In this document: one piece after another, positions 1 through 64,000 of the stretch
Layout: every line of letters starts with the position of its first letter
How positions within the stretch are numbered: position 1 is the first letter of the stretch
From: Patescibacteria group bacterium
Lineage (GTDB): Bacteria > Patescibacteriota > Minisyncoccia > Phycocordibacterales > JBBTRF01
DNA length: 64,000 nucleotides
Assembly: GCA_038065315.1 (NCBI GenBank)
Contig: JBBTRF010000001.1
Coordinates: forward strand, 230,413 to 294,412
Direction of reading: 5' to 3'
Position numbers and translations under genes: made by a program
Notes under the pieces: generated by a model
Told to the model about the DNA's origin: nothing
Database searches by the model: none
What the model saw: the letters and a program-made list of their open reading frames with translations, nothing else

Positions 1-943
1 TCTCCTCTTTCTTTCCGCCCTTCAAATATTTCCACTGCTTCAAATCAGAATCCTTGATATAGAACTCAGCCGGAATCTTAGCCTCATCGTGCTCAACAAC
101 ATCTTTTAATAAAATCCTCTTACCTTTGTAATCCGGTGCCGTCTTTACCGTATAAACCTCTCGATCAATCATTACGCCAGAATTTTCAAACGGGCTTGCT
201 GATGGTTTTTCGGCAGAAAAATTCTCTGAGACCTTCTTCAGGTCGCCCTCAATAGAAAATTGCTCAAGCTCAGAAACGGTCTTTTCCGTAATCGGAAAAG
301 CTCTAGCAATAGTTCCACTCTTTAGAATCCAGTTCTTGATGGACTTTTCCTTCTTTATCGCTGAGTAAGGCACGGTTCCCTTCTTATATCCCAAGATAAA
401 CACTCTTCTTCTCCTCTGAGGCATGCCGTAGTCAGCAGCATTGACGACTCTCCATTCGACGATGTATCCAAGGTCAGCAAGCGAAGCAAGCATGACAGCA
501 AAATCTCGACCTCGTTGAGAAGCTGGTGACTTCAGGAGTCGGTCCACATTTTCGAGCATCAAAAAGTTCGGGGCCTTCTTTCCCTTGTTCTTCAAGATGT
601 TAAAGATGGACCACCATAGGACACCCTTCTTTCCATACAGACCTTTCGACTGTTGCAACGTGGTAGCAACGGAATAATCCTGGCAAGGAAAACCACCAAC
701 AAGTAGGTCGTGGTCAGGAATCTGCTTGAAGTCGTTCGCAATGACTTGTTGTATATCTTCACAAGAGTGGCCCTCCTTGCCGAACTTATGGATGTAGATA
801 TCCGAGGCGTGCTGCGTGCTCGCTCCAGGCTCCCATTGGCTACTCCAGACCATTCCGTAGGCATTGCCACCCTTTACGGCTTCCAAGCCAAGCCGGAATC
901 CACCCACACCCGCAAACAGCTCGACGACCTTTAGTTTTTTCAT
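1..943 (-). CDS. DNA (cytosine-5)-methyltransferase, partial: start codon at 943, C-terminus cut by window start
   Basis: Manual minus-strand translation from ATG at 943 gives MKKLKVVELFAGVGGFR (motif I FxGxGG), then GGFPCQ (motif IV), ENV (motif VI), QRRRRVF (motif VIII). The track ORF 592..870 is in a different frame and is spurious. AT-rich relative to core. Confidence 0.8.
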   Translation of the reverse strand, partial: MKKLKVVELFAGVGGFRLGLEAVKGGNAYGMVWSSQWEPGASTQHASDIYIHKFGKEGHSCEDIQQVIANDFKQIPDHDLLVGGFPCQDYSVATTLQQSKGLYGKKGVLWWSIFNILKNKGKKAPNFLMLENVDRLLKSPASQRGRDFAVMLASLADLGYIVEWRVVNAADYGMPQRRRRVFILGYKKGTVPYSAIKKEKSIKNWILKSGTIARAFPITEKTVSELEQFSIEGDLKKVSENFSAEKPSASPFENSGVMIDREVYTVKTAPDYKGKRILLKDVVEHDEAKIPAEFYIKDSDLKQWKYLKGGKKEE

Positions 944-992
944 TCCGTGATTATAGCAAGAGCCAGTAAATCGATCAAGTCGTTTTTGTTTC

Positions 993-2396
993 CTAATTTT
1001 CTATCGCTTTTTCGATGTATTTTGCGTTGAGCCAGAAACATTTCTTCATCTCCTTGGTTCCCTGAGGAGTTTCGACAGTATCGGAAGAATCCTTGCCGTG
1101 CGGGCGGACGTGAACAATGGAGCTATCCTTCATTTTTGGCAGGTCCTCGTATCGCCCCTCATTTATTGCATCAATAGTCTTCTGCCACACCCTCTCTGCC
1201 TCTGACAAGTCTTTCATCGGGAAGTTCCAGAACATAGTCTTTCGCAAAATGATATCGTCAGAGTCTTTCACCTTCTGAAATACAACGAAGAGAAACTTTT
1301 GCGTTTCTAGAAGAGCGTGCAGGTCAGCCATCTCCTCTGTGTCATCATCCTGCCAAACCTGAGTGACCAGGTCCTTATAGTCGAATGCGGGGAATGAAAT
1401 AGACTCACGGAGAGTTCCTGTATGTTCAAGCGTTAGCACCTTGAGAGTCACGTTCGCCTTTTCGAGTTCCTCGATTTTATTTGACTCAACACCAAAAATC
1501 CGGTTCACCAAGATTCGCTTGTAATTCTTTGATTCGCCAACAGACTTCCAACCTAATACTGCTGCTATTTCTTTATCGGTCTTACCGATAAAGGGTGCGA
1601 ATTCCTCATGAACCACAGCTTCGATTGTCTTCGCTTTAACTTTTTTTGCTCGTGCCTTCTCCAACAGTGAGTCCGCCTCCGTTTTGTTCCCCAGGAGATC
1701 TCGTTGAATTAGGTAATTTAGATATTGTTGCTTGAAAGAAAAAGCTCTTGGCTTCGCTGGAATACGTGAAGTCGGCTGATCTCGAAGGATACGGCTATTC
1801 TGTGCCTTAGTACAAGCCCCGAGATAGTACGTATCCCCCTCTGAAAGTAAGTGGGCTTCACCGGCTTTTATCTTTGCGACAATGAACTCCCAATCCCTCT
1901 GGATTTGCAAGATATCGTCAGCGGAAATATCGTTCACATTCAACAAGTCGAGTTGTTTAATGAACTTGAACTCGTGATCAACGATACTCTGTCCTTGCAT
2001 ATGAAGATAGAACATCAGGAGTAAGAACTTGTTTTTCTCTAGAAAAGAACTGCTCCGCCAGACCTCTTTTATCACCTCGTCATAATCAATCATTGAAAAA
2101 ACGAGTCTCTCCTTCGAAGTGTATTTTCTGGTTGGGTGTTTCTTAAGAGGATTGGTCTTTAGCTCGACGCCGGCAAGGTAAAAATCAGCCTCGTTCTTAT
2201 TGTCCGGCTCTTTACCAAAGACATAACGTTGAATGTAAATACCGAGCAACCCCTTCATCTTTGAACCATACCTACTCACTTCCGCCTCGACAGAACCTAT
2301 CTCATTCTTAGGAATAATGGAACGTAGATTCTTCTTGAGTATCTTCTGTGCGGCCGCAAACACCTCTTCCTTGGTCTTGAATTCTGTATTATTCAT
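993..2396 (-). CDS. Type II restriction endonuclease, Sau3AI/MutH family (likely GATC-specific)
   Basis: N-terminal region ...ADFYLAGVELKTNPLKKHPTRKYTSKERLVFSMIDYDEV...SSSFLEKNKF resembles the MutH/Sau3AI catalytic core (D..ExK, GVELKT). It lies 50 nt upstream of the C5-MTase on the same strand, and its 467 aa is close to Sau3AI size. Confidence 0.7.
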   Translation of the reverse strand: MNNTEFKTKEEVFAAAQKILKKNLRSIIPKNEIGSVEAEVSRYGSKMKGLLGIYIQRYVFGKEPDNKNEADFYLAGVELKTNPLKKHPTRKYTSKERLVFSMIDYDEVIKEVWRSSSFLEKNKFLLLMFYLHMQGQSIVDHEFKFIKQLDLLNVNDISADDILQIQRDWEFIVAKIKAGEAHLLSEGDTYYLGACTKAQNSRILRDQPTSRIPAKPRAFSFKQQYLNYLIQRDLLGNKTEADSLLEKARAKKVKAKTIEAVVHEEFAPFIGKTDKEIAAVLGWKSVGESKNYKRILVNRIFGVESNKIEELEKANVTLKVLTLEHTGTLRESISFPAFDYKDLVTQVWQDDDTEEMADLHALLETQKFLFVVFQKVKDSDDIILRKTMFWNFPMKDLSEAERVWQKTIDAINEGRYEDLPKMKDSSIVHVRPHGKDSSDTVETPQGTKEMKKCFWLNAKYIEKAIEN

Positions 2397-3054
2397 CTTG
2401 GTTTATATGATACTTTATTATGCTCAAATATGCATTTTTGGTCACAATAACATGATCAGTGAGATGAATATCAAGTATTTTGCCAGCATGAACAAGCTTC
2501 TTGGTCATTTCAATGTCTTCTCCGGAAGGCTGCGTGACTCCGGAGGGATGGTTGTGAGCCACGATAACACTCGCGGCACGTAAAGTGATGGCTGGTTCAA
2601 ATAATTCACGGGGGTGAGCAAGGCTTGCGTTGAGCGTACCAATCGAGATGACCTGTCTCTCTATTAGACAGTCCTGTGTGTCGAGATAGAAAGCGACGAA
2701 ATGTTCCTTTTTCGAATCTTTTATGTCCGAACAGAGTTTCCAGACATCAGTAGGAGATAGTACTTCCGTTTTCTGAACGGTAAAACGGTCCGTTAGTTCA
2801 AGGATGGATAAAACCTGAGCCGCCTTCGCCTTACCCAATCCCCTAATCGATAAAAGATGCTCGAGGCCAATCTTTTGCTTACCGATCTCGGAGATAAGCT
2901 CCAGTATCTTTTTTGAAAGCTGCAAGACATTCGAACCTTGGATACCGGAACCGAGAACTACAGCAAGAAGCTCTTGATCGGTGAGTCTTTTGACGCCATA
3001 CTTCTGCAATTTCTCACGAGGAAGGTCGACCTTTGGTAGTGACATCATTTTCAT
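2389..3054 (-). CDS. radC: RadC-like JAB/MPN domain protein (UPF0758)
   Basis: N-terminal HhH region (LTDQELLAVVLGSG), JAMM motif HNHPSG and downstream D. The gene overlaps the REase start by 8 nt. Confidence 0.8.
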   Translation of the reverse strand: MKMMSLPKVDLPREKLQKYGVKRLTDQELLAVVLGSGIQGSNVLQLSKKILELISEIGKQKIGLEHLLSIRGLGKAKAAQVLSILELTDRFTVQKTEVLSPTDVWKLCSDIKDSKKEHFVAFYLDTQDCLIERQVISIGTLNASLAHPRELFEPAITLRAASVIVAHNHPSGVTQPSGEDIEMTKKLVHAGKILDIHLTDHVIVTKNAYLSIIKYHINQDE

Positions 3055-3359
3055 ACGTTCAGAAAGTATGTCACTTCCGATACGAAAAAAGAAGCGAAAT
3101 CTTTATTAAGATTTTATCGATTTTTAAACAAGCCTTATTTTCTCTAGCTTTCCCGACAATCTTTTACTCGAAAAATAGCACTCCCGCATTGCGAAAACCC
3201 TCCACCCGAGTCGTCTCAGTGCCTGGATATTTCGTTTATCTCTCTTTATGTTCCTCTCGAACTTTTTCCTCCAAAATGCTTGGTTATGTTTAGGCAGCGG
3301 TAATTTAAACCTCGAACACGCATACCAGAAACAGCCATGGACGAAGACGACAATAACAG

Positions 3360-3587
3360 CTAACCATTCTCTAATTCGAATAGCTGGTCATCACTTAAAT
3401 CAAGTACCCCTCGACAATCCAAAAGTTGCATACGTAGCTCTTCTCGTTTAAGCAATTCTTCCGGGTCAATATGCTGAGGGGTCATCTTTTTCCCAGACAC
3501 ATAATTCCCAACTATAATTCTGGTTTTCTGGTCAAGTTCCAGGTACTCTTTATACAATTCCTCACAACGTGTTTTTTTGTCAGACAT
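3360..3587 (-). CDS. small hypothetical protein (75 aa), co-transcribed with the upstream HEPN-like gene
   Basis: ORF sits 4 nt downstream of the 3592..4254 gene on the same strand in an AT-rich island; no recognisable motif. Confidence 0.3.
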   Translation of the reverse strand: MSDKKTRCEELYKEYLELDQKTRIIVGNYVSGKKMTPQHIDPEELLKREELRMQLLDCRGVLDLSDDQLFELENG

Positions 3588-3591
3588 GTTT

Positions 3592-4254
3592 TTATATTTT
3601 CTCGGAAATATGTTCTATGGCATAGACGACAGCTCTGAACGTTTCAAGATTATCTCGCACTTCCTTTCTTGTTATTGGTCTAACCTTGCCGTGATGCTTA
3701 TTGCCATAGTATACATCATTTCTGTGAACAATTGAGTCTCGGCGTTCTGCCATAGTGGCAACTATCCCTCTAACATCCGCCCTTCTACCCTTCTTTTTCC
3801 TACCCGGCTTTATTGAAAGAAACTTATTAACCTGTTTCCAACCATCATTAATTTCCATCATTGAAAAGGCCATTTGAATTGACTCAGGTTTTTGAAAGGT
3901 AACAGAACCAAGAGACTCTTCTAAAAAATTTATCAATCTTTTGGTCGGATCTTTCTGAATAATCAGATTGGTCAATTCCTTGTAACCATCCTTATCTTTA
4001 AATTTACCCCTTATTCTTTCCACGCACCTTTCCGGAACTCGTTTTTTATGATGAATTATCTTGGTAATAATCTCGATGGTACGTTTATGGATATACGCAT
4101 CCAAAGCGGCGACGGTAAAAACAATTACGGCTCGAAGCAAATCAGCAGTCACCCCCTTGGAGGCAGGTCTTCCAATTGGAAACTTTTCCTCATGAAGCTT
4201 TAGCAGCTCTTCGGAACGCTGTATATTGAGAATGAAAAATTCAATAGCTCTCAT
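3592..4254 (-). CDS. HEPN-like domain protein (Abi/defence-associated), hypothetical
   Basis: Contains an Rx4H-type motif (ERRDSIVHRN) in a predicted helical region; basic 220-aa protein in the AT-rich island next to the R-M genes. Confidence 0.4.
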   Translation of the reverse strand: MRAIEFFILNIQRSEELLKLHEEKFPIGRPASKGVTADLLRAVIVFTVAALDAYIHKRTIEIITKIIHHKKRVPERCVERIRGKFKDKDGYKELTNLIIQKDPTKRLINFLEESLGSVTFQKPESIQMAFSMMEINDGWKQVNKFLSIKPGRKKKGRRADVRGIVATMAERRDSIVHRNDVYYGNKHHGKVRPITRKEVRDNLETFRAVVYAIEHISEKI

Positions 4255-4258
4255 AGTT

Positions 4259-6514
4259 TTAAGCCCTCTTCTTCCTCCTCACCTCCGTCACCCGTTTCGC
4301 TGCGGCGGCGCGCTCCTTTCGGTCGCCCTTCACCACAGCCCCAATCCGCTCCTCCAGTGCCTTCACTTCGTCGCGCAAAATAGCGGCCGTTTCGAAATCC
4401 AACACCTTCACGGACTCCTCCATTTCGGCTTCTTTGCGCTTGATCACCTTGCGAATCAGCTTTTCGGCCTCCGCAGCATCGGTCACACCAGCAAACTCCG
4501 CCTCGTCCACCGCGAGCAAGCCCTTCACCGCCTTGGCATGGTCGGTCTGGATCTGGTCGGTGATGTCTTTGATCGCCTTGATAATCGTCTGCGGCGTGAT
4601 GCCGTGCCTGGTGTTGTATTCTATCTGCAGGGCACGACGACGCGCCGTCTCCTTCATCGCCCGCTCCATCGAACCGGTGACCTCGTCGGCATACAAAATC
4701 ACGCGGCCAGCCGTATTTCGCGCCGCACGACCAATCGTCTGAATGAGCGCCATCTCCGAGCGCAGGAAGCCCTCCTTGTCTGCATCGAGAATACCAATGA
4801 ACGTCACCTCCGGCAGGTCGAGGCCTTCGCGCAAGAGGTTCACGCCCACGAGACAGTCGAATTTGCCGCGACGAAACTCTGTGAGAATCTGAATACGATC
4901 GATGGTCTTGATTTCGCTATGCAAATATTCGGCCTTGATCCCCTTCTCCTTCAAATATTCCGACAGGTCCTCCGCCATTTTCTTGGTGAGGGTCGTCGCG
5001 ATAACTCGCCCACCCTTTTTCACTTCTTTTTGGGTTTCGGCAATGAAGTCGAAAACTTGACTGGAATAAGAACCCTTTTTCTCAATGATTGGGCGAATCT
5101 CCACTTCTGGATCAAGGAGGCCAGTCGGTCGAATCACCTGCTCCGCGATCTGCCCATCGCCATCAGGACCGCCCTTAACGCTACGCTCGAGCTCATACTT
5201 GCCCGGCGTGGCGGTAGTGTAGATGCGCTGGCCGAGGCGTTCTTCGATCTCGTCGAATTTGAGCGGCCGATTGTCGCGTGCGCTTGGTAATCGGAAACCA
5301 TACTCCACGAGCGACTGCTTACGTGATGCATCGCCAGCAAACATACCGCCCAACTGCGGAATCGTCACGTGTGACTCGTCGATGATGGTGAGGAAATCCG
5401 GCTCGCCGAGATTGCCAACCGCGCTTGGAGCACCCTTCTTCACCGCCTTATGCGGAAAATACGAAATGAGCGTATCCGGCGGTGCGCCCGCAGGCATCCC
5501 GCTGAAGTGGCGCGAGTAGTTCTCGATGCCGTTGCAGTAGCCGACTTCGCGGATCAGTGCCAAATCATAGTTGGTGCGGCGTTTCAAACGCTCCGCCTCG
5601 AGATTCTTTCCCGCCGCTGCGAGCTCTTTGAGCCGCACATCCAGCTCGGCCTTAATCGTCTGCAAAGCCCGCTTCTGCCCTTCGTCCGTCGTAATGAAAT
5701 GTTTAGCCGGGAACAAAAAGAACGCGTCAACGTCGCCGATGATGCGGCGAGTGGTCGCGTCGATCTTCATGATTTCGCCGACCACTTCCACCGGCACTTC
5801 GGCGCCTTTGCCCGCTTTTTCCATTTTCGTCTCGAACCCAATCCGAAACAGCGCGCGCTCGTTCACCGGCATGATCTCGATCGAGTTGCCCAGCGCGCGG
5901 AAGGTACCTGGCGTCAAATCAGCGTTGGTGCGCTCATAGTGTATGTCGATGAAACGGCGCATCATGTCGGCACGATTGCCCTTCATGCCGCGCGCGATCT
6001 TCATGTTGACCTTCTCGTATTCAACAGGCGAACCCAGACCATAGATACAAGAGACGGTAGCGACGATGATGACATCCTTGCGCGTGAGCAGGGCCTGGGT
6101 CGACGCGTGGCGCAAGCGTTCGATCTCTTCGTTGATCATCGCCTCTTTTTCGATATAGGTGTCGGTGACGGGCATGTACGCCTCGGGCTGGTAGTAGTCG
6201 TAGTAGGAGACGAAATAATGCACCGCGTTGTCCGGGAAAAACTCTCGATATTCCTGCGCGAGCTGCGCCGCGAGCGTTTTGTTGTGAGCAATGACGAGCG
6301 TCGGCTTGCCAATCTGTTCGATGACATTGGCCGCGGTGAATGTCTTGCCCGAACCGGTCACACCAAGCAGGGTCTGATGTTTCATCCCCTTGCGCACGCC
6401 CTCGACGAGCATCTTGATCGCCTTCGGCTGATCGCCCGCCGGCGTGTGGCCACCGGTTTTGAGTTTGAAGGGTGAATTTGCGGCCGAATTTTCGTTTTTT
6501 GACGCGGCTTTCAT
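4259..6514 (-). CDS. uvrB: Excinuclease ABC subunit B (UvrB)
   Basis: Walker A GVTGSGKT, the beta-hairpin region, helicase motifs and the C-terminal UvrB/UvrC interaction domain are present. Start refined to the internal Met (MKAASK..., ATG at 6514), because the upstream extension in the track ORF runs through a repeat element. Confidence 0.95.
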   Translation of the reverse strand: MKAASKNENSAANSPFKLKTGGHTPAGDQPKAIKMLVEGVRKGMKHQTLLGVTGSGKTFTAANVIEQIGKPTLVIAHNKTLAAQLAQEYREFFPDNAVHYFVSYYDYYQPEAYMPVTDTYIEKEAMINEEIERLRHASTQALLTRKDVIIVATVSCIYGLGSPVEYEKVNMKIARGMKGNRADMMRRFIDIHYERTNADLTPGTFRALGNSIEIMPVNERALFRIGFETKMEKAGKGAEVPVEVVGEIMKIDATTRRIIGDVDAFFLFPAKHFITTDEGQKRALQTIKAELDVRLKELAAAGKNLEAERLKRRTNYDLALIREVGYCNGIENYSRHFSGMPAGAPPDTLISYFPHKAVKKGAPSAVGNLGEPDFLTIIDESHVTIPQLGGMFAGDASRKQSLVEYGFRLPSARDNRPLKFDEIEERLGQRIYTTATPGKYELERSVKGGPDGDGQIAEQVIRPTGLLDPEVEIRPIIEKKGSYSSQVFDFIAETQKEVKKGGRVIATTLTKKMAEDLSEYLKEKGIKAEYLHSEIKTIDRIQILTEFRRGKFDCLVGVNLLREGLDLPEVTFIGILDADKEGFLRSEMALIQTIGRAARNTAGRVILYADEVTGSMERAMKETARRRALQIEYNTRHGITPQTIIKAIKDITDQIQTDHAKAVKGLLAVDEAEFAGVTDAAEAEKLIRKVIKRKEAEMEESVKVLDFETAAILRDEVKALEERIGAVVKGDRKERAAAAKRVTEVRRKKRA

Positions 6515-6592
6515 TGAAAATGGATTATAACGTATTTTTCGAGGTTCGTAAATAAACCTGGCGCGATCGGCTGAGGTGCCGCGATATTTTTG

Positions 6593-6683
6593 AGTACCTA
6601 CGGATTTTTCATACTTTTTCATACAAAATATGAGAAAGTATGAAAAATCCGCACCTACTATTTTTCGCTGCGCCACCCCACCC
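6593..6683. repeat. Palindromic intergenic repeat element, copy A (~22-bp inverted arms AGTAGGTGCGGATTTTTCATAC / GTATGAAAAATCCGCACCTACT plus flanking box TTTTYCGCYGCRCCACCCC)
   Basis: Near-identical copies at 16564-16650, 40761-40838 and 48161-48250 (the last inverted). Copy A lies between the end of the 6790..7227 gene and the uvrB start. Confidence 0.75.
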
Positions 6684-6789
6684 AGACGAGCACCTCTCTC
6701 CGCGACAAGAAAAAACCGCCTCGCCAACCCTCCACACGGGAGAATCGACAAGGCAGTGAGTAGCGGCCGCGCAATAGCGGCGACAGAGG

Positions 6790-7227
6790 TCACATCATCG
6801 GGACCAAATCATGGTGCCCAAGCGCGAGGTCCGTCATCGTCCTCCGGTAAATCGCCCGACCTTCGCCGAGCAACACCATGAACTGTTCGTAGCGGCTTTT
6901 CAGCGCCTGCTTCACCGCAACGAACCATTTCATCTTGAGTCCGCGACGGATGGGCCGACGTTTCTCCAGGATCTTCGCAGCCTCGTCGAGCGCAACCACG
7001 GCACGCTTCAAGAGGGTGCGAGTAAGATGGCCGTCGTAAACATTGACGATGAAGTCAAGGACGTCGCTCACCGCCCGGCTGGCACGATTGAGGCGCTCGA
7101 TCTTTGGCCGGATAGGGTGCCGACAATAGTAGTTGCGGGCATTTTTCAGGTTGATGATGGCCTGCCTTAGGGCAGTCAGGCAGGGATGCGGAGGCTGCGG
7201 CTTGGGATGCTGTTTGAGGAGCTTCAT
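6790..7227 (-). CDS. hypothetical protein
   Basis: 145-aa ORF with GC-rich codon usage consistent with the core; no motif recognised. Confidence 0.4.
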   Translation of the reverse strand: MKLLKQHPKPQPPHPCLTALRQAIINLKNARNYYCRHPIRPKIERLNRASRAVSDVLDFIVNVYDGHLTRTLLKRAVVALDEAAKILEKRRPIRRGLKMKWFVAVKQALKSRYEQFMVLLGEGRAIYRRTMTDLALGHHDLVPMM

Positions 7228-7233
7228 AAGATT

Positions 7234-7779
7234 TCAAGCTTGGGAGCCGACTAGCACGAGCGTGGTTTCGGAGGTGGCGCCAGTCTTGGAAAAAGCCTCG
7301 AACCATTTGGTGGTGACCCCCATCACTCGGCCGCCTTCGCGCAGCTCCTTTCCCGGAAAGAACACCAGGAGACGATTTGTCTGCCTGTCCGTCTCACCGT
7401 CTGCGAGGACCGCCTTCTTGAGCACGGCCAAGCTCGCAATATAGGTGCCGGCTCCGCGCTCGACAATGGCACTCTCCACGATGTAGAGCACTTCTGGCTC
7501 AAGCGCCGAAGCCATGATAGGTCGGCCGGCCGCCTGAAGGGCCTCGACCAATCTTGCGCCAAAGTAACCAACGCCGCAGATCGGCGCGAAGATGCACATG
7601 AGCGACCACAGAATGTGCAGTGTTCCCTCCCAATTCACACTGAAGCCGATAGGGATAAAGGTGTGGACAGCGAGTAAGGCTGCGCCAAACAGGAAGACAT
7701 TGAGGACCGCCGTGCTTTTTTTCATACGCAGTGGTAGTAGACCGTTTTTGATGGTTGATTGTGACTGGTTGACCGACAT
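7234..7779 (-). CDS. hypothetical membrane protein
   Basis: ORF with two or more hydrophobic helices near the N-terminus; start uncertain (internal MKKSTAVLNVFLFGAALLAV is possible). Confidence 0.4.
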   Translation of the reverse strand: MSVNQSQSTIKNGLLPLRMKKSTAVLNVFLFGAALLAVHTFIPIGFSVNWEGTLHILWSLMCIFAPICGVGYFGARLVEALQAAGRPIMASALEPEVLYIVESAIVERGAGTYIASLAVLKKAVLADGETDRQTNRLLVFFPGKELREGGRVMGVTTKWFEAFSKTGATSETTLVLVGSQA

Positions 7780-7858
7780 GAGTTTTCAATGACCGCAGTT
7801 GACACTAAAGTACCCGTTTTCAAGGGAGTTGTCAAACTTCGAAACGTATTTAAAAAAG

Positions 7859-7892
7859 GGCCCCGGAGCGCGACGCGTCGCGCTCCGGGGCT
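7859..7892 (-). terminator. Rho-independent terminator (perfect GC-rich palindrome followed by a T-tract on the minus strand)
   Basis: GCCCCGGAGCGCGACGCGTCGCGCTCCGGGGC is preceded by AAAAAAGGG on the plus strand, so the minus-strand transcript reads hairpin then UUUUUU. Confidence 0.6.
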
Positions 7893-8457
7893 TGTGCAAT
7901 CAACCAACATCAACCCAAATGGGCATTAGCTGCCAGTGTGGCTGCTCGTGTGAACCATGGCGACATCGCCGCGATCGGTTTTGACTTCCCCGAACTCAAG
8001 CTGTCCGCGCCCAGGAACCACCCCTGGCTGCGAACCGAGCTCAAGCTCCGGATGATGTGCCGGCGGCTGAGGTGCCGCTTCTGCAACAGTCACGGTATTC
8101 ATAGCTGCCAGGCATTATAGCCCTACTTTTGGCAGATTGGCAAGCGCGAGGCGTTGTTGCTCAAGCCATGAAGGCCGTTCAGACGGAAACTTCACGGGAG
8201 GGTGTGTCGGACCCTCCGACGAACCAAACACGTTGGAAACGAATTCGTCGTCACTCCGAGCAAGTCGGAGACGACCGTTGCTGTCAGACCCCCGCGAACC
8301 AGACATACTCGTGGGAATACCGAGAGGAGAAGTTTCGTGCATAGAAAACAGCTACACTGAAGGTTGACCAACCCAACAAAGAGCGAGCTCCACAGGCGAG
8401 CCGATACCCATTTATTATACCTCACCTCAGACGGCTCGCGGGTTTTGCTATCCCCAA

Positions 8458-9798
8458 CTACTTCGCTAGATACGTGGACAAGAATTCACGCTTCAATTCA
8501 AAGAAGGTGCCGTCCTCAATTCCCTTTCGCATGCGATCAACAAGATTCACGATGAAATGGAGGTTGTGGGTCGAGGCAAGGGTGCCGGCGAGCATTTCGT
8601 CAGCGCGAAACAGGTGCGCAATGTAGGCGCGGGTGTAGTGTGCGCAAGCATAGCAAGCGCAATCTTCTTCGATTGGGCGCATATCCTCGCGATACTGCGC
8701 ATTCTCGATATGCACGCGTCCATGCTTCGTATAAATAGTGCCATTGCGTCCAAGGCGAGTCGGCGCAACGCAGTCGAAGGTGTCGCAACCATTCTCCACT
8801 GCCTCAAAAATATCTACAGGGTCGCCGATGCCGAGCAGGTGGCGTGGTTTGTTTTCCGGCAAGAGCTCATTCACCCAACGCACCGCCTTGCCCATATCTT
8901 CTTTGTCAAATGACCCACCAATACCGAAGCCGTCGAAAGGCATCGCGCCGATGATACGCGCACTTTCCTTGCGCAAGTCCTCGTGACGCCCACCCTGCAC
9001 GATGCCGAACAGCGCCTGGGGTGTGCCGTTGGCCGTCACTTTTTTATGCGCCTTCAAACAACGCTCCGCCCAGCGATGCGTGCGTGCCATCGCCTCCTGC
9101 TGATATTCTTTTGGCGCGTGCGGCGAGGTGCATTCATCGAACGCAAAGATCATGTCCGCACCAATCTGCTCCTGGATCTCGATCGAACGTTCCGGCGTGA
9201 AGCGATGCGTACTGCCGTCGATGACGGACTTGAATGTGACGCCCTCTTCGTCGACACGCGCGAGACGCGCCGCCACATCCTCTGTCGCGTCGGTGCCGCT
9301 TTCGGCGAGGGAGGGCTTCGCCGAAGAAGACTTCGGCATAAGTGTCGCAGATGTAAGTGTCGCTGTCGCTCCCTTATCTGCTCCCTTAGAAAACTTATTA
9401 ATCCCCTTCCCAAACGCCACGCCGAGCGAAAACACCTGGAAGCCGCCAGAGTCGGTCATGGTCGGACCGTGCCAATTCATCATTTTGCCCAAGCCGCCAG
9501 CCTTCGCGATGATCTTCTCACCCGGCTGCAGATACAAATGATACGTATTCGCCAGGGCCACCTGAGCGCCGAGGTCTTTCACGTGGTCGGGCGTGAGCGA
9601 CTTCACTGTGGCTTTCGTCCCCACCGCCACAAACGCCGGGGTATGCACCACACCATGCGGAGTCGTCAAAAGTCCGACACGGCCGAGGGTCGGGGTGTCG
9701 TCAGGCTTCGTGAGGCGCTTCTCCACCACAAATGAAAGTGGATTTTGTGGGGTAAGATGCGACTTCGCACTGTTGATATCGGCCATATCATTCTTCAT
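8458..9798 (-). CDS. tgt: Queuine tRNA-ribosyltransferase (Tgt) with a ~45-aa low-complexity insertion
   Basis: DSGGFQ motif, FDEC, and the C-terminal zinc site CxCxxC..H (DCACYACAHY). A Ser/Thr/Ala/Lys-rich insertion lies between FSLG and VTFKS relative to canonical Tgt. Confidence 0.9.
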   Translation of the reverse strand: MKNDMADINSAKSHLTPQNPLSFVVEKRLTKPDDTPTLGRVGLLTTPHGVVHTPAFVAVGTKATVKSLTPDHVKDLGAQVALANTYHLYLQPGEKIIAKAGGLGKMMNWHGPTMTDSGGFQVFSLGVAFGKGINKFSKGADKGATATLTSATLMPKSSSAKPSLAESGTDATEDVAARLARVDEEGVTFKSVIDGSTHRFTPERSIEIQEQIGADMIFAFDECTSPHAPKEYQQEAMARTHRWAERCLKAHKKVTANGTPQALFGIVQGGRHEDLRKESARIIGAMPFDGFGIGGSFDKEDMGKAVRWVNELLPENKPRHLLGIGDPVDIFEAVENGCDTFDCVAPTRLGRNGTIYTKHGRVHIENAQYREDMRPIEEDCACYACAHYTRAYIAHLFRADEMLAGTLASTHNLHFIVNLVDRMRKGIEDGTFFELKREFLSTYLAK

Positions 9799-9873
9799 GT
9801 CTCACGAGCATACCAGATTTGACCAAATTGTGCATTTCTTGTGCATTTTGGAAAATAACGTATAGTAATAGCC

Positions 9874-10692
9874 ATGAAACCGGCACCAAAAAAGGTCATA
9901 CTCCTCGCAGCGGCATGGCCAATGCGCATCAACAAATATCTCGCCCACAAGGGATATTCGACGCGCCGCGGCGCCGACGAGCTGGTCACCGCTCAAAAAG
10001 TACTCCTCAATGGTCGTGTAGCCGTCCTCGGAGACAAGGTGAAGGAAACAGATGTCGTGGAGGTCTTGCAAGCCCAGAACAAAGCTGAGGGTAATTCGAC
10101 CGGTAAAAAAGCTCCCGGAACCGGCTCGGGAAACGTTCATGGCACCACCGCAGCGGATCGCGTGTACTTCATCTTCCACAAGCCGGTCGGCATGAGCGCG
10201 AGCGACAACGAGATCGAGGCTGTCATTGACCAACTCAAAAGCCAAAAAAAGTATGCGTACCTCGTCGGCAAGAAACTCTTCCCCATCGGCCGACTCGACA
10301 AAGAGTCGAGTGGCATCATGATCCTCACTAACGACGGTCGCATCACCGATCGCCTGCTCAATCCCGTATACGCGCATCCGAAAACTTTTTTCTGCACCCT
10401 CAACAAGGTGCATTCCGCGAGCTTCATTCGCATTTTGTCTGATCGACTCCTCAACTTGCAGGCCGGTCCGGAGAACGCTGCTGAAACCGTAGACCAACTC
10501 CATTTCAAAGTCACCCTCAACAACACCGGCAACGCCCACCTCGAACACATCTGTGCTGAACTTGGCTTCACCATTGTGGAGAGCCAGCGCATTGCCATCC
10601 TCAACATCGGCCTAGGCAACCTCAAGCCAGGTGCTGTCCGCGAGGTGACAGAGAAAGAACGCGAAGCATTTCTCCGTTCGCTCGGTCTCTAG
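9874..10692 (+). CDS. S4-domain pseudouridine synthase (RsuA/RluB family)
   Basis: N-terminal S4 domain (INKYLAHKGYSTRRGADELV...NGRV) and the catalytic region ...HKPVG..., GRLDKESSGIMILTNDG. A Gly/Ser-rich insertion follows the S4 domain. Confidence 0.8.
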   Translation: MKPAPKKVILLAAAWPMRINKYLAHKGYSTRRGADELVTAQKVLLNGRVAVLGDKVKETDVVEVLQAQNKAEGNSTGKKAPGTGSGNVHGTTAADRVYFIFHKPVGMSASDNEIEAVIDQLKSQKKYAYLVGKKLFPIGRLDKESSGIMILTNDGRITDRLLNPVYAHPKTFFCTLNKVHSASFIRILSDRLLNLQAGPENAAETVDQLHFKVTLNNTGNAHLEHICAELGFTIVESQRIAILNIGLGNLKPGAVREVTEKEREAFLRSLGL

Positions 10693-10743
10693 TTGGAATC
10701 TTGGCCAGTTGGGTTGTGGTGCAGAATGTAGTAAAATAGGCGA

Positions 10744-11466
10744 ATGATACACAAATGGTTCAAGCGCAACACGAAGCCTCACACCAATGACGGCTTTCTT
10801 TCGATTGGTGACATCCAAAAAGATGAGCGGTACGAATTGAAAGATATTCATGACGAATTCAAGCGTGGCTTCGACCTCATCAAAAAATATCCGAAGACGG
10901 TGAGCTTCTTTGGTTCAGCCCGCTTCACTTCGGAACATGAACATTACAAGCAAGCTCAAGAATTGGCAGGCAAGATCGTGAAGGAGCTCGGCTATGCTGT
11001 GGTGACTGGCGGCGGGCCGGGCATTATGGAAGCCGGCGCGCGCGGAGCGAAAGACGCCGGCGGCGTCTCGATCGGCATGACCATTCGCCTCCCCCACGAA
11101 CAGCGCGACAATCCGTACATCACTGAAAGCGCCGATTTCAAATACTTTTTCAGCCGCAAGACGCTCCTCACTTTTGAAGCCGAAGCTTTCATCTTCTTCC
11201 CTGGCGGCTTCGGCACCTTGGACGAATTTTTCGATGTGCTGACTCTCGTGCAGACTGGCAAGATCCCGAAAGTGCCAATCATTCTCGTCGGCCGTGACTA
11301 TTGGGAGCCGCTCGACGCCTTCATCAAAGCGCAGATGCTTGTCGCTCACAAAGCGATCAACCCAGACGACATGAAGCTGTACCATATCACCGAAGACAGT
11401 AAAGAAATCGTCGAGATCATCCGCAAGACCCCCGTTACCAATTGGTGGAAGCACTTTCAGGAGTAG
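10744..11466 (+). CDS. LOG family protein (cytokinin riboside 5'-monophosphate phosphoribohydrolase-like)
   Basis: GGGPGIMEA and PGGFGTLDE motifs typical of the LOG/TIGR00730 family. Confidence 0.8.
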   Translation: MIHKWFKRNTKPHTNDGFLSIGDIQKDERYELKDIHDEFKRGFDLIKKYPKTVSFFGSARFTSEHEHYKQAQELAGKIVKELGYAVVTGGGPGIMEAGARGAKDAGGVSIGMTIRLPHEQRDNPYITESADFKYFFSRKTLLTFEAEAFIFFPGGFGTLDEFFDVLTLVQTGKIPKVPIILVGRDYWEPLDAFIKAQMLVAHKAINPDDMKLYHITEDSKEIVEIIRKTPVTNWWKHFQE

Positions 11467-11506
11467 TACGATATGGGCCGCAGCAAGAGTGGCAAAAGCA
11501 ATCAAA

Positions 11507-11543
11507 AGAAAACGCGGCCGCCTGAAAAGGGGCCGCGTTTTTC
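11507..11543. terminator. Bidirectional intrinsic terminator between the LOG gene (+) and the adk-like gene (-)
   Basis: AAAACGCGGCCGCCTGAAAAGGGGCCGCGTTTTT: GC stem flanked by an A-tract and a T-tract. Confidence 0.6.
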
Positions 11544-11592
11544 GCTGTGTGAGAGAAATACATCCGAGGAACGATCGGCGTGGACACGATTT

Positions 11593-12444
11593 TCATGCCA
11601 CCTTCGGGAGGTGACGGAAATAATCGAGCCCATCAGAACGTGCCAAGCTGGCAACGTGTTCGAGCTGGTCGCGCGTAGGGGCTGGAGTGAGCTTTTCCAC
11701 AAAAGCCACGGTCGCCGCCGGATCGCTCTCGAACGGCAGACGCTGAAAGGATCGAAGGTGGATGAGTGAAGCCTTCAATCGCTCCATCTGCACACCCTGA
11801 TACCCGACGATCCGAGCGACTTCCAGGACCTTTTCTAGATCAGTCTGCTGCACCACCGCAAAGCGTTTCGGGTCCCAGTTGCGGATCGCTTTGATCATCG
11901 GGACGGTCTCGCCCAGAAACTGGTGATGCCAACGGTGCAGGAAGGTGGTAATGTTGTCATCCGCACGGCACAATTCCTTCCGGCGCTGCCCCAAAACTTG
12001 TGCGAGGCAGATGCCGAATGGCTGGCACAAAAGAATTGAACGCGCAATGACGTGAGTGCCCTTCAATTCTTCCAGGCGACGCAGGACGGCAAACTGAAGA
12101 TCGTTCCGCGGAAACCCATCGAGCAGGAAGGTTCTGACACCGGCCTGAAGCCGCTGCAGGATCCATTCCAACACGACGACAGTGGCGAGCTCGTCTTCGA
12201 CCATCTCGGCGCATTTCATCTTTTCTTCCGCCGCCGCGCACGCATCGCCGACTGGGCCAGATTCTTTGGCGCGGCGGCGGATGGCGGCACTGCAGCTCAG
12301 GTGATGAAATGACACTGAGCCATACTCCTGCAACAGTTTGCCGACAAAGTCCTTGCCCGCACCCATGCCGGCCAGGAGAAGAAAGAGGTGGAAATTGCTG
12401 TAGCGGGAAATTTGCAGTATCAATCCTTCGATGTGCTGTGTCAC
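11593..12444 (-). CDS. Adenylate kinase-family P-loop kinase with N- and C-terminal extensions
   Basis: P-loop AGMGAGKDF, LLDGFPRN (AMP-binding motif) and R.DDN (LID-like). At 283 aa it is longer than canonical Adk. Confidence 0.55.
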   Translation of the reverse strand: MTQHIEGLILQISRYSNFHLFLLLAGMGAGKDFVGKLLQEYGSVSFHHLSCSAAIRRRAKESGPVGDACAAAEEKMKCAEMVEDELATVVVLEWILQRLQAGVRTFLLDGFPRNDLQFAVLRRLEELKGTHVIARSILLCQPFGICLAQVLGQRRKELCRADDNITTFLHRWHHQFLGETVPMIKAIRNWDPKRFAVVQQTDLEKVLEVARIVGYQGVQMERLKASLIHLRSFQRLPFESDPAATVAFVEKLTPAPTRDQLEHVASLARSDGLDYFRHLPKVA

Positions 12445-12556
12445 GACGCCTCCTTAGGTAAGGGGTTTTTGTGGTAGCTCCGAGTGTTTCTTTCACAATG
12501 TGAAGAACAGAGCCAGAGGGCTTTATATCAGAAAAACAGCCGAGCGTCAACGAAAC

Positions 12557-13045
12557 CTAGACCAACACGAAGTAGAGGAAGAGTCCGAACATGAGCACGG
12601 CCAAACTACAATTCACCAACGCGCCCGTCGCTGAGCCGATGAGTCCGGCAGTAGCGGCTTTGAGGGCTGCTGCGTTACTTTTGCGTGCCACTACTTCTCC
12701 CGCAAAGATGCCGACGAACAAACCAACGATGCCCCCGAGTGGCGGAAAGGCGATGAGACCAACAATGAGTCCGAGGAATCCGAAAAGAATCGAGCGTCGA
12801 TCTGCCCCACCATATCGTGCGCCAAGTATGCCGGCGAAGTAATCGATGAAGAAAGATACGATGAGAATACCGCCAAGTACCGCAAGATTCTCCCAGGTGA
12901 TGTGTACGAAGCGATCGGAAATCGCAAAAAGCAATGCAATAAGAAACATGTACGAGATCGCCGGCAGAAACGGCACGAGCACTGCCGGAATACCCAGCGC
13001 CATGAATATCGCTGCAACCGCGAGAAGAATTGGGTGTTCAATCAT
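12557..13045 (-). CDS. DUF456-like integral membrane protein
   Basis: Four predicted TM helices and a Gly-rich C-terminal TM (GFLGLIVGLIAFPPLGGIVGLFVGIFAG). Confidence 0.5.
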   Translation of the reverse strand: MIEHPILLAVAAIFMALGIPAVLVPFLPAISYMFLIALLFAISDRFVHITWENLAVLGGILIVSFFIDYFAGILGARYGGADRRSILFGFLGLIVGLIAFPPLGGIVGLFVGIFAGEVVARKSNAAALKAATAGLIGSATGALVNCSLAVLMFGLFLYFVLV

Positions 13046-13932
13046 TTCTTCATTTTACCATAGCCGCTGCCGTATCCATATTCGTATTCATCCTCCTCGT
13101 CGATCTGGTCGTGCAATACGGCAACATCCTTCGCCAATGAGGCCGTCTCTGCATCTTCATCATCATACGGGTCAGAAGATGGCCCGGGAACAACAATAGA
13201 CACTTCGTCGAGCACGTCATACAGAATATTTGAGGGACAGGCTACGGGGATCCGATGAGACAAACACACGGGCTGGCTTCCCTGCACAAACACATCCAAC
13301 GCGCCCACGACGACACCAAGTATCTTGCAAGAATCGACGTCGATCAGCGGCGCGCCGCCATCGGCAAGCCAAGGTGCGCCGTCTATCTCGAGCAGTTCTG
13401 GCACGCCATTTTTGTCTTTCTGGACCGCACCGATCGAGCAAAGGTGTGTAAAGACTTTCGGCTGCCCTGCAGCGACTCGCTTCATATCAGCCTCATCCAC
13501 CCCATTCCGACACCTTGTTGCTGGGAAGCTGAGCGTAAACGCCTCCACCCCAGCGGTGAGACAGTCCTCGTTGGTTTCGAGATCATCCATCGAAAAGCCG
13601 ACTTCCTGGCGTTGCTCGAATCCAAATACAGCCAGCCCTCGTACGGTATCGGTGTCGATGAGCATGAGGTCGGCGGTCTGGTATACATCGACCCCGGCCT
13701 CGGTCTTTTGATACACTCCCGCAAAATACTGCCCGGCCGCCTTCTCCATCGCCTTGAAAACACTGAGTGACGTCACGGCAAACTGTCCGTCTACCGCAAA
13801 ACCAGTACCTTCGAAATGCACGGTTGATTGCTCAACCCCCATTTGTCTGGCACCGAGAAAGAGGAGGTTGCGACGAACTGAATCGATAATATGTTGTGTT
13901 GGCATGCGAATATGCTTATGAGTAATACCCAT
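13042..13932 (-). CDS. hypothetical protein with degenerate trypsin-like (S1) protease signature and an acidic C-terminal tail
   Basis: GTGFAV (His-region-like), TADLMLIDTD (Asp region) and ADGGAPL in place of GDSGGPL (Ser nucleophile replaced by Gly). The C-terminus is Asp/Glu/Tyr/Gly-rich. Confidence 0.35.
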   Translation of the reverse strand: MGITHKHIRMPTQHIIDSVRRNLLFLGARQMGVEQSTVHFEGTGFAVDGQFAVTSLSVFKAMEKAAGQYFAGVYQKTEAGVDVYQTADLMLIDTDTVRGLAVFGFEQRQEVGFSMDDLETNEDCLTAGVEAFTLSFPATRCRNGVDEADMKRVAAGQPKVFTHLCSIGAVQKDKNGVPELLEIDGAPWLADGGAPLIDVDSCKILGVVVGALDVFVQGSQPVCLSHRIPVACPSNILYDVLDEVSIVVPGPSSDPYDDEDAETASLAKDVAVLHDQIDEEDEYEYGYGSGYGKMKK

Positions 13933-13944
13933 AAGTAAAGCAAA

Positions 13945-14020
13945 CCAGTGATAGAGAAACTGCTAAAAAGTGTTCAAGAAAAGACTAATTTCCGATAAAG
14001 AAATCGTGAAAAAGTTCTAA
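13945..14020 (-). promoter_or_regulatory. Conserved upstream motif, copy 1 (shared with 36910-36979), immediately 5' of the 13042..13932 gene
   Basis: About 45 of ~50 nt are identical to the second copy: AAATTAGTMYTTTCTTGARYACTTTTTAGCARTTTCTCTATC (gene-sense strand), located about -25 to -70 from each ATG. It contains TTGAAC/TTGAGT-N18-TATC(A/G)-like promoter elements. Confidence 0.45.
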
Positions 14021-14072
14021 AGAAAAAATGAAGGAGAGGTAAAAACAAAATCAAGAATCGGGCGGACCATTT

Positions 14073-14999
14073 TTACAGAGACAAGTTTCGCAAGACAGTC
14101 GCATCCACAATGTTCGGCTGTGCTTCGCGAATCGCACCATAGAAGCGCACCTTGTCGCCCTTGATGAATCGAGCGATCGAAAACACCTGTCTTTTGTTGT
14201 TCAAAATACTCACTCCATCAGCGAGCGGCAGCGTGTAATCCACCCCGCCTACAGTGACAACCATGTTGAGCGGCAATGTATTGCCATCAATACTTTTGAT
14301 CACCCCTTCAAAATTACGTGGCTTGAAAATCGACATGTCCTGATAGATACGAATTGTCTGCGCCTCAAGCGTCTTTTTGAGATTGTTGTACACGCCGGTG
14401 GCAGAAGTGATCTTCGTGCCGACACCGAGTGTATTCGTGCTCAACACCAAAGTGCCCTTGTTCACCGGCGTCGATGAGGCTACGAGCAGCGTGATCTTGC
14501 CGCGGGTCTTTGAGTTGAGAATATACGCCAATGCGGTCGGCGTACTGGTACCGAGCTCGGAGATACTACCGGAAAAACCTTCCTCCAATGTTTGTAGAGA
14601 CCAATTCTTCACCTTCTTCGCCACCACATCGAGAGAGTTCGAGCCTTCAAACAAGTCACCGGTGACTGAAATAAAGTCGCCGACAGAAATTTCCTTCACG
14701 GTAATAGCCTGACCGAAGCGTTTTTCGAAAGCGGTCTTGTCGCTGGTACGGACAGTGACACGGATGAAGGAAACTCCCCAATACACCTTGCAGAAAAGGG
14801 TCGTACCCGAAACCTGCTCCACACGAGCACCCTGGATAGAGACGCTGCCATTATCATTCACATGCACCTCGAGGGTGGAGCCGAAGGGCCGCGGATCGTA
14901 GTTGGGTGCGAGCACTTGAGCCTGCGCCATTTGAGCAAAACCGCCCAAAATACCGGTCGAAAGGCCAAAGATGACCAAGGCATTGATCGCTTTTTTCAT
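14073..14999 (-). CDS. secreted hypothetical protein (signal peptide, internally repeated beta-rich domains)
   Basis: N-terminal signal peptide MKKAINALVIFGLSTGILGGFAQMAQA, then three similar ~80-aa segments. Confidence 0.5.
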   Translation of the reverse strand: MKKAINALVIFGLSTGILGGFAQMAQAQVLAPNYDPRPFGSTLEVHVNDNGSVSIQGARVEQVSGTTLFCKVYWGVSFIRVTVRTSDKTAFEKRFGQAITVKEISVGDFISVTGDLFEGSNSLDVVAKKVKNWSLQTLEEGFSGSISELGTSTPTALAYILNSKTRGKITLLVASSTPVNKGTLVLSTNTLGVGTKITSATGVYNNLKKTLEAQTIRIYQDMSIFKPRNFEGVIKSIDGNTLPLNMVVTVGGVDYTLPLADGVSILNNKRQVFSIARFIKGDKVRFYGAIREAQPNIVDATVLRNLSL

Positions 15000-15046
15000 C
15001 CCAGAACACTACCACAAAACAGCATATTTGGCCATCTTTGGCCAAA

Positions 15047-15790
15047 TTAAGCCATCCTAAGGTATTTGGCCCGCTGGGAGGCCGAAAATCGCTCAATGGC
15101 ATATCGGAGCATCGTCCTCGGCATGGACACAGCATGCGTATCCAGAAAGCTCCTGAGGGTTTTTAGACCTATTGGGGAGCGTTTCCCTATCTCGCGAAGC
15201 ATCCAACCGCAGGCTTTGTGGATAAGGTCGTGCTCGTCGGAAATGAGGATCTCGCAGATACGAATAGTGTCAGTGAATTCACCTTGTTGGATGAAAAAAT
15301 AGGTTGAAATGATAGCGATGCGCCGCTCCCACAGATTAGCCGAACGTGCGAGGCGGTCGAGGATGGCAGTGTTCCCTTTTTGGTAGAGGTATGCCCCGAG
15401 GATGTCGCGAGCGGAGTTGTCGACGAGGTCCCAATTGTTAAAACAGCGAGCATGCTCTAGATACCACTTGGCGAGGCGTTCTTGTTCGGCGAGGGAGTCT
15501 TGTGGGGTCGGCGATTTCTTTGCTAAGGCATATTTCAATTGCAAGATTTCCGTGCAGGTGAAGCGATGCTCGTGAATTGGACTTTTGGCGAGTGTGGCAA
15601 GGTCGGAGAAAGACAAGTGGGCATACGCGCGGGCGATCGTGCGCTGTTGTGGCACCGTCAGACCAAGGAAACGATCGCCCGCGCCATATTCACCCGTGCC
15701 CGTCTTGAAATACTTGGCGAGCGTGGCAGATTTCTTGGCGTTGGCGTTTGCTTTCAGCTCGCGCACGAGGTCTTTGAGATTTTTCTTCAT
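15047..15790 (-). CDS. DNA alkylation repair protein (AlkD/AlkC-like HEAT-repeat glycosylase family)
   Basis: NNWDLVD motif and HEAT-like repeats typical of the DNA_alkylation family. Start refined to MKKNLKDL (ATG at 15790). Confidence 0.7.
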   Translation of the reverse strand: MKKNLKDLVRELKANANAKKSATLAKYFKTGTGEYGAGDRFLGLTVPQQRTIARAYAHLSFSDLATLAKSPIHEHRFTCTEILQLKYALAKKSPTPQDSLAEQERLAKWYLEHARCFNNWDLVDNSARDILGAYLYQKGNTAILDRLARSANLWERRIAIISTYFFIQQGEFTDTIRICEILISDEHDLIHKACGWMLREIGKRSPIGLKTLRSFLDTHAVSMPRTMLRYAIERFSASQRAKYLRMA

Positions 15791-15900
15791 GATGGTCAGT
15801 GTCAGACAGTATAACAGAGAACGCTTAGGCAAGAAAAACCGACCCAGGCGATGAAGCGAGGGCCGGCGAAGTGATCGGGCGAAGTGATCGGCGAAACGGC

Positions 15901-16422
15901 CTACCACTTCCGTCTGTCGCGACGATAACGCGGCGGCACACCCGGTTGGCTATGACGCATGCTGTCGGATGGCGGCGTTTGGGACCGAGCGCGAGTCGAG
16001 GGTAGCAGGATGGCAAAATCCGAAGGCTTGAGCGGGACTTCACCCAGGTCGAAGGGGGACGGCAGCTGGATGGCCATACTATCGAGCGCCGCCCTCAGTG
16101 CTTCTTCAGGCTTTTGCCCATCCTCGAGGGACAGCGCAAAATGTGGCGGATCATCGCTGTTGATGTCTTTGACATACAGATCAAAGCCAAGAGACAAGCG
16201 GATGCGGTTGGCAAGCAATTCGTCCACCAGCCAATTGGGACAAGCCCACACATTGCGGCGACAGGGCTGACCGACAATGTCGCAACAAGTGAAATCGAGA
16301 CATTCTTGCGTGGTCACCGCCTGTGCGAGCTGTTCGGCGATGAAGGCATTGGTCCTTGCGTCGCCTTTTGGATCAACGTAGCAGACGAGGCTGCTATGGA
16401 TGGGACGAGTGAGACTTAGCAT
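15901..16422 (-). CDS. Cys-rich hypothetical protein
   Basis: Cys cluster CLDFTCCDIVGQPCRRNVWACPNW. Start chosen at the Met with a GGAG 8 nt upstream (ATG at 16422). Confidence 0.4.
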   Translation of the reverse strand: MLSLTRPIHSSLVCYVDPKGDARTNAFIAEQLAQAVTTQECLDFTCCDIVGQPCRRNVWACPNWLVDELLANRIRLSLGFDLYVKDINSDDPPHFALSLEDGQKPEEALRAALDSMAIQLPSPFDLGEVPLKPSDFAILLPSTRARSQTPPSDSMRHSQPGVPPRYRRDRRKW

Positions 16423-16563
16423 AAGTAACTCCAGGGATGTGATGTCGGTGTTCCGACTGGTTTTCAAACAACGCGAATGGAATAATTAAACCGCGACACG
16501 GTCACTTTGTCAAGAAAATATCCGGACGATGTGAACAAGTGGGTGGGTCCGCCGACTTTTTTG

Positions 16564-16650
16564 AGTAGGTGCGGATTTTTCATACAAATTCATACAAAGT
16601 ATGAAGAAGTATGAAAAATCCGCACCTACTGTTTTCCGCCGCACCACCCC
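16564..16650. repeat. Palindromic intergenic repeat element, copy B
   Basis: AGTAGGTGCGGATTTTTCATAC...GTATGAAAAATCCGCACCTACT plus the GTTTTCCGCCGCACCACCCC box; begins 13 nt after the stop of the 16664..17518 gene. Confidence 0.75.
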
Positions 16651-16663
16651 TGCTCCACCTGCT

Positions 16664-17518
16664 CTAGACGAGAAAAAGGTCCTGATTGTATTCCCCAACA
16701 CCGAGATATCTCGCTTCGCCACGCAAGATAGCTTCGTATGGCGCGCAGGCGAAGCATGGGGAGCCGCCCGCGATCACCCGTGGACATGCAAATTCACCTT
16801 TCTCGCGGGCGGCCTTCACTGCCCGAGCCACGGCGAGCACTTTTTCTCGCGCGACGTCCAACGAGGGCAGTTCCACCGACTTCGGCTCATCCTCCCGATC
16901 GAGATACCAATAGCTCGCACCCGACACTTTTCGCTTCTGCAATTCATTCAACAGCAGCAAATAAATCGGGAGCTGCAGCGACTCGCCATCCTCATCCCGC
17001 TTCCCCGTCTTGAAATCCAACACTCGCACGCTGTCGTCTGTCGGTACAAATTCGAGCCAATCAATCTTTCCGCACAAAATAATATTTTCCTCCTCAGACA
17101 AAAAGAAATTCGGCAACATGTCATCCTTCCCACCTTTCAGCTTCAACGCCTTCTTCACCAATGGCCCCGGATGCGCGATCACCCGCTCAATCATCACCTT
17201 GCCCCGCGCCTTCCATTCGGCTTCCTCATCGGCACTTTTGAAACCGCCTTTCTCGCCCGACACCTTCGCCCACTGCTTTTCGTATTCCGCCAATAAATCG
17301 CGTCCAGAAAATCGCTCTTCGGCCTTGAAATCCGCCAACCCCTCCACCACACCGTGCACCGCAGTTCCGAGAGACAAAGCCGGCCCAACGACACTCATCT
17401 TGCGGCGGGTCTTCGGATCCTTGTACATATTGTGCAGATAGTACGCGCGCGGACATTTCAAAAAATCCCCCATCGAGGAATGCGACACCCAAACTGCGCT
17501 GTATTTGTCTTTCGCCAT
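16664..17518 (-). CDS. Cas4-like / RecB-family PD-(D/E)xK nuclease with a C-terminal Cys cluster
   Basis: N-terminal Cys (FLKCPRAYYL), VLDFKTGK (D..K of the nuclease motif) and C-terminal CPRVIAGGSPCFACAPY (three Cys, Fe-S-like). Confidence 0.6.
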   Translation of the reverse strand: MAKDKYSAVWVSHSSMGDFLKCPRAYYLHNMYKDPKTRRKMSVVGPALSLGTAVHGVVEGLADFKAEERFSGRDLLAEYEKQWAKVSGEKGGFKSADEEAEWKARGKVMIERVIAHPGPLVKKALKLKGGKDDMLPNFFLSEEENIILCGKIDWLEFVPTDDSVRVLDFKTGKRDEDGESLQLPIYLLLLNELQKRKVSGASYWYLDREDEPKSVELPSLDVAREKVLAVARAVKAAREKGEFACPRVIAGGSPCFACAPYEAILRGEARYLGVGEYNQDLFLV

Positions 17519-17564
17519 TATCCGACTATTTTACCATATCGGACAACGCAGACTGCACGCCAAA

Positions 17565-17600
17565 CAAAAAAGCCGGCCATCGGGCCGACTTTTTTGTTGA
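17565..17600. terminator. Putative intrinsic terminator downstream of the SWIB gene
   Basis: AAAAAAGCCGGCCATCGGGCCGACTTTTTTG: GC stem flanked by A and T tracts. Confidence 0.45.
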
Positions 17601-17626
17601 TTTGTTTGCTGCTCCGAAACGGAAAA

Positions 17627-17905
17627 TTATGAGAGATGCTTCGAAACCAAGCTAGTCATTTCAAACATGTTGACCACGCCCTTGCCGCCAAACACCACCT
17701 TGAGAGAAACATCAGCATTGATATTTCGCTTGTTCTTTGGATCCTGGAGATTGTTCTTCTTGATATATGCCCAGAGAGCCTTCACGACCTCAGATCGAGG
17801 CATCGGTCCCTTTCCTACGACAGTAGCCAGCTCTGAGCTGATGGTCATTGGCTTCATGAATGCTGAATTGGCTTTCTTCGCTGCTGGTTTTGCTGCTTTT
17901 GGCAT
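17627..17905 (-). CDS. SWIB/MDM2 domain protein
   Basis: FMKPMTISSELATVVGKGPMPRSEVVKALWAYIKKNNLQDPKNKRNINADVSLKVVFG matches the SWIB domain consensus. The N-terminus is Lys/Ala-rich and basic. Confidence 0.8.
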   Translation of the reverse strand: MPKAAKPAAKKANSAFMKPMTISSELATVVGKGPMPRSEVVKALWAYIKKNNLQDPKNKRNINADVSLKVVFGGKGVVNMFEMTSLVSKHLS

Positions 17906-17950
17906 ATTGATTATATTAATTGCTTAATGGACACCATTATATCATATCCT

Positions 17951-20836
17951 CTAGTGGGCCGCCACCCTAGCCAATCGGTTGGCTACTTCCCTCGAACGAG
18001 CTGCAAAGATGCCGCTCCCTTTCGACAATCCGAACGGCTTCAACACCTCATCAGTATGCGCCTCCTGGAAACGGATCAGTGCACGCTGAGTCCTGGCGCC
18101 GAAATATTCCGACTCATTCCCCGACGAACCTGGGCCCTCGGTCGCCAAAAGAAAGCCTTGGCGATTCAACAAACGCTGCAGTTCGAGCACGTCAGGACCA
18201 GTCGCCCCCAGGCGAAGGGTACGACTGAAGCCGGAAAATACTGCTTGTGAGGTCAGCAAAGGTGTCTCCCGAACGGATTTTGAAACAGCGGCCGTGGCAA
18301 GAGGTGTCTGATCATGATATACCACCCTGCCGTCCGGATACACCGTCTGTGCCCGCGGTGCGACATATCCCAACAGCGCGGAAACCGAGCCGGTGAAGAT
18401 CGGACCATTCGCCGCACCGGAAGAGCTGGAAGCTGCCGCAGAAGCCGTCGAGCCAAAGATCGCAAAGTCGGAAAAAGCGGTCGTGCTGCAGGTCACCACT
18501 CGAGAAGTGGTATTGGTGGAACATCCAGACAGCGCATGCCAATCGGAGCCGTCATATCGATAAATGACCAGAGTGGAATCATCAAGACTCGATACATCGG
18601 AAGCAGAATACGAAAGCGAAACCGTGAGCGCCTCAGAGAAAGTCGAGAGCGTAGTGGTCGCATCGATCAAGGCTTTCAAATTAAAAACCTTGTCACCAAC
18701 ACGATTCTTGCCAGAGGGCACGGAGACGTTCAAAAAGAACGCCGTACTATCGAGCTCATGAGCCTGGAAGACGGCCGAGGTCGTCGTGCCACTAAAGGAA
18801 GTCGGCACAGTAAGAGACAGGACTCCTTCTGTCACGGTGCCGCCGGCGGCAGTGGTGATAGCCTGTGATTCACTGGCGGTGATAGAGGCACTAGAGGTAC
18901 AGCCAGTGGTGTAGAAGGTGTCATCTGTAGAAGTCCCGATATTCCCGACGGCATCAGTGCTGGATGCTTGAAAATGATACTGCGTGCAGGCTGTCAGGCT
19001 AGCAAGACTGACAGAATGGCTCGTCACTCGCGGCGACGTGTCCGTCTCGACCGTCGAAGTGCCGTAGCTCGAAGACGGACCAAAGTTCACCATCGAAGAA
19101 GCCGCCTCGTCGGTGGTCCAAGTGATGGTGGCGGTAGTTGTGGCGGTCGAAGTAGCGACTGAGGTCAATACTGGGGCAGCATTGTCGACCGTGAAAGAAA
19201 CGGTGCTCGAGGTGGCGTAATTGCTCGATGTATCACGCGCGACCGCAAAAGCGCTGTGCGCGCCGCTTGTAGTGGCGGTGGAATTCCAAGTAATCCCGTA
19301 GGTCGAAGTGGCATCCTCGCTCCCTTGCAGGGTACCGTCCACGTAGAAGGAGACGCCAGCGAGGGCAATGTTGTCGCTCGCCGTCGCAGTAAGAGATACT
19401 GCACTGCCGCCCACGGTAGCAGCAGCCGAAGGTGCCGTCAGAGACACGCTAGGAGCCGTAACATCAGCAATACCGCCAGCACCGTATTCATACGCACCAA
19501 TATCCGTACTGCCGCTCCTCGTGCCGCCACGCTGGTCGGTGCCGGGAATAGACACTGTGCCATTGGCCGAAGTGTTGCCGGCATCGATCGCCACCGAATC
19601 GCTCGACAAGGCCAAGGTCTGCACACCATTGGATGTGCTATTGTCGGCCAAAGAAGCGCTGAGGCTGAGAGTCGATTGATCGCCAGTGAGGTTACCAGTA
19701 CCGCTCCAGGTCTTGTTGGTACTGTACTCGACCACGTTGTAGCCGTTGTCGGTGATGCGTCCCGCCGAGCCGGACACGACATAGAAGTCGTTCGCTGTAC
19801 TGTTCCCGGTGTTGTTGGCAAGGATGGTGTTTTTCAAAATGAAATTGTAGCCGTCGGTAACCGACTCGAACATCACGCCGCCGGCGCCGGCTGTGGCCGT
19901 ATTGTTGGCGATAGTGCTGTTTGTGACCGTAAATGAGTTTGGATAATACACCTGCAAAGCGCCGGCGTAGGAATTGGTGCTGTTGCCGGAAAAGGTGGAG
20001 TTGGTGATCTTTGTTGTCACAAACCGAAAGACGCCAAGCGCTCCAGACGGCTCGGCATAGCTGTAAGCAAAAGTCGTTGGATTACTACTACTCGCAACAT
20101 TGGCTGAAAAAGTGGATGCGGTGATATTGATCGTGTTGCTCTGGCCTGAATAAATACCGCCGGAACCGTAATATTTTCCGTTGAAGGTGTTGTTTGCGAT
20201 CGTCGAAGTCGAAAGATTGAGAGTGCCGCTGGCGTCGTGTTTCAAAGTGATCGCGCCGGCACCGTAATAATTGGTGGTGGAGTTGTACCAATTGTACGAA
20301 ATGGTCGAATTTTGCACCGTAAGCGTACCGCTCGTAGTGATGCCACCAGCCGTCTCCGTGGCCGTACTCACGCCGTAGCGGATGGTGACGTCTTTAATAA
20401 CCACAGTCTTGCCAGAGCTCACTGTAAACACGCCTCGGTCAGCCGTATTCTCCGAACTCGCTGCCTGGATAAAAGTGACGCCCGCTCCCTGCCCTTGAAT
20501 TGTGAGGCTTTTCCCTAGCGTGTAGCCGGTGCCGGAAGCATCACCCGTCTCACCGGCACTGGTCCAATCGAAAGTACCCGAGAGATTGAGAGTGTCCCCA
20601 GAAGCTGCCGCCACGGTGTACCCTTTGTGGAAAGTCGCGTAGGGCGTACCGGAAGAGCCGTCACCCGTCGTATCGTTGCCGGTCGAGCTGTTGACGTAGT
20701 AGGTTGCCGCAGAGGCCGCCGCCGGGAAAAGAAACATGCAGAGTAAAAAAATACTGGCGAACAGAACGCTACGAGCGCGACTTTGCATACTCCAGGCCAT
20801 GTCGAGATATTGTATCATCTGATGAAACGGCGACAA
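17951..20836 (-). CDS. Large secreted/surface protein: signal peptide, right-handed beta-helix (PbH1-like) repeats, Ig/Fn3-like domains, C-terminal peptidoglycan-binding domain
   Basis: Signal peptide ...LLCMFLFPAAASA; repeated NxT/NNT beta-helix motifs (ISYNW, IANNTFNG, TNSTIANNTA, KNTILANNTG); C-terminus LRLGATGPDVLELQRLLNRQGF...RTQRALIRFQEAH resembles PG_binding_1. Confidence 0.7.
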   Translation of the reverse strand: MSPFHQMIQYLDMAWSMQSRARSVLFASIFLLCMFLFPAAASAATYYVNSSTGNDTTGDGSSGTPYATFHKGYTVAAASGDTLNLSGTFDWTSAGETGDASGTGYTLGKSLTIQGQGAGVTFIQAASSENTADRGVFTVSSGKTVVIKDVTIRYGVSTATETAGGITTSGTLTVQNSTISYNWYNSTTNYYGAGAITLKHDASGTLNLSTSTIANNTFNGKYYGSGGIYSGQSNTINITASTFSANVASSSNPTTFAYSYAEPSGALGVFRFVTTKITNSTFSGNSTNSYAGALQVYYPNSFTVTNSTIANNTATAGAGGVMFESVTDGYNFILKNTILANNTGNSTANDFYVVSGSAGRITDNGYNVVEYSTNKTWSGTGNLTGDQSTLSLSASLADNSTSNGVQTLALSSDSVAIDAGNTSANGTVSIPGTDQRGGTRSGSTDIGAYEYGAGGIADVTAPSVSLTAPSAAATVGGSAVSLTATASDNIALAGVSFYVDGTLQGSEDATSTYGITWNSTATTSGAHSAFAVARDTSSNYATSSTVSFTVDNAAPVLTSVATSTATTTATITWTTDEAASSMVNFGPSSSYGTSTVETDTSPRVTSHSVSLASLTACTQYHFQASSTDAVGNIGTSTDDTFYTTGCTSSASITASESQAITTAAGGTVTEGVLSLTVPTSFSGTTTSAVFQAHELDSTAFFLNVSVPSGKNRVGDKVFNLKALIDATTTLSTFSEALTVSLSYSASDVSSLDDSTLVIYRYDGSDWHALSGCSTNTTSRVVTCSTTAFSDFAIFGSTASAAASSSSGAANGPIFTGSVSALLGYVAPRAQTVYPDGRVVYHDQTPLATAAVSKSVRETPLLTSQAVFSGFSRTLRLGATGPDVLELQRLLNRQGFLLATEGPGSSGNESEYFGARTQRALIRFQEAHTDEVLKPFGLSKGSGIFAARSREVANRLARVAAH

Positions 20837-20917
20837 TGCACAAAAAGCTCGTGCGGGAAAAGAAAAAAGCGCCGTCCCTCGGGGCGGCGCTTCGCGAACA
20901 CTGGACCAACAGACCGC

Positions 20918-22855
20918 TTAGGCGGGGGCGGAGGCGGAGGCGGTCGGAGCCGCTTTCCTCGCCGCAGTGCCCAATCGGTAGAGGAGCCGCTTTTCTTCGT
21001 CGAGACTCTTGATGAGCTCGGTGAGGATAGCAATCTGCGCCTTGCACTGACCGTTCAGTGACTCCACAGCGATGCGGACTTCTTCCTGAGGCATCTGTCG
21101 CAGGTTGGTCGCTGCTAGACGCAACGCCATCATCCTCCGCTCAAGAGCAGCGGAGTAATCGCTCGGCTTGACCTTCCGTGTCCGCTTGTGGACGACGAAT
21201 TCTTTGCCGAGCATCTTGATCGTCGCTCTGATGAGGCCTCTGGTGGGCTGCTGTTTCGCCTTTTCCCAGATTTCCAACTGCCTTGCCGGGTCGATCCGAG
21301 AGAGCTCGACAGCTTCCGCTAGACGGATGCGGTCGGACTTCGGAGTCGGCGGGTCAAGGAGCGGTTTCAGCTCTGGGACGAGACGCTGCAACGAGTGCAG
21401 ATTGCAGACCGTCACCACGCTTTGGCCGATAGCCGCAGCGATGTTGGTGAGGGACACGCCAACTTCGACCTGGGACGCGATCGCGTTCGAGATCTCCACG
21501 TGCGTGTGGCCTTCGCGGCAGAAGTTCTGGATCAAGGAACCCATATGCTGGTCTGCCTTCGACTTTGGACGAGAAACCGTGATGGCAATATGCGTCGCGC
21601 CAATCATCTCAAGGGCGCGCCAGCGACGTTCGCCGTCGATGAGTTCGAAATCGAACCCATCTTCAGGCGGCGTGAGGCGCTTGACCATGCACGGTGTCCG
21701 CTGACCATGCTTCCGGATGCTCAATCCAAGCTTCTTCAGCTTATCGGGATCAAACCAGACCCGCGGCTGGCCCGGAAAACGAGGGTCGTTCGACGGGGCA
21801 AACGGCCGAACCTTCCCCACCGGCACCACCAATGCTTCAGTGACGTCTGGCGGTGGCGGCACAGAGGTATCAGCCTCTTCGACGGCAGCCCGCTTGATCC
21901 GCCTCTTTCGATACTTGCGTGGCGCCTTCTCCATCATCGCGTTTGGCGGTGCCTTTTCGACAACCGGTTTGGTTTCTGGAGGAGGTGTAGCGACAGGTGC
22001 CGGCATGGGAGCTGGCACTGCGGGTTTGCGCGGCGGCGGAACGGCGGCCGCTGTGGCAATCGGTGGAGCGAGACGCGGGGCGGGCCTGATCGGCACTACC
22101 ACTTCGTCAGGTTCACCCGAAGAACTGCGACCATCCGAGCCTACGCTTCTGTCTGTAACATCAACTTCTTCTGCCCCAGTGACAGTCAGCTCCGGCCTCC
22201 AAACACCACGTTCGGTCGGCTTCTTGACGGCATCGGGCGTGTAGGCACCGAGCCCAACTACCGCCGGATCCGGGACGGCCATCGCATGCGGCATCTGATT
22301 TGCCTGCAAGACGAATCGAGGAGAGAAAACGGGCGGCTCGCAGCCAATGCCTTTGAGCAACCCGAGCTTCGTCACTTCAACTCGCGGATGTCTGTCGCAG
22401 ACATAAAGCCACATGACATGTCCGGAAGACACCAGGAAATAGGTGAGCGATCTGTCGGCACGGAGTGTGTCCGTATCGACGATCTCTCCCTTCTGAACCT
22501 CACGTTCAGGACCGTTGCAAGAAATGACTTGAAATGGCCTCCGACGAAGTGACTCACCTGAGGAAACGACTTCGTGACGGAAGACAAACATGCCGTCTGT
22601 CGGGAAGCCGCTGGCTCCCACGAATCCTGCACTCTGAGACAGGACCTTCCCTCGCTCACCCGCATCATTGCTGATAGCGAGGACGCGGAGTTCAACCGTT
22701 TGCACCGCAGATGCAGAGGTGGCTTTCCCACCCTGCTGTTGGTTTTTCGACTTCATAACTACCTCACTTTCGTGTTGTTCTCGGTGAGAGAAGAGCTTGT
22801 TGGTTGTATTGTCAAGCCTGGCGAAATGATACACGAGCGAGCGACAACATACCAC
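20918..22855 (-). CDS. ParB/Sulfiredoxin-like nuclease-domain protein with a long Pro/Ala-rich N-terminal region (start uncertain)
   Basis: ParB N-domain motif FELIDGERRWRALEMIG with an HTH-like segment downstream; the N-terminal half is a Pro/Ala/Val-rich low-complexity linker; very GC-rich. Confidence 0.5.
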   Translation of the reverse strand: MVCCRSLVYHFARLDNTTNKLFSHREQHESEVVMKSKNQQQGGKATSASAVQTVELRVLAISNDAGERGKVLSQSAGFVGASGFPTDGMFVFRHEVVSSGESLRRRPFQVISCNGPEREVQKGEIVDTDTLRADRSLTYFLVSSGHVMWLYVCDRHPRVEVTKLGLLKGIGCEPPVFSPRFVLQANQMPHAMAVPDPAVVGLGAYTPDAVKKPTERGVWRPELTVTGAEEVDVTDRSVGSDGRSSSGEPDEVVVPIRPAPRLAPPIATAAAVPPPRKPAVPAPMPAPVATPPPETKPVVEKAPPNAMMEKAPRKYRKRRIKRAAVEEADTSVPPPPDVTEALVVPVGKVRPFAPSNDPRFPGQPRVWFDPDKLKKLGLSIRKHGQRTPCMVKRLTPPEDGFDFELIDGERRWRALEMIGATHIAITVSRPKSKADQHMGSLIQNFCREGHTHVEISNAIASQVEVGVSLTNIAAAIGQSVVTVCNLHSLQRLVPELKPLLDPPTPKSDRIRLAEAVELSRIDPARQLEIWEKAKQQPTRGLIRATIKMLGKEFVVHKRTRKVKPSDYSAALERRMMALRLAATNLRQMPQEEVRIAVESLNGQCKAQIAILTELIKSLDEEKRLLYRLGTAARKAAPTASASAPA

Positions 22856-22894
22856 TTGACCGACGAAGCGGTATGTTTCAGAAAAATTTCAAGA

Positions 22895-23320
22895 CTACTC
22901 CCAGATTCCAAATGGCAGCCCAGCATAATGCACCACGACGTAGAGAAAGATGCTGTAGCCAACAATCGCCACGATGAGTGCGATGAGCGTCGTGTTCACG
23001 ATCTCCTGTCGGCGCTTTTTTACTTCATCGAGTGTGCAGATCCCCTTCTGTTGACGAAAATACAGCACGAGGCTCCATGCGAGGAGGATTAAGCCAACAA
23101 TACGAAAGGCCCAGCGGTAGTCGCCATAAAAGGTATCTGCGAGGGAGGAGGCAAAAGCCGCCGTCGACAAGCCGAAGGCAACAAGGATGAGCGGACTCAA
23201 GCAGCACAAAGACGCTGCCAGCACCGGCAGACCCGTGAGCTTCAAGAGATCTTTCGCTTTCACTCGCCTATTATAACAGATGATAGAATAGACCCATGAA
23301 CAAACAGCGCATCTGGACAA
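22895..23320 (-). CDS. MerT-like small membrane protein (Cys pair in TM1)
   Basis: [19 protein letters not shown] resembles the MerT TM1 CC motif (ASACCLGPLVLIALGFSG); three TM helices and one Cys in the cytoplasmic loop. Divergent from, and overlapping the 5' end of, msrAB. Confidence 0.4.
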
Positions 23321-24489
23321 TTGTTGGTGCAGTCGCGACTATCGCTACCATCGGCGCAGCAGCCCAGTGGGGCTACGGGTGGTACCAAGGTCGTTTTGCA
23401 CCGAGTGTGCTCGATACATCGGCTAAATCGACTGGGCCAACCTTCAGCACTTCACCATTACCAGCGACGACGACCACTGCTCTCGTCTATTTCGCCGGCG
23501 GTTGTTTTTGGTGTGTCGAGAGTGATTTCGAAAAGCTGCCCGGGGTCGTGGAGGTGGTATCGGGCTACACGGGCGGCACCACAGGCATAGACGGTCCGAC
23601 CTACTCCGAGGTCTCGAGGGGTGCGACCGGCCATCGCGAAAGCGTGAAGGTGGAATATGATCCACAAAGACTGACCTATGCTCAGCTGGTATTTTGGCTC
23701 TTGCGTCACAGCGACCCGACCGATGCGACGGGTTCCTTCTACGATCGCGGCCACCAGTACACTTCGGCCGTGTACTACCAAACCGATGTTGAAAAACAGG
23801 CCGCCGAAGAGGTAATCGCAAAGGTGGCTCAACTAAAAATATTTTCGAAACCAGTTGTGACAGCCATCGAACCCGTCAGCGAATTCTGGATCGCCGAAGA
23901 CTATCATCAAGATTTCTACAAGAAAAACACCACTCGCTACGAACACTATCGCCAAGCCTCCGGCCGCGACGCCTTCTATGCATCAATTTGGGGCAGCGGG
24001 AAATACGATCATTTGTTTGACGCCGTGGCGACGTCGCCAGCAAATGGTTGGACCTCATTCACAAAACCCGACGACACAGATCTCCGCGCCAGACTGACCC
24101 CACTCCAATACGAAGTGACCCAGCAGGCTGGCACTGAAAAGCCATTTCAAAACGAATACGATAGCAACAAGCGCGACGGCATCTACGTCGACATTGTCTC
24201 CGGTGAGCCTCTCTACTCTTCGCTCGACAAATACGAATCTGGCACTGGCTGGCCGTCATTCTCCAAGCCGATTTCTCCCGAGGCTGTGACCTTGCACGAA
24301 GTCAACGGCTGGTTCACCAGGCGCACCGAGGTCCGCTCCCGCTATGCCGACTCGCATCTCGGCCACGTCTTCGAGGACGGACCCGCCCCAACCGGCCTCC
24401 GCTACTGCATGAACTCCGCCGCGCTGCGTTTTGTACCCAAGGAAGATTTGGCAAAAGAGGGCTTGGGGGAATACCTGAAGCTGTTCTAA
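23296..24489 (+). CDS. msrAB: Peptide methionine sulfoxide reductase MsrA-MsrB fusion with an N-terminal signal anchor
   Basis: MsrA GCFWC active site; MsrB GWPSF, HLGHVF, RYCMNS; N-terminal TM helix [20 protein letters not shown]. Confidence 0.9.
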
Positions 24490-24518
24490 AAATTGACATT
24501 ACCACCGTAAAAATGGTA

Positions 24519-24700
24519 AAAACTGTCCAGGAAGAAATTCCTGGACTACCCTCTTGAAAAAAGAGGTGGTTGGACCCATTTTGTCCAACCGTGTTTCAGG
24601 ATCGTCTCAGCGGTCTTTGAAACAGTGGTTGTCGGAAACAACACAACCGGGCATAAGGAGCGCCCAGTGAGAGAAATTTTCTCTCCGAAGCAACGACAGT
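24519..24700 (+). promoter_or_regulatory. Highly structured leader: seven consecutive short perfect hairpins upstream of the TIM-barrel isomerase gene
   Basis: CCAGGAAgaaaTTCCTGG; CCTCTTgaaaaaAGAGG; GGTTGGACccattttGTCCAACC; GTTTCA..TGAAAC; GGTTGTcggaaACAAC; GGGCataaggagGCCC; GAGAGAAattTTCTCTC. A TTGACA-like -35 sits at 24494. Confidence 0.35.
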
Positions 24701-24701
24701 A

Positions 24702-25730
24702 ATGCAAGACACCCTCAAGATCCACAACGCCGTATGGCCGGGCCTCGTCGGAAAAGGCAGCCCCGGTGCCGAGCCGTTCATTGACCTCGACACCATGCTC
24801 GACCTCACCGCCAACGCGGAAGTGAACGGCGTGAAATTCGATGGCGTTGACCTGTTCGCCTACAATCCGCACATCGACATCGACATCAGTGACGATGGCA
24901 TTAAGGCTCTCGCTGACAAGATCAGGGCGAAGAACCTCATGATCGGCTCCATCGTCGCACCTGTTTGGTTTGACGGCAACGCCATGGGCGGCTCCGATAA
25001 GCGCGCCGGCTGGGTCACCGCAGTCAGGAAAACCTGCCGCATCGCTCACAAGCTCCGCGAAATCGGCGCACGTCCCTGCGGCATCGTCCGCATCGACTCG
25101 GCCTGCAATCCGGAAGACTGGAGCAAGGATCCTGCCGGCAACACAAAGCTCATTGCCAAAACGTTCCAGGAAGGCGGGGCTGTTGCCGCCGAATACGGCG
25201 AACGTCTCGCTGCCGAGGGTGAGATTTGCTGGGGCGGCATGCATTCGTGGAGACACATGGTGGACCTGCTCGAGGAAACCGACCGGCCAGGACTCGTCGG
25301 TTTCCAAGCCGACATGGCCCACACCCTCCTCTATGCCCTGGGCCACAATGCCCCGGAACACCGGCTCCTCCCGCTTGGCTATAACTGGACTGATCCTGGG
25401 CAGCTCGACGAGGCGCTTCGTGTCATGACCCGGTCACTCCGTCCATGGACGATCGACTTCCACGTCGCTCAGAACGATGGCACTGTGAAAGGTGGCGGCA
25501 ATCACGATAATACGGGCAAGCACTGCCCTGTGGATGATCAGAACGGCAAACTGGACATCGTCCGCCACGCCGGCTACTGGATGCGCAACGGCGAAGGCTA
25601 CCCAGTCCAGTCCTTTGGCCACATCTGCTGGGACGGCTGTCTGTTCCCCAACGAGGTTCTCCTGAAGCAGGAAACCTACAACAAGATCCTTACCAAGATG
25701 ATTGCTGTGCGCGAAACCCACGGCTGGTAG
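24702..25730 (+). CDS. Sugar phosphate isomerase/epimerase (xylose isomerase-like TIM barrel) family protein
   Basis: 342 aa with a metal-binding E/D/H pattern typical of AP endonuclease 2 / xylose-isomerase-like TIM barrels (..GFQADMAHTL.., ..IDFHVAQNDG..). Confidence 0.55.
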   Translation: MQDTLKIHNAVWPGLVGKGSPGAEPFIDLDTMLDLTANAEVNGVKFDGVDLFAYNPHIDIDISDDGIKALADKIRAKNLMIGSIVAPVWFDGNAMGGSDKRAGWVTAVRKTCRIAHKLREIGARPCGIVRIDSACNPEDWSKDPAGNTKLIAKTFQEGGAVAAEYGERLAAEGEICWGGMHSWRHMVDLLEETDRPGLVGFQADMAHTLLYALGHNAPEHRLLPLGYNWTDPGQLDEALRVMTRSLRPWTIDFHVAQNDGTVKGGGNHDNTGKHCPVDDQNGKLDIVRHAGYWMRNGEGYPVQSFGHICWDGCLFPNEVLLKQETYNKILTKMIAVRETHGW

Positions 25731-25835
25731 CAGCTGATGACTACGCGAACTACGCAAAGCCATCGAAAATCACGAATCGCCGGATGAGTCAGTCTGGCGG
25801 TTTTTTTATTGCAAAAAGCATACCGCAAACAAAAA

Positions 25836-25870
25836 ATCGCCTTCCTTTCGGTTGGCGATTTTTTGTTGTC
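25836..25870. terminator. Bidirectional intrinsic terminator between the TIM-barrel gene (+) and csp (-)
   Basis: AAAAAATCGCCttcctttcggttGGCGATTTTTTG. Confidence 0.55.
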
Positions 25871-25886
25871 TTTCAGAGACTCAAGC

Positions 25887-26087
25887 TTACGCTCGAGATA
25901 CCTGTGTTGCAGAAGGACCCTTGTCTCCCTGTACCACCTCGAAAGTGAGAACATCTCCCACCTTCAACTGATCAAACATGACTCCTACCAACTCCTTTGA
26001 GTGGAAGAAGAGGTCCTTTGTCTCGCCTTCGCGAGCAATGAAACCAAATCCTCGGTCGGTGAGGGTCTTGATTGTTCCTTTCATCAT
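25887..26087 (-). CDS. Cold-shock protein (CspA family)
   Basis: GTIKTLTDRGFGFIAREGETKDLFFH (RNP1/RNP2 motifs of the cold-shock domain). Confidence 0.85.
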   Translation of the reverse strand: MMKGTIKTLTDRGFGFIAREGETKDLFFHSKELVGVMFDQLKVGDVLTFEVVQGDKGPSATQVSRA

Positions 26088-26180
26088 TTTGTGTTGTTTT
26101 TTGTTTTTCTATTAGCTGCAAAACTCGACTCGGTTTCCCAGATAGTATACACCAGATCGGGGAAAATAGCGAGCGGCAAA

Positions 26181-26212
26181 AAAAGCCGCCTTGTCTGGCG
26201 GCCTTTTTGCTA
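26181..26212. terminator. Strong bidirectional intrinsic terminator
   Basis: AAAAAGCCGCCTTGTCTGGCGGCCTTTTTGC: 7-bp GC stem flanked by an A-tract and a T-tract. Confidence 0.65.
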
Positions 26213-26317
26213 CTTGTTTCGTGCTGCTCGCTTTGCACTCTTCACCGCTCGACGCTTCGCAGTCTTGCGTGAGCGTGAGGTCTTGTTCTTGATATCCTGT
26301 GCTGCTCGTTTTGCCAT
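26210..26317 (-). CDS. Putative small highly basic protein (35 aa), ribosomal-protein-like composition
   Basis: MAKRAAQDIKNKTSRSRKTAKRRAVKSAKRAARNK; not in the ORF track (under 60 aa); immediately followed by the strong terminator. Confidence 0.3.
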   Translation of the reverse strand: MAKRAAQDIKNKTSRSRKTAKRRAVKSAKRAARNK

Positions 26318-26419
26318 GTGAATGTGTGTTGAAAATGAAATAAAGGCTTGTTTGCATATTATACAGAAAAAAATCTGAAAAAGATATGGCTTCTGTGAAA
26401 TCTGACTTAAAAATCACCT

Positions 26420-26800
26420 CTACTTTGATAAATCCACCCACTCGCCAGTCTCAGAATCACGTCTTGCAATATTCCCAGCAAACGACTCTTCACCTTCCGC
26501 ATCTAGGTCGACAAAATTCACGGCCGTCTCAGCTGAACTCATCCCCGGAAACGTGCCGGCTCGCTGATACGTATACACGCGAGTCTCGCCGTCTTTTCCA
26601 GGCACAAACACTTCTCGCAAATAGATACCTTGCTGGTCAGACAATTCTCTCAAAAAATCTGCGCCCTCCGCAAAACGCGCGAGGACTTCTGTCACCTGCT
26701 CTGGTGTGAGAATGTTTTCAGCCACTTGTTCAGGCGCAGTTGCGGTTTCCTCCGGCGGTACCAACGATTCAGGACTCTCGAAGTTTGGTTGCATGCACAA
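26420..26800 (-). CDS. hypothetical acidic protein
   Basis: 126-aa ORF, Glu/Asp-rich, no motif recognised. Confidence 0.4.
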   Translation of the reverse strand: MCMQPNFESPESLVPPEETATAPEQVAENILTPEQVTEVLARFAEGADFLRELSDQQGIYLREVFVPGKDGETRVYTYQRAGTFPGMSSAETAVNFVDLDAEGEESFAGNIARRDSETGEWVDLSK

Positions 26801-26817
26801 ATATTAGCACATCTCAA

Positions 26818-27603
26818 TCAAATAACCTGCACCTCCTTGCTACGTCCCAACTCCCTCTTGAAATGCTTCAGATACGCCACCAAGATGAAGCTGATAATGA
26901 CCATCAAAAACCAGGATGTTATTTTGCCGGTGGACACCATGTTCCACACATGGACTTGGTCGGGATATTGCCAGGCGCCGAGGTAGGTGGAGATATTCTC
27001 GGCTATCCAGATGAAAAAAGCGACGAGGAGGAAGCCGACATTCATGTGCATCCAGCGCACTTTTGTGGCGACGGTGAAATACACACGCGTCTTCCAGAAA
27101 AAAGCGAACACCACGGCGATCAGAAAGTAGCGGAAATCGTAGATGTAGTGATTGGTGAAAAAGTTGAGATAGATGAGGAGGCAAAGCACGGCGCTCGCAG
27201 CATAGTGCTCGTAGTTGGTCAGGTGCAATTTCATAATCTTCCACGATTGGCTGATGTAGCTGCCCACTGCCGCATACATGAAGCCGCTGTAGAGTGGCAC
27301 AGTCGCGATCTTGAAGAATGCCGCCTCGGGATAGCTCCAGGAGCCGATCCCCGGACTAGTTTTGTACAGCTCGAGAACGAGGCCGATGATGTGAAAGAGG
27401 AAGATAACCTTCACCTCGTCCTTGGTCTCGAGTTTGGTGAAATAGAGGATGGCTTGGATCAGCACCGCAGCAACAAAGAGAAAATCGTATCGCGCAATGC
27501 CGAAAAGCGGAATGTGGTTGGACAGAAAAAGCAACAGAAAGAACGAACCCGCAAAGACGCAGGCGCGGGCTTGTTTGAGGCCGAAGAGGAGGAATTCGTG
27601 CAT
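26818..27603 (-). CDS. Integral membrane protein (DUF817-like), hypothetical
   Basis: Eight predicted TM helices, aromatic-rich. Confidence 0.45.
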   Translation of the reverse strand: MHEFLLFGLKQARACVFAGSFFLLLFLSNHIPLFGIARYDFLFVAAVLIQAILYFTKLETKDEVKVIFLFHIIGLVLELYKTSPGIGSWSYPEAAFFKIATVPLYSGFMYAAVGSYISQSWKIMKLHLTNYEHYAASAVLCLLIYLNFFTNHYIYDFRYFLIAVVFAFFWKTRVYFTVATKVRWMHMNVGFLLVAFFIWIAENISTYLGAWQYPDQVHVWNMVSTGKITSWFLMVIISFILVAYLKHFKRELGRSKEVQVI

Positions 27604-27624
27604 ATGCCTAGCTTCTATAAAAAT

Positions 27625-28533
27625 CTATTTAAGTAACCACTTAACAACTCTTTCCGCCATTAACTGCTCTCTTCCAAAATAACTATGGGATGCGCCCTCG
27701 ATAATATCAATTTCAAAATTTGGAGCATTTATTGCTTTATTTTTTATGAGTTCCAGAGCCTCTTGTTGAGGAAGGATGGCCGCATCGTCTTTTTCGCCCA
27801 AAAAAGCTAGAGTTGGAACTTTTATTTCCGCGATTAAGGAGGGCTTAGTTTTGTCATATGTATTAAAAATATCAACCGGCTTGTCTCGGGTATTCAAATC
27901 TACATATGTATATGCAGATAAATAATAGTAATCCCAAATTTTGACAGGCAATAATTCTCCACCCTTCCCACCCAAAATCATCTTCTCAGCCTGAGAAAGT
28001 AGGTCCTTGTGATTACTTTCCTTTTCTGCCAAACCAACCATGTCTGGTGGGGACATTAAAATTAATTTTTTAATTCTTTGATCCTGCGTTTTGGCTGCGT
28101 AATACACAACCTTCACGGCCCCTAAACTATGTCCACACAGGGTTATTTCTTCATATCCACTTTTCTGGAGATAATCAACTGCAGATTTAATATCAAATAT
28201 GCATTCCTCAAATTTTTCGTATGCATTTCCAATTCTTCGATATTTTTCTTCTGAACCCGGAATTGGGAAATCGGCAACGATGTCATGACCTCGGGTATTT
28301 ATACTTAAAAAAGTCTGCTGTGCCTGTGTAATGTGCTCGGCCATGACATCAATGAATCTATTCTCATAGAAGTTACCGCCCATGCCATGTATATGCAAGA
28401 AAGCTTTTCGGCTCAATACATCTGGACTATAAACCAAACCTTGCAGAATCAACTGATCTTCAGTTGTAAATCTTATAAATTCTGTTTTCATGACTTTATT
28501 ATAGCAAACCAAATCATCCATTCCGTATTCCAA
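27625..28533 (-). CDS. Alpha/beta hydrolase family protein
   Basis: Nucleophile elbow GHSLGA and an HGMGGN oxyanion region. The gene is strongly AT-rich (~30-35% GC) against ~58% flanks, suggesting single-gene horizontal acquisition. Confidence 0.7.
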   Translation of the reverse strand: MEYGMDDLVCYNKVMKTEFIRFTTEDQLILQGLVYSPDVLSRKAFLHIHGMGGNFYENRFIDVMAEHITQAQQTFLSINTRGHDIVADFPIPGSEEKYRRIGNAYEKFEECIFDIKSAVDYLQKSGYEEITLCGHSLGAVKVVYYAAKTQDQRIKKLILMSPPDMVGLAEKESNHKDLLSQAEKMILGGKGGELLPVKIWDYYYLSAYTYVDLNTRDKPVDIFNTYDKTKPSLIAEIKVPTLAFLGEKDDAAILPQQEALELIKNKAINAPNFEIDIIEGASHSYFGREQLMAERVVKWLLK

Positions 28534-28612
28534 TCACAATCCCCCCCATCAGTAATCCTGACTAAACAATGACTAACCTCATTAGATGAGGAATTCGTCC
28601 GTAGGCAAAAAC

Positions 28613-29062
28613 CTACGCGAACAAGCTCGCCAACAGCGCGATCAGCATCACGGTCAGCAGGTTGGAACCAATGTCCGAGAAGAAGCGTGGCCAAGCGATC
28701 GCCCGATCGCCATTGCTCCAGAGGATGCCGGAACCGATGGTCGGCACAATAAAGCACAGCCAGTTCAGTGCCACGAAGCCGAGGGCCATCCAGAGAGTGA
28801 GGCCGTTCTTTAGGCTCGTAGTCACGATAAAGACGGTTGCGAAAGCAGTGAGAAAAGACAAGGCAAGCTGCCCAGCGTACATCTTTGGCATCATGGCCTT
28901 CCCTTCTTCCATTTTGCGTTTCATCTCTTCTTCCGACAGGTCGCCACAGCCGAGTGCGCGCATGTGGAGCTTCCCCATTGGTGTGCTGCCTGAATACCAA
29001 AAGGTGCCGACAACAGCTGCGATCACGGCTCCGGCGAGGGAGAGTAAGATGATGGTGGTCAT
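28613..29062 (-). CDS. DUF1761-like small membrane protein
   Basis: Four TM helices; conserved Trp/Tyr pattern (GTFWYSG..., ILWSNGDRAIAW). Confidence 0.4.
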   Translation of the reverse strand: MTTIILLSLAGAVIAAVVGTFWYSGSTPMGKLHMRALGCGDLSEEEMKRKMEEGKAMMPKMYAGQLALSFLTAFATVFIVTTSLKNGLTLWMALGFVALNWLCFIVPTIGSGILWSNGDRAIAWPRFFSDIGSNLLTVMLIALLASLFA

Positions 29063-29127
29063 GGGGTGATGGTTATGTGTATGGGTGAATTATGCTTAGG
29101 GGAGATTATAGCACGGGCCAACATTCT

Positions 29128-30681
29128 CTACTCCACCTTAAATTCAAACATCATTCCTGCTTCTAAATGCTCCGAGATGTGGCAGTGGGCCATCCACGCG
29201 CCAGGATTCGATGGGTCAAGCACAATATCTACCGTCTCGCCCGACTTCACTAAAACAGTGTCTTTCCAGACAAGATTGCTCTGCTTCACGCCGTCACGAG
29301 ACACCACCAAGAATCGCTGACCATGGAAATGGATCGGATGCTGCATCGGATGCATAGAGTTCGAGTCGTTGAAAATCCGAATCTTCACAGGCTGGCCATT
29401 TTTGAATGACCAGTCAATATCCATATTTTCCCTGCCGGTATCCTGATCGACAATCTTCCACTTTATCGAATCCTTGTTCGACATCTCGTTCATCATTGAA
29501 TTCGTGTCATTCCACTCAATACCATCCGAACTTCCGGACATCATCGATCCGCCCATCATAGTGCCGTCCGGCATCATGTGCGCACCATGGCCCATTCCTT
29601 GCATATTCATCATGCCGCCGCCCATATCGAGTGTCAGTGCGATTCGCTTTTGCGGCACGGTATCGAAAAATGCACGGAACGGCTCGATGCTTTCAGTTAC
29701 CGTGCGATTCACCTGAAGACGGTCAAACTCTTTTTGATATGACTGACTGACTTTTTCTGAGCCAACAACGAACGCGCCCATTGAATACCGCCTCTCGGGA
29801 GTGTCATTTTGGATGCTATATGCGCCCGCACTCGGAAATAGTACGTCCACGATCGCGCGTTCCGATGGTCCAAGCACTACGCTATCAACGAGCGTCGTTT
29901 TTTCATACGCGCCGCTGTCGCCACCGACAAGCTTGAGCTTCAAGCCACTGATCGCAAAGCGAAACGGTCGCGCATTCGCCGCATTTATCACATACAGGCG
30001 CACGACTTCCCCCGTCTTTGCCTGAAGATTCACCTTCTCCTGCCCATTCACCAGCAATATGTTCCCATAATGTCCCATGAGCGAGTGAGTGTTGTCGCCT
30101 TTCTCGATTTGGATCCTGCCATTTTCAAGCGGCAAATCGGAAAGGAAAAGCGGCAGTTCCCTGTTCACAGGTGGAAAATACGAGGTATCTGTCGGAGTCA
30201 CGATGAACGCGCCATAGAGTCCCAGTGCCTGGCCATAGACTTCCTGCACATGCGGATGATACCAAAATACTCCAGCATCCGGGAATTTCAGTTTGTATGA
30301 AAACGTCTCTCCCGATTTCATTTCCCGCTGCTGTGTTTGCGAACCATCAAAGGCATTTTCCATGCGCACACCGTGAGAATGGAGCAGAGCTGGCAGGTCA
30401 GTGCCGTTTTTAAAATTGATGGTCACTTCTGCACCTTGTGCGACCCTGATCGTCGGACCAGGGATCGAACCGTTGTACGCCAACATCTTTTGCTCCTTGC
30501 CAGCGAGCACTTTGGTGACATAGCTTGCGATGAGGTCGTATGTATCGCCATTTTTGAGCTCAACGACAGTGCTCGCCGCTACCGCTTGTGTTGGAACACT
30601 GTATTTATTCGCCAACAGCGCATATCCTCCGGCAAGGACGGCGACCGCCACAACAACAGCAAGAATTGTTTTGTGTTTCAT
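29128..30681 (-). CDS. Multicopper oxidase (CueO/PcoA-like) with a Met-rich copper-binding insert
   Basis: Signal peptide; copper ligand motifs HSHG, HPHVQE, HPIHFHG and HCHISEHLEAGMM (type 1 Cu); Met/Gly/His-rich segment MGGGMMNMQGMGHGAHMMPDGTMMGGSMMSGS. Confidence 0.85.
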   Translation of the reverse strand: MKHKTILAVVVAVAVLAGGYALLANKYSVPTQAVAASTVVELKNGDTYDLIASYVTKVLAGKEQKMLAYNGSIPGPTIRVAQGAEVTINFKNGTDLPALLHSHGVRMENAFDGSQTQQREMKSGETFSYKLKFPDAGVFWYHPHVQEVYGQALGLYGAFIVTPTDTSYFPPVNRELPLFLSDLPLENGRIQIEKGDNTHSLMGHYGNILLVNGQEKVNLQAKTGEVVRLYVINAANARPFRFAISGLKLKLVGGDSGAYEKTTLVDSVVLGPSERAIVDVLFPSAGAYSIQNDTPERRYSMGAFVVGSEKVSQSYQKEFDRLQVNRTVTESIEPFRAFFDTVPQKRIALTLDMGGGMMNMQGMGHGAHMMPDGTMMGGSMMSGSSDGIEWNDTNSMMNEMSNKDSIKWKIVDQDTGRENMDIDWSFKNGQPVKIRIFNDSNSMHPMQHPIHFHGQRFLVVSRDGVKQSNLVWKDTVLVKSGETVDIVLDPSNPGAWMAHCHISEHLEAGMMFEFKVE

Positions 30682-30683
30682 GT

Positions 30684-32660
30684 TTATATATGTTTATTTT
30701 TAAGCAACACGGCATTGATGGCGACGATCACCGTACTTGCAGACATGAACACCGCAGCGAGCCACGGCTGAAGGATAATCCCTTTCGACGCAAGCACACC
30801 TGCAGCCAGGGGTATTGCGACCACGTTGTACCCAGTCGCCCAGAAAAGATTCTGGATCATTTTGTTGTAGGTAAGTCTCGAGAGATTGAAGATCTTCAAA
30901 ATATCTCTTGGATCATTTTTCACCAAAATGATCCCGGCAGATTCGATCGCTACATTCGTGCCTGCGCCGATCGCGATCCCGAGGTTGGCCTGAGCCAGAG
31001 CCGGAGCGTCATTCACCCCATCACCCACCATCGCCACGATCCGACCCTTGCTTTGGAGCAGTTTCACCTTCTCGGACTTTTCTGCCGGACGGACGCGGGC
31101 AAAATATTCTTCGATACCAAGCTCTTTCGCGACCTCTTTCGCCACTTCTTCTGAATCTCCCGTGATCATCGCGACGGCGATGCCTGCTTGCTTGAGCTTT
31201 GCCACGGCCTCCTTCGCCTCAGGACGAACGATATCGGCAATGACGATCGTGCCGATCTGCACTCCGCTTTTTTCGACCACAATATCTTTGCCACCACGAT
31301 GACCGACAAATACACTCACGCCGTCAACCTTGGCCTCTGCGCCCGTACCGGCAATTGTGTTGAAATCTCGCACTTCGCCGATCTTGAGACGTCTCTTCTG
31401 AGCCTCCTTCAGAATTGCCTTGCCGATAGGATGTTCAGAATGCGTTTCGACGGCAGCAGCAAGCGCAAGCACCTCATCGGAAGTTACCGACACGACGCCG
31501 AATTCGCCTTTAGTGAGCGTTCCTGTTTTGTCGAATAGTACAGTGTCGATTTTTCTCGCACCCTCGAGAGCGACGCGCTCACGGATCAACAAGCCATTTC
31601 GTGCTGCCATGGTCGTGGAGATGGCCGCCACCAGTGGCACTGCGAGACCGAGTGCGTGAGGACAGGTGATCACCAATACAGCCACCATTCGCTCCATGGC
31701 GGTGAGTGTTCCCGCGCCAGCGAGGAGCCAAGCGACAAAAGTGATGCCACCTCCAACGATGGCGACGATGGTCAGGTAGAATGCGGCTCGATCAGAAAGC
31801 ATTTGTAGTCGAGATTTCGAAGACTGCGCATCGGCGACCAATCGCATCACACCTGCCAAAAATGTTTTCTCTCCAATAGTGCTGACCTCCACCTTGAGAC
31901 TACCCTCGCCATTGATAGAGCCGGCAATTACTTCATTTCCCGCATGTTTCTGTACCGGCTTTGACTCGCCCGTGAGGATTGACTCGTTCACATTTGATTG
32001 GCCTTCAATAACTCTGCCGTCGGCGGGGATCTTTGACCCTGGCTTGATCAATACGATGTCGCCAACTCTCAAATCTGTAAGCGGCAAGGTCTCCGTGAGA
32101 TTTCCGCGGACCACTTCTGCTGTATCTGGCAAGAGTTTCGAGAGCTCTTTCAACGCTCCTTGTGCACCCATGACCGACTTCATTTCGATCCAATGCCCGA
32201 GCAACATGATCGCTATCAGCGAGGCCAACTCAAACATCAGATCGTGCATCCCGCCCGAAAGGATCGAGAAGACACTGTAGCCGTAGGCGGCGGTGACGGC
32301 GATGGCAATGAGCGTCATCATACCCGGCAGCCGCGCCTTGAGCTCGGCATAGGCGCTCTGGAGAAATACCCAGCCGCAATAGAAATACATGACTGAACCG
32401 AGAAGCAAGAGGACATACTGCCAGCCAAAAAACTCTGGACCCCTGACGTTGAATACCTCTTTTGCCATCTCAGAATAGAAAAAGATTGGAAGCGTGATGA
32501 TCAAAGAAATCCAAAACTTCTTCAAGAAATCAGCCGTATGGTGGCCAGCATGCTTATCGTGCGATTCCGCGTGCTCGTGATGGTGCTCGTGCGCGCTCGG
32601 GTGTTCGTGCGTGCACTGATGTTTGTGTTGGTGTTCCATATTATTTTTTCTTCTGAGCAA
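30684..32660 (-). CDS. copB: Copper-translocating P1B-type ATPase (CopB-like, His-rich N-terminus)
   Basis: CPH motif (ITCPHALGLAVP), DKTGTLT, GDGVNDAPAL; His-rich N-terminus HQHKHQCTHEHPSAHEHHHEH. The gene ends 3 nt before the MCO start. Confidence 0.9.
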   Translation of the reverse strand: MLRRKNNMEHQHKHQCTHEHPSAHEHHHEHAESHDKHAGHHTADFLKKFWISLIITLPIFFYSEMAKEVFNVRGPEFFGWQYVLLLLGSVMYFYCGWVFLQSAYAELKARLPGMMTLIAIAVTAAYGYSVFSILSGGMHDLMFELASLIAIMLLGHWIEMKSVMGAQGALKELSKLLPDTAEVVRGNLTETLPLTDLRVGDIVLIKPGSKIPADGRVIEGQSNVNESILTGESKPVQKHAGNEVIAGSINGEGSLKVEVSTIGEKTFLAGVMRLVADAQSSKSRLQMLSDRAAFYLTIVAIVGGGITFVAWLLAGAGTLTAMERMVAVLVITCPHALGLAVPLVAAISTTMAARNGLLIRERVALEGARKIDTVLFDKTGTLTKGEFGVVSVTSDEVLALAAAVETHSEHPIGKAILKEAQKRRLKIGEVRDFNTIAGTGAEAKVDGVSVFVGHRGGKDIVVEKSGVQIGTIVIADIVRPEAKEAVAKLKQAGIAVAMITGDSEEVAKEVAKELGIEEYFARVRPAEKSEKVKLLQSKGRIVAMVGDGVNDAPALAQANLGIAIGAGTNVAIESAGIILVKNDPRDILKIFNLSRLTYNKMIQNLFWATGYNVVAIPLAAGVLASKGIILQPWLAAVFMSASTVIVAINAVLLKNKHI

Positions 32661-32913
32661 GCTTGTAAATTTTCAGGATCTCTGCCGTCGCCCGTCTCTC
32701 TCGGCCTGTTTTCATCTGATGCAACACGTGAGTCTCCAGGTGATTCTGCAAGATCAGGTCTTCGACGCCGGCCAAAGCCTCCTTGATCGCGCTCGCTTGG
32801 GTGATGATATCAACGCAATACTTCTCTTTCGCCACCATGTTCACCAGTCCTCTCAATTGCCCCTGCACGATATTCAGACGCCGCGCCACTTTCTTTTTGA
32901 TTTCAGCTTTCAT
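32641..32913 (-). CDS. csoR: CsoR/RcnR-family metal-sensing transcriptional repressor
   Basis: RRLNIVQGQLRGLVNMVAKEKYCVDIITQASAIKEALAGVEDLILQNHLETHV: the conserved C-H-C ligand pattern of CsoR. It overlaps the copB start by 20 nt (operon). Confidence 0.8.
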   Translation of the reverse strand: MKAEIKKKVARRLNIVQGQLRGLVNMVAKEKYCVDIITQASAIKEALAGVEDLILQNHLETHVLHQMKTGRERRATAEILKIYKLAQKKK

Positions 32914-32920
32914 CTCTACA

Positions 32921-32941
32921 GTATACCCCCCATGGGTATAC
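32921..32941. promoter_or_regulatory. Candidate CsoR operator: GTATACCC-N5-GGGTATAC palindrome 8 nt upstream of csoR
   Basis: Perfect 8-bp inverted arms with a C-rich centre, matching the ATACCC..GGGTAT architecture of known CsoR operators; a second partial GTATAC lies 25 nt further upstream. Confidence 0.6.
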
Positions 32942-33178
32942 GTGGCAAATGAATAGGTGTATACTATGAGCAGTCGGTGGCAGTATTACTCATTTTAATA
33001 CAACACTTTTATGATGACATATGGATACAGCGGCATGATGGGCGGAGCGGGATTGCTCGGTGGACTCATTTGGCTTGTGGTTGTCGTCGACCTCGTCCTC
33101 CTCGGCGTCTGGCTTTGGCAGCAGGTTGCGAAGAAGTAGCGAAGGTACCGTCCACTCAATTCAGCTCAGCAACCGAAC

Positions 33179-34429
33179 CTACAAAAACAGCAAATCCCTA
33201 TCCAAATCCTCCGCGTCAGTACCCTTTTCTTCCTGTTGGAGGGCATGATGAGTTGAGGCCAGGTACACTGTCCGTTTGCCGAATTTGCCTTCGAGGAGAT
33301 CGATTCGGTCGTGCACAGCTTCAAGCTTGCCGGCCGCCTCCCCGCCGCCAAACAAGTCCGCCTGATGTGTGCCCGACGGTACCAAGTCGTGCAGCGTCAC
33401 CCCCGTAGTGCGATACAGGGTGCGCTTGGCGTAGATTTTCGGAAACTCCTTCAGCGCCAGAGACATGATGATCTCTGGTGCATTCGTCGGTGAAGCGAGC
33501 GTCACGGTGGTGTTGGCATACACAAAATCTTTTGTCTTGAGGAAAAACGACACTTTTTTCGGAGCGAGCTTGAAGTATCGCGCCTTCGCACAGACATCCT
33601 CGATATGCTTGGAGAGCTGTGACATGAGAAAAGTCGCGTCGTTGGTACTCGGATGAAATGACCGCGTTCTTTGCATCGATGAATACGTGGTCTTTTTCTC
33701 CGGGTCAATGGGCACGACGGAAGTGCCGTTCAGCTCCTGCCAGATCGTGAGGTACGGCTTCGACAAATGCGCCTGGAGCCACGAGAGGTCCTTGCGAGCG
33801 AAATCTCCGGCCGTAGCGATCCCCTTGCGCCGCAAAAGCTCGGATGTCCGCGGCCCGATTCCCCAGATCTTTTCGATCGACGTGTTTTCGAGAAAGTCGA
33901 AGATGGCGGCAAGGTCGATGACAGTGAGACCGTTGGGCTTCATCCATTTCGAGGCAACTTTCGCGAGTACTTTGGTGGGTGCGAGGCCGATAGAGACGGA
34001 CAAACCAAGCTCTTCGGTGATTTCTTTTTTGATTCGCTTCGCGATCTGCAAGTAGGTCATTTTCAGCGGCCGATCCAGGCCGGTGAGGTCGGCGAAGCAC
34101 TCGTCGATACTGTACTCCTCCACATCGTCGGCGTAGCGGCGAACAATATCAAACATCAGCTGCGAATACCTCACATACGACGCGTAGTCGCCGGGCAGGA
34201 TGATGACCTGCGGGAATTCTTTTTTGAGCCTGAAAATCGGCATACCGCGGATGACCCCAAGTGCCTTCGCCTCGTACGACAGCGCCGACACAATCCCGCG
34301 CTCCTCGCCCGTCACCACCGGCAGGCCCTTGAGCTTCGGATTCTTCGCCACCTCAACGCCCACGAAAAAAGCATCACCATCGATGTGGAGGAGGGTTTTT
34401 TCCGCGGCGTTTTTGCTCGGCTGGTTCAC
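33179..34429 (-). CDS. dinB: DNA polymerase IV (Y-family, DinB)
   Basis: LHIDGDAFFVGVE (catalytic DxD region), SIDE; overall UmuC/DinB architecture with a little-finger domain. Confidence 0.85.
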   Translation of the reverse strand: MNQPSKNAAEKTLLHIDGDAFFVGVEVAKNPKLKGLPVVTGEERGIVSALSYEAKALGVIRGMPIFRLKKEFPQVIILPGDYASYVRYSQLMFDIVRRYADDVEEYSIDECFADLTGLDRPLKMTYLQIAKRIKKEITEELGLSVSIGLAPTKVLAKVASKWMKPNGLTVIDLAAIFDFLENTSIEKIWGIGPRTSELLRRKGIATAGDFARKDLSWLQAHLSKPYLTIWQELNGTSVVPIDPEKKTTYSSMQRTRSFHPSTNDATFLMSQLSKHIEDVCAKARYFKLAPKKVSFFLKTKDFVYANTTVTLASPTNAPEIIMSLALKEFPKIYAKRTLYRTTGVTLHDLVPSGTHQADLFGGGEAAGKLEAVHDRIDLLEGKFGKRTVYLASTHHALQQEEKGTDAEDLDRDLLFL

Positions 34430-34489
34430 TCATCTATTATAGGTGAACGATAGTTCACTTAACAAGGAGTATCTAGCCAAACTTCCAAT

Positions 34490-35131
34490 CTAAAACGTCT
34501 TCTCGTCGCCTTCATTCATCACGACAAAATCAATACCAACCTTGGTCAATTCTTGCTGAGGCAAGCGGTGTGCCGGACCAAGACGATCCGCGATCAACAT
34601 GCCGTCGTGCACCGGGAAAGCGGCTCGCGGTTTCATCGCCAAAGCATAATCGATGCATTCGGAGAGCGTCGCCCAAGGGCCGGCGACTGGTAGCGCGAGC
34701 ACGTCGACGCTTTGGTCCGGAGTCGAGAACGAATCGCCTGGATAAAAGAGCTTCTTGCCGATGAAGTACGCGGTGTTCTCGACAGGATTCACGGTCTTGT
34801 ACATTTTCCAATGATCCTTGCCGAAGCCTGAGATCTCGACACCTTTTCTTTCCACTCTTTGACCTTCGGCCACGATGGTGTGTGCGATGCCCTCTTTGGC
34901 CAATATCACGCCGACGCCGGAATTCGTGATCACTTCAGCTTGGGGATTATTCACCAAAACCGCCTTGAGCGAGCCGATATGGAGATGGTCGGCATGCTCG
35001 TGAGTGATCAAAATAACATCAATGCCCGTGAGCTGATTTTGAGACGTAGAATACGCGCCCGGGTCGGTAAGGACGGTCAATCCGCCCTCTTTGATCAACA
35101 AGCAGCAGTGGCCGAGTTTTTTGATATTCAT
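34490..35131 (-). CDS. MBL-fold metallo-hydrolase
   Basis: HEHADH zinc-binding motif; 213 aa. Confidence 0.7.
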   Translation of the reverse strand: MNIKKLGHCCLLIKEGGLTVLTDPGAYSTSQNQLTGIDVILITHEHADHLHIGSLKAVLVNNPQAEVITNSGVGVILAKEGIAHTIVAEGQRVERKGVEISGFGKDHWKMYKTVNPVENTAYFIGKKLFYPGDSFSTPDQSVDVLALPVAGPWATLSECIDYALAMKPRAAFPVHDGMLIADRLGPAHRLPQQELTKVGIDFVVMNEGDEKTF

Positions 35132-35179
35132 AGTATTGAGTAGTATAGCGCACCTTCTACTTCCGCAAAATCTGTTCCT

Positions 35180-35689
35180 CTAAATAACGTTTACATCTCT
35201 CGCCGCCTCAAGAATCGCAATGTCTCTTGGTACCATATAGCCCATCGCTTCGATCAGCTCAGTCTTGCTTCCCTTGAGCCTGCGCAACGCCTCACCATAG
35301 GGGAACCAAACCTCCTTAAAATCTTCTTCAGCCTCTTTATCAGTGAATGCCGGCACGCCTTTCTCCCCGACTACTTTCGCCACATAGCAATACGAGATCT
35401 GATGAAGAGTGCAGAACTTGCGCCACTCCTCTGTCTGTCCAAGCTCTGCCAATACCTCAACATCACAACCGATCTCTTCGCGACACTCGCGTTTCAACGC
35501 CACAATCTTGTCGGTATCGTCATCGAGACCACCGCCGGGGAGCTTGTAATAATCGTACTTCCTCGCATGAAGGAGTGCGACGTTTCCATCTTTATCGAAC
35601 ACGACTGCCCGTGCCGCTTTACGTACGCGATACGTTTTCACTTCTTCCGAGGAAACATTTTCATGATTGATAAAGGCGAGCTGTTTCAT
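35180..35689 (-). CDS. NUDIX hydrolase
   Basis: Nudix box GGGLDDDTDKIVALKRECREEIG. Confidence 0.75.
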   Translation of the reverse strand: MKQLAFINHENVSSEEVKTYRVRKAARAVVFDKDGNVALLHARKYDYYKLPGGGLDDDTDKIVALKRECREEIGCDVEVLAELGQTEEWRKFCTLHQISYCYVAKVVGEKGVPAFTDKEAEEDFKEVWFPYGEALRRLKGSKTELIEAMGYMVPRDIAILEAARDVNVI

Positions 35690-35741
35690 TGGGGTAAGTA
35701 TATCTTATTTCATAGCGTCTTAACGAACCTCGGAACACTAA

Positions 35742-36122
35742 CTATTTCTCCCAGTAAGCCTTAAAATTATCTATCTGATCAACCAATTCTTCTGCCTTCT
35801 GGCCCTTAAAGCAGACAGATCGATCGTCTACATACACATATGCCACAGGCTTTCCGGGATTATCTCCTTCCTTGTCTGGCCTTCGATTAATGTAGTCAAA
35901 TGGAATGTCGTATTGCGAGCAATAACTGCGAAGAAACTCATTCCCACATGTTGAATGAAGAAGAATTTTGAATCCCTTTTCTTTAAGCATCTTGATTGCT
36001 TTGATGGTTTCTAAAATTGGTTCTTCGACGTGATCTTTACCCTTAAAGCCCGAGTAAGTTGCAATAACTCCATCAAAATCGAAAGCGACCGTTCTTCCTG
36101 CTGGTTTTTGTGAATCATTCAT
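35742..36122 (-). CDS. HAD-superfamily hydrolase (nucleotidase-like), AT-rich
   Basis: DxDGV motif FDFDGVI and a downstream D. Start refined to MNDSQK (ATG at 36122) so it no longer overlaps tRNA-Gln; ~33% GC. Confidence 0.5.
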   Translation of the reverse strand: MNDSQKPAGRTVAFDFDGVIATYSGFKGKDHVEEPILETIKAIKMLKEKGFKILLHSTCGNEFLRSYCSQYDIPFDYINRRPDKEGDNPGKPVAYVYVDDRSVCFKGQKAEELVDQIDNFKAYWEK

Positions 36123-36168
36123 ATTTGTGGGATTATTGTACGCCTCGAAGTCAGAACCTATCTCAAGT

Positions 36169-36242
36169 TGGCTGCGGGACTTGGGCTCGAACCAAGATAC
36201 CATGCGCCAAAGGCATGTGTCCTACCATTAGACGATCCCGCA
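36169..36242 (-). tRNA. tRNA-Gln (anticodon UUG), CCA encoded
   Basis: Manual fold: acceptor TGCGGGA/TCCCGCA, D-arm GTCT/GGAC, anticodon stem CATGC/GCATG with loop CTTTGGC, T-arm CTTGG-TTCGAGC-CCAAG, discriminator G then CCA. Confidence 0.8.
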
Positions 36243-36527
36243 ATGCTTTCTACGCCATTACTGTAACCCGAAGAACGCTTCGACACAAGTTGCAGATTTT
36301 TATATCTTTAGTATTATTTACTCGTGCCTGTGGGCGAAAGCCCCTACTCAGCTACGGGATTCCCTAAGCCGATAGCAGGCATAACAAAACTACCGCCTTT
36401 GGGCGGTGTTTTTGTTTTTGGCGTTATTCGTCTTCTATGCCTTCGGTAAAGATTTTCTGTTTTCCATTTTTCATCTTTGAATAAAGCATTACGCTCCAAA
36501 AGGTAATATTTCCGTCACCGACCCTCC

Positions 36528-36893
36528 TCAGAATCGTCTTAACGCGTGTCTTTTTTCACCGATAATAGCGACCATTCCCCAATACTCAATTTCCTTCATC
36601 GGAATAGCGCCGTCAGTGGCGGATTTTTTCCCAATTGGTGACAGAACTTTTCGATACTCTTGAATAGTGCCAGACTTTTCGATAATTTCCAGACCAAGAG
36701 GAAGGAGGCTGAATTTAAACAACTGTTCTTTTTGCTCCCTAGGCATTCGGCCGGAAAACTGCAAATGAGAAAAGCCATCGGAGTTTAGTATGACCTTTGT
36801 TTTAAAATACGGACTATATATTTCCCTTCTCGCAAGATATATTTCTCTTGCCCTATGTCTTCTTTCATTAAAATAGATTGGATTGATCTCCAT
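36528..36893 (-). CDS. hypothetical protein (AT-rich)
   Basis: 121-aa ORF at ~33% GC, preceded by conserved upstream motif copy 2. Confidence 0.4.
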   Translation of the reverse strand: MEINPIYFNERRHRAREIYLARREIYSPYFKTKVILNSDGFSHLQFSGRMPREQKEQLFKFSLLPLGLEIIEKSGTIQEYRKVLSPIGKKSATDGAIPMKEIEYWGMVAIIGEKRHALRRF

Positions 36894-36909
36894 ACCGTAC
36901 AGTATAGAA

Positions 36910-36979
36910 GATGACCGATAGAGAAATTGCTAAAAAGTACTCAAGAAAGTACTAATTTTTGTTAAAGAAAATCTAAAAT
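36910..36979 (-). promoter_or_regulatory. Conserved upstream motif, copy 2 (see 13945-14020)
   Basis: GATAGAGAAATTGCTAAAAAGTACTCAAGAAAGTACTAATTT, near-identical to copy 1, immediately 5' of the 36528..36893 gene. Confidence 0.45.
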
Positions 36980-38143
36980 CTACTTCTTCTCACCACCTTC
37001 CCCCACCAACCGCAAAACCGCAAGCTCCAACGGCAACTGAGGAATCGGCGAGCTGCCCGTCTGCTCAAGTGCAGTGAGCAATTCGAGCACAACCTTTGAA
37101 TTAATTTTTGCACCCGCCGCATCCCCCGCGCACTTCTTCAAAAACGCGAACTCTGCTTCGGAAAATTGCTCCTTTGCAATCTTCTCCATCTCTGCAGACA
37201 TACGCATGAGCAAAATGAAGCGGACCTTCTGCAGCACGAGCGTCACAAACACGCGCATGTCTACGCCATGTTCCTGCATCTGTCGAATCACCGCCAGCGC
37301 TTTTTCAGCACCACCCGCCGACCCCTCGCCGAGACCGAGAATGAAATCTTGCACCAGCTTCGCACGCGGCGCGGAAGTAACACGCTCCACGTCTTCGAGC
37401 GTTACGGATTTTTCTCCCACCGCCCCCAACACTTTCTGCAGCACACCAAGCGTGTCGCGATACGAACTGTCGCCAAGCAGGGCAATGAGCTCCGCCGCTT
37501 CCGCAGCCACCTTGAACCCTTCAGCCTTCGACACGCGCAGCACACTCTCCTTGAGCAACTCCGTCCCCGGCTTCTTGAACACAAAGGTCTGACAACGCGA
37601 CACCACCGTCTGCGGGAGCTTTTCCGAATCCGTCGTCGCCAAAATAAACACAACATGCGCCGGCGGCTCCTCGAGCGTCTTCAGGAGCGCATTGAAGGCC
37701 TCCTTGGTGAGCATGTGCACCTCGTCGATAATGTACACCTTGTATGGCGACTCAAAAGGCAACGTGTTCACCGCCTCACGAAGCTCACGCACGTCGTCGA
37801 TGCCACGATTCGATGCCGCGTCGATCTCGTAGAGGTCGTTGGCCGAGGTGCCGATGGTTTGTGCGAAAATGCGCGCCACCGAGGTCTTGCCCGTGCCACG
37901 TGAGCCGGAGAAGAGGTAGGCGTGGGAGATGTTCGGGCGGGCGCCGGACGAAGCGCCGGCCTTCCCAGCCGCGCCAATCGCCCCCTCCAGCGCCTTTACC
38001 ACCTGCTCCTGCCCGAGCACGTCGGCAAAGCTCGCCGGGCGGTATTTGCGGTACAAAGCGCTGTGGGAAGCGATGCGCGTGGTCGCGATCGCAGCATTGG
38101 CCGCTTTCTGGCCATCTTTCTTCGTCTTTTCCTCGGCTTTCAT
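36980..38143 (-). CDS. dnaX: DNA polymerase III subunit gamma/tau (DnaX), short form
   Basis: Walker A GSRGTGKTS, DEVHML (Walker B) and SRC (sensor) motifs; 387 aa. Confidence 0.85.
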   Translation of the reverse strand: MKAEEKTKKDGQKAANAAIATTRIASHSALYRKYRPASFADVLGQEQVVKALEGAIGAAGKAGASSGARPNISHAYLFSGSRGTGKTSVARIFAQTIGTSANDLYEIDAASNRGIDDVRELREAVNTLPFESPYKVYIIDEVHMLTKEAFNALLKTLEEPPAHVVFILATTDSEKLPQTVVSRCQTFVFKKPGTELLKESVLRVSKAEGFKVAAEAAELIALLGDSSYRDTLGVLQKVLGAVGEKSVTLEDVERVTSAPRAKLVQDFILGLGEGSAGGAEKALAVIRQMQEHGVDMRVFVTLVLQKVRFILLMRMSAEMEKIAKEQFSEAEFAFLKKCAGDAAGAKINSKVVLELLTALEQTGSSPIPQLPLELAVLRLVGEGGEKK

Positions 38144-38317
38144 GCGGAAAGTATAGCAGAAAAAGAGGCTTGTACAGAGCCGCGGCCTGGCTATTGATTT
38201 TTAATACAATTTATGATATAATACACTCCAGCACAACTTGGCTTTTTGACAACTCAGCAATGACTATGTGCGACCGTTTCGCATGTACAAAAAGCCACAC
38301 ACCTCGGAACCAACAAA

Positions 38318-40153
38318 ATGAGAACGTTTCTCTTGTTCACAGCGGCATTCCTCGCCTGCTTCGCCCACACGCCGCTGACACAGTCCGTCTGCGGTGCAAC
38401 GCTCTCCGTGAGCACGACTGGCCCGGCGTATCAGACCTTCGTCCCGGGTTCTCCGCAAGGAACCTACCTGGCAGTGACCCTCAGCGCATCAGCGGAAGAA
38501 GACGTTCGCATGTCTGCTCTACCGCTCATGTTGACCGTCGCCAACAGTGCGATGCCGACACAGCTCAGCAACATGAGACTGTGGGATGGCACGGTGGCAC
38601 TGAACACTGGCGCAAATACGTTGAACCCTGCATCCACTGGGACCAACACCACAACCTTTGATCAGTCTCTCGTCATCCCGAAAGGAACGACGAAGACGCT
38701 GCTCCTCAAAGGTTCAGTCTCCTCCTCCGCGGCCGGCACCTTTCGCTGGAGCCTCGGTTCGGGGCTAATCGCGACAGGTATCACAAGTTCTCAGCTCGCC
38801 AGCATTTCCATCGATACGGCCGCAAACCTGTCGACGACAATGTATGGCAGTCTGGGGACTCATCCGGCGATCACCTCGTTCACCCCACAGCTTGGCGGAA
38901 TCGCCGTCATCTATCAGGTGAATGGTGTCGCCGGATTGCCCTTCGCAATCTATGCATCGAGTGATTTGGTCAACTGGACAAGGCGCGCCTCGCTCACATT
39001 CGGAGCTAGCGGACAATTTGTTCTCTGGGATTTTCCGGACGCACAGCGGCAGTTCTACAAAGCTGTCACCGAGTGGCCGAGCCGGCTCGCCATCTCCACA
39101 AGTTCCACCAGTCCCCGCTACAAAATAGCGTCGGGTGGTGCGACCAATGTGACGATGGCGGCCTATACCGTTCGCACCGAATACGAGGCGGTCAATCTGG
39201 ACAGGATCGGCCTCCGACTCACACAAGGCAGCGCAAGCGACCTTGGACAAGTGACGGTGTGGGATGGCACAAACCAGATCGGTTCGACCGTCTTTGTCGG
39301 TGGCAATGTCTACGCGGTCTGCACGTTCGCGAGCCCGCTCCTCATCCCCAAGGATGGAGAGCGGACTCTGACGATCAAGGCAGATGTCGAAAACATCCTG
39401 TTTATCGGCGGCTATGGAGTCGTCGGTCCTTCAGGACACCTCATCGCCATCGATTACGACGACTCGAATCTGCAGCGGACTGTGGGGACGGGTGTGGAAT
39501 CCGGACAAACCATCACTGCGTCTGGCACAACCGCCGTGGCCGGAGTGAGGATCTTCAAATCCCACCCGAGCTTCGCCATCGACCAGCTTCCGGGAACGGG
39601 AGTGGCTGACGAACGGCTCTTGCGCTTCAAAGTCACCGCGGACACAGCGGGTAGCGCGAGTCTCCACAAGCTCTCGTTCTTCGTCGAAGCGATTGGTGCA
39701 TCGATGTGGAACATGAACTTGTATGCCTACGAGGACTCGAGCTACTCGATCCCCGTGAGCGGAGTGGGTGCTGGCGGCAAGGTCTCCAACACCAACTTCT
39801 TCGCCGGCCTCGTGGAGGTTCGGGCACAGACGTCAACAGGTGCCGCCTCAGCCATCGTGATCCCGGCAGGCCAGACCCGCTACTTCGAGCTTCGGAGTTC
39901 GGTGCTTAACCAGTCGTCCACAACAGTGGTCTACGCCAGACTCCTCTCGGACGACTACTGGCCACAAGGTCCGACGATCGACGCCAGTTTGGACAGTGCG
40001 CTGTTCTTGGACCAATACAGCTTCCACAAGAACATCCTCTGGTCTCCAGACACGCTCGGTCCCGTTCAACCGGGCACGAGCTTCGACTGGACGAATGGAT
40101 ATGGATTGCCTGGCCTCATGCCGGCGACCATCGTCCAAGTGCGCACGCCGTAA
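38318..40153 (+). CDS. Secreted hypothetical protein with internally duplicated beta-rich domains
   Basis: Signal peptide MRTFLLFTAAFLACFAHTP; two similar segments (LWDGTVALNTGANT / VWDGTNQIGSTVFV). Ser/Thr/Gly-rich. Confidence 0.55.
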   Translation: MRTFLLFTAAFLACFAHTPLTQSVCGATLSVSTTGPAYQTFVPGSPQGTYLAVTLSASAEEDVRMSALPLMLTVANSAMPTQLSNMRLWDGTVALNTGANTLNPASTGTNTTTFDQSLVIPKGTTKTLLLKGSVSSSAAGTFRWSLGSGLIATGITSSQLASISIDTAANLSTTMYGSLGTHPAITSFTPQLGGIAVIYQVNGVAGLPFAIYASSDLVNWTRRASLTFGASGQFVLWDFPDAQRQFYKAVTEWPSRLAISTSSTSPRYKIASGGATNVTMAAYTVRTEYEAVNLDRIGLRLTQGSASDLGQVTVWDGTNQIGSTVFVGGNVYAVCTFASPLLIPKDGERTLTIKADVENILFIGGYGVVGPSGHLIAIDYDDSNLQRTVGTGVESGQTITASGTTAVAGVRIFKSHPSFAIDQLPGTGVADERLLRFKVTADTAGSASLHKLSFFVEAIGASMWNMNLYAYEDSSYSIPVSGVGAGGKVSNTNFFAGLVEVRAQTSTGAASAIVIPAGQTRYFELRSSVLNQSSTTVVYARLLSDDYWPQGPTIDASLDSALFLDQYSFHKNILWSPDTLGPVQPGTSFDWTNGYGLPGLMPATIVQVRTP

Positions 40154-40176
40154 AGAAGTATCGCACACGCAGATCA

Positions 40177-40222
40177 CCGCCGCAGACAGCAGGGCCCCGA
40201 GCTCTCTGTCTGCGGTTTTTTC
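40177..40222 (+). terminator. Intrinsic terminator of the 38318..40153 gene
   Basis: CCGCAGACAG-(loop)-CTGTCTGCGG followed by TTTTTTC. Confidence 0.65.
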
Positions 40223-40760
40223 TTGCTTACAAAATAAAAAATATGAAAAGAAAGAGACCCAGCCAGCGAATGCACTCGCCAACTGGGTCCACCAACCAAA
40301 CCGCGCGGAAACAACAATCGCGCGAACCATCACCGACAACCGACCCCATACGACCCCACCGTCCCGAGAAGACGGCCTGGCGTAGAGCGACAAGGACACA
40401 TCACCTGATGTCGGCATTACACCGAACCGGTACGGAACCGGCAGCCCTTGAGATAATTGATCACCCCTTTCTCACTGCCCCTCGAAGGCAGTTTCGTGTT
40501 CAAGGTTGAGGAAACCTGAACCGTGACCGCTCCGGCCATCTGGTGGCGTAGCGCTCCGGTCCCCGTTGCGTTTACTGGTGTGGCGATTCCACATGTGTCG
40601 CTTGGTTTTCCTTCCGTCTTGTATCTATCGATCTTTTTTGAGCCGGTCGAGCTCGATCGACTGAGTTGTTGTGACCTCTGGCCGCTTATTATTGTATACC
40701 TCCTCTCAGAAAAAGTGAAGCCGCGAATCGGCAAGGGCGGCTACCTGTCAACACTTTTTA

Positions 40761-40838
40761 GGTGGTGCGGATTTTTCATACAAAAGTATGAGAAAAGTAT
40801 GACGAATCCGCACCTACTCTTTTTCTCGTCGCCACCCC
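40761..40838. repeat. Palindromic intergenic repeat element, copy C
   Basis: GGTGGTGCGGATTTTTCATAC...GTATGACGAATCCGCACCTACT plus CTTTTTCTCGTCGCCACCCC. It starts at the nucleotide after the dus stop and is followed (minus strand) by a separate GC hairpin with a T-tract at 40700-40745. Confidence 0.75.
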
Positions 40839-42017
40839 TCACTGTCCGATACCACCCACAACATCTCTCACCTCAGCGGCAGAATTGGTCTGCATCAGCA
40901 AGGCACGCAACTCTTTCGCTCCCTCCCAACCGTGCACATACGCTTTGTAATGCTTCTTCATGATCGAGAAATTCTTCAAATCGCCAAGTAGTTTTTCGAA
41001 GAGCTCCGTATGTTCCACCATCACTCGCAAGCGCTCAGCGATCTGCTCTTTGTTATAAAAATGATCGACGCCGAGCACGCCACCGCCAAAGCCGACCGCG
41101 CCGCCAGTCGCTTGATCGACGCCCTTGCCGCCAGCGTTTGTGTCGACATGCATGGATGAGCTTTCGTCAAACAACCACGGGTTGCCAAAAATAGCACGGC
41201 CGAGCATTACGCCGTCCGCACCGCTCACTCGCGCCTTTTCGCGTGCATCAGCCAGATTACGCGCGTCGCCGTTGCCAAAAATGAGTGTGCGTGTTTCGGC
41301 TGGCAAATGCGCCTGAAGGCGATCGCGGATCTCCACGGCCTCTCGTACATGTTCCCAACGCGCCGGTACCAATGACAGCTCTTTGCGGTTGCGGGCATGG
41401 ACCGTGATCATCGCGGGTCGCTCAGCAAGAAGAGCGGGGAGCCAAGTAGCCAGCTCGTTCTTGCCATAGCCAATGCGCGTCTTCACCGACACAGCCGGCA
41501 CCGGCTTCCCGTACTTCTTTGCACCATTGGCGGCGCCACGAATCGCGGCTCGCAGCACTCGGCGCGCAACTCGCGGACTTTTGATCATCCCCGCTCCAGC
41601 TCCCTGCTTCTCGATACTCTTGTCTGGACAACCCATATTGATATCAATGCCATCAAACCCCATCTCCACCGCGAGTTCGGCTGCCTGCTCCATGTGTGCC
41701 GGATTCGAAGTGAAAAACTGCGCAATAATCGGCCGCTCACCCTCGCTATACAACAGGTCTCGCAGCAATTTGTCTCGCCCAATTTTTGGTGCACGCGCAA
41801 GTCCATCCGCTGACACAAACTCCGTCCACATCGCATCCGGCCGACTGTACTTCGCGATGATCCGTCGAAATGCCGCGTCTGTGACATCCGCCATCGGCGC
41901 CAACACAAACAATGGGCCGGATTTGGCCTGTTTCAATCGGTACCACAAATCGCCACTCTCTACTTGCGGTGAAAAAGCGCGCGTCACTACATCGGAAATA
42001 TTCAGAAAAAAATTCAT
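40839..42017 (-). CDS. dus: tRNA-dihydrouridine synthase (Dus) with a C-terminal extension
   Basis: GIDINMGCP motif with catalytic Cys, FMN-binding TIM-barrel signature; 392 aa. Confidence 0.8.
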   Translation of the reverse strand: MNFFLNISDVVTRAFSPQVESGDLWYRLKQAKSGPLFVLAPMADVTDAAFRRIIAKYSRPDAMWTEFVSADGLARAPKIGRDKLLRDLLYSEGERPIIAQFFTSNPAHMEQAAELAVEMGFDGIDINMGCPDKSIEKQGAGAGMIKSPRVARRVLRAAIRGAANGAKKYGKPVPAVSVKTRIGYGKNELATWLPALLAERPAMITVHARNRKELSLVPARWEHVREAVEIRDRLQAHLPAETRTLIFGNGDARNLADAREKARVSGADGVMLGRAIFGNPWLFDESSSMHVDTNAGGKGVDQATGGAVGFGGGVLGVDHFYNKEQIAERLRVMVEHTELFEKLLGDLKNFSIMKKHYKAYVHGWEGAKELRALLMQTNSAAEVRDVVGGIGQ

Positions 42018-42032
42018 GTAAATCTGCCCTAC

Positions 42033-44468
42033 TTACAGCTCCTCCGGGCGGATGTGCAGCACTGTACCAGGTTTTGCCTCACCTTTCAAAAGCGCCTTCG
42101 CCACGGCCTGCTCCACCTTCTCCTGGATCACGCGATTCATCGCTCGGGCGCCAAACTTCTGATCGCTGCCCTCCTTCACCAGATATGCCACCAATTCGTC
42201 CGTCACCTCGACACTCACGCCTTTTTCATCCAAACGCTTGTTCAATTTTGCCAACATCAATCGCCCCACCTTCTCCATATCAGCAACGGCCAAAGGCTGA
42301 AACAGTACCACATCATCAAAACGATTGAGCAATTCCGGCTTGAAGATCGCCCGCTCGACGATAGAGTCGATGATCTCAGGTTTTTTGGCCGCTATTGCCG
42401 CACTCACCCCGGCACGAACACCGACAGCACCGCCCGCTTCACCAATCAACTTCCAAATCACATCGCTGCCGGCATTCGAGGTGGCAATGATGATCGTGTT
42501 GCGTGCATTCACCCGCTCGCCGCTCGCATCGGTGAAAAACCCTTCGTCCAAAATCTGCAAAAATAGATCGTGTACCGCCGGATTCGTCTTCTCAAATTCA
42601 TCCAAAAGCAGCACGCCGTATTGCTGGTCGCGCAAACGTGAAGCGAGCAAACCTGTCGTACCCTCACCTGCCGAACCGATGAGGCGGCTCAGTGCATCCA
42701 CCGTTCGATACTCCGACATATCAAAACGCATGATGCGATCTTCGCTCCCGAAAAACACATCGGCCAGAGCCTTGGTCGTCTCCGTCTTCCCCACACCGGT
42801 CGGTCCAAGAAAAAGGAAGGAGCCCATCGGTCGCTTCGGATTGTTCACGCCCGACCTCGCTCGCCGCATCGCATTGCCAATCGCCTGGACACCTGCTTCC
42901 TGGCCGATAATCCGCTGATGCAAAATCGTTTCCAACTTCAAAAGCACGTCTTTTTCACCGGCACTCGCCTCACCGAGAGGAATACCGGTCTTTGCACTCA
43001 CGGTCGCCAACACATCGGCACGCTCGACAACCGTCCGCTTTTGCAGACGGACATATGGCGCAATCTCGGCAATGAGGTCATGAGCCTTGTCGATAGTTGA
43101 ACCTTGTGAAAAGTACCGTTCAGCGCTCTCCACCACCTCCTTGAGTGCTGGGAAGGTGAAGAAGACTCCGTTGCGGCGCTCGACACGCTCAATCTCCGAT
43201 TCCAAAAGCTCGACCAAAGTCCGAGCATCAATCGGAGCCAAAATGATCTTTTCAAAAAATCGCATTAGTTCACCCTTCGGCTCGAGCGTTTGGTGGAAGG
43301 AATGCACATCGCTCACCGCCACAAGCTGGACGCCGCCCGAGGACAGATACGGCGCGAGGAAAGATTGCATCTCAATGCCGAGGGCGGCAGCGTCACGCAC
43401 AAACAAGGCGAACTCATCGATCACCACGATCACATTCCCCGCCTTCACCACTTCATTGAAAATCGAGATGAGCAACGCCTCACAAGAACCCCGATCTTTC
43501 GCCGAAGCCATGATCGCGGCAGTGTCGAGCCGGATCAAACGCTTGTGTTCAAGCTCCGGATACGCCGTACCGAGATCGATCATGCGAGCCAGACCATGCA
43601 ACACATCCATGACACCATTCGCCTTGTCACCGACCAACAAAACATTTCCGGAAGATTCACGGACCAACACTTTCTCCACAGCCACCATTTCGGTGCGACG
43701 AAACGAAGAATCCGGATTCAAGCTTAGGGCCGAAGCAGCGGGAGAAGAAAGTGCGGAATGCCGGCGTGCCTCCACGATCACATCACGGCCAAAACGATCG
43801 AGATGGTACGTCTTGCCGTATGCCCAATCCTTTGCGAGACCGGGAATCCGGGCAAGATTTTCATGACTCCACCAGCGCGCCTCAGCGATACGGGCCTTCT
43901 CGCGAATCTCACACCACTCTGCGGCACCAATACAAGCACTCTTTTCTACGCCAGACTCACGCAAAAATTGTGCAAAAGCGCTATCGACATGCAGCAACTC
44001 TTCGACAAATTGTGCAAATGTTCGTACTTCTGAAAGATCTAGCTCCAACGGCTGGGCCGAATGCGTCATCTGCGTCAAAAATGCTTGTGCCGACAAGCGA
44101 CTGATGCCGCAGCGGTTCAGTGTCCAGCGGCCAAATGGCGACAAAATAAACACAGCCGTCGGGTGTAGCGTGGTACAACGATACAGCACCGACGCGAGCA
44201 TGTATGAACAATCGGCATTGCGGCTGTGCGCATATGAATTGAAGAAAAATTCAACAGCATACACTTTCAACACGATAGCGAAAGCAATGCAGAACAACCC
44301 GAGCGCAATATTGCCGCCCTTGCCGGCCAGTACCACGACGAGCAGCGAAACAAACACCGTCGCACACACCTGGCGAATTGTCCGGCGTCTGGCTGAGCCG
44401 ATCAGCGTATCCAGAGCAAGCGCTGGCTGAAATGGTTGAATCTTTTTTTGGATGAGTGAAGTGTCCAT
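42033..44468 (-). CDS. Membrane-anchored ClpA/ClpB-family AAA+ ATPase with a degenerate first nucleotide-binding domain
   Basis: D2: LGPTGVGKTETTKALA, LLLDEFEK, sensor-2 region. The D1 position reads VLLVGDKANGVM (Walker A lacks GKT). The N-terminal ~150 aa contain 2-3 TM helices. Start refined to MDTSLIQKK (ATG at 44468). Confidence 0.7.
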   Translation of the reverse strand: MDTSLIQKKIQPFQPALALDTLIGSARRRTIRQVCATVFVSLLVVVLAGKGGNIALGLFCIAFAIVLKVYAVEFFFNSYAHSRNADCSYMLASVLYRCTTLHPTAVFILSPFGRWTLNRCGISRLSAQAFLTQMTHSAQPLELDLSEVRTFAQFVEELLHVDSAFAQFLRESGVEKSACIGAAEWCEIREKARIAEARWWSHENLARIPGLAKDWAYGKTYHLDRFGRDVIVEARRHSALSSPAASALSLNPDSSFRRTEMVAVEKVLVRESSGNVLLVGDKANGVMDVLHGLARMIDLGTAYPELEHKRLIRLDTAAIMASAKDRGSCEALLISIFNEVVKAGNVIVVIDEFALFVRDAAALGIEMQSFLAPYLSSGGVQLVAVSDVHSFHQTLEPKGELMRFFEKIILAPIDARTLVELLESEIERVERRNGVFFTFPALKEVVESAERYFSQGSTIDKAHDLIAEIAPYVRLQKRTVVERADVLATVSAKTGIPLGEASAGEKDVLLKLETILHQRIIGQEAGVQAIGNAMRRARSGVNNPKRPMGSFLFLGPTGVGKTETTKALADVFFGSEDRIMRFDMSEYRTVDALSRLIGSAGEGTTGLLASRLRDQQYGVLLLDEFEKTNPAVHDLFLQILDEGFFTDASGERVNARNTIIIATSNAGSDVIWKLIGEAGGAVGVRAGVSAAIAAKKPEIIDSIVERAIFKPELLNRFDDVVLFQPLAVADMEKVGRLMLAKLNKRLDEKGVSVEVTDELVAYLVKEGSDQKFGARAMNRVIQEKVEQAVAKALLKGEAKPGTVLHIRPEEL

Positions 44469-44484
44469 GTTGGTTGTCTCCCGG

Positions 44485-44877
44485 TTATTGTATTGCCAAT
44501 TGAACACCTCGCACGAAGAGCGCGAGAATAATGAACGGCAGCAAACACCACATCGCCACAAACAGAGCCACGACCAACGTGGTGAGGACACAGACCGCCA
44601 AGGCAAACATGAGGATCATGGCGCGCAATGTCACACCAATCAACCGCATCAACGTATTGATCACCGTCGCCTGCAGCCATTGCTCGAGCTTGAATTTCTC
44701 TCCCTTCTCCTCGCCGAGGCGCTTCCACGGCTCAAAAAACGACCTCAGCAAGATCCCGACCGAGAAGAAATGATATTCGAACCAATATGCCCGCCCAATA
44801 ATGCGGAACATTTCGGCAAAAGCCCGCGAGTAATGCCACTGCAAATACTGCCACGAGAGAATCAATGCTTTCACCAT
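44485..44877 (-). CDS. hypothetical membrane protein
   Basis: 130 aa with a C-terminal pair of TM helices; 17 nt upstream of the Clp-like gene. Confidence 0.35.
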   Translation of the reverse strand: MVKALILSWQYLQWHYSRAFAEMFRIIGRAYWFEYHFFSVGILLRSFFEPWKRLGEEKGEKFKLEQWLQATVINTLMRLIGVTLRAMILMFALAVCVLTTLVVALFVAMWCLLPFIILALFVRGVQLAIQ

Positions 44878-44892
44878 ACTAGTATACCGCAG

Positions 44893-45768
44893 CTACTGTT
44901 TTTTGTAATACACCTTATTCCCATAGCGGAGATCCAGATATTCCACTCGTGCAGAAGTCAGGTTTTCCGAATCCACCACCCGCCGAAAAGCCTCAATAGA
45001 CCGCTGGATATCCTGATCCAAAGTGAAGAAAATTCGCGTACCACCAGCCGTCACCACTTCGAATTCGTTGTTCTCTTTCGCAATCAAGGCCATCGGCTTG
45101 AATGAGGCTCCAAAAAAGTCTACGCCACCGATCGCAGAGACGAAAGATAAAGCGCTACCAAAAGCATCCGGTGTCGATGAAGCCAAAAAATGCGCTCCCA
45201 GTGGCGATGTGCCGGGAGCGAGACCACCATAGAGCTTCACATACGGTGTGCCGGAAAATGAAGCTGCTTCAGCGTATAGATACCCCTTCTCGTCGGAGTA
45301 CTGACACTGCTCATTGCCAGAGCCGGCTTGGACCACAGCAGGGGCGAGCACACCGCACCAGACATACACCGGAGTACGTTCGCCAATACGCATGGTCAGT
45401 GTCGCTTCCCCACGCCACTGACCATCCAACCCCGCACTCACGACCTCAACACGGAACCATTGTTGTTTGATCGCCGACAAGATCGCACGCTTTGGGTACA
45501 GCAGTACGTTACTCTTCGGAAATACCCAAAGATAATTGCCGTCGGTAAGTTCTGCGATCTTCGCTTGAACATCACTTGTGGCTGTCACCGAATTCCCTTC
45601 CACCTGCACTGATTGGATCTGAAAAATACTCAACCGAGCAATGAGAATGACGCTCGCCAAAATGATGAGAAGCGAAACGCTGGCGACAATGCTCTGGCGA
45701 ATAAGCTGCTCGCGCCGTCGACGCGCATACTGTGGAGACGTGAGGTTAGATGAACGCCCGATCGCCAT
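44893..45768 (-). CDS. ftsQ: Cell division protein FtsQ/DivIB-like (TM + POTRA)
   Basis: Short basic N-terminus, single TM (IVASVSLLIILASVILIARL), POTRA-like IQSVQVEGNSVTATSDVQAKIAEL... and WFRVEVV...MRIGERTPVYVW. Confidence 0.55.
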   Translation of the reverse strand: MAIGRSSNLTSPQYARRRREQLIRQSIVASVSLLIILASVILIARLSIFQIQSVQVEGNSVTATSDVQAKIAELTDGNYLWVFPKSNVLLYPKRAILSAIKQQWFRVEVVSAGLDGQWRGEATLTMRIGERTPVYVWCGVLAPAVVQAGSGNEQCQYSDEKGYLYAEAASFSGTPYVKLYGGLAPGTSPLGAHFLASSTPDAFGSALSFVSAIGGVDFFGASFKPMALIAKENNEFEVVTAGGTRIFFTLDQDIQRSIEAFRRVVDSENLTSARVEYLDLRYGNKVYYKKQ

Positions 45769-47105
45769 TAGTTGTTCCCTTTAGCTGGCGTAGCGGGAAT
45801 TGTTTTTGAGCCGGCGACGGGCGCAACAACCGGCACAATGACCGTGCGACCGCCCATGTATTTCTGAAGCACTTGCGGAATTTTTATCGATCCATCAGCC
45901 TGCTGGTTGTTTTCGAGAATCGGGATAAGAATGCGCGGACTGGCGAGCGCGGTATTGTTGAGCGAGTGCACAAAGCGCATCTTGCCCTCAGCGTCTTTGT
46001 ATCGAATGTTGAGTCGGCGGGTCTGGAAGTCGTGGAAATACGAACATGAATGTGTCTCGCACCACGCTTTTTGCGATGGCACCCACGCTTCGACATCGTA
46101 CTTCTTCACCTGGCCGAGACCGAGGTCTCCAGCGCAGTTGAGTACAACATGGTATGGAATATTGAGCGCCTGCATCATCTCTTCGACATTCGCGAGGAGT
46201 TCTTCGTGGAGGGCGACACTGGTCTCGTGGCTCGCTTCGCAGAGGATCACTTGCTCAAATTTGAAAAATTCATGGACACGCTTCACGCCCTTGGTGTCTT
46301 TGCTGTGTGCACCTGCTTCGCGTCGGAAACACGGAGAAAAAGCGAGCGTCTTTTCCGGTAGCTGCAACTTGTCGAGCACTTCGTCCATGTGATACCCCAT
46401 CGCGGCCACCTCACCGGTACCCGCGAGATATGAAGCGTCCTGAGTCTTGTACAAATCTTCCTCGCCCTGCGGGAGGTAGCCGGTACCCATGAGCAAATTT
46501 TTGTTCACAAGTGAAGGCACCATGGCAGGAGAGAACCCTTTCTTCGTGAACATTTCCAGCACAAATTGCCAAAGGGCAAAATTAAGGAGCACTGCGTCGT
46601 TCTTTAGAACATAGCCGCGGAAGCCCGCCACTTTCGTGCCACGATCGAAGTCGCAGAGGTTGAGCGCCTCCATCAGCTCGATGTGGGACTTTGGCTGAAA
46701 ATCGAATTTCGGAATCTCGCCCCACGCCTTCACCTCTTTGTTTTCTGCATCACTGGTACCGTCTGGCACCGACATGTCAGGGATATTTGGCACCTGCACC
46801 ATCAGCGCCTGCCACTCTTTCATCACCGTCTTGAGAGCCTCTTCCTCAGCCTGCATGCCGTCTTTGAGCGTCTTCATCTGTGCAATGAGGGTGGCGCGTT
46901 CGTTTGGGTCAGCCGAAGTCGCCGCCTTCACAATGCGCTCGCTGTATGCATTTTGCTCGGCACGCTTCTTTTCGAGGCCCGTCATGAGCTCGCGGCGCTT
47001 GTCATCAACATTGATCAATGCAGTGACATCGAACGGTACTGATTTCCGCTTTGCAGCAAGCTGTATAAGCTCGGTATTCTCTCTGATGAATTTAATATCA
47101 AGCAT
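45768..47105 (-). CDS. serS: Seryl-tRNA synthetase
   Basis: N-terminal coiled-coil arm (MLDIKFIREN...) and class II aaRS motifs 1-3 (FRRE, GAGLGQ-like region). Confidence 0.9.
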   Translation of the reverse strand: MLDIKFIRENTELIQLAAKRKSVPFDVTALINVDDKRRELMTGLEKKRAEQNAYSERIVKAATSADPNERATLIAQMKTLKDGMQAEEEALKTVMKEWQALMVQVPNIPDMSVPDGTSDAENKEVKAWGEIPKFDFQPKSHIELMEALNLCDFDRGTKVAGFRGYVLKNDAVLLNFALWQFVLEMFTKKGFSPAMVPSLVNKNLLMGTGYLPQGEEDLYKTQDASYLAGTGEVAAMGYHMDEVLDKLQLPEKTLAFSPCFRREAGAHSKDTKGVKRVHEFFKFEQVILCEASHETSVALHEELLANVEEMMQALNIPYHVVLNCAGDLGLGQVKKYDVEAWVPSQKAWCETHSCSYFHDFQTRRLNIRYKDAEGKMRFVHSLNNTALASPRILIPILENNQQADGSIKIPQVLQKYMGGRTVIVPVVAPVAGSKTIPATPAKGNN

Positions 47106-47167
47106 TGTTCAAGAAAAAATGAAGTTTTTACTTGTTTTTATCATATCAGAAATCGTAGAATTGCGGA

Positions 47168-48133
47168 ATGGAACACAAAAATCCGGAAAAATACCCGATT
47201 CGCCAACTTTCAGTCGACCAACTGCCCCGCCAGCTCGCAGAGATTACCGGCCGACCAAAGCGACTCTATAGTAGAGGGGACGAGAGCCTACTGCATAGGT
47301 ACGTCGAAGGCGCCGCGAACACCGCGGGAGGAAATCGGGGTCGCGGCCACAAGCTACTCTGCGTCATTGGCTCCCGGCAATACACGCCATACGGCCGCGA
47401 AGCCTGCGAAGCGATCATCGCAGGACTTCGCGACTACCCCATCACTATAGTATCCGGCCTGGCGCTCGGTATCGACGGCATCGCTCACGAAGCCGCCCTC
47501 AGAGCTGGATTAAAAACCGTCGCAGTGCTTGGTTCAGGACTGGACGACAACTCCATCTATCCCCCTTCCAACCAGCACATCGCCCGCCGTATTCTGGCCG
47601 AAGGCGGCTGTCTCGTCTCGGAAAATCCGCCCGGTACTCGCCCAGCACCGTATCACTTCCCGGCTCGCAACCGCATCATGTCTGGCCTGTCGCACGCGAC
47701 ACTGGTGATTGAAGCAAGGCGCCCCAGCGGCACCCTCATCACCAGCCAGCTTGCCACCGACCAAAACCGCGACATCCTCGCCGTCCCAGGCTCGATTTTT
47801 TCCGAGCACGCGGCCGGCCCGCACTATCTCATTGGCAAGGGCGCCACACCAGTGACCTGTGCACACGATGTGCTGGTGGCGCTGGGGTTTGCGGTCGAGA
47901 AGATACGCGGCAGAGGCAAAGCGAATGGCACAAAAAATCATACTCTCACAGCAAAACTCGCTGACCTCACCATCGCGGAAAAAATGTTGCTCGGAATCCT
48001 CGACCGACCAAGGACACGCGACGAGATCATTCGCGAGCTTGGCTGGAGCGCTTCGGAGACCAACGTCACGCTGTCGCTGCTCGAAATAAAGGAACTGATC
48101 GTCGCCGGTTTCAACGAAATTCGCAAAAAATGA
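47168..48133 (+). CDS. dprA: DNA processing protein DprA (Smf)
   Basis: Rossmann-like DprA core IGSRQYTPYGREA...IVSGLALGIDGIAHEAAL; C-terminal winged-helix-like region. Confidence 0.85.
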   Translation: MEHKNPEKYPIRQLSVDQLPRQLAEITGRPKRLYSRGDESLLHRYVEGAANTAGGNRGRGHKLLCVIGSRQYTPYGREACEAIIAGLRDYPITIVSGLALGIDGIAHEAALRAGLKTVAVLGSGLDDNSIYPPSNQHIARRILAEGGCLVSENPPGTRPAPYHFPARNRIMSGLSHATLVIEARRPSGTLITSQLATDQNRDILAVPGSIFSEHAAGPHYLIGKGATPVTCAHDVLVALGFAVEKIRGRGKANGTKNHTLTAKLADLTIAEKMLLGILDRPRTRDEIIRELGWSASETNVTLSLLEIKELIVAGFNEIRKK

Positions 48134-48160
48134 TCGGCAATGCTCAAAAAGTTTCAATGG

Positions 48161-48250
48161 GGGGCGGTGGCGGAGCAAAAAAGTGCCTACGGATTTGTCA
48201 TACGAAAGTATGAGGAAAGTATGAAAAATCCGAGGGTACTCGAAAACGCT
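48161..48250. repeat. Palindromic intergenic repeat element, copy D (inverted orientation)
   Basis: GGGGCGGTGGCGG box then AGTGCCTACGGATTTGTCATAC...GTATGAAAAATCCGAGGGTACT; starts 28 nt after the dprA stop. The box orientation matches the other copies relative to the upstream gene. Confidence 0.7.
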
Positions 48251-48257
48251 GGCGGGG

Positions 48258-48539
48258 CTAGTCGCGATATTCCCAACGATTATTCAACTTGTTGATAGTC
48301 TTACCAGAGAATACCTTTGTCATACCGAGCGGAGTAATCTTCTTTTTATACGGACTCTTAGATAGCACCCTGGATACAGTTGCCTTATGTACGTAGGGCA
48401 TTGATTTATGATTTCTGAGTAACTTGAAGAAATGAATCTGATCAATCGTCAGCTCAGCATTATCGCCGCATTGTGAGGTTCTTACTGCTTTGTTGAGAGC
48501 GGCGGCAACTAGGTCTGCTGTTTTGTTGATTGTTGTCAT
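48258..48539 (-). CDS. small hypothetical protein, weak HU/IHF-like resemblance (AT-rich)
   Basis: 93 aa; the N-terminus MTTINKTADLVAAAL resembles the HU N-terminus. Sits between repeat copy D and tRNA-Arg. Confidence 0.3.
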   Translation of the reverse strand: MTTINKTADLVAAALNKAVRTSQCGDNAELTIDQIHFFKLLRNHKSMPYVHKATVSRVLSKSPYKKKITPLGMTKVFSGKTINKLNNRWEYRD

Positions 48540-48555
48540 GTTTTATAGAATTAAG

Positions 48556-48627
48556 TACCCTCGGGAGGATTTGAACCTCCGCGTTCTCGCTAGAATCGAG
48601 ACAGTCTATCCATTAGCTTACGAGGGC
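48556..48627 (-). tRNA. tRNA-Arg (anticodon UCU)
   Basis: Manual fold: acceptor GCCCTCG/CGAGGGT (G1:U71), anticodon stem TCTCG/CGAGA with loop ATTCTAG, T-arm GGAGG-TTCAAAT-CCTCC, discriminator A, no encoded CCA. Confidence 0.8.
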
Positions 48628-48719
48628 AGAAAAAATAAAGCGCTGAGCCATAGCGCCAGTAGGTCCTTTATCTTCTGCGTCTCGTAAACACAGCCGGTAT
48701 CATTGCCTTCAATATAGCA

Positions 48720-50225
48720 TTATTTCACCCTATTCTCCAGCACCTTCCAGATCTCCACCATTGCCAACGTATCGAGGTGGCAGTAGTCTTCGAGCGCCTG
48801 AATTTTTATTTCCCTCTCTTTTTCAGAATATTCACCGCTCACGATACGATTCCACGTATCGGAAGCCGCGCCACCATCCTGTATGTGCATATCCTTGTAT
48901 GACAAGTGCGGCACCAATGCGGGCAACACATACTTGATCGAAGCACTTCCCTTGAATGCAGGGTGATCATACACCGCAGTCTTACCGGAAAATGGGATCA
49001 TGAGGTCGACCACGCGACTATTCACACTTTCCATGAACGCTTTGTATTCCGGCAGGCGTTCACCAAGCTGTGTATTGATTCCTTTTTCGAATTTCTGATT
49101 CCACACAACAACGCTACCCGTCTTCGGAAGATGCTTCTGCAGCGCTTCAGCAAAATATCTATCAGGACACTCTTGCTCCGTGTAGATAAAATCATAGTGC
49201 GCCATATCATCGCCGTGAGCATTCACGACATGCAGCGAAAACTGAAATGGGACCTGCTGATATGGCCTGTGCTGGTTGTATTTCGGTATCGCCGAAGGAT
49301 ACGTTTCGTAATCCAGAAACGCGAACGGGTATTTCATGGTGTCCAAAAAAGCCACAACACCCTCGCTGTCGATATACTCCCGACCAGACTGTGCGGTGTC
49401 CACCTGCCGTCGCTGAGGATCCGACAATTCAAAGTCCTCGGGCACGTCGTAAATGCTGAGAATGTTGTTGTCCACGAGCTCCGCAAGCTTGTTCTCTCGT
49501 ATTCGCGCGATCGCGTGGACAGGATACTCCGGCAGATCAGCATTGGAATATGCCGAGGTGGTGCAGTGCGCGTTCCAACCCTTGAGAATACAGTCGCAAT
49601 GCCCCGCCGGCTCTTTTTCACTCGCGAGCCGCTCGTATGCGCCATCCATCTTGTGTCTCACCTCCCCAAGCTTTTCATTCACCTGCTCTGTCATATCCTC
49701 AACAATGAACAGCTGCTTGAGATCCAGATCTCCGGCCCGCACGTACTCCTTGTTGAGCCGGATGAGACTGAGCGTACCCATCCTAATACCCAGATCATCC
49801 AAGATATTTTTTTGAAAAGCAATGTCGATTAGATACTCTTCAGTTTTTCGACCCTCACCTCCTCCTTCTGAAGATGTCGAGGATTTCACCTCATATAGGT
49901 CGTATGCGCTCGTGGAGTCATTCCATACCAACATGTCGGAAGCAGTGATGAATTTTTCCGTGGCAAACACCGGCTGATAGATGACGGCGGTTTTGGCGGC
50001 CATGAGCTTTTTGGTCAGCTCGGTATCGTCGCGAAACTCGACCAGCACTCCGCCGGGAAACAACCCTCGCGCCAGCTCGTCGATCTGGTTGCCAGTATCA
50101 ATAATGTTCAACTCAAAAGCCGAGAGCGGGTATTTTTTATATATATCCGGTCGGTGGATTTTCAGCCAGGCGTTCTTAGCGCAATCAAGGCAGGTGAGGA
50201 AGTTGGTTTTTGAGAGTAGGAACAT
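48720..50225 (-). CDS. DUF2779-like protein (PD-(D/E)xK nuclease-like, N-terminal Cys motif)
   Basis: N-terminus LSKTNFLTCLDCAKNAWLKIHRPDIY resembles the DUF2779 / Cas4-N-terminal-like signature (SK..F..G.QC.K..WL). Start is 1 nt after the preceding gene's stop. Confidence 0.5.
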   Translation of the reverse strand: MFLLSKTNFLTCLDCAKNAWLKIHRPDIYKKYPLSAFELNIIDTGNQIDELARGLFPGGVLVEFRDDTELTKKLMAAKTAVIYQPVFATEKFITASDMLVWNDSTSAYDLYEVKSSTSSEGGGEGRKTEEYLIDIAFQKNILDDLGIRMGTLSLIRLNKEYVRAGDLDLKQLFIVEDMTEQVNEKLGEVRHKMDGAYERLASEKEPAGHCDCILKGWNAHCTTSAYSNADLPEYPVHAIARIRENKLAELVDNNILSIYDVPEDFELSDPQRRQVDTAQSGREYIDSEGVVAFLDTMKYPFAFLDYETYPSAIPKYNQHRPYQQVPFQFSLHVVNAHGDDMAHYDFIYTEQECPDRYFAEALQKHLPKTGSVVVWNQKFEKGINTQLGERLPEYKAFMESVNSRVVDLMIPFSGKTAVYDHPAFKGSASIKYVLPALVPHLSYKDMHIQDGGAASDTWNRIVSGEYSEKEREIKIQALEDYCHLDTLAMVEIWKVLENRVK

Positions 50226-50226
50226 A

Positions 50227-50619
50227 TTAAAATAGATGCTTATATTCTCGATAATTCTCCCTCACGATTCTCTGCCACTCAGCCGTTTCGTTGTGACTGG
50301 CGATGTCGGTTTTGCCATAGACGAGTAGCACGCTGACACATTGTTTTTCTTCATGCCACGCCACAATACACCGATTACCCGATGTCCTTGCAGATTCCTT
50401 GGTCCGATCGACTCGAAATTCAGTCTTCACGATCTTAATACCCTCGACATCACAGATCGTCTCAGCCCTGCTGGTAGTGATGAGGAGATCAATACGCTCA
50501 AGCCCAGCAATAATAGCTCTCAGAGTCACTTCCCAATGACCTTTGTACTTCTTCTCAAAACCTTTGATAAAGTGCCTTTCCGCAAAAGGTTCAATTCGTA
50601 CAGAATAGTTTCCCTGCAT
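50227..50619 (-). CDS. Putative toxin, RelE/ParE-superfamily-like (partner of the Panacea antitoxin)
   Basis: C-terminal GNRCIVAWHEEKQCVSVLLVYGKTD resembles the RelE/ParE core G.yRiiY...v.vl.i.hR. Starts 8 nt after the HTH-Panacea gene stop. Confidence 0.35.
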   Translation of the reverse strand: MQGNYSVRIEPFAERHFIKGFEKKYKGHWEVTLRAIIAGLERIDLLITTSRAETICDVEGIKIVKTEFRVDRTKESARTSGNRCIVAWHEEKQCVSVLLVYGKTDIASHNETAEWQRIVRENYREYKHLF

Positions 50620-50626
50620 ACATGTA

Positions 50627-51328
50627 CTAGAAAACCATTTCCGGGTCCTCCTGGGTGATCAGCTCATAGGGAATAATCTCGTCCGGCCGGCAGATAGCAT
50701 ATGGAAGTTGGTTGTGAGTGAAATTCACAATTTCGCCCGTTTTTTTATCTTTCCATTTCTTACCGATCTCTTTCATGAGCTTCACCTCATCGATAGAGAG
50801 GTCGTTGATCTTTTCATTGGTATTGCTCTCCGATTCGCTGATCAAAAACATTTCTTTGCCGTTGTCGGTCTTTCTTTCCACGACGATCTTCCCTGCCTCT
50901 TCGAGCTCATCGATAGCACGGAAAAAAGTGTCTGGTACCGGACCGTATTCAATCCTTCGATACTGCATGCCGCTCATACTTTGCGAATGATCGTAGTACC
51001 AAGCGAAATCAGCGAGATAGAGCAGCTTGGCGAGCTTTGTCTTAGGAATTTTATTGTCGGCCTTGCTGGTAAGATTCATTCTCAAGTAGGTCAAGATCAT
51101 GTGCTTGTACTTGGCAATGTTCGCGATGTTGCCCGACAGAAGCTCGTCGACAGTGATCCCGAGCATCGAGGCTAGCTTTTGTGCTTCTTCTGCGCTCAAT
51201 GTTTGCTTGCCAGACTCAATAGCCGTATAGGTAGGCCGCGACACGCCAATAGCCTTCGCCATCTGCTCTTGCGAAAGATTATTCTTGAGGCGAAACTCCT
51301 TCACCTTTTGCATATACTTGTTGCTCAT
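50627..51328 (-). CDS. HTH(XRE)-Panacea (DUF4065/SocA-like) antitoxin-type protein
   Basis: N-terminal XRE HTH (LSQEQMAKAIGVSRPTYTAIESGKQ); C-terminal KLAKLLYLADFAWYYDHSQSMSGMQYRRIEYGPVPD matches the Panacea/DUF4065 hallmark. Confidence 0.6.
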   Translation of the reverse strand: MSNKYMQKVKEFRLKNNLSQEQMAKAIGVSRPTYTAIESGKQTLSAEEAQKLASMLGITVDELLSGNIANIAKYKHMILTYLRMNLTSKADNKIPKTKLAKLLYLADFAWYYDHSQSMSGMQYRRIEYGPVPDTFFRAIDELEEAGKIVVERKTDNGKEMFLISESESNTNEKINDLSIDEVKLMKEIGKKWKDKKTGEIVNFTHNQLPYAICRPDEIIPYELITQEDPEMVF

Positions 51329-51432
51329 GCATCAAGTATATGCAATGGATGTAAAGAAGTCAAGCAGGTTTGGTGGGTTATTTTACAAGTCTGATACGAA
51401 GAATGCAGTAACGTGATAAAACCGCTCTATAA

Positions 51433-53439
51433 TTATTCTTTTATGACACAAACAACCACACCTTGCACCCCAACCTCTTCATTACTCGTAAACTTCAATG
51501 GTTTGTGTTTTGAATTACTCGATCGAGGTTTTAAGACCACAACACCGCCCTCACGACGATATTCTTTTATAGTTGCATCATCTCCAATAAGTGCCACCAC
51601 ATTGTTCCCCTCTTCTGGATGATAATTTTTTCGACACAGAACTAAATCTCCATCATTAATTCCGACTTGATTCATTGAGTCACCAGAAGTTCTCAAAACG
51701 AAATACTTTGAACCTTTAGACATTAGCTCACTTTTAACAGGAATCATTTCTTGTACGGTAGAATCAGCAAACATAAGCTCTCCGCATCCAACAGAATCAA
51801 ACAAAGGAACGTTTATAAAGCCACTAACATATGGAGATTCTATTGATGTATTATTATCTTTTAGTACTCCTTCACCTGCACTCAAGCTAACATGCTCTTT
51901 AAAGTAATCTCTTAAATTATCGTCAGTAATATAAACGTACGTACCGAGGATTCCTCTTGTTAGCAACGTTTTATAAATATTAATAACATATCTTTTTAAC
52001 TCCTCTGGATCATCTACTCCTCTATGTCCATTTGAATCTAGGTACTTAGTTTTATCGACTACGATCTTTTTACTGATCGGATCATAAGACATTTCAGGGC
52101 CAATTATAACTCCAGCGTAGTTTAGATCGTATCCTTGAATTGTATGGATGCAACCCACTTCATTGATGGCATTAGGAGAATTCACCCAGTCGTGAATTTT
52201 ACTATTCCAAAATAACTTAATATCTCCTATAACAATATCTGGCACTTTTACATCATTTCTTGATACCCACTTCCATGCGTACCCTGCCACTAAGCGAGAC
52301 AGGGTGTGAATTTTTTCTTGTTTTTTGATATCAATTACCATTTGCCCCAGATCACTGTAAACTTTAAAATCATATTCCGAAAAATCAGCTCTCGTGCTCA
52401 CCTTACTTTCCATTAAGTGATCGATGAAATCAAGGTATTCTCGTCCTCCTCTTACACGCATCTGTGTCTTAAGTTCAAAACTTATTGGATTGGATTCTAA
52501 AACCTTCCGCATCGAAATATCAGAAGGCCTCACAGATTGTCTTTCGTCATAAAAGAGTACGACGTGGCTCGCTGATTTTAGTATCCAATCGAGTTCTGTC
52601 CCCTCATTCCCCAAGCCAAAACTTTTATTGGTTGTATCAAATGTCCCGTAGTTTGGAATATTCCTTCTTTGATGTAGACGATGTGTTTCATCGACGATCA
52701 AAATGTCGTATTTCTGATTCGCGACCTCGTTTGGACCAATTACCATGTTTGGACTTAGGCCTGGAATACTTCTAAATACTTTCTTTAGCGTCTTTCTTAA
52801 AGAAACCATAGCAATTACCAGCGCAATGTCTTTTCTACCTTCCTGAACCAACTGCTTAACTAAGTAAGTAGCTAAAATAGTCTTGCCAGTACCTGGCCCG
52901 CCATGAATAATATAGGACTGTCTCTTATCCCCTCTAAAATATTCTAGTAGCTTTGAAGCAATCAAGTATTGATCGTCTGTGAGAGTTTTATATGGAGAAT
53001 ACTTAAAAAGATCGCTATTGCGAATTTGCAGCAGGTCATTCCTTGCAATCTTTAATTCTTGTAGTTTTTTCCACAATAACTCAAACTTCCCTCGATATCG
53101 TTCACGGTCAAAATAATCATGATTTTGCAAACCTCCGTTTCCGTTCTGAAGAATATACTTACCGTCGGCCACCAAATACTCAATCAATGAAGATTCCGTG
53201 TCGAGAGTCGCTGATTTATTAAATTCGTCGTCAGAAATAACGTGAATGGTCTTTAATTGCTTCCGGGCCCCATTCTCTAAATGCTGCTTCGTTCTAGCAT
53301 AAGCTCTAATTGTTTCTCCAACATAGAGTTCTTTTCCGTTTTCTATTAGATAAACAACTGGCCAATCACTACCGTACTTATAGTTACGTATTTTCTCTAC
53401 GCCAGATGAACTGAATGGAAATTTTACTATTTCTGACAT
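51433..53439 (-). CDS. Three-domain fusion: N-terminal GIY-YIG nuclease + P-loop ATPase (DUF2075-like) + C-terminal LexA/UmuD-like S24 peptidase domain
   Basis: GIY-YIG: VVYLIENGKELYVGETIRAYARTKQH with downstream conserved E (DTESSLIEY) and N (QNGNGG). ATPase: Walker A HGGPGTGKT, Walker B ILIVDETHRL, VLFYDERQ. S24: GDSMNQVGINDGDLVLC...VVALIGDDATIKEYRREGGVVVLKPRSSN (Ser nucleophile in GDSM, Lys in TIKEY; compare LexA GDSM...TVKRL). Confidence 0.7.
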   Translation of the reverse strand: MSEIVKFPFSSSGVEKIRNYKYGSDWPVVYLIENGKELYVGETIRAYARTKQHLENGARKQLKTIHVISDDEFNKSATLDTESSLIEYLVADGKYILQNGNGGLQNHDYFDRERYRGKFELLWKKLQELKIARNDLLQIRNSDLFKYSPYKTLTDDQYLIASKLLEYFRGDKRQSYIIHGGPGTGKTILATYLVKQLVQEGRKDIALVIAMVSLRKTLKKVFRSIPGLSPNMVIGPNEVANQKYDILIVDETHRLHQRRNIPNYGTFDTTNKSFGLGNEGTELDWILKSASHVVLFYDERQSVRPSDISMRKVLESNPISFELKTQMRVRGGREYLDFIDHLMESKVSTRADFSEYDFKVYSDLGQMVIDIKKQEKIHTLSRLVAGYAWKWVSRNDVKVPDIVIGDIKLFWNSKIHDWVNSPNAINEVGCIHTIQGYDLNYAGVIIGPEMSYDPISKKIVVDKTKYLDSNGHRGVDDPEELKRYVINIYKTLLTRGILGTYVYITDDNLRDYFKEHVSLSAGEGVLKDNNTSIESPYVSGFINVPLFDSVGCGELMFADSTVQEMIPVKSELMSKGSKYFVLRTSGDSMNQVGINDGDLVLCRKNYHPEEGNNVVALIGDDATIKEYRREGGVVVLKPRSSNSKHKPLKFTSNEEVGVQGVVVCVIKE

Positions 53440-53442
53440 ATT

Positions 53443-53790
53443 CTAAAGTTTATTATACTTAGTATGTTTTCCTTTAGCTTTCTCAACCGGATATTTTTCT
53501 TCATTAACTCTAATTTTCTTTTCAAGTGCATTTAGTACATCGATATTTAAATCGTGACTCATGAGTAGAACCCAGTACAAAACGTCTGCCAATTCTTCTC
53601 CTATAGCGACTTTGTTTTCTTTTACATATTTTTCCATCTCTTCCTTATTTTTCCACTGAAAATGTTCCATTACTTCACCAGCCTCCAAAACAAGAGAAAG
53701 GGCGACATCTTTAGGATTGTGGAATTGCTTCCAATCTCTTGCGTCACGAAAAGCAATTATTCTCTTTGTTAGATCGATAATGTTTTTCAT
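53443..53790 (-). CDS. MazG-like nucleotide pyrophosphohydrolase (all-alpha NTP-PPase)
   Basis: LVLEAGEVMEHFQW...IGEELADVLYWVLLMSHDLNIDV: EExxE/D metal-binding helices of the MazG/HisE fold. Start refined to MKNIIDL (ATG at 53790); 3-nt gap to the downstream gene. Confidence 0.55.
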   Translation of the reverse strand: MKNIIDLTKRIIAFRDARDWKQFHNPKDVALSLVLEAGEVMEHFQWKNKEEMEKYVKENKVAIGEELADVLYWVLLMSHDLNIDVLNALEKKIRVNEEKYPVEKAKGKHTKYNKL

Positions 53791-53794
53791 ATAT

Positions 53795-54847
53795 TTATTT
53801 CTCATTATTCCCCTCCCCCACCCTCTTCTCAACCCTTTTCTGCACGCCAACCATAGCATCCAAGTACGCTTTTTCGACATCGCTCAGTGTCTTTTGTTGA
53901 TATTTCCGGTACTCGACAGTGGCTTTATCCACCGCCTGCTCATGACTCACCGCTCCTGCGCCGGACAACAACTGTTCGCCAGTGGAAGCGAGTATCCCAT
54001 CGAGGTGCTTCGCCCAGTCTACCATTTTCATCGGAATCTCCCGCTCAGCTTGACGCTCGGCGAAGTCGAGATATCCGGAAACAATCTGCCCGAGTGCGCG
54101 CAGCTCTTTCTCATTCAAATAATTCTTAGCGATCGCCACATCCTTGAGTTGCGGTTTCGAGCCAGCAAAGGTCGTCAGGCCCATAAAATCCTTTTCGGCA
54201 TCAGCTCGGCTATAAATAACTTCCGCTGCCGTCTGCCCATGCACGGCGCAGTGGACTTTATTTTGGATCTTTTTGAAAAATTCTATAGAGGTCTCGGCTC
54301 GGGCATCATAGTCGATGCTCGTAGCGTAGATATCCAAAATTTGGCGATAAAATACTTTCTCGCTGCTGCGAATGTCGCGGATGCGAGCCAGGAGCTCTTT
54401 CCAATATCCACCGCCACCGAGATCCTTCAGACGTTCGTCGTCCATTGCAAAACCTTTGACGATATACTCCCTAAGCCGTGCTGTGGCCCACTGGCGAAAA
54501 TGTGTGCCCTGTACGGAATTTACGCGGTACCCAACCGATATAACGACATCCAAATTGTAGTGCCTCACTGATACTTCTTGCGTTTTTCCCTTTATAGCGC
54601 CGTGTTCTGTGGTTCGTCGGAATTCCCGACATACCACCCTCTCATCCAATTCACCCTCTCTAAAGATATTAAGTATGTGCTCTGCGATAGTTGAACGGCC
54701 TTTATTGAATAGTTCGGCAAGCTGATCCTGATTAAGCCACACCGTCTCGCCCTGCATGCGCACCTCAAGACGAGGCTTGCCCTCGGTGCCTTCGTAAATA
54801 ATTATTCCATTGTTTGGTGGATTGTCTTGCATATCAGCGCCTCCCAT
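53795..54847 (-). CDS. RhuM-family protein (Virulence_RhuM domain)
   Basis: HYNLDVVISVGYRVNSVQGTHFRQWATARLREYIVKGF and IQNKVHCAVHGQTAAEVIYSRADAEKDFMGLTTF are characteristic RhuM-family blocks; 4-nt gap to the MazG-like gene. Confidence 0.55.
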   Translation of the reverse strand: MGGADMQDNPPNNGIIIYEGTEGKPRLEVRMQGETVWLNQDQLAELFNKGRSTIAEHILNIFREGELDERVVCREFRRTTEHGAIKGKTQEVSVRHYNLDVVISVGYRVNSVQGTHFRQWATARLREYIVKGFAMDDERLKDLGGGGYWKELLARIRDIRSSEKVFYRQILDIYATSIDYDARAETSIEFFKKIQNKVHCAVHGQTAAEVIYSRADAEKDFMGLTTFAGSKPQLKDVAIAKNYLNEKELRALGQIVSGYLDFAERQAEREIPMKMVDWAKHLDGILASTGEQLLSGAGAVSHEQAVDKATVEYRKYQQKTLSDVEKAYLDAMVGVQKRVEKRVGEGNNEK

Positions 54848-54930
54848 TACCCTACGTCGACTTCAATACGAGTATCGTATCACTTTTCACCTTCGCCAGC
54901 ACGACATCCTGCGCTCTCCACCACCGCCGC

Positions 54931-55401
54931 CTAATTCAACATCCAAATACTGAAATTTAGGTACCCCGCAAAGCTCACCCAGAGGATGTAGGGGGCGAGA
55001 AGCCAAGCAGCTGGCCGCGAGACCTTCGCGAAGGCGACGATTGAAGCGACGATAGCGACCCACAAAAAGACGAGCTCAACAAAAGCGGCGCCTGGGCTCT
55101 GCATGCCGAAAAAGATGATCGACCACAGGGTATTGAGCACGAGCTGACCGAGAAAGAGACCGAGAGCGATCTTCACTTCCCTACGCTCCAGCCCTTTCCG
55201 CCACACTATATACGCGGCGATACCCATGAGTACAAAGAGTGTCGTCCAGACCGGCCCAAACACCCACGCCGACGGATTGATCATCGGCTTCACGATGCCC
55301 GCATACCAACCGTCGATGTTCGGCGTAGTGAATAGAGCGCCGATGAGGCCAGCGAGCTGTGGAACGATGAGCGTGATGATGAGTTTGATTGAATTATTCA
55401 T
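54931..55401 (-). CDS. TspO/MBR family tryptophan-rich sensory protein
   Basis: PSAWVFGPVWTTLFVLMGIAAY..., LFLGQLVLNTLWSIIFFG, YILWVSFAGYLN; five TM helices. Start refined to MNNSIKL (ATG at 55401). Confidence 0.65.
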   Translation of the reverse strand: MNNSIKLIITLIVPQLAGLIGALFTTPNIDGWYAGIVKPMINPSAWVFGPVWTTLFVLMGIAAYIVWRKGLERREVKIALGLFLGQLVLNTLWSIIFFGMQSPGAAFVELVFLWVAIVASIVAFAKVSRPAAWLLAPYILWVSFAGYLNFSIWMLN

Positions 55402-55481
55402 AACACTTTCTATTATACTACGCTCCACGAACACACCTCGTACTTGCCACGCTCCACTCCTTAATGTAATACTTAGCTTCA

Positions 55482-57830
55482 ATGCCACAAAAAAGTTCAA
55501 CAAAAAAATCTTCCGGAAAAATAAAGGCGATGGCGGAAGATGCGCCTGCGACACACGGCTTTGCTCGAAAAACCGGCAAAAAGTTGCTCATCGTCGAGTC
55601 TCCGGCGAAAGCGAAGACTATTTCTAAATATCTCGACGGCGAGTACACCGTGCGTGCGTCGGTTGGACACGTGCGTGACCTCCCAAAAAACAACAAGAAG
55701 GCCATCGACATCCCTGGCGGCTTTATCCCCCACTACGAAATTTCCAAAGGCAAAGAAAAAGTCGTCGCCGAATTGGCCGAGCTCGCCAAGACCGCTGAAG
55801 AAGTCCTCCTCGCCACCGACCCCGATCGAGAAGGCGAGGCTATTGCTTGGCACATTAAGGAGGCGTTGAAATTAAAAAACCCAAAACGTATCGTCTTCCA
55901 CGAAATCACCAAGGATGCGGTGAAAGAAGCGATGGAACATCCGCGCGACATCGACGAAAATCTGCGTCGTGCCCAAGAAGCCCGCCGCGTACTCGACCGA
56001 CTCGTGGGATATGACCTTTCCGGCCTCATCTGGAAGAAGGTGAGATACGGCCTTTCTGCTGGTCGCGTACAATCCCCCGCCTTGCGCATCATCATGGAGC
56101 GCGAGCGCGAGATTCGCGCCTTCATCCCCGAAGCGTTTTGGGTGATCAGTGCTGAAGTACAGCCAGCGACCACCTCAAAAGGCACCACCGCTCCGGCCTT
56201 CACCGTGACCTGCGTCGAAGAGCCGCGCGATCAGAAAGAAATGGAGCGTATCGTGGACGTCGGCACCAAAGCGGGCGAAGAAAACGGCTGGTACATCTCC
56301 GGCATTTCCGAAACCGACACCAAGCGTTCGCCAAAAGCGCCATTCATCACTTCCACTCTCCAACAAGCCGCGAGCTCACGACTCGGCTACGCTCCTTCCC
56401 GCACCATGGGTATCGCCCAGAAGCTGTACGAAGCAGGCCACATCAGCTACATGCGTACTGACAGCACTAACCTCAGCCAGCAAGCTTTGACGCAGATTTA
56501 CTCGACCATCGAGAGCACTTGGGGCAAGGAGTATCTTAATCCGCGTGTCTTCACGACCAAAAGCAAGAACGCTCAAGAGGCGCACGAAGCGATCCGTCCG
56601 ACCAACATCGGCCAACGCACTGCTGGCTCCGCACCCGAGCAGGAGGCACTCTATGAATTGATCTGGCAGCGCACTGTCGCCTCACAAATGTCGGACGCAC
56701 GCATTATGCGCACCAAGGTCACCGCCAATATTACGGCGGAAGTGCTTGCGAAGCTCGGGGCAAAGGAGATTCCCGACTTCACCATCAATGGCTCACGTGT
56801 TCTTTTCCCAGGTTGGATTGCTGCCGACCCAGAAGCTCGCGGCGAGGATGTTGAAGTACCGAAAGTGTCAAAAGACGAAGCGCTGTCGCTCATCGCCATG
56901 AAGACCGACGCCAAAACCACCGAACCACCGGGCCGATACTCCGAAGCCGGCCTCGTGAAAGAGCTCGAAAAGCGTGGCATCGGCCGACCATCGACCTACG
57001 CGTCCATCATCAAGACTATTGAGGAACGCGAGTATGTTGTGAAGGAGCAAAAAGCCCTCAAGCCCACCGACACAGGTGACGTGGTGAGCTCGTTCCTGGA
57101 AAACAATTTTGCCGAATACATCAGCGACACCTTCACCGCCGACATGGAAGACAAGCTCGACGATATCGCGCTTGGAAAGGCGGAGTATGAAAAAACGCTA
57201 AAGAATTTCTATACGCCGTTTCAAAAAGATATCAAGGCCAAAGAAAAGACCGCGAAGGCCACCGACCTCGGTGCCGCGCCCGATGAATTCAAGTGCCCTG
57301 TCTGCGGCGGTGACATGATCATTAAACTCGGACGTACCGGCAAGTTTTTGAGTTGCGCGAAGTTCCCGGACTGTACTGGAGCGCGCACATTTGAAGGCAA
57401 GGAGCTGGCAGGACCGAAAGAAACCGGCGAAGCTTGCCCAGAATGCGGCAAGGGCAAACTCATCGAGCGCGAAGGCCGGTTTGGCAAATTCATTTGCTGC
57501 AACCTGTATCCGAAGTGCAAGTTCATCAAGAAAGACGCAGAGCTAGAGCGCCAAAACTCCACCGGCGTCGCCTGCCCAATGTGCGGCACTGGAATGATGA
57601 CCGAACGCCGCGGTCGCTTTGGACTTTTCTACAGTTGCTCCAACTATCCGAAGTGCAAGAACGCGATCAAGGCCAAGCCGACCGGCAATATCTGCTCACA
57701 TGGTCGCGACAAAGGCGATGGCAAAGGTTTAACCCCCTGCGGCGCCCTCATGATGGCCGGTACCAAGACCATCCCAGAACGCTGCTCCGACAAAACCTGT
57801 CCGAATCACAATCCGCACAAGTTGGTGTAG
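55482..57830 (+). CDS. topA: DNA topoisomerase I with C-terminal zinc-ribbon repeats
   Basis: TOPRIM (LLIVESPAKAKTI), catalytic Tyr region (GHISYMRTDST) and three or more C4 zinc ribbons (CPVCGG..C..C; CPECG; CPMCG). Confidence 0.9.
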   Translation: MPQKSSTKKSSGKIKAMAEDAPATHGFARKTGKKLLIVESPAKAKTISKYLDGEYTVRASVGHVRDLPKNNKKAIDIPGGFIPHYEISKGKEKVVAELAELAKTAEEVLLATDPDREGEAIAWHIKEALKLKNPKRIVFHEITKDAVKEAMEHPRDIDENLRRAQEARRVLDRLVGYDLSGLIWKKVRYGLSAGRVQSPALRIIMEREREIRAFIPEAFWVISAEVQPATTSKGTTAPAFTVTCVEEPRDQKEMERIVDVGTKAGEENGWYISGISETDTKRSPKAPFITSTLQQAASSRLGYAPSRTMGIAQKLYEAGHISYMRTDSTNLSQQALTQIYSTIESTWGKEYLNPRVFTTKSKNAQEAHEAIRPTNIGQRTAGSAPEQEALYELIWQRTVASQMSDARIMRTKVTANITAEVLAKLGAKEIPDFTINGSRVLFPGWIAADPEARGEDVEVPKVSKDEALSLIAMKTDAKTTEPPGRYSEAGLVKELEKRGIGRPSTYASIIKTIEEREYVVKEQKALKPTDTGDVVSSFLENNFAEYISDTFTADMEDKLDDIALGKAEYEKTLKNFYTPFQKDIKAKEKTAKATDLGAAPDEFKCPVCGGDMIIKLGRTGKFLSCAKFPDCTGARTFEGKELAGPKETGEACPECGKGKLIEREGRFGKFICCNLYPKCKFIKKDAELERQNSTGVACPMCGTGMMTERRGRFGLFYSCSNYPKCKNAIKAKPTGNICSHGRDKGDGKGLTPCGALMMAGTKTIPERCSDKTCPNHNPHKLV

Positions 57831-57890
57831 AGACGCACCACTAGCCGCAAAAGTTATCAACACCTCGGATTTCACCACATTTGACGAAAT

Positions 57891-58640
57891 GTGGCAATTT
57901 ATGCTATTATACTTGGCAGTCAACCGCAACCCTTAGCACGCAGAACATCCTCTATGACCGCTCTTTTACCACCAGCCCGCGGAGACGCGGACCTTGAGCT
58001 CGTCGTCCCAACTCGGCTGCAAACGCCCGGGCCGACGACCGCACCGAAGTTCAAGTGGGAGAACGTCCCCATCTTCTTGAGTGCCTATACGCCCGAGGAA
58101 GCCTACCAAGCCCACGAGGCTGTCAGACAAGTCTTCAATGCCACCGTTGCCCAATGCGCGGTCGACGGCCTCAAGGTTATCGGCAGCCACGAAGCCTGGA
58201 GAAACACCTTCGGCATGACCTCCAGCCTCCCCACCCTCTACGACCTCATGGTCGAGACTGGGTGGCGGAAGCAAGGTTCCGAAAGCTACCGCGCCGAAGT
58301 GCGCAGGAACTTGGCGATGATGCTGCGCGAAACTGCGATGGTCCAGGCGGACTTGTCCAGAGTCCGCTTCGGCATCCGCAACAGCTCGCATTTGATCGTT
58401 GATTCCGGCCCAAACTACGAAAAGGCCGACGCAATGATCCGGATCACGGAAAACGTCTTCGCTGGCGTCGCCCGTTTCTTCCATAGCTCGTCCACGAACA
58501 CGTTTCTCGTGAGCGACCCGCACGGCTTCATCTTCCTCCACGCCCTCAAGGCAAATGTGAAGGCACTCGGCTTCTGGGAAGTCCTGGCAGAAGAAGCAGA
58601 CCTCGCAGGAGACGAGGAAAGTTCCCTCGTAAGGCTGTGA
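57891..58640 (+). CDS. hypothetical protein
   Basis: 249-aa ORF with core-like composition; no motif recognised. Confidence 0.4.
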   Translation: MAIYAIILGSQPQPLARRTSSMTALLPPARGDADLELVVPTRLQTPGPTTAPKFKWENVPIFLSAYTPEEAYQAHEAVRQVFNATVAQCAVDGLKVIGSHEAWRNTFGMTSSLPTLYDLMVETGWRKQGSESYRAEVRRNLAMMLRETAMVQADLSRVRFGIRNSSHLIVDSGPNYEKADAMIRITENVFAGVARFFHSSSTNTFLVSDPHGFIFLHALKANVKALGFWEVLAEEADLAGDEESSLVRL

Positions 58641-58695
58641 ACAACCACACAACGACCTCCAGCACGACAGCGGACCGCAAGGCCCGCTGTTTTTC

Positions 58696-59712
58696 TTAGA
58701 CCACAAAATTATTCACTGAGTACAAATTGTCGTCATTTTCATCCGCCTTCTTCTCATCAACACTGCGGTCGTCGACAGGTGCTTCTGTTCCGACTTCTGG
58801 CTCTGCTATCACCGCAGAAATTTCTGAGACGACAGGCACCTGGATCGGTGCAACGGAAACCACCCCAGCCGCCGTCTTCTTGTGGATCAGCTCCATGAGT
58901 GTACGCAGATCGTCCGGGCCGAAATAATCAATAGTGATCTTGCCGCCTTTGTCGCGCTGTTCGATATGCACACGGGTGCCGAGGGTTTCGGTGAGCTTCT
59001 CCTCCATTTCGATAATGTCCGGCGCGATCATGCGCTCCTTCTTGCGAATCTTGTCAAAGGCAACACGTCGGGCGATCGCCTCAGCCTCACGCACGGTGAG
59101 CTTTTTCAAAATGATCTCCTTGAACAATACCAATTGCTCCTCCGGACGATCATTGAGCATCATCAGCGGACGCGCGTGACCTTCAGAAATGCGACCCATG
59201 GAAAGCGCTTCGAGCAATTCTGGTGGCATCGAAAGCAGGCGGAGTGTGTTGCTGACATATTCTCGGCTCTTGCCCATCTTCTCGGCGATCTGGCCGTGTT
59301 TGAACTTGAACTCTTCGACAAGGCGCTGGAAAGCGCGGGCACGGTCCACAGCATTGAGGTCCTCGCGCTGGAGGTTTTCAATGATGGCTAGCTCAAGCTT
59401 CACGCGGTCGCTCTCTTCAGAAGCGCGGATGAGGGTCGGCACCTGGCTGAGGCCGGCGATTTTCGAAGCGCGGAGACGGCGCTCGCCGGAAATGAGCTCG
59501 TATTCGGTGGAGAGACCGCCGTCAGCTTTCACTACTTCCTTGCGCGTCACCACAAGCGGCTGAAGGATGCCGTACATGCGGATGGATTCAGCGAGGTCTT
59601 TGAGGCGCAGTTCGTCGAATTCCTTGCGCGGCTGGAAAGGATTCGGGCGTACCTTGTCGATATCGATCCAAAAAATGGAGTCGCTGAAGAATTGTGATGC
59701 GGGAGGGGTCAT
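58696..59712 (-). CDS. parB: Chromosome partitioning protein ParB (Spo0J-like) with an acidic C-terminal tail
   Basis: ParB box GERRLRASKIAG, HTH, C-terminal dimerisation region. Start refined to MTPPASQ (ATG at 59712). No parA is seen in the window. Confidence 0.8.
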   Translation of the reverse strand: MTPPASQFFSDSIFWIDIDKVRPNPFQPRKEFDELRLKDLAESIRMYGILQPLVVTRKEVVKADGGLSTEYELISGERRLRASKIAGLSQVPTLIRASEESDRVKLELAIIENLQREDLNAVDRARAFQRLVEEFKFKHGQIAEKMGKSREYVSNTLRLLSMPPELLEALSMGRISEGHARPLMMLNDRPEEQLVLFKEIILKKLTVREAEAIARRVAFDKIRKKERMIAPDIIEMEEKLTETLGTRVHIEQRDKGGKITIDYFGPDDLRTLMELIHKKTAAGVVSVAPIQVPVVSEISAVIAEPEVGTEAPVDDRSVDEKKADENDDNLYSVNNFVV

Positions 59713-59865
59713 ACGAGATATTCTAGCATGCGTTGGCAAGAGGAGTGGCACAGGCGTGTGCATATCGCGAGGCGCCGCCCGTTGTCGCTTACGACCTGGC
59801 CTTGTCTCGCGAAAATTGATTTTTTGCCCAAAATTGCTACACTGGGCTAGGTTTTTCGAAGATAT

Positions 59866-59949
59866 GCCGGAGTGATGGAATGGCAGTCATGCACGACTCA
59901 AAATCGTGTGTCGCAAGACGTGTGGGTTCAAGTCCCACCTCCGGCACCA
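59866..59949 (+). tRNA. tRNA-Leu (anticodon CAA), long variable arm, CCA encoded
   Basis: Acceptor GCCGGAG/CTCCGGC, anticodon stem CACGA/TCGTG with loop CTCAAAA, extra arm, T-arm TGGG-TTCAAGT-CCCA, ACCA 3' end. Confidence 0.85.
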
Positions 59950-60063
59950 ACTTATTGTGTAGTGAATAGTCATTTGACTTCCCCACAGAAGTCACCTATA
60001 CTATAGGTACAAATGGCCGTAAGGCTCGGTCCCGCAAGGGATCAGAAAAGTTCGGAAACGCAG

Positions 60064-60462
60064 TCAGAGCATCGCTTTGATTGCGTTTTTGATTTGCATA
60101 AAAGAATCGTCAGTTGCAACACCCAACTTGTCGATAAAACGCTTCGTATCCACGGGACGAACTTGGGAAATAATCGCCATGCGCGCGAGGTCGTCATTAG
60201 ATATCGAACAAGCGACGTAGTATTTATTGTCCTTTTTAATTTTAGTAGTGAGTGGCACGATTAGTACGAGGTATTTATTGAACTTTTTTAATATTAAAAC
60301 AGGTCGTCGGAATTCGTCACCCTTTCCATCCTGCTCAAAGCCGATGTTTGCACCAAGTGCGATCCACCACACCTCTTTCTCACGAAAAAACAGGGTATCG
60401 ATATCCTTTCTATCATTGAGAATGGTCTTTTTCTGATGCCACTGCGGATAGTCTTTTTTCAC
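60064..60462 (-). CDS. Orphan MazF/PemK-like toxin-fold protein (AT-rich)
   Basis: EVWWIALGANIGFEQDGKGDEFRRPVLILKKF resembles the PemK/MazF core (GdI..vdl.p..G.Eq.g.RPalVl). No cognate antitoxin ORF is evident; sits between tRNA-Leu and miaA. Confidence 0.45.
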   Translation of the reverse strand: MKKDYPQWHQKKTILNDRKDIDTLFFREKEVWWIALGANIGFEQDGKGDEFRRPVLILKKFNKYLVLIVPLTTKIKKDNKYYVACSISNDDLARMAIISQVRPVDTKRFIDKLGVATDDSFMQIKNAIKAML

Positions 60463-60545
60463 ACATATATTTTCTCAAAAAGAAGAGCGGTCCGCACCTA
60501 TCCTCGCTTAAAATTATGTGGTGTGTATAATCAACAGTACTAAAA

Positions 60546-61499
60546 ATGTCTGAGTTAGAAAAAATAAAGATTCTTGTGATCGTCGGTCCGACCGCTTCTG
60601 GCAAGAGCGATTTAGCGGTGCACCTAGCGAAGCAGCTTGACGGCGAGGTGATTTCGGCGGATTCGCGTCAGGTATACAAAGGTCTCGATGTTGGCACTGG
60701 CAAGATCACGGCTGTCGAAATGCAGGGCGTGCGGCACCACCTCCTCGATGTCGCTTCCCCGTTGCGAAAATTCACCGTCGAGCGATACAAGAAGCTCGCC
60801 GCAAAGGCGATCGCGGACATCGCGAAGCGCGGCAAGCTGCCGATCATCTGCGGCGGCACCGGCTTCTATATCGACGCGCTCGTGGATGGTATCGTATTTC
60901 CTGATGTACCACCCAATCCAAAGCTTCGCGCAGAGCTCGCTAAAATCGGCAAAAAAGATCCGGCAGCGCTATTTGCACAACTAAAAGAGCTCGACCCAGA
61001 GCGCGCAGAAGCAATTGACCAACACAACCTGCGACGCGTGATTCGAGCGATCGAGATTGCAACAGCACTCGGAAAAGTGCCTAAAATTTCAAGTATGGAA
61101 AATACAGAGAACAGCTCGCCATACGACCCCATCTTCATCGGCGTCAATCCCGACACAGAGACACTGCGTGCGAAAATACAGACACGCCTCATCGAACGTA
61201 TCGACAAACAAGGCATGGTCGACGAAGCGCGTGCCCTGTATGACGGCGGCCTGTCGTGGAAACGCATGGAGGAGCTCGGACTCGAATATCGATATCTTGC
61301 GCTATTTCTTCAGCAGAAAATCACTCGCGAAAAAATGATCGATCGTCTCGGCTTCGAGATCTGGCACTACGCCAAACGCCAGCTTGCGTGGTTCAAAAGG
61401 AACAAACATATTCAGTGGTTTGAGAGCGGGACGGATGCGGCCATCTTAAAAAAGGTCAGAGGGTTTTTGGAGAAGATTGGTGGAAAAAAGACTACTTAA
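60546..61499 (+). CDS. miaA: tRNA dimethylallyltransferase (MiaA)
   Basis: P-loop GPTASGKS, DSRQVY and the rest of the MiaA fold. Confidence 0.9.
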   Translation: MSELEKIKILVIVGPTASGKSDLAVHLAKQLDGEVISADSRQVYKGLDVGTGKITAVEMQGVRHHLLDVASPLRKFTVERYKKLAAKAIADIAKRGKLPIICGGTGFYIDALVDGIVFPDVPPNPKLRAELAKIGKKDPAALFAQLKELDPERAEAIDQHNLRRVIRAIEIATALGKVPKISSMENTENSSPYDPIFIGVNPDTETLRAKIQTRLIERIDKQGMVDEARALYDGGLSWKRMEELGLEYRYLALFLQQKITREKMIDRLGFEIWHYAKRQLAWFKRNKHIQWFESGTDAAILKKVRGFLEKIGGKKTT

Positions 61500-61558
61500 C
61501 CAATAGAAAAGCCGCAAGGAGTAACCCCTGCGGCCATTGACTCACGACTAGACAACAA

Positions 61559-62365
61559 TCAGCCTTTGCGAGCTGCCTCCATCGCGGCGGCAAGCTTCTG
61601 CCATTCTTCGCGCTTTTTCGGCTTCCAGACGACATTCCTCGCAGCCACATCAGCGGCCACGAACACGTCGTCCTGCTGGTATTGCATGATGCGCTGACGA
61701 ACCAGCGGAATGACCGGCAAGGTCAACCCGACCCGAGGGCTAAACTCCTTCTCCACATCGAGCGAGCGATTGAGGAAGCAGAGGATGCCAGCAACGTGGG
61801 CACCATGACTTTCGATGAGGGCAACGAGCTCCGCCGTCGTGCTGAAGTTGTTGCACACGTCCTCAGTGATCCACCAGAATTCGCCCGCTTCGGGTTCGTG
61901 ACGATCGAAGACGAGCTTGGAGACTTCGCGAGAATTCGGAGTGGCGACAGCAGTGATCACCTTCTCGGGAAAGATGTATTGTCTCATATACTCGTCGTCA
62001 ATCCTCCCTGCAGCTTGAGCGAGAGCGCAGGCCAATGCCTTGCCACCCTCCGGTGCACCGATAAAACCAGCCGACACCTTTAAGGTGGGTCCGAGGTCTC
62101 GGTCCCAAATGTCGCTGATAAGCTGCCCGGCCAAATGCTTCAGGATCGGCGCATGCCGCTCCGCCTTTGCGAAGTTGACATACTCGTCACCGACATACTG
62201 CAATTTCTCAGCCTCGTATCGTCCAGCATAGCCGACGAGTGGTCCGAGGCGTTTCCCGCCAGGATCTTTTGGGCACTTGTAGTAGCCGCCACAACGCCTG
62301 AGCAGGTCGAGTGGATTTTGAATCCTGTCTGTGACACCCGGTTCGAACAATTGAATAGTTTGCAT
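61559..62365 (-). CDS. Phosphoribosyltransferase-family protein, putative divergent orotate PRTase
   Basis: PRPP-binding-like segment FWWITEDVCNNFSTTAE (acidic pair then T-T); adjacent to pyrF. At 268 aa it is longer than typical PyrE. Confidence 0.45.
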   Translation of the reverse strand: MQTIQLFEPGVTDRIQNPLDLLRRCGGYYKCPKDPGGKRLGPLVGYAGRYEAEKLQYVGDEYVNFAKAERHAPILKHLAGQLISDIWDRDLGPTLKVSAGFIGAPEGGKALACALAQAAGRIDDEYMRQYIFPEKVITAVATPNSREVSKLVFDRHEPEAGEFWWITEDVCNNFSTTAELVALIESHGAHVAGILCFLNRSLDVEKEFSPRVGLTLPVIPLVRQRIMQYQQDDVFVAADVAARNVVWKPKKREEWQKLAAAMEAARKG

Positions 62366-62394
62366 GTTCTCTCTTTCGTTTTGCGATCCGGCGT

Positions 62395-63270
62395 TTATTG
62401 CCGGAACTGGTTGATGGTTTCGTGCAGTTTGAGCGTCTCACGACGAGCAGCTTCGGCAAAATCCGTCCCGCTCGAAGCAAAGATGATGCCGCGAGAGGAG
62501 TTGATGATCATGCCGCCGCCATCGACGCGCTTGCCAGCTTTCACCGTCTTCTCGATATCGCCGCCCTGGGCTCCGATACCGGGAATGAGGATAGGCATGT
62601 CACCGACGATCCGACGGACATCTTTGAGCTCGTGTGGATACGTTGCCCCAACAACGACGGCACAGTTGCCGTTGTTGTTCCACTTACCAGCAACTTGTTC
62701 GGCGACCACCTGATAAAGTGGTTTTGTAATGGGACGAATCCCCATGACAGGGTCGGTATCCATCTCGCCAGTGAAGACTTGTAGGTCTTGAAACTCCCCG
62801 GCCCCTGGATTGGAGGTGCGACAGAGAATAATGATGCCTTTGTCTGTCCTGGCAAGGAAAGGAGCAAGCGCCTCTTTGCCCAAATAGGGGTGCACGGTGA
62901 GGGCATCGGCCTTCAGATAGTCGAAGGCAGCTTGCTCGTAACCGGCATTGGTATTGCCGATGTCGGCACGTTTGGCATCAAGGATGACAGGGACATTTGG
63001 AGCGACTTCATTGATGTGCTGGATCGTCGCACGAAGCGCCGCCAAACCCCTGTCTCCATGTGCTTCGTAGAAAGCGCTGTTCGGCTTGTAGGCGCAGACC
63101 ACATCCTTGGTAGCGTCAACGATCGCCGCATTGAAGCGATAGAGGGATGAGAAGACGCTTTCTTGGCGGATGTGTTCCGGAATCTTTTCGAGTTCGCTGT
63201 CGAGTCCGACGCACACCGACTTGCCTTGAGCCCACAGGGTTTCAAGCTTTTCACGGAAGGTTGAGTTCAT
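62395..63270 (-). CDS. pyrF: Orotidine 5'-phosphate decarboxylase, type 2
   Basis: VCVGLD, ILDAKRADIGNT (DxKxxDIGNT) and the C-terminal phosphate-binding region. Confidence 0.8.
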   Translation of the reverse strand: MNSTFREKLETLWAQGKSVCVGLDSELEKIPEHIRQESVFSSLYRFNAAIVDATKDVVCAYKPNSAFYEAHGDRGLAALRATIQHINEVAPNVPVILDAKRADIGNTNAGYEQAAFDYLKADALTVHPYLGKEALAPFLARTDKGIIILCRTSNPGAGEFQDLQVFTGEMDTDPVMGIRPITKPLYQVVAEQVAGKWNNNGNCAVVVGATYPHELKDVRRIVGDMPILIPGIGAQGGDIEKTVKAGKRVDGGGMIINSSRGIIFASSGTDFAEAARRETLKLHETINQFRQ

Positions 63271-63352
63271 AACAAGGAGACTGTCTCTGGGTTTCGGGTT
63301 GTGAATGTCCTATGATCAGCTAGTACGGCTAGCCACGGCATCCGTCCCAACA

Positions 63353-63970
63353 CTAGCACTTTGAGGATTTGGTAGCAAATGAATCAGTCTTTGTGGCCAC
63401 TCCCCTGTACATATATGCCAGCGGCATTGACCATGTTGAAAATGTGTCTAGTTTTTGGATATCGAACCCAGACCCGCGGATCAGCTTCTCTATTTCCCGA
63501 TCCAAATGGCAGCCACCGGCAAAACACTTCGAAAACGGTGTGCAGCATTTCTGAACAGCTGCGACAAAACGGTTCGGCGACTTTCCATGTTCGATGAAAG
63601 AAAAAGTTCCGCCCGGCTTCAGCACTCGCAACACCTCTTTCAATGCGAGCTGCGGATGCGGGATGGTGCACAGACTCCAAGTGGACACGACAGCATCGAC
63701 TGATGTGTCGGCGAGCGGGATCTGCTCTGCTGAGGCTTGGAGAAAGTCGACTGGGAATGCCGCTTTTTCGACTCTTCCTTTAGCGAGAACAAACAAATCG
63801 CGCGATGGATCGAGCGCGAACAATTTCGAAACGTTTCGATAATACGGCAAATTGAGTCCAGAACCGAAGCCGATCTCCAGCACGATACCGCTCGCCGCCT
63901 GAGCAACAGCAAGACGATGCTTCTCGAAGCTTTTTCGCTTCATCGCGCAGTCGAGAAAGAATGGGGTCAT
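63353..63970 (-). CDS. Class I SAM-dependent methyltransferase
   Basis: Motif I VLEIGFGSGLN and motif post-II LKPGGTFSF. Confidence 0.7.
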   Translation of the reverse strand: MTPFFLDCAMKRKSFEKHRLAVAQAASGIVLEIGFGSGLNLPYYRNVSKLFALDPSRDLFVLAKGRVEKAAFPVDFLQASAEQIPLADTSVDAVVSTWSLCTIPHPQLALKEVLRVLKPGGTFSFIEHGKSPNRFVAAVQKCCTPFSKCFAGGCHLDREIEKLIRGSGFDIQKLDTFSTWSMPLAYMYRGVATKTDSFATKSSKC

Positions 63971-64000
63971 TTTAGAAAATATCGTTACATCACCAGTTGC

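Follow-up and report, generated by a model that had tools for sequence, protein, structure and literature searches.

A mosaic defence island beside uvrB in a Patescibacteria genome, with RadC as a probable member of a Sau3AI-like restriction operon

The locus described here raises the question of what an AT-rich run of genes immediately behind uvrB represents, and in particular whether the radC gene among them is a part of the adjoining restriction–modification (R-M) system or only its neighbour. Within the 64-kb stretch of DNA that was analysed (the window), we consider it highly probable that positions 1–4258 are the uvrB-proximal part of an acquired mosaic defence island made of two independent modules, the second being a type II R-M system in which RadC forms part of the restriction operon. 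Module 1 would be a HEPN(RiboL-PSP)/p75 gene pair (3360–4254), while module 2 would run from base 1 to about 3267 and on beyond the window, comprising a vsr remnant, radC, a sau3AI-like R gene, a C5 M gene and a gene for a 247-aa protein, the last of which sits outside the window.

All genes of 1–4254 lie on the minus strand, as read from the open reading frames, and are called as in the preliminary description. Its estimate of about 40 % GC against about 58 % was also close: the computed values are 0.38–0.48 over 1–4250 and 0.55–0.59 in uvrB and further on, and GC3 agrees (0.37–0.55 in island genes, 0.62–0.74 in host genes). The GC step is located at 4200–4400 and the island/host junction at 4255–4261 (minus strand), where a 4-nt spacer separates the uvrB stop codon (4259–4261) from the HEPN start. 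The placing of the island directly 3′ of uvrB is correct at this junction, but the window start is no boundary, as the island extends 3.5–6 kb further past base 1. The uvrB–uvrA gap, which the horizontally acquired island would occupy, measures 10.2 kb here versus 45 bp to 5.6 kb in relatives; the order LOG-Rlu-TGT-uvrB-uvrA is kept in about 60 relatives, and no homologues of island genes were found within their uvrB–uvrA gaps. Homologous islands at other uvrB 3′ ends, which were to be looked for, occur in two further loci. L173 carries a vsr remnant–RadC–REase–MTase–h247 block at 83.8 % DNA identity to that of the window, with an unrelated gene where the window has HEPN/p75, and in L092 uvrB is followed by HEPN and p75 and then by GmrSD. 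The uvrB 3′ end is common to L001, L092 and L173, and the sequences part directly after its TAA. The window sequence is matched in a 256-kb contig of the Patescibacteria MAG GCA_964355935.1 and in Hainich groundwater assemblies; the host is an ultra-small groundwater bacterium with a Paceibacteria-like Patescibacteria genome.

The R-M and HEPN parts of the island are ordinary. The C5 cytosine DNA methyltransferase (M subunit; 1–943, minus strand) has its 3′ end beyond the window start, the window covering the first 314 of 423 aa (full gene, 11454–12725 of L001). It matches Pfam DNA_methylase (1.8e-51), TIGR00675 dcm (186.7 bits) and PADLOC MTase_II (7e-119), and in full-length comparison shares 46–49 % identity with the dcm proteins that accompany Sau3AI-family endonucleases on Firmicute plasmids. 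Motifs I (FAGVGGF), IV (GFPCQDYS), VI (ENV) and VIII (QRRRR), read earlier from the letters, were confirmed, and motifs IX (RLMPVELERLNMFPD) and X (MGNALV) can be added. The 467-aa restriction endonuclease (993–2396, minus strand), in which a MutH-like catalytic domain at the N-terminus is followed by a C-terminal effector domain, scores 413.7 bits against the NCBIfam equivalog NF040973 restrict_Sau3AI (cutoff 300) and 1.6e-23 against Pfam MutH. Residues 51–423 align with Sau3AI (PDB 4pxg, E=8e-52), and the C-domain matches structures 2reu and 7xm0 (E~1e-13). D71, E78 and K80 are invariant across 31 homologues, and GVELK lines up with the site of the E64A substitution in crystallised Sau3AI. 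Considering the curated HMM and the alignment to a solved structure, the endonuclease is of the Sau3AI/MutH family, and the methyltransferase is a C5 enzyme and not one of another class, as had been proposed. The Sau3AI system (Staphylococcus aureus; GATC, 5-methylcytosine) and its Firmicute plasmid relatives share with the window the full-length equivalog match, the two-domain MutH-like enzyme with its D...ExK site and the adjacent same-strand C5 methyltransferase. Unlike those systems, the window cassette has an endonuclease about 30–39 % identical to the Firmicute enzymes, a leading coupled RadC (absent from Firmicute loci), a decayed vsr, a conserved trailing 247-aa gene and a Patescibacteria MAG as host. 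A site resembling a promoter (TG-extended TTGATC-17-TATAAT; 950–978, minus strand), found by a consensus scan inside the 50-nt endonuclease–methyltransferase spacer, could be a separate promoter for the methyltransferase, but is only a lead, the number of such sites in the region being not above chance.

We infer a GATC/5mC specificity for the pair. The methyltransferase would mark the host's own GATC sites, and the two-domain Sau3AI-like enzyme would cut incoming GATC DNA without methylation. Among the 16 palindromic tetramers, GATC shows the strongest depletion across 82 cassettes (431 observed, 889 expected; O/E 0.48); it is again the lowest tetramer in their flanks (O/E 0.72), and the window's own cassette has nine sites versus 20 expected. 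Avoidance by the host, for which a count had been suggested, was not found in the 64-kb window (O/E 0.99), which fits recent acquisition but lends the R-M reading no positive support.

The interval 3055–3359 is no empty spacer. It contains, unnoticed in the preliminary description, a 5′-truncated remnant of vsr (very short patch repair endonuclease; 3124–3354, minus strand; roughly the last 75–83 codons), detected by tblastn with 14 full-length Vsr proteins flanking homologous cassettes (E=1e-12 to 1e-22); one full-length Vsr of the homologous cassettes matches Pfam Vsr at 1.5e-22. Since its 5′ half is lost, and with it the region to which the Pfam Vsr model applies, the window's vsr is a pseudogene; the L173 remnant has the last ~42 codons only. 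The arrangement recalls the Dcm–Vsr pairing, in that full-length Vsr accompanies a C5 methyltransferase in the 14 homologous cassettes and the window retains a fragment, but here the truncated gene stands upstream of RadC. Vsr would once have repaired the T:G mismatches produced by 5mC deamination, and its truncation would date from insertion of the HEPN module.

The first gene of the cassette encodes a full-length RadC (UPF0758 HhH-type N-domain plus JAB; 219–221 aa; 2389–3054, minus strand), the stop of which lies within an 8-nt overlap with the start of the endonuclease gene (ATGAATAA), in keeping with the overlap first noted. The protein matches Pfam RadC (2.9e-39), UPF0758_N (1.3e-18) and the equivalog NF000642 (210.8 bits, cutoff 180), and the residues of its intact JAB metal site (E115, H165-N-H167-P-S169, S175, D178) are invariant across 33 homologues. 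In its two-domain architecture, JAB site and score above the NCBIfam equivalog cutoff it resembles housekeeping RadC/YicR (UPF0758), from which it differs in lying in a low-GC mobile cassette, overlapping the endonuclease gene, and in that its sampled close relatives all head R-M operons. RadC/YicR is reportedly competence- or SOS-associated and of unclear function, and we know of no linkage between radC and R-M genes in model bacteria. The suggestion that RadC rides with R-M genes is borne out far more strongly than it was put. Of 59 informative homologous endonuclease loci, 32 have RadC on the same strand with no more than 150 bp between it and the downstream endonuclease, and in seven more it is found within 4.4 kb; co-divergence is marked (Mantel r of 0.83 for RadC–endonuclease, 0.70 for endonuclease–methyltransferase). 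Conversely, all seven sampled relatives of RadC, at least 62 % identical to the window's and chosen on contig size only, precede same-strand R-M genes at distances of −1 to 82 nt (one Sau3AI-like, two HpaII-like and four type I systems), and background loci of the same bacterial group, 1.08 Mb in all, gave no match to R-M genes. As about a third of related endonuclease loci are without RadC, the R-M pair does not depend on it.

It is possible, if rather unlikely, that this gene is the host's housekeeping radC, whose 3′ flank is a hotspot for restriction and other defence cassettes, RadC and the endonuclease then being functionally unrelated. The ordinary full-length architecture and the NF000642 match agree with such a gene, and a second radC copy was not seen within the 64-kb window. 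Different R-M types stand behind closely related RadCs, which interleave in the RadC tree, and AIPR, NOV_C, an OLD-family nuclease, SF1/SNF2 helicases and Phd/ParE are at times intercalated right after RadC, ahead of the R-M genes; tree and intercalated genes are equally compatible with RadC as the conserved border of a variable locus and with RadC as an accessory factor. Composition argues for the cassette, however, as the GC content of RadC goes with that of the R-M genes (r=0.90) rather than with that of the upstream flank (r=0.44), eight of the nine loci with a GC contrast place RadC with the R-M genes, and its GC3 in the window is 0.46 versus 0.62–0.74 for host genes. Further, almost all outer flanks of the cassettes, including those upstream of RadC, are unrelated from locus to locus, whereas uvrB at similar divergence keeps its neighbours, and the window's RadC lies inside a uvrB–uvrA insertion that relatives are without. 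The attachment to the endonuclease survives inversion of the methyltransferase (L102, L103, L156), and overlaps of 1–8 nt imply translational coupling. We therefore favour RadC as a member of the restriction operon, where it would move together with the R-M genes, be transcribed first and be translationally coupled to the endonuclease.

Module 1 has the HEPN-like Rx4H protein and 75-aa partner of the preliminary description. The HEPN protein (RiboL-PSP family; 220 aa, basic, pI 10.0; 3592–4254, minus strand; HMM 41 bits versus 28.4) carries R172-x4-H177, the Rx4H being invariant, and belongs to a very small family of 10 clusters. Its partner p75 (75 aa, acidic, pI 4.8; 3360–3587, minus strand), for which no family match was obtained, is modelled as three helices (pLDDT 76.6) and has only ~13 small homologues among 1.84 billion representatives; homologues of 74–78 aa (87, 51 and 43 % identity) lie directly downstream of HEPN homologues in three unrelated contexts. 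The pair is probably a separate, rare, mobile two-gene module of the toxin–antitoxin or abortive-infection kind, HEPN presumably being the RNase toxin or abortive-infection effector and p75 the antitoxin, such that the basic RNase would be restrained by its small acidic partner. HEPN-MNT, HEPN toxin–antitoxin and Abi systems (SO_3166/SO_3165, AbiD/AbiF, LsoA-type) likewise show the HEPN fold, an invariant Rx4H and a small, tightly coupled pair of basic HEPN and acidic partner in a defence island; here the partner is a helical orphan and no MNT nucleotidyltransferase, and HEPN comes first. We find it doubtful that the pair is an accessory of the adjoining R-M or GmrSD system (for example, an RNA-targeting second line on restriction failure) and no self-contained toxin–antitoxin. 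Homologous pairs do adjoin GmrSD (L092) or an EcoRI-type methylase with GmrSD_N/HNH (L086), and the RiboL-PSP family shares operons with ParB-like (DUF262) nucleases, being also distantly related to AbiD/AbiF (PMC3710099), but the partner systems vary by locus, the L088 pair lies amid ribosomal and housekeeping genes, none of its neighbours being a defence gene, and L173 has the R-M cassette without HEPN/p75.

The anti-restriction role first proposed for RadC, as an establishment factor shielding the incoming cassette or a naive host, we regard as improbable: transcription ahead of the endonuclease would suit early protection, and RadC-type JAB domains are linked to restriction conflict in ArdC fusions, polyvalent proteins of conjugative elements and RadC/ArdB 'moron' modules (PMC3239186, PMC5512222, PMC12458937), but those are short or fused forms on plasmids, conjugative elements and (pro)phages, beside anti-restriction genes and serving the invader, whereas the window's RadC is full-length with its HhH N-domain and co-transcribed with its own endonuclease, ArdB/KlcA and ArdC were not found nearby, viral contigs scanned with RadC, endonuclease and HEPN profiles gave no relatives, Firmicute-plasmid Sau3AI-family pairs do without RadC, and an HTH controller-like gene already lies upstream of RadC in some cassettes (L097, L100, L101, L144).

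Finally, all that we say of RadC's role in the operon we infer, and our committed guess is a DNA-directed accessory (HhH plus JAB metallohydrolase) that would act on the nicks and ends left by restriction, processing or repairing them, and so would limit self-damage or channel fragments. A RadC-led restriction operon appears to be undescribed, and closely related RadCs lead operons of differing restriction types across this bacterial group.

In this bacterial group we find full-length RadC to be a member of restriction operons that moves along with them, and regard this as the new element; taken alone, the restriction–modification (R-M) pair of the island and its HEPN module are ordinary, being new members of known families only. 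Within positions 1–4254 of the window five genes run head to tail on the minus strand: a C5 DNA methyltransferase (MTase; starting at 943 and running off the window start, with 314 of its 423 aa inside), a Sau3AI-family endonuclease (REase) of 467 aa (993–2396), RadC of 221 aa (2389–3054), a 75-aa ORF, p75 (3360–3587), and a HEPN protein of 220 aa (3592–4254), the uvrB stop codon (4259–4261) lying 4 bases ahead of the HEPN start. GC is 0.38–0.48 in the island region versus 0.55–0.59 in uvrB and beyond, and GC3 is 0.37 in the HEPN gene, 0.38 in p75, 0.46 in radC, 0.51 in the REase and 0.55 in the MTase, with host genes at 0.62–0.74. The ORFs and the GC step confirm the preliminary description of an AT-rich island by uvrB that holds an R-M pair, RadC and a HEPN-like pair, and its main interpretation holds as well. 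A promoter and terminator scan of positions 1–4600 gave counts equal to chance expectation and no terminator between uvrB and the HEPN gene. The window sequence matches a 256-kb Patescibacteria MAG contig (GCA_964355935.1) and several Hainich groundwater assemblies; the closest species-level genomes are of the Paceibacteria/Parcubacteria type, with UvrB identity of at most 69 %.

The endonuclease, assigned to the Sau3AI/MutH family from the sequence alone, is indeed a member: it scores 413.7 bits (cutoff 300) against the NCBIfam Sau3AI equivalog NF040973 (residues 7–465 to model positions 2–474 of 475), matches Pfam MutH (1.6e-23) and aligns with the solved Sau3AI structure PDB 4pxg (E=8e-52). 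Its catalytic D71, E78 and K80 (EADFYLAGVELKT) are invariant across 31 homologues and fit a D-(X)n-E-X-K site, E78 (in GVELK) aligning with the Sau3AI catalytic E64, the position mutated in 4pxg. Residues 249–424 align with structures of the Sau3AI C-terminal domain (7xm0, 2e-13; 2reu, 1e-12) and form a predicted second, C-terminal MutH-like effector domain. More than 2,000 homologues of the REase were found, the named top matches all being Patescibacteria. The MTase had rightly been called a Dcm-type C5 enzyme: motifs I (FxGxG), IV (PCQ), VI (ENV), VIII (QRRR), IX and X (GN) are all present in the full-length protein, taken from the parent contig L001 (I–VIII only within the window itself), Pfam and TIGR00675 matches support the C5 type, and the protein is 46–49 % identical, variable region included, to the dcm partners of Sau3AI-family enzymes on Firmicute plasmids. 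From this identity and from the constant pairing with a Sau3AI-family REase we infer that the MTase targets the cytosine of GATC.

Restriction-site avoidance served as an independent, indirect check on specificity. In 82 homologous cassettes taken together, none of the 16 palindromic tetramers is as depleted as GATC (431 sites observed, 889 expected; O/E 0.48). GATC likewise has the lowest ratio in the flanks of these cassettes (O/E 0.72), and the present cassette has 9 sites against 20 expected. The avoidance that the preliminary description proposed to look for in the window is absent there (O/E 0.99 in the host window), which, with the GC contrast, fits a recent arrival of the cassette. Considering family membership and the avoidance signal, the pair would work as Sau3AI does, with the C5 MTase methylating host GATC and the endonuclease cleaving unmethylated GATC.

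RadC combines an HhH-type N-terminal with a C-terminal JAB domain (NCBIfam NF000642, 210.8 bits, cutoff 180; PF20582, 67.2 bits; PF04002, 134.2 bits), and its JAB metal site (E...HxH...S..D) is intact, E115, H165, H167, S175 and D178 being invariant in 33 homologues; PADLOC gave a weak JAB match only (E=0.038). Sampling from the endonuclease side yielded 80 metagenomic loci with REase relatives, 59 of them with enough upstream sequence. RadC lies no more than 150 bp upstream on the same strand in 32 of the 59 and within 4.4 kb in 7 more, and is absent in 20, mostly from loci of more distant enzymes; where genes separate it from the REase, they are other defence genes in tight overlap (AIPR, NOV_C, OLD-family nuclease, SF1/SNF2 helicases). 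The adjacency is kept where the MTase is inverted (L102, L103, L156), and in four loci a controller-like HTH gene stands upstream of RadC, which places RadC inside the operon. As a control, the same R-M queries were run against loci of this bacterial group centred on uvrB (1.08 Mb in all) and gave no match, while the positive control worked. Sau3AI-family pairs on Firmicute plasmids occur without RadC. A LexA/SOS-type or other common operator upstream of RadC (GAAC-N4-GTTC-like palindromes) was considered and rejected, none being shared by 41 non-redundant upstream regions. Phage carriage was also rejected: viral contigs scanned with the single RadC sequence and with RadC, REase and HEPN profiles contained no relatives.

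In the reverse sample, seven RadC relatives (62–85 % identity) chosen solely by how long their contigs were, R-M genes follow RadC on the same strand in all seven, with gaps of −1 to 82 nt; they form a Sau3AI-like cassette in one case, a C5 MTase with an HpaII-type REase in two and a type I system in four. In two of the seven (L176, L179) a Phd/ParE pair separates RadC from the R-M genes. Two loci (L174, L175) have SduA_C-domain (Shedu-type nuclease) genes embedded in the R-M operons behind RadC, and L178 has an AbiEii gene at its end. The RadC-headed loci look like small defence islands.

We favour, with moderate confidence, RadC being a functional accessory of restriction, and its most plausible role would be that of a DNA-directed hydrolase processing or repairing the nicks and ends that restriction makes. 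The main rival, which we consider rather unlikely, is that RadC is a conserved gene bordering a variable defence locus; this would agree with the way RadCs that precede different R-M types mix in the RadC tree and with the cargo intercalated behind RadC, but composition and flanks argue against it. Beyond the cassette, hardly any flanks are related between loci, and pairwise divergence is correlated between RadC and REase (Mantel r=0.83) as it is between REase and MTase (0.70). The GC of radC follows that of the R-M genes (r=0.90; the mean difference is 0.025) and not that of the upstream flank (r=0.44); of the 9 loci in which R-M genes and flank are more than 0.05 apart, 8 have radC on the side of the R-M genes. 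The anti-restriction role put forward in the preliminary description is improbable: the literature does link RadC to ArdC fusions, polyvalent proteins and RadC/ArdB modules, and in mobile-element modules of this type a plasmid or prophage carries a short RadC-like protein that neighbours ArdB/KlcA or is fused to ArdC, but the present protein is mismatched in architecture and context, since it keeps its HhH N-terminal domain, no Ard-type gene lies in the island and the viral contigs scanned gave no relatives. As to the accessory reading that we prefer, its extended form, in which the full-length RadC of Patescibacteria is a dedicated, mobile accessory subunit of several restriction types (Sau3AI-like, HpaII-like and type I) that acts on DNA at or after restriction, is put forward more tentatively. 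Neither RadC-led R-M operons nor RadC in Patescibacteria defence are described in the literature found, of which coverage is partial, and the RadC-led restriction operon is probably novel within that incomplete coverage.

The HEPN protein matches Pfam RiboL-PSP (PF18735; 41 bits, gathering score 28.4), has the HEPN helical-bundle fold and carries an Rx4-6H motif whose R172-x4-H177 is invariant in 10 of 10 family members. The RiboL-PSP HEPN family has been described as a distant relative of AbiD/AbiF that is found in operons with ParB-like nucleases (PMC3710099); this island contains neither an L-PSP domain nor a ParB/DUF262 gene, and two homologous HEPN/p75 pairs adjoin GmrSD (DUF262) genes. 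In three of four relatives the HEPN gene is directly followed by a p75 homologue, in surroundings that are unrelated (GmrSD; an EcoRI-type methylase with GmrSD_N/HNH; ribosomal genes), and the spacing is 4 nt here and −8 to +3 nt in L092, L086 and L088, again in contexts that all differ. Two small, adjacent, co-oriented genes thus stay together across unrelated contexts, as in type II toxin–antitoxin systems. The p75 protein, with three predicted helices, is acidic (pI 4.8) versus the HEPN protein (pI 10.0); only about 13 small homologues of it occur among 1.84 billion representative proteins. We read the pair as a mobile toxin–antitoxin or abortive-infection module with a presumed activity of the HEPN protein, which p75 may neutralise, as their charge complementarity suggests; neither protein has a PADLOC match. 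P0010, a 46 %-identical HEPN homologue (L090, L091), lies directly after a LexA-type repressor (LexA_DNA_bind + Peptidase_S24) and has a different downstream partner of 147–161 aa instead of p75.

The 305-bp 'spacer' between p75 and RadC contains a truncated vsr (very short patch repair endonuclease) remnant (3124–3354, minus strand) that corresponds to the C-terminal 75–83 residues of Vsr (tblastn E down to 1e-22 against full-length Vsr flanking 14 homologous cassettes). A complete vsr gene with the N-terminal catalytic half is absent here, and these last 75–83 codons have no Pfam Vsr match because the model covers the missing half. Two relatives that share the uvrB 3' end, L092 and L173, are short contigs from one other sample and reveal strain-level variation exactly at this site, L001, L092 and L173 parting company directly after the uvrB TAA. 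In L092 the uvrB end is followed by HEPN, p75 and GmrSD; in L173 it is followed by an unrelated 170-aa gene, an 83.8 %-identical block (vsr remnant, RadC, REase, MTase and a 247-aa gene) and a high-GC mscL. L173 keeps only the last ~42 vsr codons, and such remnants of unlike length indicate that two insertions, of HEPN/p75 and of the 170-aa gene, cut vsr at different points and consequently that the R-M cassette predates the arrival of the HEPN module.

The island is a mosaic that extends beyond the window start: on L001 the low-GC stretch runs past the MTase as far as a pair of DUF5678 and aspartyl protease genes. The 247-aa orphan gene (L001 12735–13478; GC 0.335), 10 nt after the MTase and retained alongside the cassette in L173, matches no Pfam family and gives PADLOC no more than a weak match to KwaB (E=0.033); its RGNIVFH stretch could be a HEPN-like Rx5H motif. 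Beyond it, at L001 13628–18222, lie a 123-aa orphan, an NYN nuclease and a pair of DUF5678 and retropepsin-like aspartyl protease genes (weak PADLOC PDC-M08B matches), then genes for a YgjP-like metallopeptidase, a double bPH_2 membrane protein and an MGMT-like DNA-binding protein, GC alternating between blocks in a manner that suggests several separate acquisitions; uvrA starts 10.2 kb after the uvrB stop. The order LOG-Rlu-TGT-uvrB-uvrA is kept in ~60 relatives, whose uvrB–uvrA spacers range from 45 bp to 5.6 kb and contain no homologues of the island genes. Since the larger spacers carry ordinary genes at host-like GC (histidine kinases, response regulators, FIST, DedA/VTT, MurB), the spacer is variable, yet we reject it as a general defence hotspot of the clade; defence cargo was seen in this gap only in the window lineage (L001, L173, L092).

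A dispersed hairpin repeat of ~65–110 nt is present at window positions 6573–6683, 16547–16650, 40766–40838 and 48160–48246 and at L001 18263–18373. Its core is GAGTAGGTGCGGATTTTTCATAC...GTATGAAAAATCCGCACCTACT (RNA fold −52 kcal/mol, z = −8.7), and copies occur immediately before the true uvrB start and before uvrA, ahead of a DNA-alkylation-repair operon, and 3' of Dus and DprA; it could be a repair-gene operator, a terminator or a REP/MITE-like element. With the copy at uvrA the variable region reaches its far border. The first ~103 codons of the uvrB ORF (6485–6793, minus strand; GTG start at 6793) are probably non-coding: they run through the hairpin repeat, the same 'MKKYEKS' peptide heads the uvrA ORF, and UvrB homology to relatives starts near residue 104.

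Finally, Patescibacteria have tiny genomes, are mostly not known to carry CRISPR and rely on DNA uptake, so that the organization and movement of their restriction systems matters for their ecology. The window also encodes DprA, a DNA-processing protein of natural transformation (47168–48133), and a PD-(D/E)XK/Cas4-like nuclease (16664–17518), which fit a DNA-uptake lifestyle and bear on models tying RadC and restriction to incoming DNA. Most bacterial lineages have a RadC, and we know of no agreed function for it since the original DNA-repair assignment was questioned. Its place as the consistently first, translationally coupled gene of restriction operons offers a direct experimental handle on the protein, and, if RadC is an accessory subunit, this operon context would provide the first concrete, testable function for the long-enigmatic RadC family.

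Follow-up and report, generated by a model that had tools for sequence, protein, structure and literature searches.

REPs are extragenic, multi-copy palindromes found mainly downstream of genes, between unidirectional or convergent ORFs, and their units are self-palindromes of 20-40 bp, one end of which bears an unpaired GTAG or CGTC tag (PMC3733652). Correia elements are described as forming hairpins upon co-transcription, which can serve as substrates of RNase III or influence the expression of neighboring genes (PMC2649163). Here, we analyzed a 64,000-nt stretch of DNA from a Patescibacteria group bacterium (the window) containing four copies of a palindromic repeat, which with a probability of roughly 60% are lineage-specific, non-coding and non-autonomous mobile elements of the MITE/REP/Correia class. 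The family is apparently undescribed so far among the bacterial interspersed palindromic repeats and first noted in this CPR clade. No paper linking Saccharibacteria or Patescibacteria with such a repeat was found in the literature and no Rfam family matched: the scan of the window gave only three tRNAs, and the element itself had only generic miRNA-hairpin matches (13-35 bits vs. thresholds of 45-219).

The repeat shares several properties with REPs, BIMEs and REPINs, namely an extragenic position mostly downstream of genes in unidirectional or convergent gaps, a long hairpin with compensatory pairing, the lack of an obvious target duplication, vertical persistence at some sites and genome-specific sequence variants. 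In contrast to REPs, its single arms are not self-complementary and carry no unpaired tag; GTAG lies within the stem of only some copies (GTAGGTGC), with GTAC in others. REPs of Proteobacteria are mobilised by RAYT tyrosine transposases, whereas no RAYT (Y1 transposase) gene was seen in the sampled loci, and the host as a CPR bacterium is outside the phyla listed for tagged REPs. With the Correia elements of Neisseria and, by extension, ERIC, RUP and the Rickettsia palindromic elements, the repeat has in common a non-coding unit of ~100-150 bp with long inverted ends and a variable core, a density of about one copy per 10-20 kb, an intergenic location by gene ends and presence or absence between related genomes. 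It differs by having neither a TA target duplication nor a promoter-like site in its ends, by its GGGG...CCCC GC-box ends and by a centre of phased hexamers, and a sequence relationship is not evident. Like TIR-type MITEs, it is small and non-coding, with long inverted repeats, slightly unlike ends comparable to IRL and IRR, insertion polymorphism and, at two or three sites, possibly a T-rich duplication of 7-9 bp; unlike them, it lacks a consistent target-site duplication, its termini are the least conserved part and no parent IS was found in ~300 kb.

Intrinsic and bidirectional terminators have the stable stem, the flanking A/T runs and the position 3' of genes in common with the repeat, but here the runs are direct (A...A or T...T) and not complementary, the A...T form is absent, the 23-45-bp stem is AT-rich in its centre, the orientation is untied to the upstream gene and the sequence is conserved between unrelated loci. 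Integron attC sites differ as well, since the repeat has no cassette array, no GTTRRRY in its ends and housekeeping genes as surroundings. Further resemblances, which we take to be leads, are to LexA/SOS boxes, CIRCE boxes, the Pho box (TGTCATA), the dif/Xer arm (GGTGCG), the Haemophilus USS core (GTGCGG) and an FRT-like three-site layout; the ends presumably resemble those of the IS1016 group (GGGgctg, 7-9-bp duplication) and the GGGG ends of Tn3.

All four copies of the original prediction were recovered in the window at their predicted positions. The 22-nt arm GTATGAAAAATCCGCACCTACT matched six times with up to three mismatches (0.00 expected, 100 shuffles), repeat finding linked all four loci (direct families D1, D5 and D6; inverted repeats I1-I5), and an nhmmer profile built from 26 family copies returned exactly four elements (Table 1), which lie 7-24 kb apart among housekeeping genes. 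Both arms are perfect in copy B, where they can be extended to 32 nt at 91%. Copy A has three mismatches in one arm, copy C has 2+2 mismatches, and the more diverged copy D was recovered only by the repeat and profile searches. A length of ~90 bp and a GC-rich box on one side only had been proposed; the whole unit turned out to be a palindrome of ~100-120 bp with a second, weaker and more degenerate GC box on the opposite side. Copy B has a symmetric centre and the boxes GGGTGGGTCCGCCGAC and CCGCCGCACCACCCC.

Table 1. Features of the four copies in the window and occupancy of the corresponding sites in relatives. Each copy is assigned to the strand that shows both of its runs as A, i.e. the gene-sense strand.
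Feature	Coordinates	Strand	Details
Copy A, whole element	6568..6684	-	arms 6593-6614 and 6638-6659; centre of four hexamers
Copy A, GC boxes	~6570-6586 and 6666-6684
Copy A, neighbours	6790..7227 (upstream gene)		upstream, 145-aa gene with its own terminator; downstream, uvrB
Canonical intrinsic terminator	6757->6715	-	19-bp stem and T6; between gene 6790..7227 and copy A
uvrB promoter-like site	6524..6552	-	TTTACG-17-TATAAT; just downstream of copy A
Site A (upstream of uvrB)			filled: window, JBAXTI01 (L034); empty: L031
Copy B, whole element	16537..16658	-	perfect 22-nt arms 16564-16585 and 16609-16630; centre of four hexamers
Copy B, neighbours	16664 (upstream stop); 15901..16467 (downstream gene)		upstream, PD-(D/E)XK/Cas4-like nuclease; downstream, 188-aa gene (Pfam)
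Site B (3' of PD-(D/E)XK)			filled: window, JBAXTI01 (L034); empty: CAZRTH01 (L004), L031, L035
Copy C, whole element	40733..40845	-	arms 40760-40781 and 40797-40818; centre of three hexamers
Copy C, neighbours	40839-40841 (upstream stop codon)		upstream, dus, abutting; downstream, non-coding unit
Promoter-like site downstream of copy C	40719->40691
Site C (3' of dus)			filled: window, CAZRTH01 (L045); empty: L043, L044
Copy D, whole element	48156..48254	+	arms 48182-48203 and 48219-48240; centre of three hexamers
Copy D, neighbours	48133 (upstream stop); 48258..48539 (convergent ORF)		upstream, dprA; convergent 93-aa ORF with its stop 3 nt past the element
Site D (3' of dprA)			filled: window, JBAXTI01 (L010), CDFZDD01 (L043), CAZRTH01 (L045); empty: L044

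In gene sense, A-runs are present on both sides of the element in all four copies, with the described A-run/U-run asymmetry of the two strands, and copy D is indeed inverted on the chromosome together with dprA. The predicted placement directly behind a stop codon is right for the copies at dus (0 nt), the PD-(D/E)XK/Cas4-like gene (13 nt) and dprA (27 nt) but not for copy A, where the nearest stop codon is 106 nt away and a canonical terminator lies between. Both this terminator and the uvrB promoter-like site are conserved in both L034 and L031. The long ORF 4259..6793 represents uvrB with a false extension through copy A; the true uvrB ATG is located at 6514-6512, and the spacing between the predicted promoter and this ATG suggests that the uvrB mRNA is probably leaderless. 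The ORFs containing KKYEKSAPT had rightly been suspected as artefacts of the repeat, as KKYEKSAPT and RKYEKSAPT are translations of its arm.

Altogether, 34 copies at ~26 sites were found in at least four related genomes and in metagenome contigs, all of them intergenic. CAZRTH01, labelled Candidatus Saccharibacteria, contains at least 14 copies and JBAXTI01 contains 5, with others in CDFZDD01, the window MAG and contigs from lakes and groundwater. Scanning with a gapped inner-arm pattern gave 13 loci in two MAGs of a species-representative genome collection (CAZRTH01 and JBAXTI01), 11 family loci in metagenomes (lakes, Hainich groundwater) and none in viral contigs, and profile searches added diverged copies including a TG/CA subfamily. 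Loci are labelled as follows: L034 and L010 belong to JBAXTI01, L004 and L045 to CAZRTH01, L043 to CDFZDD01 and L030 to the window's own population (Hainich groundwater). Five pattern matches representing unrelated palindromes were left out (L001, L023, L025, L028 and L029). The phage and plasmid collections searched held no relevant match; three matches to Providencia plasmids were rejected as noise (35% of the query covered, E=0.007).

The search of related genomes for the element places the family in one genus-level group of Saccharibacteria, ultra-small bacteria from groundwater and lakes. A DprA search revealed a tight group of ~8 relatives with 75-82% identity, followed by a drop to 55%. 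By protein identity, the host group appears to correspond roughly to a genus, and all elements found fall within it as far as it was sampled. Over several proteins, the identity to the window decreases from L043 (~89%) to JBAXTI01 (~87%), L031/L044 (~81%) and CAZRTH01 (~79%). The density of the repeat is roughly one copy per 10-16 kb.

With both runs oriented as A, the consensus of 31 copies reads GGGGTGGCGCAGC / A5-6 / GAGTACCTGC / GGATTTGTCATAC / GAAAGTATGAGGAAA / GTATGACAAATCC / GCACCTACTC / A5C / ACTGACGGACACCCC. It corresponds to a GC box, an A5/T5 run, a 23-bp arm and a hexamer centre, followed by the mirror image, and the element ends in GGGGTG...CACCCC. The centre consists of phased TCATAC/GTATGA hexamers, 9-11 bp apart and in 3-5 copies; three is the usual number, with four in window copies A and B and in L020, and four arranged as 3+1 in L019. 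The outer arm has two alleles, GTAGGTGC and GTACC(T/C)GC, and in the commonest form these are opposed as a C·C/C·C (or G·G) mismatch. The inner arm is the most conserved part and the termini the least, where the apparent invariance of the inner arm is partly an ascertainment effect because the collection scans demanded exact inner arms. Each half bears an A-run or a T-run, and 25 elements have direct-repeat runs (A...A or T...T) and six have T...A, whereas the A...T arrangement is missing from all 31 copies (~5 expected, p ~0.004). An origin of the A/T runs as target-site duplications, with the GC boxes as halves of pre-existing terminators, was rejected: box-like 10-11-mers outside the elements occur at the random rate, inside genes and with no adjoining runs, indicating that the boxes belong to the repeat and that the runs are internal.

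Among the functions considered in the original prediction, a REP/MITE-like mobile mini-element is the best-supported one, based on the multi-copy family and on presence and absence in synteny. Whole elements are present in some and absent from other syntenic relatives at all four window sites (Table 1). Gain or loss concerns the complete unit, while the surrounding DNA stays syntenic, and the same gap can be occupied independently in different lineages, as at site C. At site A, the window and L034 show the order canonical terminator, element, promoter and uvrB, whereas in the empty L031 the T-run of the terminator runs directly into the -35 box. In the filled genomes, the element is flanked on its two sides by TTTTTTCTT and by TTTATT or TTTTCTT, compared to a single TTTTTATT in L031, so that a T-rich duplication of 7-8 bp is possible from this comparison. 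L004 is syntenic to positions 14-24.5 kb of the window; it has a 66-bp spacer at site B and a copy two genes beyond it, at a position taken up by a 47-bp spacer in the window. In L035, with an empty site B, the -35 box of the promoter overlaps the stop codon.

Of the relatives sampled, L043 is the closest, with a Dus 92% identical to that of the window, and its site C is empty; in both L043 and L044 the dus stop codon abuts the next promoter. The CAZRTH01 copy at this site lies 66 nt from the dus stop, behind a small terminator, in the opposite orientation and belongs to the TG/CA subfamily; from these features it would most simply be a separate insertion from copy C. At the empty site D of L044, only 7 nt separate the dprA stop from a convergent TspO gene. 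One clade member has no element at any of the four window sites and none in its 40 kb.

The dnaK-dnaJ gap contains an orthologous copy in three genomes, with a common downstream flank and decayed outer arms, the latter fitting long vertical retention. Copies are also found 3' of dprA in four genomes and upstream of uvrB in two, and such common sites could just as well have been retained vertically for a long time under selection. In their arms, copies A and B agree to 90%, and their JBAXTI01 orthologues are 83% and 74% alike to them. Copies C and D are present in each of seven near-identical contigs from the Hainich, where single SNPs are the only differences, and no insertion polymorphism was seen within this population.

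The repeat has the general features of a MITE: it is short, non-coding and multi-copy (100-120 bp; 34 copies) with arms of at least 23 bp and inverted GC boxes, and it shows insertion polymorphism among related genomes. Over 31 copies, the best flanking repeat was 4.4 nt long compared to 4.05 nt in the null model, giving no signal for a target duplication of fixed length. Possible flanking duplications are seen at single sites, namely the T-rich 7-8 bp at site A relative to the empty L031 and a 9-mer in L021. In ~300 kb of sampled clade DNA, we found no transposase, multi-copy ORF, solo arm or longer unit with the same ends, and a Pfam scan of ~60 neighbouring proteins detected no transposase. 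The missing transposase, the lack of a consistent duplication, the conservation of the inner arm over the termini and the lack of insertion polymorphism within the population all count against mobility.

Folding confirmed the predicted hairpin. As RNA, the four copies gave z-scores from -10.2 to -1.8 on both strands; seven of the eight folds reached -3.7 or beyond, and the gene-sense strand of copy C was the weakest (z -1.82; 9 of 200 shuffles at least as stable). Folded as DNA, the gene-sense strands ranged from -10.6 to -3.9, with copy A at -10.6 (RNA: -10.2/-6.0) and RNA values of -9.6/-7.5 for copy B. Over 25 copies, 88% of the arm cells pair, and pairing collapses to 23-45% in slid arm registers. 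Two-sided changes affect 7 of the 23 pairs (GT/AC, TT/AA, TG/CA; GG/CC) and amount to 31 cells, compared to 15.8±2.9 in shuffles, none of 500 reaching 31. The G·U counts of the two strands are equal (12 vs. 14), indicating that the constraint is not on one RNA strand and that the hairpin is formable by either strand; an RNA acting on one strand was rejected on the same counts. The constrained hairpin could consist of DNA, either single-stranded or cruciform, or of RNA in either orientation; another possibility is that copying has homogenised the arms.

The proposed bias towards stop codons also holds for the family as a whole. All copies are intergenic, most begin within ~30 nt of a stop codon, and the median gap from the outer box is ~26 nt to the upstream stop and ~70 nt to the next start. 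The gene contexts are mostly co-directional pairs, some are convergent and one is divergent (L014:2433). A single orientation relative to the upstream gene was found for four of four copies in the window but does not extend to the family: at independent sites, asymmetric copies have A-runs in sense nine times and U-runs in sense eight times. Within a genome the orientation is uniform, since the window and JBAXTI01 have A-runs in sense in 5/5 copies and CAZRTH01 has U-runs in sense in 6/7 (Fisher p=0.015 for the difference between genomes), and it is opposite between genomes even at the same sites C and D. This uniformity counts against random insertion, which does not predict it. Two features deserve to be followed, namely the orientation pattern across whole genomes and the exclusion of the A...T form.

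A dedicated terminator of convergent or antisense transcription, the first function suggested for the hairpin, is unsupported as the element's reason to exist. With A-runs flanking all four window copies, no U-tract follows the stem in gene sense, and the terminator scan of the window called no copy in the sense direction. The orientation to the terminated gene is not fixed (9 A-sense, 8 U-sense and six symmetric T...A copies), and copy A lies behind a separate canonical terminator. Nor is the element a sole or required terminator, as the orthologous sites are empty and without a substitute in L031, L035, L043, L044 and L004; ordinary terminators with a GC-rich stem and a T-tract are used elsewhere in the genome. 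The bidirectional form (A-run 5', T-run 3') is the very arrangement that is missing from the 31 copies. A role as dedicated terminator is therefore unlikely.

A broader version of this idea is an RNA element selected by the host, whose 3' hairpin terminates, protects or processes the transcript, with mobility being ancient or irrelevant. Copies within ~30 nt of a stop codon leave no room for another terminator (B, C and D in the window), one strand has a stem followed by U5-6, CAZRTH01 puts this strand in gene sense in most of its asymmetric copies, copy D provides the convergent minus-strand genes with a stem and U-run, ending 3 nt after the stop, and pairing is kept by two-sided changes. We nevertheless consider it unlikely. 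Besides the balanced overall orientation, the A-runs in gene sense in the window and JBAXTI01, the terminator preceding copy A, the ordinary terminators elsewhere and the missing bidirectional arrangement, relatives whose sites are empty have the next promoter directly at the stop codon or terminator, there is no strand-specific G·U excess, and it is the sequence and not the structure alone that is conserved.

Somewhat less probable still is a DNA site for a host protein, i.e. an operator or nucleoid-associated site, a recombination site or an uptake signal, in which hexamers and A-tracts would serve recognition or bending. The 3-5 hexamers at a spacing of 9-11 bp and the high conservation of the inner arms across genomes are in agreement with such a site, as are the sites common to several genomes and the neighbouring genes. 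According to Pfam annotation of ~40 flanking proteins, 11 of 23 sites adjoin genes of DNA replication, repair or recombination (dnaE, holB, dnaB, gyrB twice, recA, uvrB, dprA/topA, PD-(D/E)XK, an alkylation-repair gene and scpA); other neighbours are dnaK/dnaJ, pyrG and a sigma factor, tRNA synthetases, secY/adk and rplK. The enrichment has p = 0.0002 to 0.03 for an assumed background of 8-15% but loses significance at 20%, and it may only reflect which genes sit at operon boundaries. Moreover, two-sided changes (GT/AC, TT/AA, TG/CA) are expected for base pairing and not for independent protein half-sites, copies lie 3' of genes as often as 5', one clade member does without the element at the four sites and in its 40 kb, and an exclusively intergenic repeat with ~1 copy per 16 kb does not resemble known uptake sequences.

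A repeat integrated by the host and selected for its hairpin, acting as an orientation-dependent insulator or terminator, a globally invertible switch, or a recombination or uptake signal in naturally competent CPR bacteria, would give one cause for the repair, replication and competence neighbours, the genome-wide orientation and the exclusion of the bidirectional form; we rate this as slightly less probable again. Far less probable is an invertible switch in the strict sense, where the segment between the outer GC boxes would flip a stem with a U-tract (terminator) to a stem with an A-tract (non-terminator), possibly coordinated genome-wide. The outer boxes are inverted repeats, by a hand tally of copies the centre lies one way round relative to the flanks in 14 and the other way in 6, and the uniform orientation within and opposite orientation between genomes, even at sites C and D, would fit such a switch. 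On the other hand, all seven assemblies of the window population show one orientation, no invertase was seen beside any of the copies, the boxes, short and degenerate, would enclose only ~75 bp, and the site C copies differ in position and subfamily, which fits separate insertions better. Least probable of all is a small RNA gene or micro-ORF within the element, where a strong predicted structure and GAGGAAA 5 nt ahead of an ATG on the A-run strand are opposed by the lack of a promoter-like site inside any copy, the missing Rfam family with miRNA-hairpin matches below threshold, the origin of the arm ORFs (KKYEKSAPT) as palindrome mirror artefacts overlapping real genes and the symmetry of the strands in G·U counts.

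If the copies are mobile palindromic repeats, as we favor, they may be spread by a putative enzyme that acts in trans and would recognise the folded single-stranded hairpin or the conserved inner arms. The hairpin would then be what this enzyme, or a copying process, needs. Insertion would favor T-rich stretches, for instance the T-tracts of terminators, and the element would settle where a gene end and the following promoter leave one of the scarce AT-rich intergenic gaps. The copies do occupy the few permissive gaps that these compact genomes have, in most cases with a stop codon or terminator on one side and the next promoter on the other. Once co-transcribed, the 23-45-bp stem would form in the 3' UTR and may act secondarily as a 3' hairpin, and by analogy with Correia elements and REPs, protection from exonucleases, a target for RNase III or a terminator-like effect in the U-run orientation would be by-products.

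Genomes of CPR bacteria (Patescibacteria) are ~1 Mb in size and tightly packed, and they are generally held to contain few repeats and little mobile DNA. The dispersed family analyzed here, with a copy in about every 10-16 kb, shows that REP-/Correia-like elements occur even in CPR genomes. It explains contig breaks in assemblies of the clade as well as spurious ORFs, such as KKYEKSAPT-type peptides and the over-extended uvrB, and it offers a marker for strain typing and for the lineage. Furthermore, in organisms where very few transposases are annotated, it points to a putative enzyme that handles hairpin DNA. Should complete genomes bear out the genome-wide orientation pattern or the link to DNA-repair genes, the family would be a case in which host use of such repeats can be tested.

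Across the window and the loci of related genomes and metagenome contigs (L002-L045), the orientation of the palindromic element relative to transcription is constant within a genome and reversed between genomes. In the transcript sense of the upstream gene, both runs of the element read as A in 5/5 copies from the window and JBAXTI01, and as U in six of seven copies from CAZRTH01 (p=0.015). Even the dus and dprA sites, which genomes have in common, show this reversal. An A-run in the 5' half of the element with a T-run in the 3' half, the combination that would make a bidirectional terminator, occurred in 0/31 copies, compared to about 5 expected.

Contigs of the relatives often stop inside the element or a few hundred bp away (L002, L003, L006, L016, L017, L020 and the ends of L041 and L045), and the element is therefore a recurrent assembly breakpoint in their MAGs.

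Upstream of uvrB, where L031 has no copy of the element, this locus carries a canonical terminator (20500-20560) whose descending arm GAGGTGCGGCGGGCGGTTTTTATTTAC is similar to the element arm GTAGGTGCGGATTTTTCATAC, and MAFFT aligned the two arms with each other. This likeness may be a coincidence or may hint that the element arms derived from terminator halves. The uvrB promoter itself is kept in L034 (JBAXTI01) and L031, and the uvrB mRNA appears to be leaderless, because of where the TATAAT and the ATG lie (see table). The plus-strand ORF 5450..6475, for which the Pfam search gave no match, is a shadow of uvrB.

Features of the window beside the palindromic element
Feature	Position	Strand	Context
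uvrB promoter and start	6512-6552	minus	TATAAT 6529-6524, ATG 6514-6512
Low-GC (41-45%) block, the second	1-4254		directly downstream of uvrB
C5 DNA methylase			in block 1-4254
MutH/Sau3AI-like endonuclease			in block 1-4254
RadC			in block 1-4254
HEPN RiboL-PSP protein			in block 1-4254
79-nt AT-rich repeat	13925-14003 and 36892-36970		intergenic; distinct from the palindromic element
Non-coding unit, ~400-440 nt	~40250-40698	minus	between copy C and gene 38318..40153
Low-GC (39-48%) island	48258-55480		between copy D and TspO/topA
93-aa ORF			in island 48258-55480
tRNA	48556-48627	minus	in island 48258-55480
DUF2779 protein			in island 48258-55480
HTH+SocA/Panacea antitoxin			in island 48258-55480
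Schlafen-like helicase (668 aa; GIY-YIG and S24 peptidase domains)			in island 48258-55480
MazG-like protein			in island 48258-55480
RhuM			in island 48258-55480

The low-GC block beside uvrB is likely a restriction-modification/defence cluster. The island next to copy D, probably a defence island that has integrated there, is missing from L010, L043 and L044; in these three loci dprA, either the element or TspO, and topA are direct neighbours. Repeat finding in the window also yielded two copies of a 79-nt repeat with 76% identity. Each closely precedes a minus-strand gene (13042..13932 and 36528..36893, respectively), and the repeat may be a promoter or leader that the two genes share.

The non-coding unit beside copy C is conserved, with orthologues in L043 (CDFZDD01), L044 and L045 (CAZRTH01), and has its own promoter (TTCACT-17-TATACAAT) as well as a strong terminator. 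RNAalifold on four sequences gave 89 pairs, 21 of them with compensatory change. An Rfam search of the unit returned no match, and ORF 40417..40734, without a match in the Pfam search, is probably spurious. The unit is a candidate for a new structured RNA of the clade.

Follow-up and report, generated by a model that had tools for sequence, protein, structure and literature searches.

The window, as we call the whole 64-kb stretch of DNA analysed here, belongs to an ultra-small groundwater CPR bacterium that is Paceibacteria-like, and homologues of its proteins carry the source names Patescibacteria, Paceibacterota or Parcubacteria. The sequence derives from metagenomes of Hainich groundwater (0.1-µm filters) and from MAG GCA_964355935.1. 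Two unrelated genes on its minus strand, designated A and B, are each preceded by nearly the same non-coding sequence:

13042-13905, minus strand: gene A, annotated as 13042-13932 (296 aa); its second ATG (M10) lies at 13905
36424-36893, minus strand: gene B; the 121-aa open reading frame at 36528-36893 covers the first part of a 156-aa protein conserved in CPR

Both genes are mis-annotated, gene A by a wrong start and gene B by a broken frame. M10 is invariant across the gene A family, five of the ten sequences begin there and the first ATG is missing in the orthologue at locus L135. From this alignment, the true start of gene A is probably 13905, with the annotated start placed 27 nt too far upstream. 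Around 13903-13932, the first 45 nt past the annotated ATG are identical in the relative ELA631, while synonymous sites elsewhere are saturated. The family comprises ten sequences only and is lineage-restricted. Two of them give a weak Trypsin_2 match, and the GDSGG-like stretch of gene A reads EGGAP, which fits the original prediction of a degenerate trypsin-like protein. No Pfam match above threshold and no NCBIfam, PADLOC or PDB sequence match was found for gene A, and its AlphaFold model was unusable (pLDDT 34). Gene B had been described as an AT-rich gene of 121 aa; this is only the front part of the 156-aa protein, whose frame is broken in an A6 run at 36551-36556. One added A restores the 156-aa frame, which then stops at 36424-36426, and a terminator lies at 36392-36407. 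More than 500 homologues of the full protein could be identified, nearly all of exactly 156 aa and 63-92% identical. Its fold is predicted confidently (pLDDT 86), and the predicted structure had no significant solved relative.

The sequence shared by the two loci has a 32-nt core, GATAGAGAAAYTGCTAAAAAGTRYTCAAGAAA in plus-strand letters, at 13950-13981 and 36917-36948, and the copies are identical at 29 of 32 positions. With up to three mismatches allowed, the window contains two matches to this core, against 0.00 expected from 100 dinucleotide shuffles. The ungapped repeat around it (13925-14003 versus 36892-36970) is 79 nt long and 76% identical. Thus, the near-identical sequence reported 5' of both genes was located, and the consensus string given for it was correct. 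Both core copies read on the minus strand, the sense strand of genes A and B, where the form is ...TTTCTTGARYACTTTTTAGCARTTTCTCTATC. The claim that they stand at the same distance from the ATG holds only for the distance to a −10-like hexamer (10 nt in both), since from ...TATC to the annotated ATG there are 17 nt in locus A and 23 nt in locus B. A relaxed scan revealed a degenerate tandem copy of the core in locus A (13994-14025; 6 mismatches in 32, 44-nt period), and the element is therefore longer than originally described. Neither an nhmmer profile nor regular expressions brought up further, weaker copies in the window. Both copies lie between the upstream stop (14073 and 36980, respectively) and the downstream start, outside any coding region, and the start revision of gene A to 13905 shifts that start away from the motif. 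Nor do they form an isolated pair within a larger duplicated segment: many copies exist in relatives, and the flanks of the A and B repeats are unrelated.

On closer reading, the shared sequence consists of direct repeats in an 11-bp phase with the half-site consensus TTTCTTnAnnn, followed by a −10 hexamer:

13950-14025, minus strand: locus A array of seven 11-bp-phased half-sites starting at 14025, 14014, 14003, 13992, 13981, 13970 and 13959, a proposed response-regulator operator; TTTCTTTAGAA / CTTTTTCACGA / TTTCTTTATCG / GAAATTAGTCT / TTTCTTGAACA / CTTTTTAGCAG / TTTCTCTATC
13934-13939, minus strand: putative −10 hexamer of promoter A, TTTACT, read from the sequence and aligned with the TAnnnT of 15 instances
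36917-36970, minus strand: locus B array of five 11-bp-phased half-sites starting at 36970, 36959, 36948, 36937 and 36926; TTTCTTTAACA / AAAATTAGTAC / TTTCTTGAGTA / CTTTTTAGCAA / TTTCTCTATC
36901-36906, minus strand: putative −10 hexamer (TATACT) of promoter B, at 10 nt past ...TATC

The internal core TTTTTAGCA singled out in the original prediction does exist, as a single half-site of this 11-bp-phased array. In the window lineage, half-sites of the forms TTTCT(T/C)(T/G)A(T/A)C and wwwwTTAGCnn alternate, and the consensus in an 11-nt frame reads tTTCTTTATCa / aAAATTAGnnn / TTTCTTgAncn / cTTTyTTAGCAg / TTTCTCTATC. TTTCT recurs at 22 and 44 nt in the window itself. The gene A orthologue L135 (MAG GCA_964602975.1) has about 11 consecutive TTTCTTnAnnn units in the same position, in which TTCTT-type words make nine exact steps, eight of 11 nt and one of 22; the units of loci L130 and L133, TTTCTTTATC and TTTTATC, likewise follow in 11-nt steps. 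The half-site count varies from four in L133 to five in B, seven in A and about 11 in L135, and the distance from the proximal array edge to the −10 is always 9-10 nt, whatever the count. The dnaX stop codon (36980-36982) is followed at 10 nt by the locus B array. With 48% T, the array is T-rich. No RNA fold of the block was predicted on either strand (mean MFE −3.7 kcal/mol, z about 0), and Rfam gave no match at the gathering threshold and only noise (E>2) at a relaxed one, by which a structured RNA or riboswitch was ruled out. An AGTAC/GTACT hairpin in copy B was not conserved in other copies.

The TTGA-N18-TATC elements that had been proposed as a promoter are not a −35/−10 pair, and the −10 lies 10 nt past TATC. 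In promoter A this hexamer lacks the usual A at position 2 and is preceded by TGc (extended −10); in promoter B it sits 7 nt upstream of the ATG at 36893, and therefore a leaderless mRNA is implied for gene B. A TAnnnT-like hexamer was present exactly 10 nt downstream of TATC in all 15 proximal instances, including relatives; 11 of them had an exact TAnnnT, compared with 1 of 43 chance matches to the same search pattern, and the other four read TTTACT (twice), AATACT and CATACT. The start codon follows 6-7 nt past the hexamer in window B and in loci L010, L072, L082, L038 and L044. A consensus scan found no sigma-70 −35/−10 pair at locus A or B. Given this order of hexamer and start codon, the conserved block therefore precedes the core promoter and occupies about −24 to −77 or beyond; its −24 edge may run on into the spacer as TTTGC.

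We also examined the general promoter habits of the window. A TAnnnT lies 5-9 nt 5' of the ATG in 16 of its 38 ATG genes, for example 36980-38143 (dnaX), 47168-48133 (dprA) and 50627-51328, and just one of the 38 has a Shine-Dalgarno-like site. On this pattern, leaderless mRNAs appear to be common, apparently the rule, in this genome, and they should be assumed when start codons and promoters are annotated in such genomes. TTGACA-like −35 boxes exist at other promoters of the window. The array is found at two promoters only in 64 kb, A and B, and is absent from the tRNA promoters; it therefore marks a specific promoter class and not a general signal. The window also contains AT-rich islands (3000-4200, 27600-28500 and 51300-53700; 35-40% GC versus about 52% for the window) that may have been acquired horizontally, one of which encodes a HEPN/RiboL-PSP protein (3592-4254). 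A dispersed repeat family unrelated to the array motif occurs at 6575-6679, 16546-16650, 40755-40838 and 48216-48260, and forms an almost perfect palindrome, AGTAGGTGCGGATTTTTCATAC ... GTATGAAAAATCCGCACCTACT, whose arms measure about 32 nt and whose loop has 3-5 nt.

Copies in other organisms were searched with patterns of different stringency. A strict 24-base pattern, used against GTDB representative genomes (a collection that excludes the window's own genome), found one locus only, L006, which is the syntenic ELA631 orthologue of locus A. Metagenome contigs scanned with a 21-base degenerate pattern derived from the motif gave 87 loci, mostly chance matches. A dozen independent metagenome loci shared features outside the pattern, namely an upstream cTTTATCaaAAaTTAG block and a TAnnnT-like hexamer at 10 nt. 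Altogether, 13 further instances with the same geometry were found in contigs and MAGs of related CPR bacteria. Because most instances were found with a motif-derived pattern, conservation of its 21 positions is partly circular; positions outside it, cTTTATCaaAAaTTAG and the −10 box, are conserved as well. A scan of viral contigs with TTNTTAGCANTTTCTCTATC served as a negative control: none of its 31 matches had the flanking architecture, and they appear to be coincidental hits in AT-rich phage DNA. In the comparison of the window with ELA631, 86 of the 98 nt of the motif block are identical and the remaining spacer is not alignable, whereas identity is only 38-53% at the 4-fold degenerate sites of both flanking genes. 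Judged by these sites, the motif block is conserved far above neutral.

The genes downstream of the array are heterogeneous:

L010, L072: MazF/PemK-like toxins
L020: Phd/YefM antitoxin
L082, L038: ComM/YifB
L044: ComEC
L042: secreted or membrane protein
window A, window B, L073: products without assigned function
regulator loci (see below): peptide/kinase operon
L036, L094, L019: tRNA-like RNA of roughly 100 nt

With two DNA-uptake genes in about a dozen targets, such genes are more frequent than we would expect by chance, in a small, pattern-selected sample. The other instances showed no synteny with dnaX. A short C-terminal resemblance raised the possibility that gene B is homologous to the array-driven 152-aa gene of L073, but BLASTP gave no match, and the homology is not claimed. 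L137, a distant gene B orthologue, is without the array; membership of gene B in the regulon is therefore lineage-specific.

The small RNA lies directly downstream of the array, at 6449-6555 in L036, at about 3252-3350 in L094 and on the minus strand in L019. It begins with a 5' hairpin bearing the conserved loop ATTGGTRA, which is followed by a cloverleaf-like body with a 7-bp acceptor stem containing an invariant G3:U70, a 9-bp arm with a 9-nt loop containing TTACCA, and a T-arm; CCA is not encoded. Of the 29 predicted pairs, 12 showed compensatory changes among the three sequences. This RNA was missed by ARAGORN as well as by the Rfam tRNA model, and the sole Rfam signal (16.9 bits) was to both ends of the model for tmRNA.

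A profile search of the fetched loci revealed a second array copy on L036, which stands directly 3' of an OmpR-family response-regulator gene and before a 36-aa open reading frame and a histidine-kinase gene. Homologues of this regulator number in the thousands, and the closest are all from Parcubacteria/Paceibacterota-type MAGs (55-83% identity). We inspected eight orthologous regulator loci, of which L098 and L132 have a convergent next gene, so that six were testable. In all six (L036, L094, L096, L130, L133 and L134), a T-rich 11-bp-phased array lies directly past the stop codon of the regulator and ends 9-10 nt before a TATACT, TATGAT or CATACT hexamer. In four of the six, the array is followed by a 35-37-aa open reading frame ending in EF(T/S/A)PWD and then by a kinase with about six membrane helices:

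L036 7573-9904: regulator/array/peptide/kinase module
L096 710-3098: regulator/array/peptide/kinase module
L130 4001-6527: regulator/array/peptide/kinase module
L133 4001-8672: regulator/array/peptide/kinase module

Judging from gene order, the regulator/peptide/kinase layout resembles a peptide autoinduction loop. Two ABC exporters come next in L133, and L036, L094 and L096 have a conserved hairpin in the 5' leader whose 3' side is GTCGAAC. The regulators have an OmpR-type winged-helix DNA-binding domain (PF00486), and their recognition helix, DPFSNT[VIL]E[STA]H[VI]xNLRKK, is nearly invariant. The MAG GCA_964602975.1 contains both the regulator (L094) and the gene A orthologue (L135), and TTTCTTGATC is the proximal half-site of all three of its arrays, those next to the regulator, at the small RNA and at gene A; in the window, L036 and ELA631, every array has TTTCTCTATC instead. 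Such a concerted half-site change within one genome is as expected of sites read by one protein.

On the basis of these results, we consider it probable that the motif is an operator array for an OmpR/PhoB-family regulator which works by class-II activation in place of the −35, with binding predicted from sequence. Occupancy by such a regulator is proposed because the geometry is that of OmpR/PhoB-family activators. The candidate is the P0001/P0002 family, which would be the regulator here too and is known from relatives and the sister MAG, not from the window's 64 kb. From the repeat anatomy, the fixed −10 spacing, the absent −35, the above-neutral conservation, the recurrence, the regulator adjacency in relatives and the concerted half-site change, we infer that this regulator binds, that its effect is activation, and where transcription starts. 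The phosphorylated regulator would bind head-to-tail along the array on one helix face, and its promoter-proximal molecule would touch sigma-A/RNA polymerase in place of a −35 contact, recruiting polymerase to a promoter that has only a −10, often an extended one (TGn). Transcription would begin about 7 nt past the −10, so that the gene B mRNA would be leaderless and the gene A transcript would carry a leader of about 20-28 nt. Both genes would thus be members of a single regulon, which in relatives may also comprise the peptide/kinase operon, ComEC, ComM, MazF-like toxins, the Phd antitoxin and the tRNA-like RNA. In this respect, the original prediction of a shared promoter or operator that co-regulates unrelated genes through one factor is supported by the conservation, the fixed −10 spacing and the recurrence of the element.

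A response-regulator box promoter is a textbook kind of element, and several known systems resemble the present one in part. At PhoB promoters the pho box stands in for the −35, leaving about 10 bp up to the −10. In PHO boxes, 11-nt direct repeats, often multiple, are bound head-to-tail with sigma-70 contact (PMC4415409). PhoB promoters share with the array the 11-nt direct repeats, tandem boxes with a 22-bp phase, the replaced −35 and the gap of about 10 bp. They differ in the box itself (CTGTCAT versus TTTCTTnAnnn) and in their downstream genes, as pst, pho and ugp genes do not follow the array; the kinase here has a six-helix membrane domain and lacks a PhoR-like architecture, and the NCBIfam score of the regulator, 187 bits, falls short of the PhoB cut-off of 296 bits. 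A Pho regulon (CTGTCAT-N4-CTGTCAT with phosphate genes) was rejected, as half-site, downstream genes and regulator score are all contrary to it. ComE/AgrA sites are direct repeats with a 21-22-bp period at promoters with a weak or absent −35. The ComCDE/AgrBDCA systems resemble ours in having a small peptide, a polytopic kinase and a regulator, repeats before the operon and competence genes in the regulon. On the other hand, their regulator is of the LytTR type whereas ours is an OmpR-type winged helix (PF00486), the array here has an 11-bp period and borders on the −10 region, and no peptide-processing or GG-leader export genes were seen here save the two ABC exporters in L133. A LytTR-type (ComE/AgrA) site, raised by the 22-bp period, was dropped on account of the 11-bp period and the OmpR-type regulator.

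NisRK promoters contain a TCT-N8-TCT repeat that overlaps a non-canonical −35 (PMC9958725). The TTTCT half-sites of several array variants likewise give TCT-N8-TCT, and NisR/SpaR systems (PnisA, PnisF), like ours, combine a peptide gene, a kinase and a regulator with a regulated promoter before the peptide gene. They differ in that lantibiotic biosynthesis genes are absent here, the 35-37-aa peptides lack a Cys/Ser/Thr-rich core, the array is longer (5-11 half-sites) and the regulon has ComEC, ComM and toxins. In a human-gut Firmicute contig (PVML01017158.1, locus L085, 622-4125), an OmpR-family regulator gene is followed by three 11-bp TTTCT repeats and then by an operon encoding a lantibiotic-protection-type ABC ATPase, an ABC-2 permease and a short histidine kinase. 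The 32-mer that adjoins this lantibiotic-type ABC/two-component locus is identical to those of the CPR loci L072 and L073. Because the Firmicute regulator is only about 33% identical to the CPR regulators, this locus serves as an analogy rather than proof; it points to a use of TTTCT-type half-sites by related regulators outside CPR.

Several points weigh against the activator array. Among them are the partial circularity of the pattern search, the unusual second position of the −10 of gene A and the array-free gene B orthologue L137, all described above. Regulator adjacency could just mean that the peptide/kinase operon belongs to the regulon of another factor, and tblastn found no response-regulator gene within the 64-kb window, so only the regulator of the sister MAG is at hand. 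The same absence, together with the heterogeneity of the downstream genes, would fit another protein that binds along one helix face, either a transcription factor of another family or a nucleoid-associated protein, or else repression by the proposed regulator. Repression would also suit the position of the array: its edge lies nearer to the −10 than in classical pho-box promoters, with a half-site ending at about −24 and TTTGC continuing into the spacer, a position that repressors also use. However, promoters without any −35 are expected to need an activator, and head-to-tail 11-bp repeats stand 3' of an OmpR-family gene in six of six testable loci. We therefore regard another binder, or repression, as rather unlikely.

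The original prediction had also suggested an alternative sigma factor as the reader of the motif; the block or a part of it (TTAGCA or TTTCTC) would then be an unusual −35. The proximal 22 nt are indeed very strongly conserved, and TTAGCA resembles TTGACA. However, TTAGCA is placed 21 nt away from the −10, which itself has the ordinary TAnnnT form of other leaderless genes, and conservation to −77 and beyond over 4-11 repeats is unlike the way a sigma factor reads DNA. Comparison by eye with the consensus sequences of sigma-54 (TGGCAC-N5-TTGC), sigma-28, ECF and Bacteroidetes −33/−7 promoters gave no fit. Since arrays of 4 to 11 repeats all keep the same proximal edge, an alternative sigma is the less likely of the two options in the original prediction, the other being one co-regulating factor, and we consider it improbable.

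The T-richness (48% T), the 11-bp phase and the location upstream of promoters without a −35 could also reflect a factor-independent element, in which phased T-tracts would give curved DNA or an UP-element and so make a strong constitutive promoter. Against this, non-T positions (C4, TATC/GAAC and TTAGCA) are conserved, TTTCTT differs from a canonical A-tract, the proximal half-site varies jointly across the arrays of one genome, and the element is limited to two sites in 64 kb and absent from tRNA and other promoters; we give this possibility very little weight. A mobile-element remnant, a recent segmental duplication, or a structured RNA or leader with no promoter role might be suspected from two near-identical copies in a genome that has another dispersed repeat family, but the unrelated flanks, the lack of terminal inverted repeats, the fixed orientation and −10 distance, the conservation at orthologous positions across species with saturated synonymous sites, and the absence of a fold or Rfam match mean that a mobile-element or RNA origin of the array is essentially excluded. 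Taken jointly, another binder or repression, an alternative sigma and a factor-independent element retain a considerable minority share of the probability beside the activator array.

The searched full-text literature contained no description of CPR/Patescibacteria promoter motifs, leaderless transcription or a two-component regulon, and the array motif, its regulon and the peptide/kinase/regulator module were absent from the searchable literature; a survey of CPR quorum-sensing genes made no mention of the module. The array provides a concrete and testable regulon, with a high-information operator, a candidate regulator and a candidate signal peptide. Going further, we tentatively propose, as a speculation less likely than the activator array itself, a Paceibacteria-wide three-part module in which an EF(T/S/A)PWD peptide, a six-helix kinase and an OmpR-type regulator would form an autoinduction loop, with arrays switching on ComEC, ComM, RNase-toxin-like genes and the tRNA-like RNA. 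If true, this module would represent a quorum-sensing-like control of competence in CPR bacteria, and the two window genes would be members of its regulon. The candidate targets of the array include the DNA-uptake machinery, which is thought to be needed by auxotrophic, host-dependent CPR cells, and the array would offer a first testable regulatory circuit for these bacteria.

Follow-up and report, generated by a model that had tools for sequence, protein, structure and literature searches.

Turnover of Msr enzymes ends in a disulfide or a sulfenate that has to be reduced. To our knowledge, every characterised extracytoplasmic Msr receives its electrons through DsbD/CcdA and a thioredoxin-fold protein or, in the case of the molybdoenzyme MsrP, through MsrQ. 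The surface MsrAB of S. pneumoniae is fed by the CcdA1/2-Etrx1/2-MsrAB2 route (PMC3914529), and the same succession of CcdA/DsbD, thioredoxin-fold protein and exported MsrAB has been described in S. gordonii (PMC7034828) and F. nucleatum (PMC9239216). A 2026 review names only DsbD/CcdA and Trx in its partner table (PMC13488963). Full-text searches gave no paper that links MerT-family proteins to Msr, to a thiol-disulfide relay or to redox processes in the envelope of the CPR. Here, an msrAB gene of Patescibacteria that is paired with a gene for a MerT-like membrane protein was analysed within a 64-kb stretch of DNA (the window), and the pair was compared with related loci. Whereas the supply of reductant through the membrane to exported Msr is known, the MerT-like scaffold and its fusion architecture are new.

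The MerT-like gene lies on the minus strand at positions 22895..23263, with a GTG start codon at 23263 and a stop codon at 22895-22897, and encodes a protein of 122 aa with three predicted TM helices. The ORF listing gives a longer frame on this strand (22895-23320, 141 aa from a TTG), from which the earlier note had taken both the size of the protein and an overlap of its gene with the 5' end of msrAB. Neither was upheld: the TTG model is merely the longest ORF, and the 122-aa product is 100% identical to the NCBI protein P0001, deposited as 'mercuric transporter MerT family protein [Patescibacteria group bacterium]', and fits the homologues, of which the best 120 of 345 are about 121-130 aa long and begin with MK.K[ED]L. 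With the start at GTG 23263 the two genes therefore do not overlap, and their start codons are separated by a divergent control region of 32 nt (23264..23295). The divergent transcription itself, with the MerT-like gene on the minus and msrAB on the plus strand, had been read correctly.

Within this spacer, TATAAT (23275-23270, minus strand) is located 6 nt upstream of the GTG and TGATAGAAT (23281-23289, plus strand) 6 nt upstream of the ATG, and comparison across loci showed the same hexamer-to-start geometry in the divergent loci L001-L009 of relatives. The spacer thus suggests back-to-back promoters, and the mRNAs of the MerT-like gene and of msrAB are probably both leaderless. Because a strict sigma-70 -35/-10 scan returned no promoter, we infer the promoters only from -10-like hexamers recognised by eye and from the cross-locus comparison.

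The msrAB gene (23296..24489, plus strand) encodes an MsrA-MsrB fusion of 397 aa, with MsrA at aa 64-217 and MsrB at aa 267-381. The product matches Pfam PMSR (E=7e-54) and SelR (E=3e-46) and scores above the cut-offs of the NCBIfam MsrA and MsrB domain models. Its N-terminus, as read from the sequence, consists of a basic MNKQR followed by a hydrophobic stretch of 18 residues (about aa 6-24), a putative signal sequence or membrane anchor. Of the membrane-anchored MsrA-MsrB fusion described in the earlier note, the fusion is borne out by both domain matches, and the anchor stands as a by-eye reading of this basic-then-hydrophobic N-terminus. Homologues of the window MsrAB have similar N-termini or carry a MerT-like domain there instead. 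The MsrA active-site motif GCFWC (23503..23514, plus strand), with Cys70 catalytic and Cys73 likely resolving, is present in 38/38 linked MsrA domains. The MsrB domain contains a sole Cys, the catalytic Cys371 of RYCMNS (24406..24408, plus strand); Thr occupies the usual position of the resolving Cys (SGTGWPSF), and the Zn CxxC pair is absent on inspection of the sequence.

The other genes near the pair are unrelated to it, encoding a ParB-like protein, a sugar-phosphate isomerase/AP-endonuclease-fold protein, a cold-shock protein, DUF817, an alpha/beta hydrolase and a large Big_7/PG-binding surface protein. Queries with CcdA, DsbA-like, Grx-like, DUF3179 and E. coli TrxA sequences gave no tblastn match in the 64-kb window, and neither tblastn nor Pfam revealed a CcdA/DsbD with a thioredoxin-fold partner there.

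The likeness of TM1 to that of MerT with its vicinal Cys pair, on which the earlier note had been built, was confirmed by profile comparisons. The protein matches Pfam MerT (PF02411) at 34.9 bits (E=1.8e-8) over profile positions 14-111 of 116, above the gathering score of 32.9 bits. A genuine mer operon (L085) was used for comparison, and hhalign against its Tn21-type MerT gave a probability of 93.9, with TM1 42% identical (52 columns). ASLCCLSPL of TM1 is aligned with ASACCLGPL of MerT, and C20, C21 and P24 are invariant. The vicinal pair Cys20-Cys21 (codons 23201..23206, minus strand), located mid TM1 as read from the sequence, is invariant in alignments A1, A4 and A5 and corresponds to the CC pair of canonical MerT. 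C76 (ICT; codon 23036..23038, minus strand) is aligned with the second Cys of ACKPGEVCA in MerT, the first being lost in a 5-residue deletion, and the second, cytoplasmic-loop Cys pair of MerT is represented by just this one residue. The NCBIfam equivalogs for MerT, RC607-MerT and MerTP (NF010314, NF033560 and NF033556) gave 34.0, 30.4 and 24.2 bits, below their cut-offs of 150, 130 and 180 bits. Since it matches Pfam MerT but scores far under the ortholog cut-offs, the protein belongs to the MerT superfamily without being a MerT ortholog. No match to the Pfam models DsbD_TM and DsbD_2 was obtained even at E<=10, so that the HMM comparison proposed in the earlier note recovered MerT and no DsbD/CcdA model. 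Structural searches added no further relative: Foldseek of the AF2 model against the PDB returned only noise (best E=5), and a profile search of PDB sequences gave no match.

This relationship could also be expected of a MerT-type transporter for thiophilic metals (Hg(II), Cu(I), Ag, Cd), whose linkage to Msr would reflect a common stress regulon and not a direct transfer of thiols. The Pfam match above threshold and the CC-x2-P of TM1, which is the metal-binding motif of MerT, are in favour of such a transporter, and among the distant relatives are MerT-HMA (MerTP-type) fusions, which match the MerT-like family profile with E of about 1e-8 to 1e-10. An HMA P-type ATPase is also found near two Msr loci, and metal-catalysed oxidation damages envelope methionines, which would provide a rationale for a common regulon. 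However, no merR, merP or merA was present among the window neighbours or the 258 neighbour ORFs of 80 loci, a chaperone partner is likewise lacking, the MerT and MerTP equivalogs score 24-34 bits where 130-180 would be required, the cytoplasmic Cys pair is reduced to one residue, and the import of a toxic metal without a cytoplasmic reductase would be senseless. Moreover, in-frame fusions with MsrAB or Trx, described below, argue for direct physical cooperation. We consider a metal transporter improbable, even though database entries of the family are labelled either mercury transporter family member or 'hypothetical'.

Among 5.8 billion proteins searched, 345 relatives of the small protein were recovered, the best 120 of which are 62-100% identical to it. 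The family is compact: in a full HMM scan covering 1.84 billion cluster representatives, no more than 314 reached E<=0.001 and just 7 reached E<=1e-30. It is present in roughly 222 genomes. Judging by the names of the sources and by the titles of 80 species-level loci, it has so far been found only in Patescibacteria, where it occurs in Paceibacteria and in Kaiser-, Moran-, Uhr-, Andersen-, Magasanik-, Jackson-, Azam-, Lloyd-, Taylor- and Peregrinibacteria. The residues invariant in 29 diverse members (alignment A1) include C20, C21, P24, C76, H112, D43, Y46, Y49 and W51, and the outer loop1 is strongly conserved (L41, D43, Y46, Y49, W51). His112 (VVVHY; codon 22928..22930, minus strand), near the outer end of TM3, does not vary within the core family; in relatives further removed, Glu takes its place.

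In a positive-inside analysis, K+R counts were 3.0 for the N-terminus, 1.0 for loop1, 7.1 for loop2 and 0.2 for the C-terminus. From this charge distribution and from hydropathy, three TM helices with the N-terminus inside and the C-terminus outside are predicted, with the CC pair in mid-membrane and Cys76 on the strongly basic, cytoplasmic TM2-TM3 loop. The earlier note had called for the topology of the Cys positions, and the prediction places the CC pair in the middle of TM1 and one further invariant Cys on the cytoplasmic side. The outward orientation of the C-terminus is supported independently by the fusions in which it is followed by MsrAB, an exported enzyme, and it is consistent with the Trx and HMA domains found at this place in other relatives, the extracytoplasmic HMA partner of the MerT-HMA proteins being taken as confirmation. 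AF2 modelled helices at residues 12-21/24-45, 47-71 and 85-115 of the MerT-like protein. The pLDDT was 66.6 for the protein alone and 71.6 overall for a natural fusion, the TM domain of which remained below 60, values too low for Cys-Cys distances or docking to be read from the models.

To relate the family to msr genes, 80 species-level loci were tested by tblastn with the MsrA and MsrB domains of the window. As a result, an Msr was found directly adjacent to the MerT-like gene in 47/80 loci (47/74 when both flanks are at least 1.5 kb), and 27 loci with full flanks have no Msr neighbour. Among the 47 loci, the two genes are divergent in 16, in the order mert->msr in 18, in the order msr->mert in 12 and convergent in 1. 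The partner is an msrAB in 17 mert->msrAB, 14 divergent, 8 msrAB->mert and 1 convergent loci, a stand-alone anchored MsrB in 6 and an MsrA only in 1 (L005), which is cut off by the end of its contig. Genomes of this kind have ~1000 genes and usually one msrAB, and the chance of adjacency is well under 1%; the pairing is far above chance. The co-occurrence in other genomes for which the earlier note had asked is therefore seen in 47/80 loci and four arrangements, in addition to 21 clusters of fusion proteins.

The MsrB domains at these loci bear on a further explanation, in which the MerT-like protein would be a resolving-thiol subunit for 1-Cys MsrB: the CC pair would resolve the sulfenate, and another system, CcdA-Trx or a low-molecular-weight thiol, would reduce the disulfide so formed. 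SGTGWPSF occurs in 45/45 linked MsrB domains, all of which are thus without a resolving Cys. The six loci with a stand-alone anchored MsrB are in line with such a role, the lone MsrA-only case being at a contig end, and in msr->mert operons the MerT-like gene is located directly 3' of the MsrB-coding end. However, the same motif is present in 117/120 related Patescibacteria MsrABs, fused or not, so that 1-Cys MsrB does not track the MerT-like partner; as a clade-wide feature it is not specific to MerT-linked enzymes and was dropped as an argument. In addition, this explanation leaves the invariant cytoplasmic Cys76 without a role, and it overlaps with a thiol relay instead of excluding one. 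Taken by itself, it is given little credence here.

Natural fusions argue for a direct cooperation between the two proteins. In-frame MerT-like-linker-MsrA-MsrB proteins of 421-440 aa are encoded in four loci (L010, L011, L014 and L028), and a search with a fusion query recovered at least 21 full-length fusion clusters at the 90% identity level, 421-502 aa long and 56-100% identical. The 19 fusions that were aligned show no variation at C20, C21, C76, H112, GCFWC or the MsrB Cys. The MerT-like domain takes the place of the single N-terminal TM anchor, with about 20-35 residues between the end of TM3 and the MsrA active site. Since a GIGT signature is common to all MerT-like-MsrAB fusions, a single old fusion event was probably their common origin. 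The N-terminus of related Patescibacteria MsrABs is a plain anchor, a MerT-like domain, a Redoxin (PilB-like) domain, as in the Redoxin-MsrA-MsrB protein P0212, or a DM13 domain. The MerT-like domain therefore sits where PilB-type enzymes hold their immediate electron donor. Moreover, a close relative of the family (P0251, 117 bits to the family profile) combines a MerT-like domain with a C-terminal thioredoxin (WCPTC), and this fusion was found on 7 contigs from independent samples. The neighbours of P0392 and P0394, which belong to the subclade around the Trx fusion, were uninformative.

Thiol-redox genes are also frequent around the family in loci without Msr. Pfam scans of the two genes on either side of the MerT-like gene showed that the commonest neighbours in these loci are DsbD_TM/CcdA (6), pyridine-nucleotide disulfide oxidoreductases (4), AhpC/TSA-Redoxin (3) and thioredoxin (3), followed by glutaredoxin, DsbA-like proteins and DUF3179 (2 each). 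Other neighbours in the Msr loci include 4-5 CcdA-Redoxin (CcdA-Trx) fusions and 3 DM13 proteins. HMA was detected among the scanned neighbours only in two P-type ATPases. Two recurrent neighbour clusters considered as MerA-like were rejected, c23 being a CCA-adding enzyme and c2 ABC-F ATPases, and so was a CxxxxC flavoprotein in L056 (482 aa, the sole match of a motif search), which is without the C-terminal CC of MerA. CcdA-Trx, MsrAB and the MerT-like protein are encoded in one operon in L061, L065, L069, L075 and L079 (about 5/47 Msr-linked loci), and CcdA adjoins the MerT-like gene in L030, L033, L056, L058 and L060. Altogether, CcdA or CcdA-Trx lies at most two genes from the MerT-like gene in about 10/80 loci. 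A canonical conduit can thus exist beside the MerT-like protein, which is therefore not simply a CcdA substitute.

These CcdA neighbours would be accounted for if the MerT-like protein were an adaptor or anchor on the outer face, which docks MsrAB at the membrane and either merely tethers or organises it or takes over the last relay step from a soluble Etrx-type thioredoxin, the electrons still crossing the membrane through a CcdA encoded elsewhere. The conserved outer loop1 is as expected of a docking surface, and the domain takes the place of a simple TM anchor in the MsrAB fusions. Anchoring is likewise what the product of L024 resembles, in which a MerT-like domain is fused to an alpha/beta hydrolase, and this fusion suggests that the domain can also be a plain anchor. 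However, three invariant Cys, one of them on the cytoplasmic loop, would be needless for a pure anchor, and unfused MsrABs have anchors of their own. In about 42/47 Msr-linked loci, moreover, no CcdA or Trx is encoded within two genes on each side, and none is present in the 64-kb window. An adaptor or anchor is therefore regarded as unlikely, although it is a stronger candidate than the metal transporter or the resolving-thiol subunit.

The explanation that we favour, with an even chance of being right, is that the MerT scaffold acts as a thiol relay, through which reducing equivalents of the cytoplasm would reach MsrAB on the outside. This agrees with the unusual reductant supplier suggested in the earlier note, whose three proposed checks all turned out in its favour. 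The relay is supported by the homology to MerT, the three invariant Cys, the predicted topology, the linkage and fusions to Msr and the thiol-redox neighbourhood. The two-gene module would repair oxidised methionines outside the cytoplasm in Patescibacteria (CPR), the hydrophobic segment at the N-terminus of MsrAB serving for its export or anchoring. On the inner side, a cytoplasmic thioredoxin may reduce a disulfide that involves Cys76 on the cytoplasmic loop, and the reducing equivalents would then pass by thiol-disulfide exchange to Cys20-Cys21 of TM1 in mid-membrane. From there, they would be delivered at the outer face to the oxidised CFWC disulfide of MsrA, to the sulfenate of 1-Cys MsrB, or to both. 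The Cys positions used by MerT for the handover of Hg(II) would in this way be reused, with a disulfide as the cargo instead of a metal. We infer electron or thiol transfer as the coupling between the two proteins, as well as its direction, the crossing of the membrane and thioredoxin as the donor. A chemical objection to the relay is that vicinal disulfides are strained and, as a rule, oxidising, so that they are poorly suited to carry reductant. As a purely computational prediction, the thiol relay is well supported.

A more specific form of the relay is put forward only tentatively and with less confidence, namely that the MerT-like family is a hitherto unrecognised class of transmembrane reductant conduit, so far confined to the CPR, which would be independent of DsbD/CcdA and would reduce MsrA and 1-Cys MsrB directly, without a thioredoxin-fold intermediary. 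If this is true, the mercury relay of MerT and a disulfide relay would be evolutionarily interchangeable. If the thiol relay is true, a second, unrelated and much smaller scaffold would widen the known bacterial routes for exporting reducing power, and a family now annotated as mercury transporter across hundreds of Patescibacteria genomes would be given a function. In addition, the relay would explain how the ultra-small and largely uncultured Patescibacteria, which have few known defences, shield their surface proteins from oxidation.

Compared with the CcdA/DsbD-Etrx/Trx-MsrAB pathways, the module shares an anchored or exported MsrAB encoded beside a small Cys-bearing membrane protein, the need for a cytoplasmic reductant and, if the proposal holds, the same function. 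The scaffolds are different, as the MerT-like protein has 3 TM with a CC pair and one further Cys, whereas CcdA/DsbD has 6 TM and two PC-motif Cys, and the thioredoxin-fold intermediary of the known pathways has no counterpart in the 64-kb window. Neisseria PilB (Trx-MsrA-MsrB) likewise carries an electron-donating module N-terminal to MsrA-MsrB; unlike the integral membrane MerT-like domain, however, the module of PilB is a soluble thioredoxin fold. The MerT-like-Trx fusion can be compared with DsbD beta-gamma, in which a conduit is fused to its acceptor.

With MerT itself (Tn21/Tn501, PF02411), the protein has in common a length of about 120 aa, three predicted TM with the N-terminus inside, A-S-x-C-C-L-x-P-L in TM1 and one loop Cys, and the proposed Cys-to-Cys handover of a thiophilic cargo across the membrane would be analogous. 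It differs from MerT in a longer basic loop with one cytoplasmic Cys instead of two, in a conserved outer loop and in the His/Glu of TM3. Its partners are MsrAB, Trx and CcdA, in contrast to the MerP and MerA of MerT systems with their merR-merP-merA context. The MerTP and MerT-HMA proteins, which are more distant relatives and have a metal-binding HMA domain as the partner, show the same design as the fusions reported here, a MerT-family TM domain that bears an extracytoplasmic partner domain at its C-terminus.

In the window, the MerT-like gene and the divergently oriented msrAB gene, which encodes a probably exported or membrane-anchored MsrA-MsrB fusion, are separated by a short spacer (23264-23295) that has counterparts in the homologous loci L001-L009, L026 and L072. 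Across these spacers, the two start codons lie just 12-100 nt apart, and each is preceded, 5-7 nt upstream, by a -10-like hexamer, often of the form TGnTAnAAT, with no recognisable -35 boxes. The spacing, together with the proximity of the hexamers to the start codons, suggests that the divergent pair is transcribed from back-to-back promoters as leaderless mRNAs. The MerT-like gene is directly followed, on its own strand, by a gene encoding a 645-aa protein (20918-22855, minus strand), whose ParB_N domain is confined to residues 361-444 and whose long, partly Pro/Ala-rich N-terminal region has no family match. Also on the minus strand (17951-20836) is a gene for a 961-aa secreted or surface protein with a Big_7 Ig-like domain, a C-terminal peptidoglycan-binding domain and long Ser/Thr/Ala-rich stretches, which are typical for CPR surface proteins. 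The GC content falls to 0.39-0.43 at 2001-4000 and 50001-54000, compared with about 0.52-0.57 elsewhere in the window, and a tRNA-Arg gene (48555-48627) is found near a low-GC stretch; these stretches may have been horizontally acquired.

The MerT-like domain also occurs within larger proteins. At locus L024 (6001-7047, plus strand), it carries Glu in place of H112 and is followed by a C-terminal alpha/beta-hydrolase domain (Hydrolase_4/Abhydrolase_1), a partner with no obvious thiol-redox link. P0256, a large polytopic membrane protein of 598 aa without a Pfam hit, contains the domain at residues 448-568 with the CC, the loop Cys and VVHH, followed C-terminally by an extra TM helix with another CC.

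At two loci, the MerT-like protein adjoins a DsbA-type protein rather than an Msr. In L030, genes for an FMN_red protein (NADPH-dependent FMN reductase), CcdA, the MerT-like protein, a DsbA-like protein and a PCC-domain protein follow one another in this order; L038 shows the same order lacking CcdA. DUF3179, which may take part in extracytoplasmic thiol redox as a client or partner, is found both as a domain with an FCPLC motif fused to CcdA (DsbD_TM; L058, 4325-6004, plus strand) and as a stand-alone protein encoded directly downstream of the MerT-like gene (L062, 607-1599, plus strand). Furthermore, Patescibacteria MsrABs of 530-545 aa (P0164, P0191, P0194, P0200, P0207, P0211, P0224 and P0240) carry a DM13 ('electron transfer') domain N-terminal to MsrA-MsrB, and DM13 proteins are among the neighbours at three loci where the MerT-like gene adjoins an msr gene. 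Judging from these arrangements, DM13 may represent a further, uncharacterised electron-input module of exported Msr.
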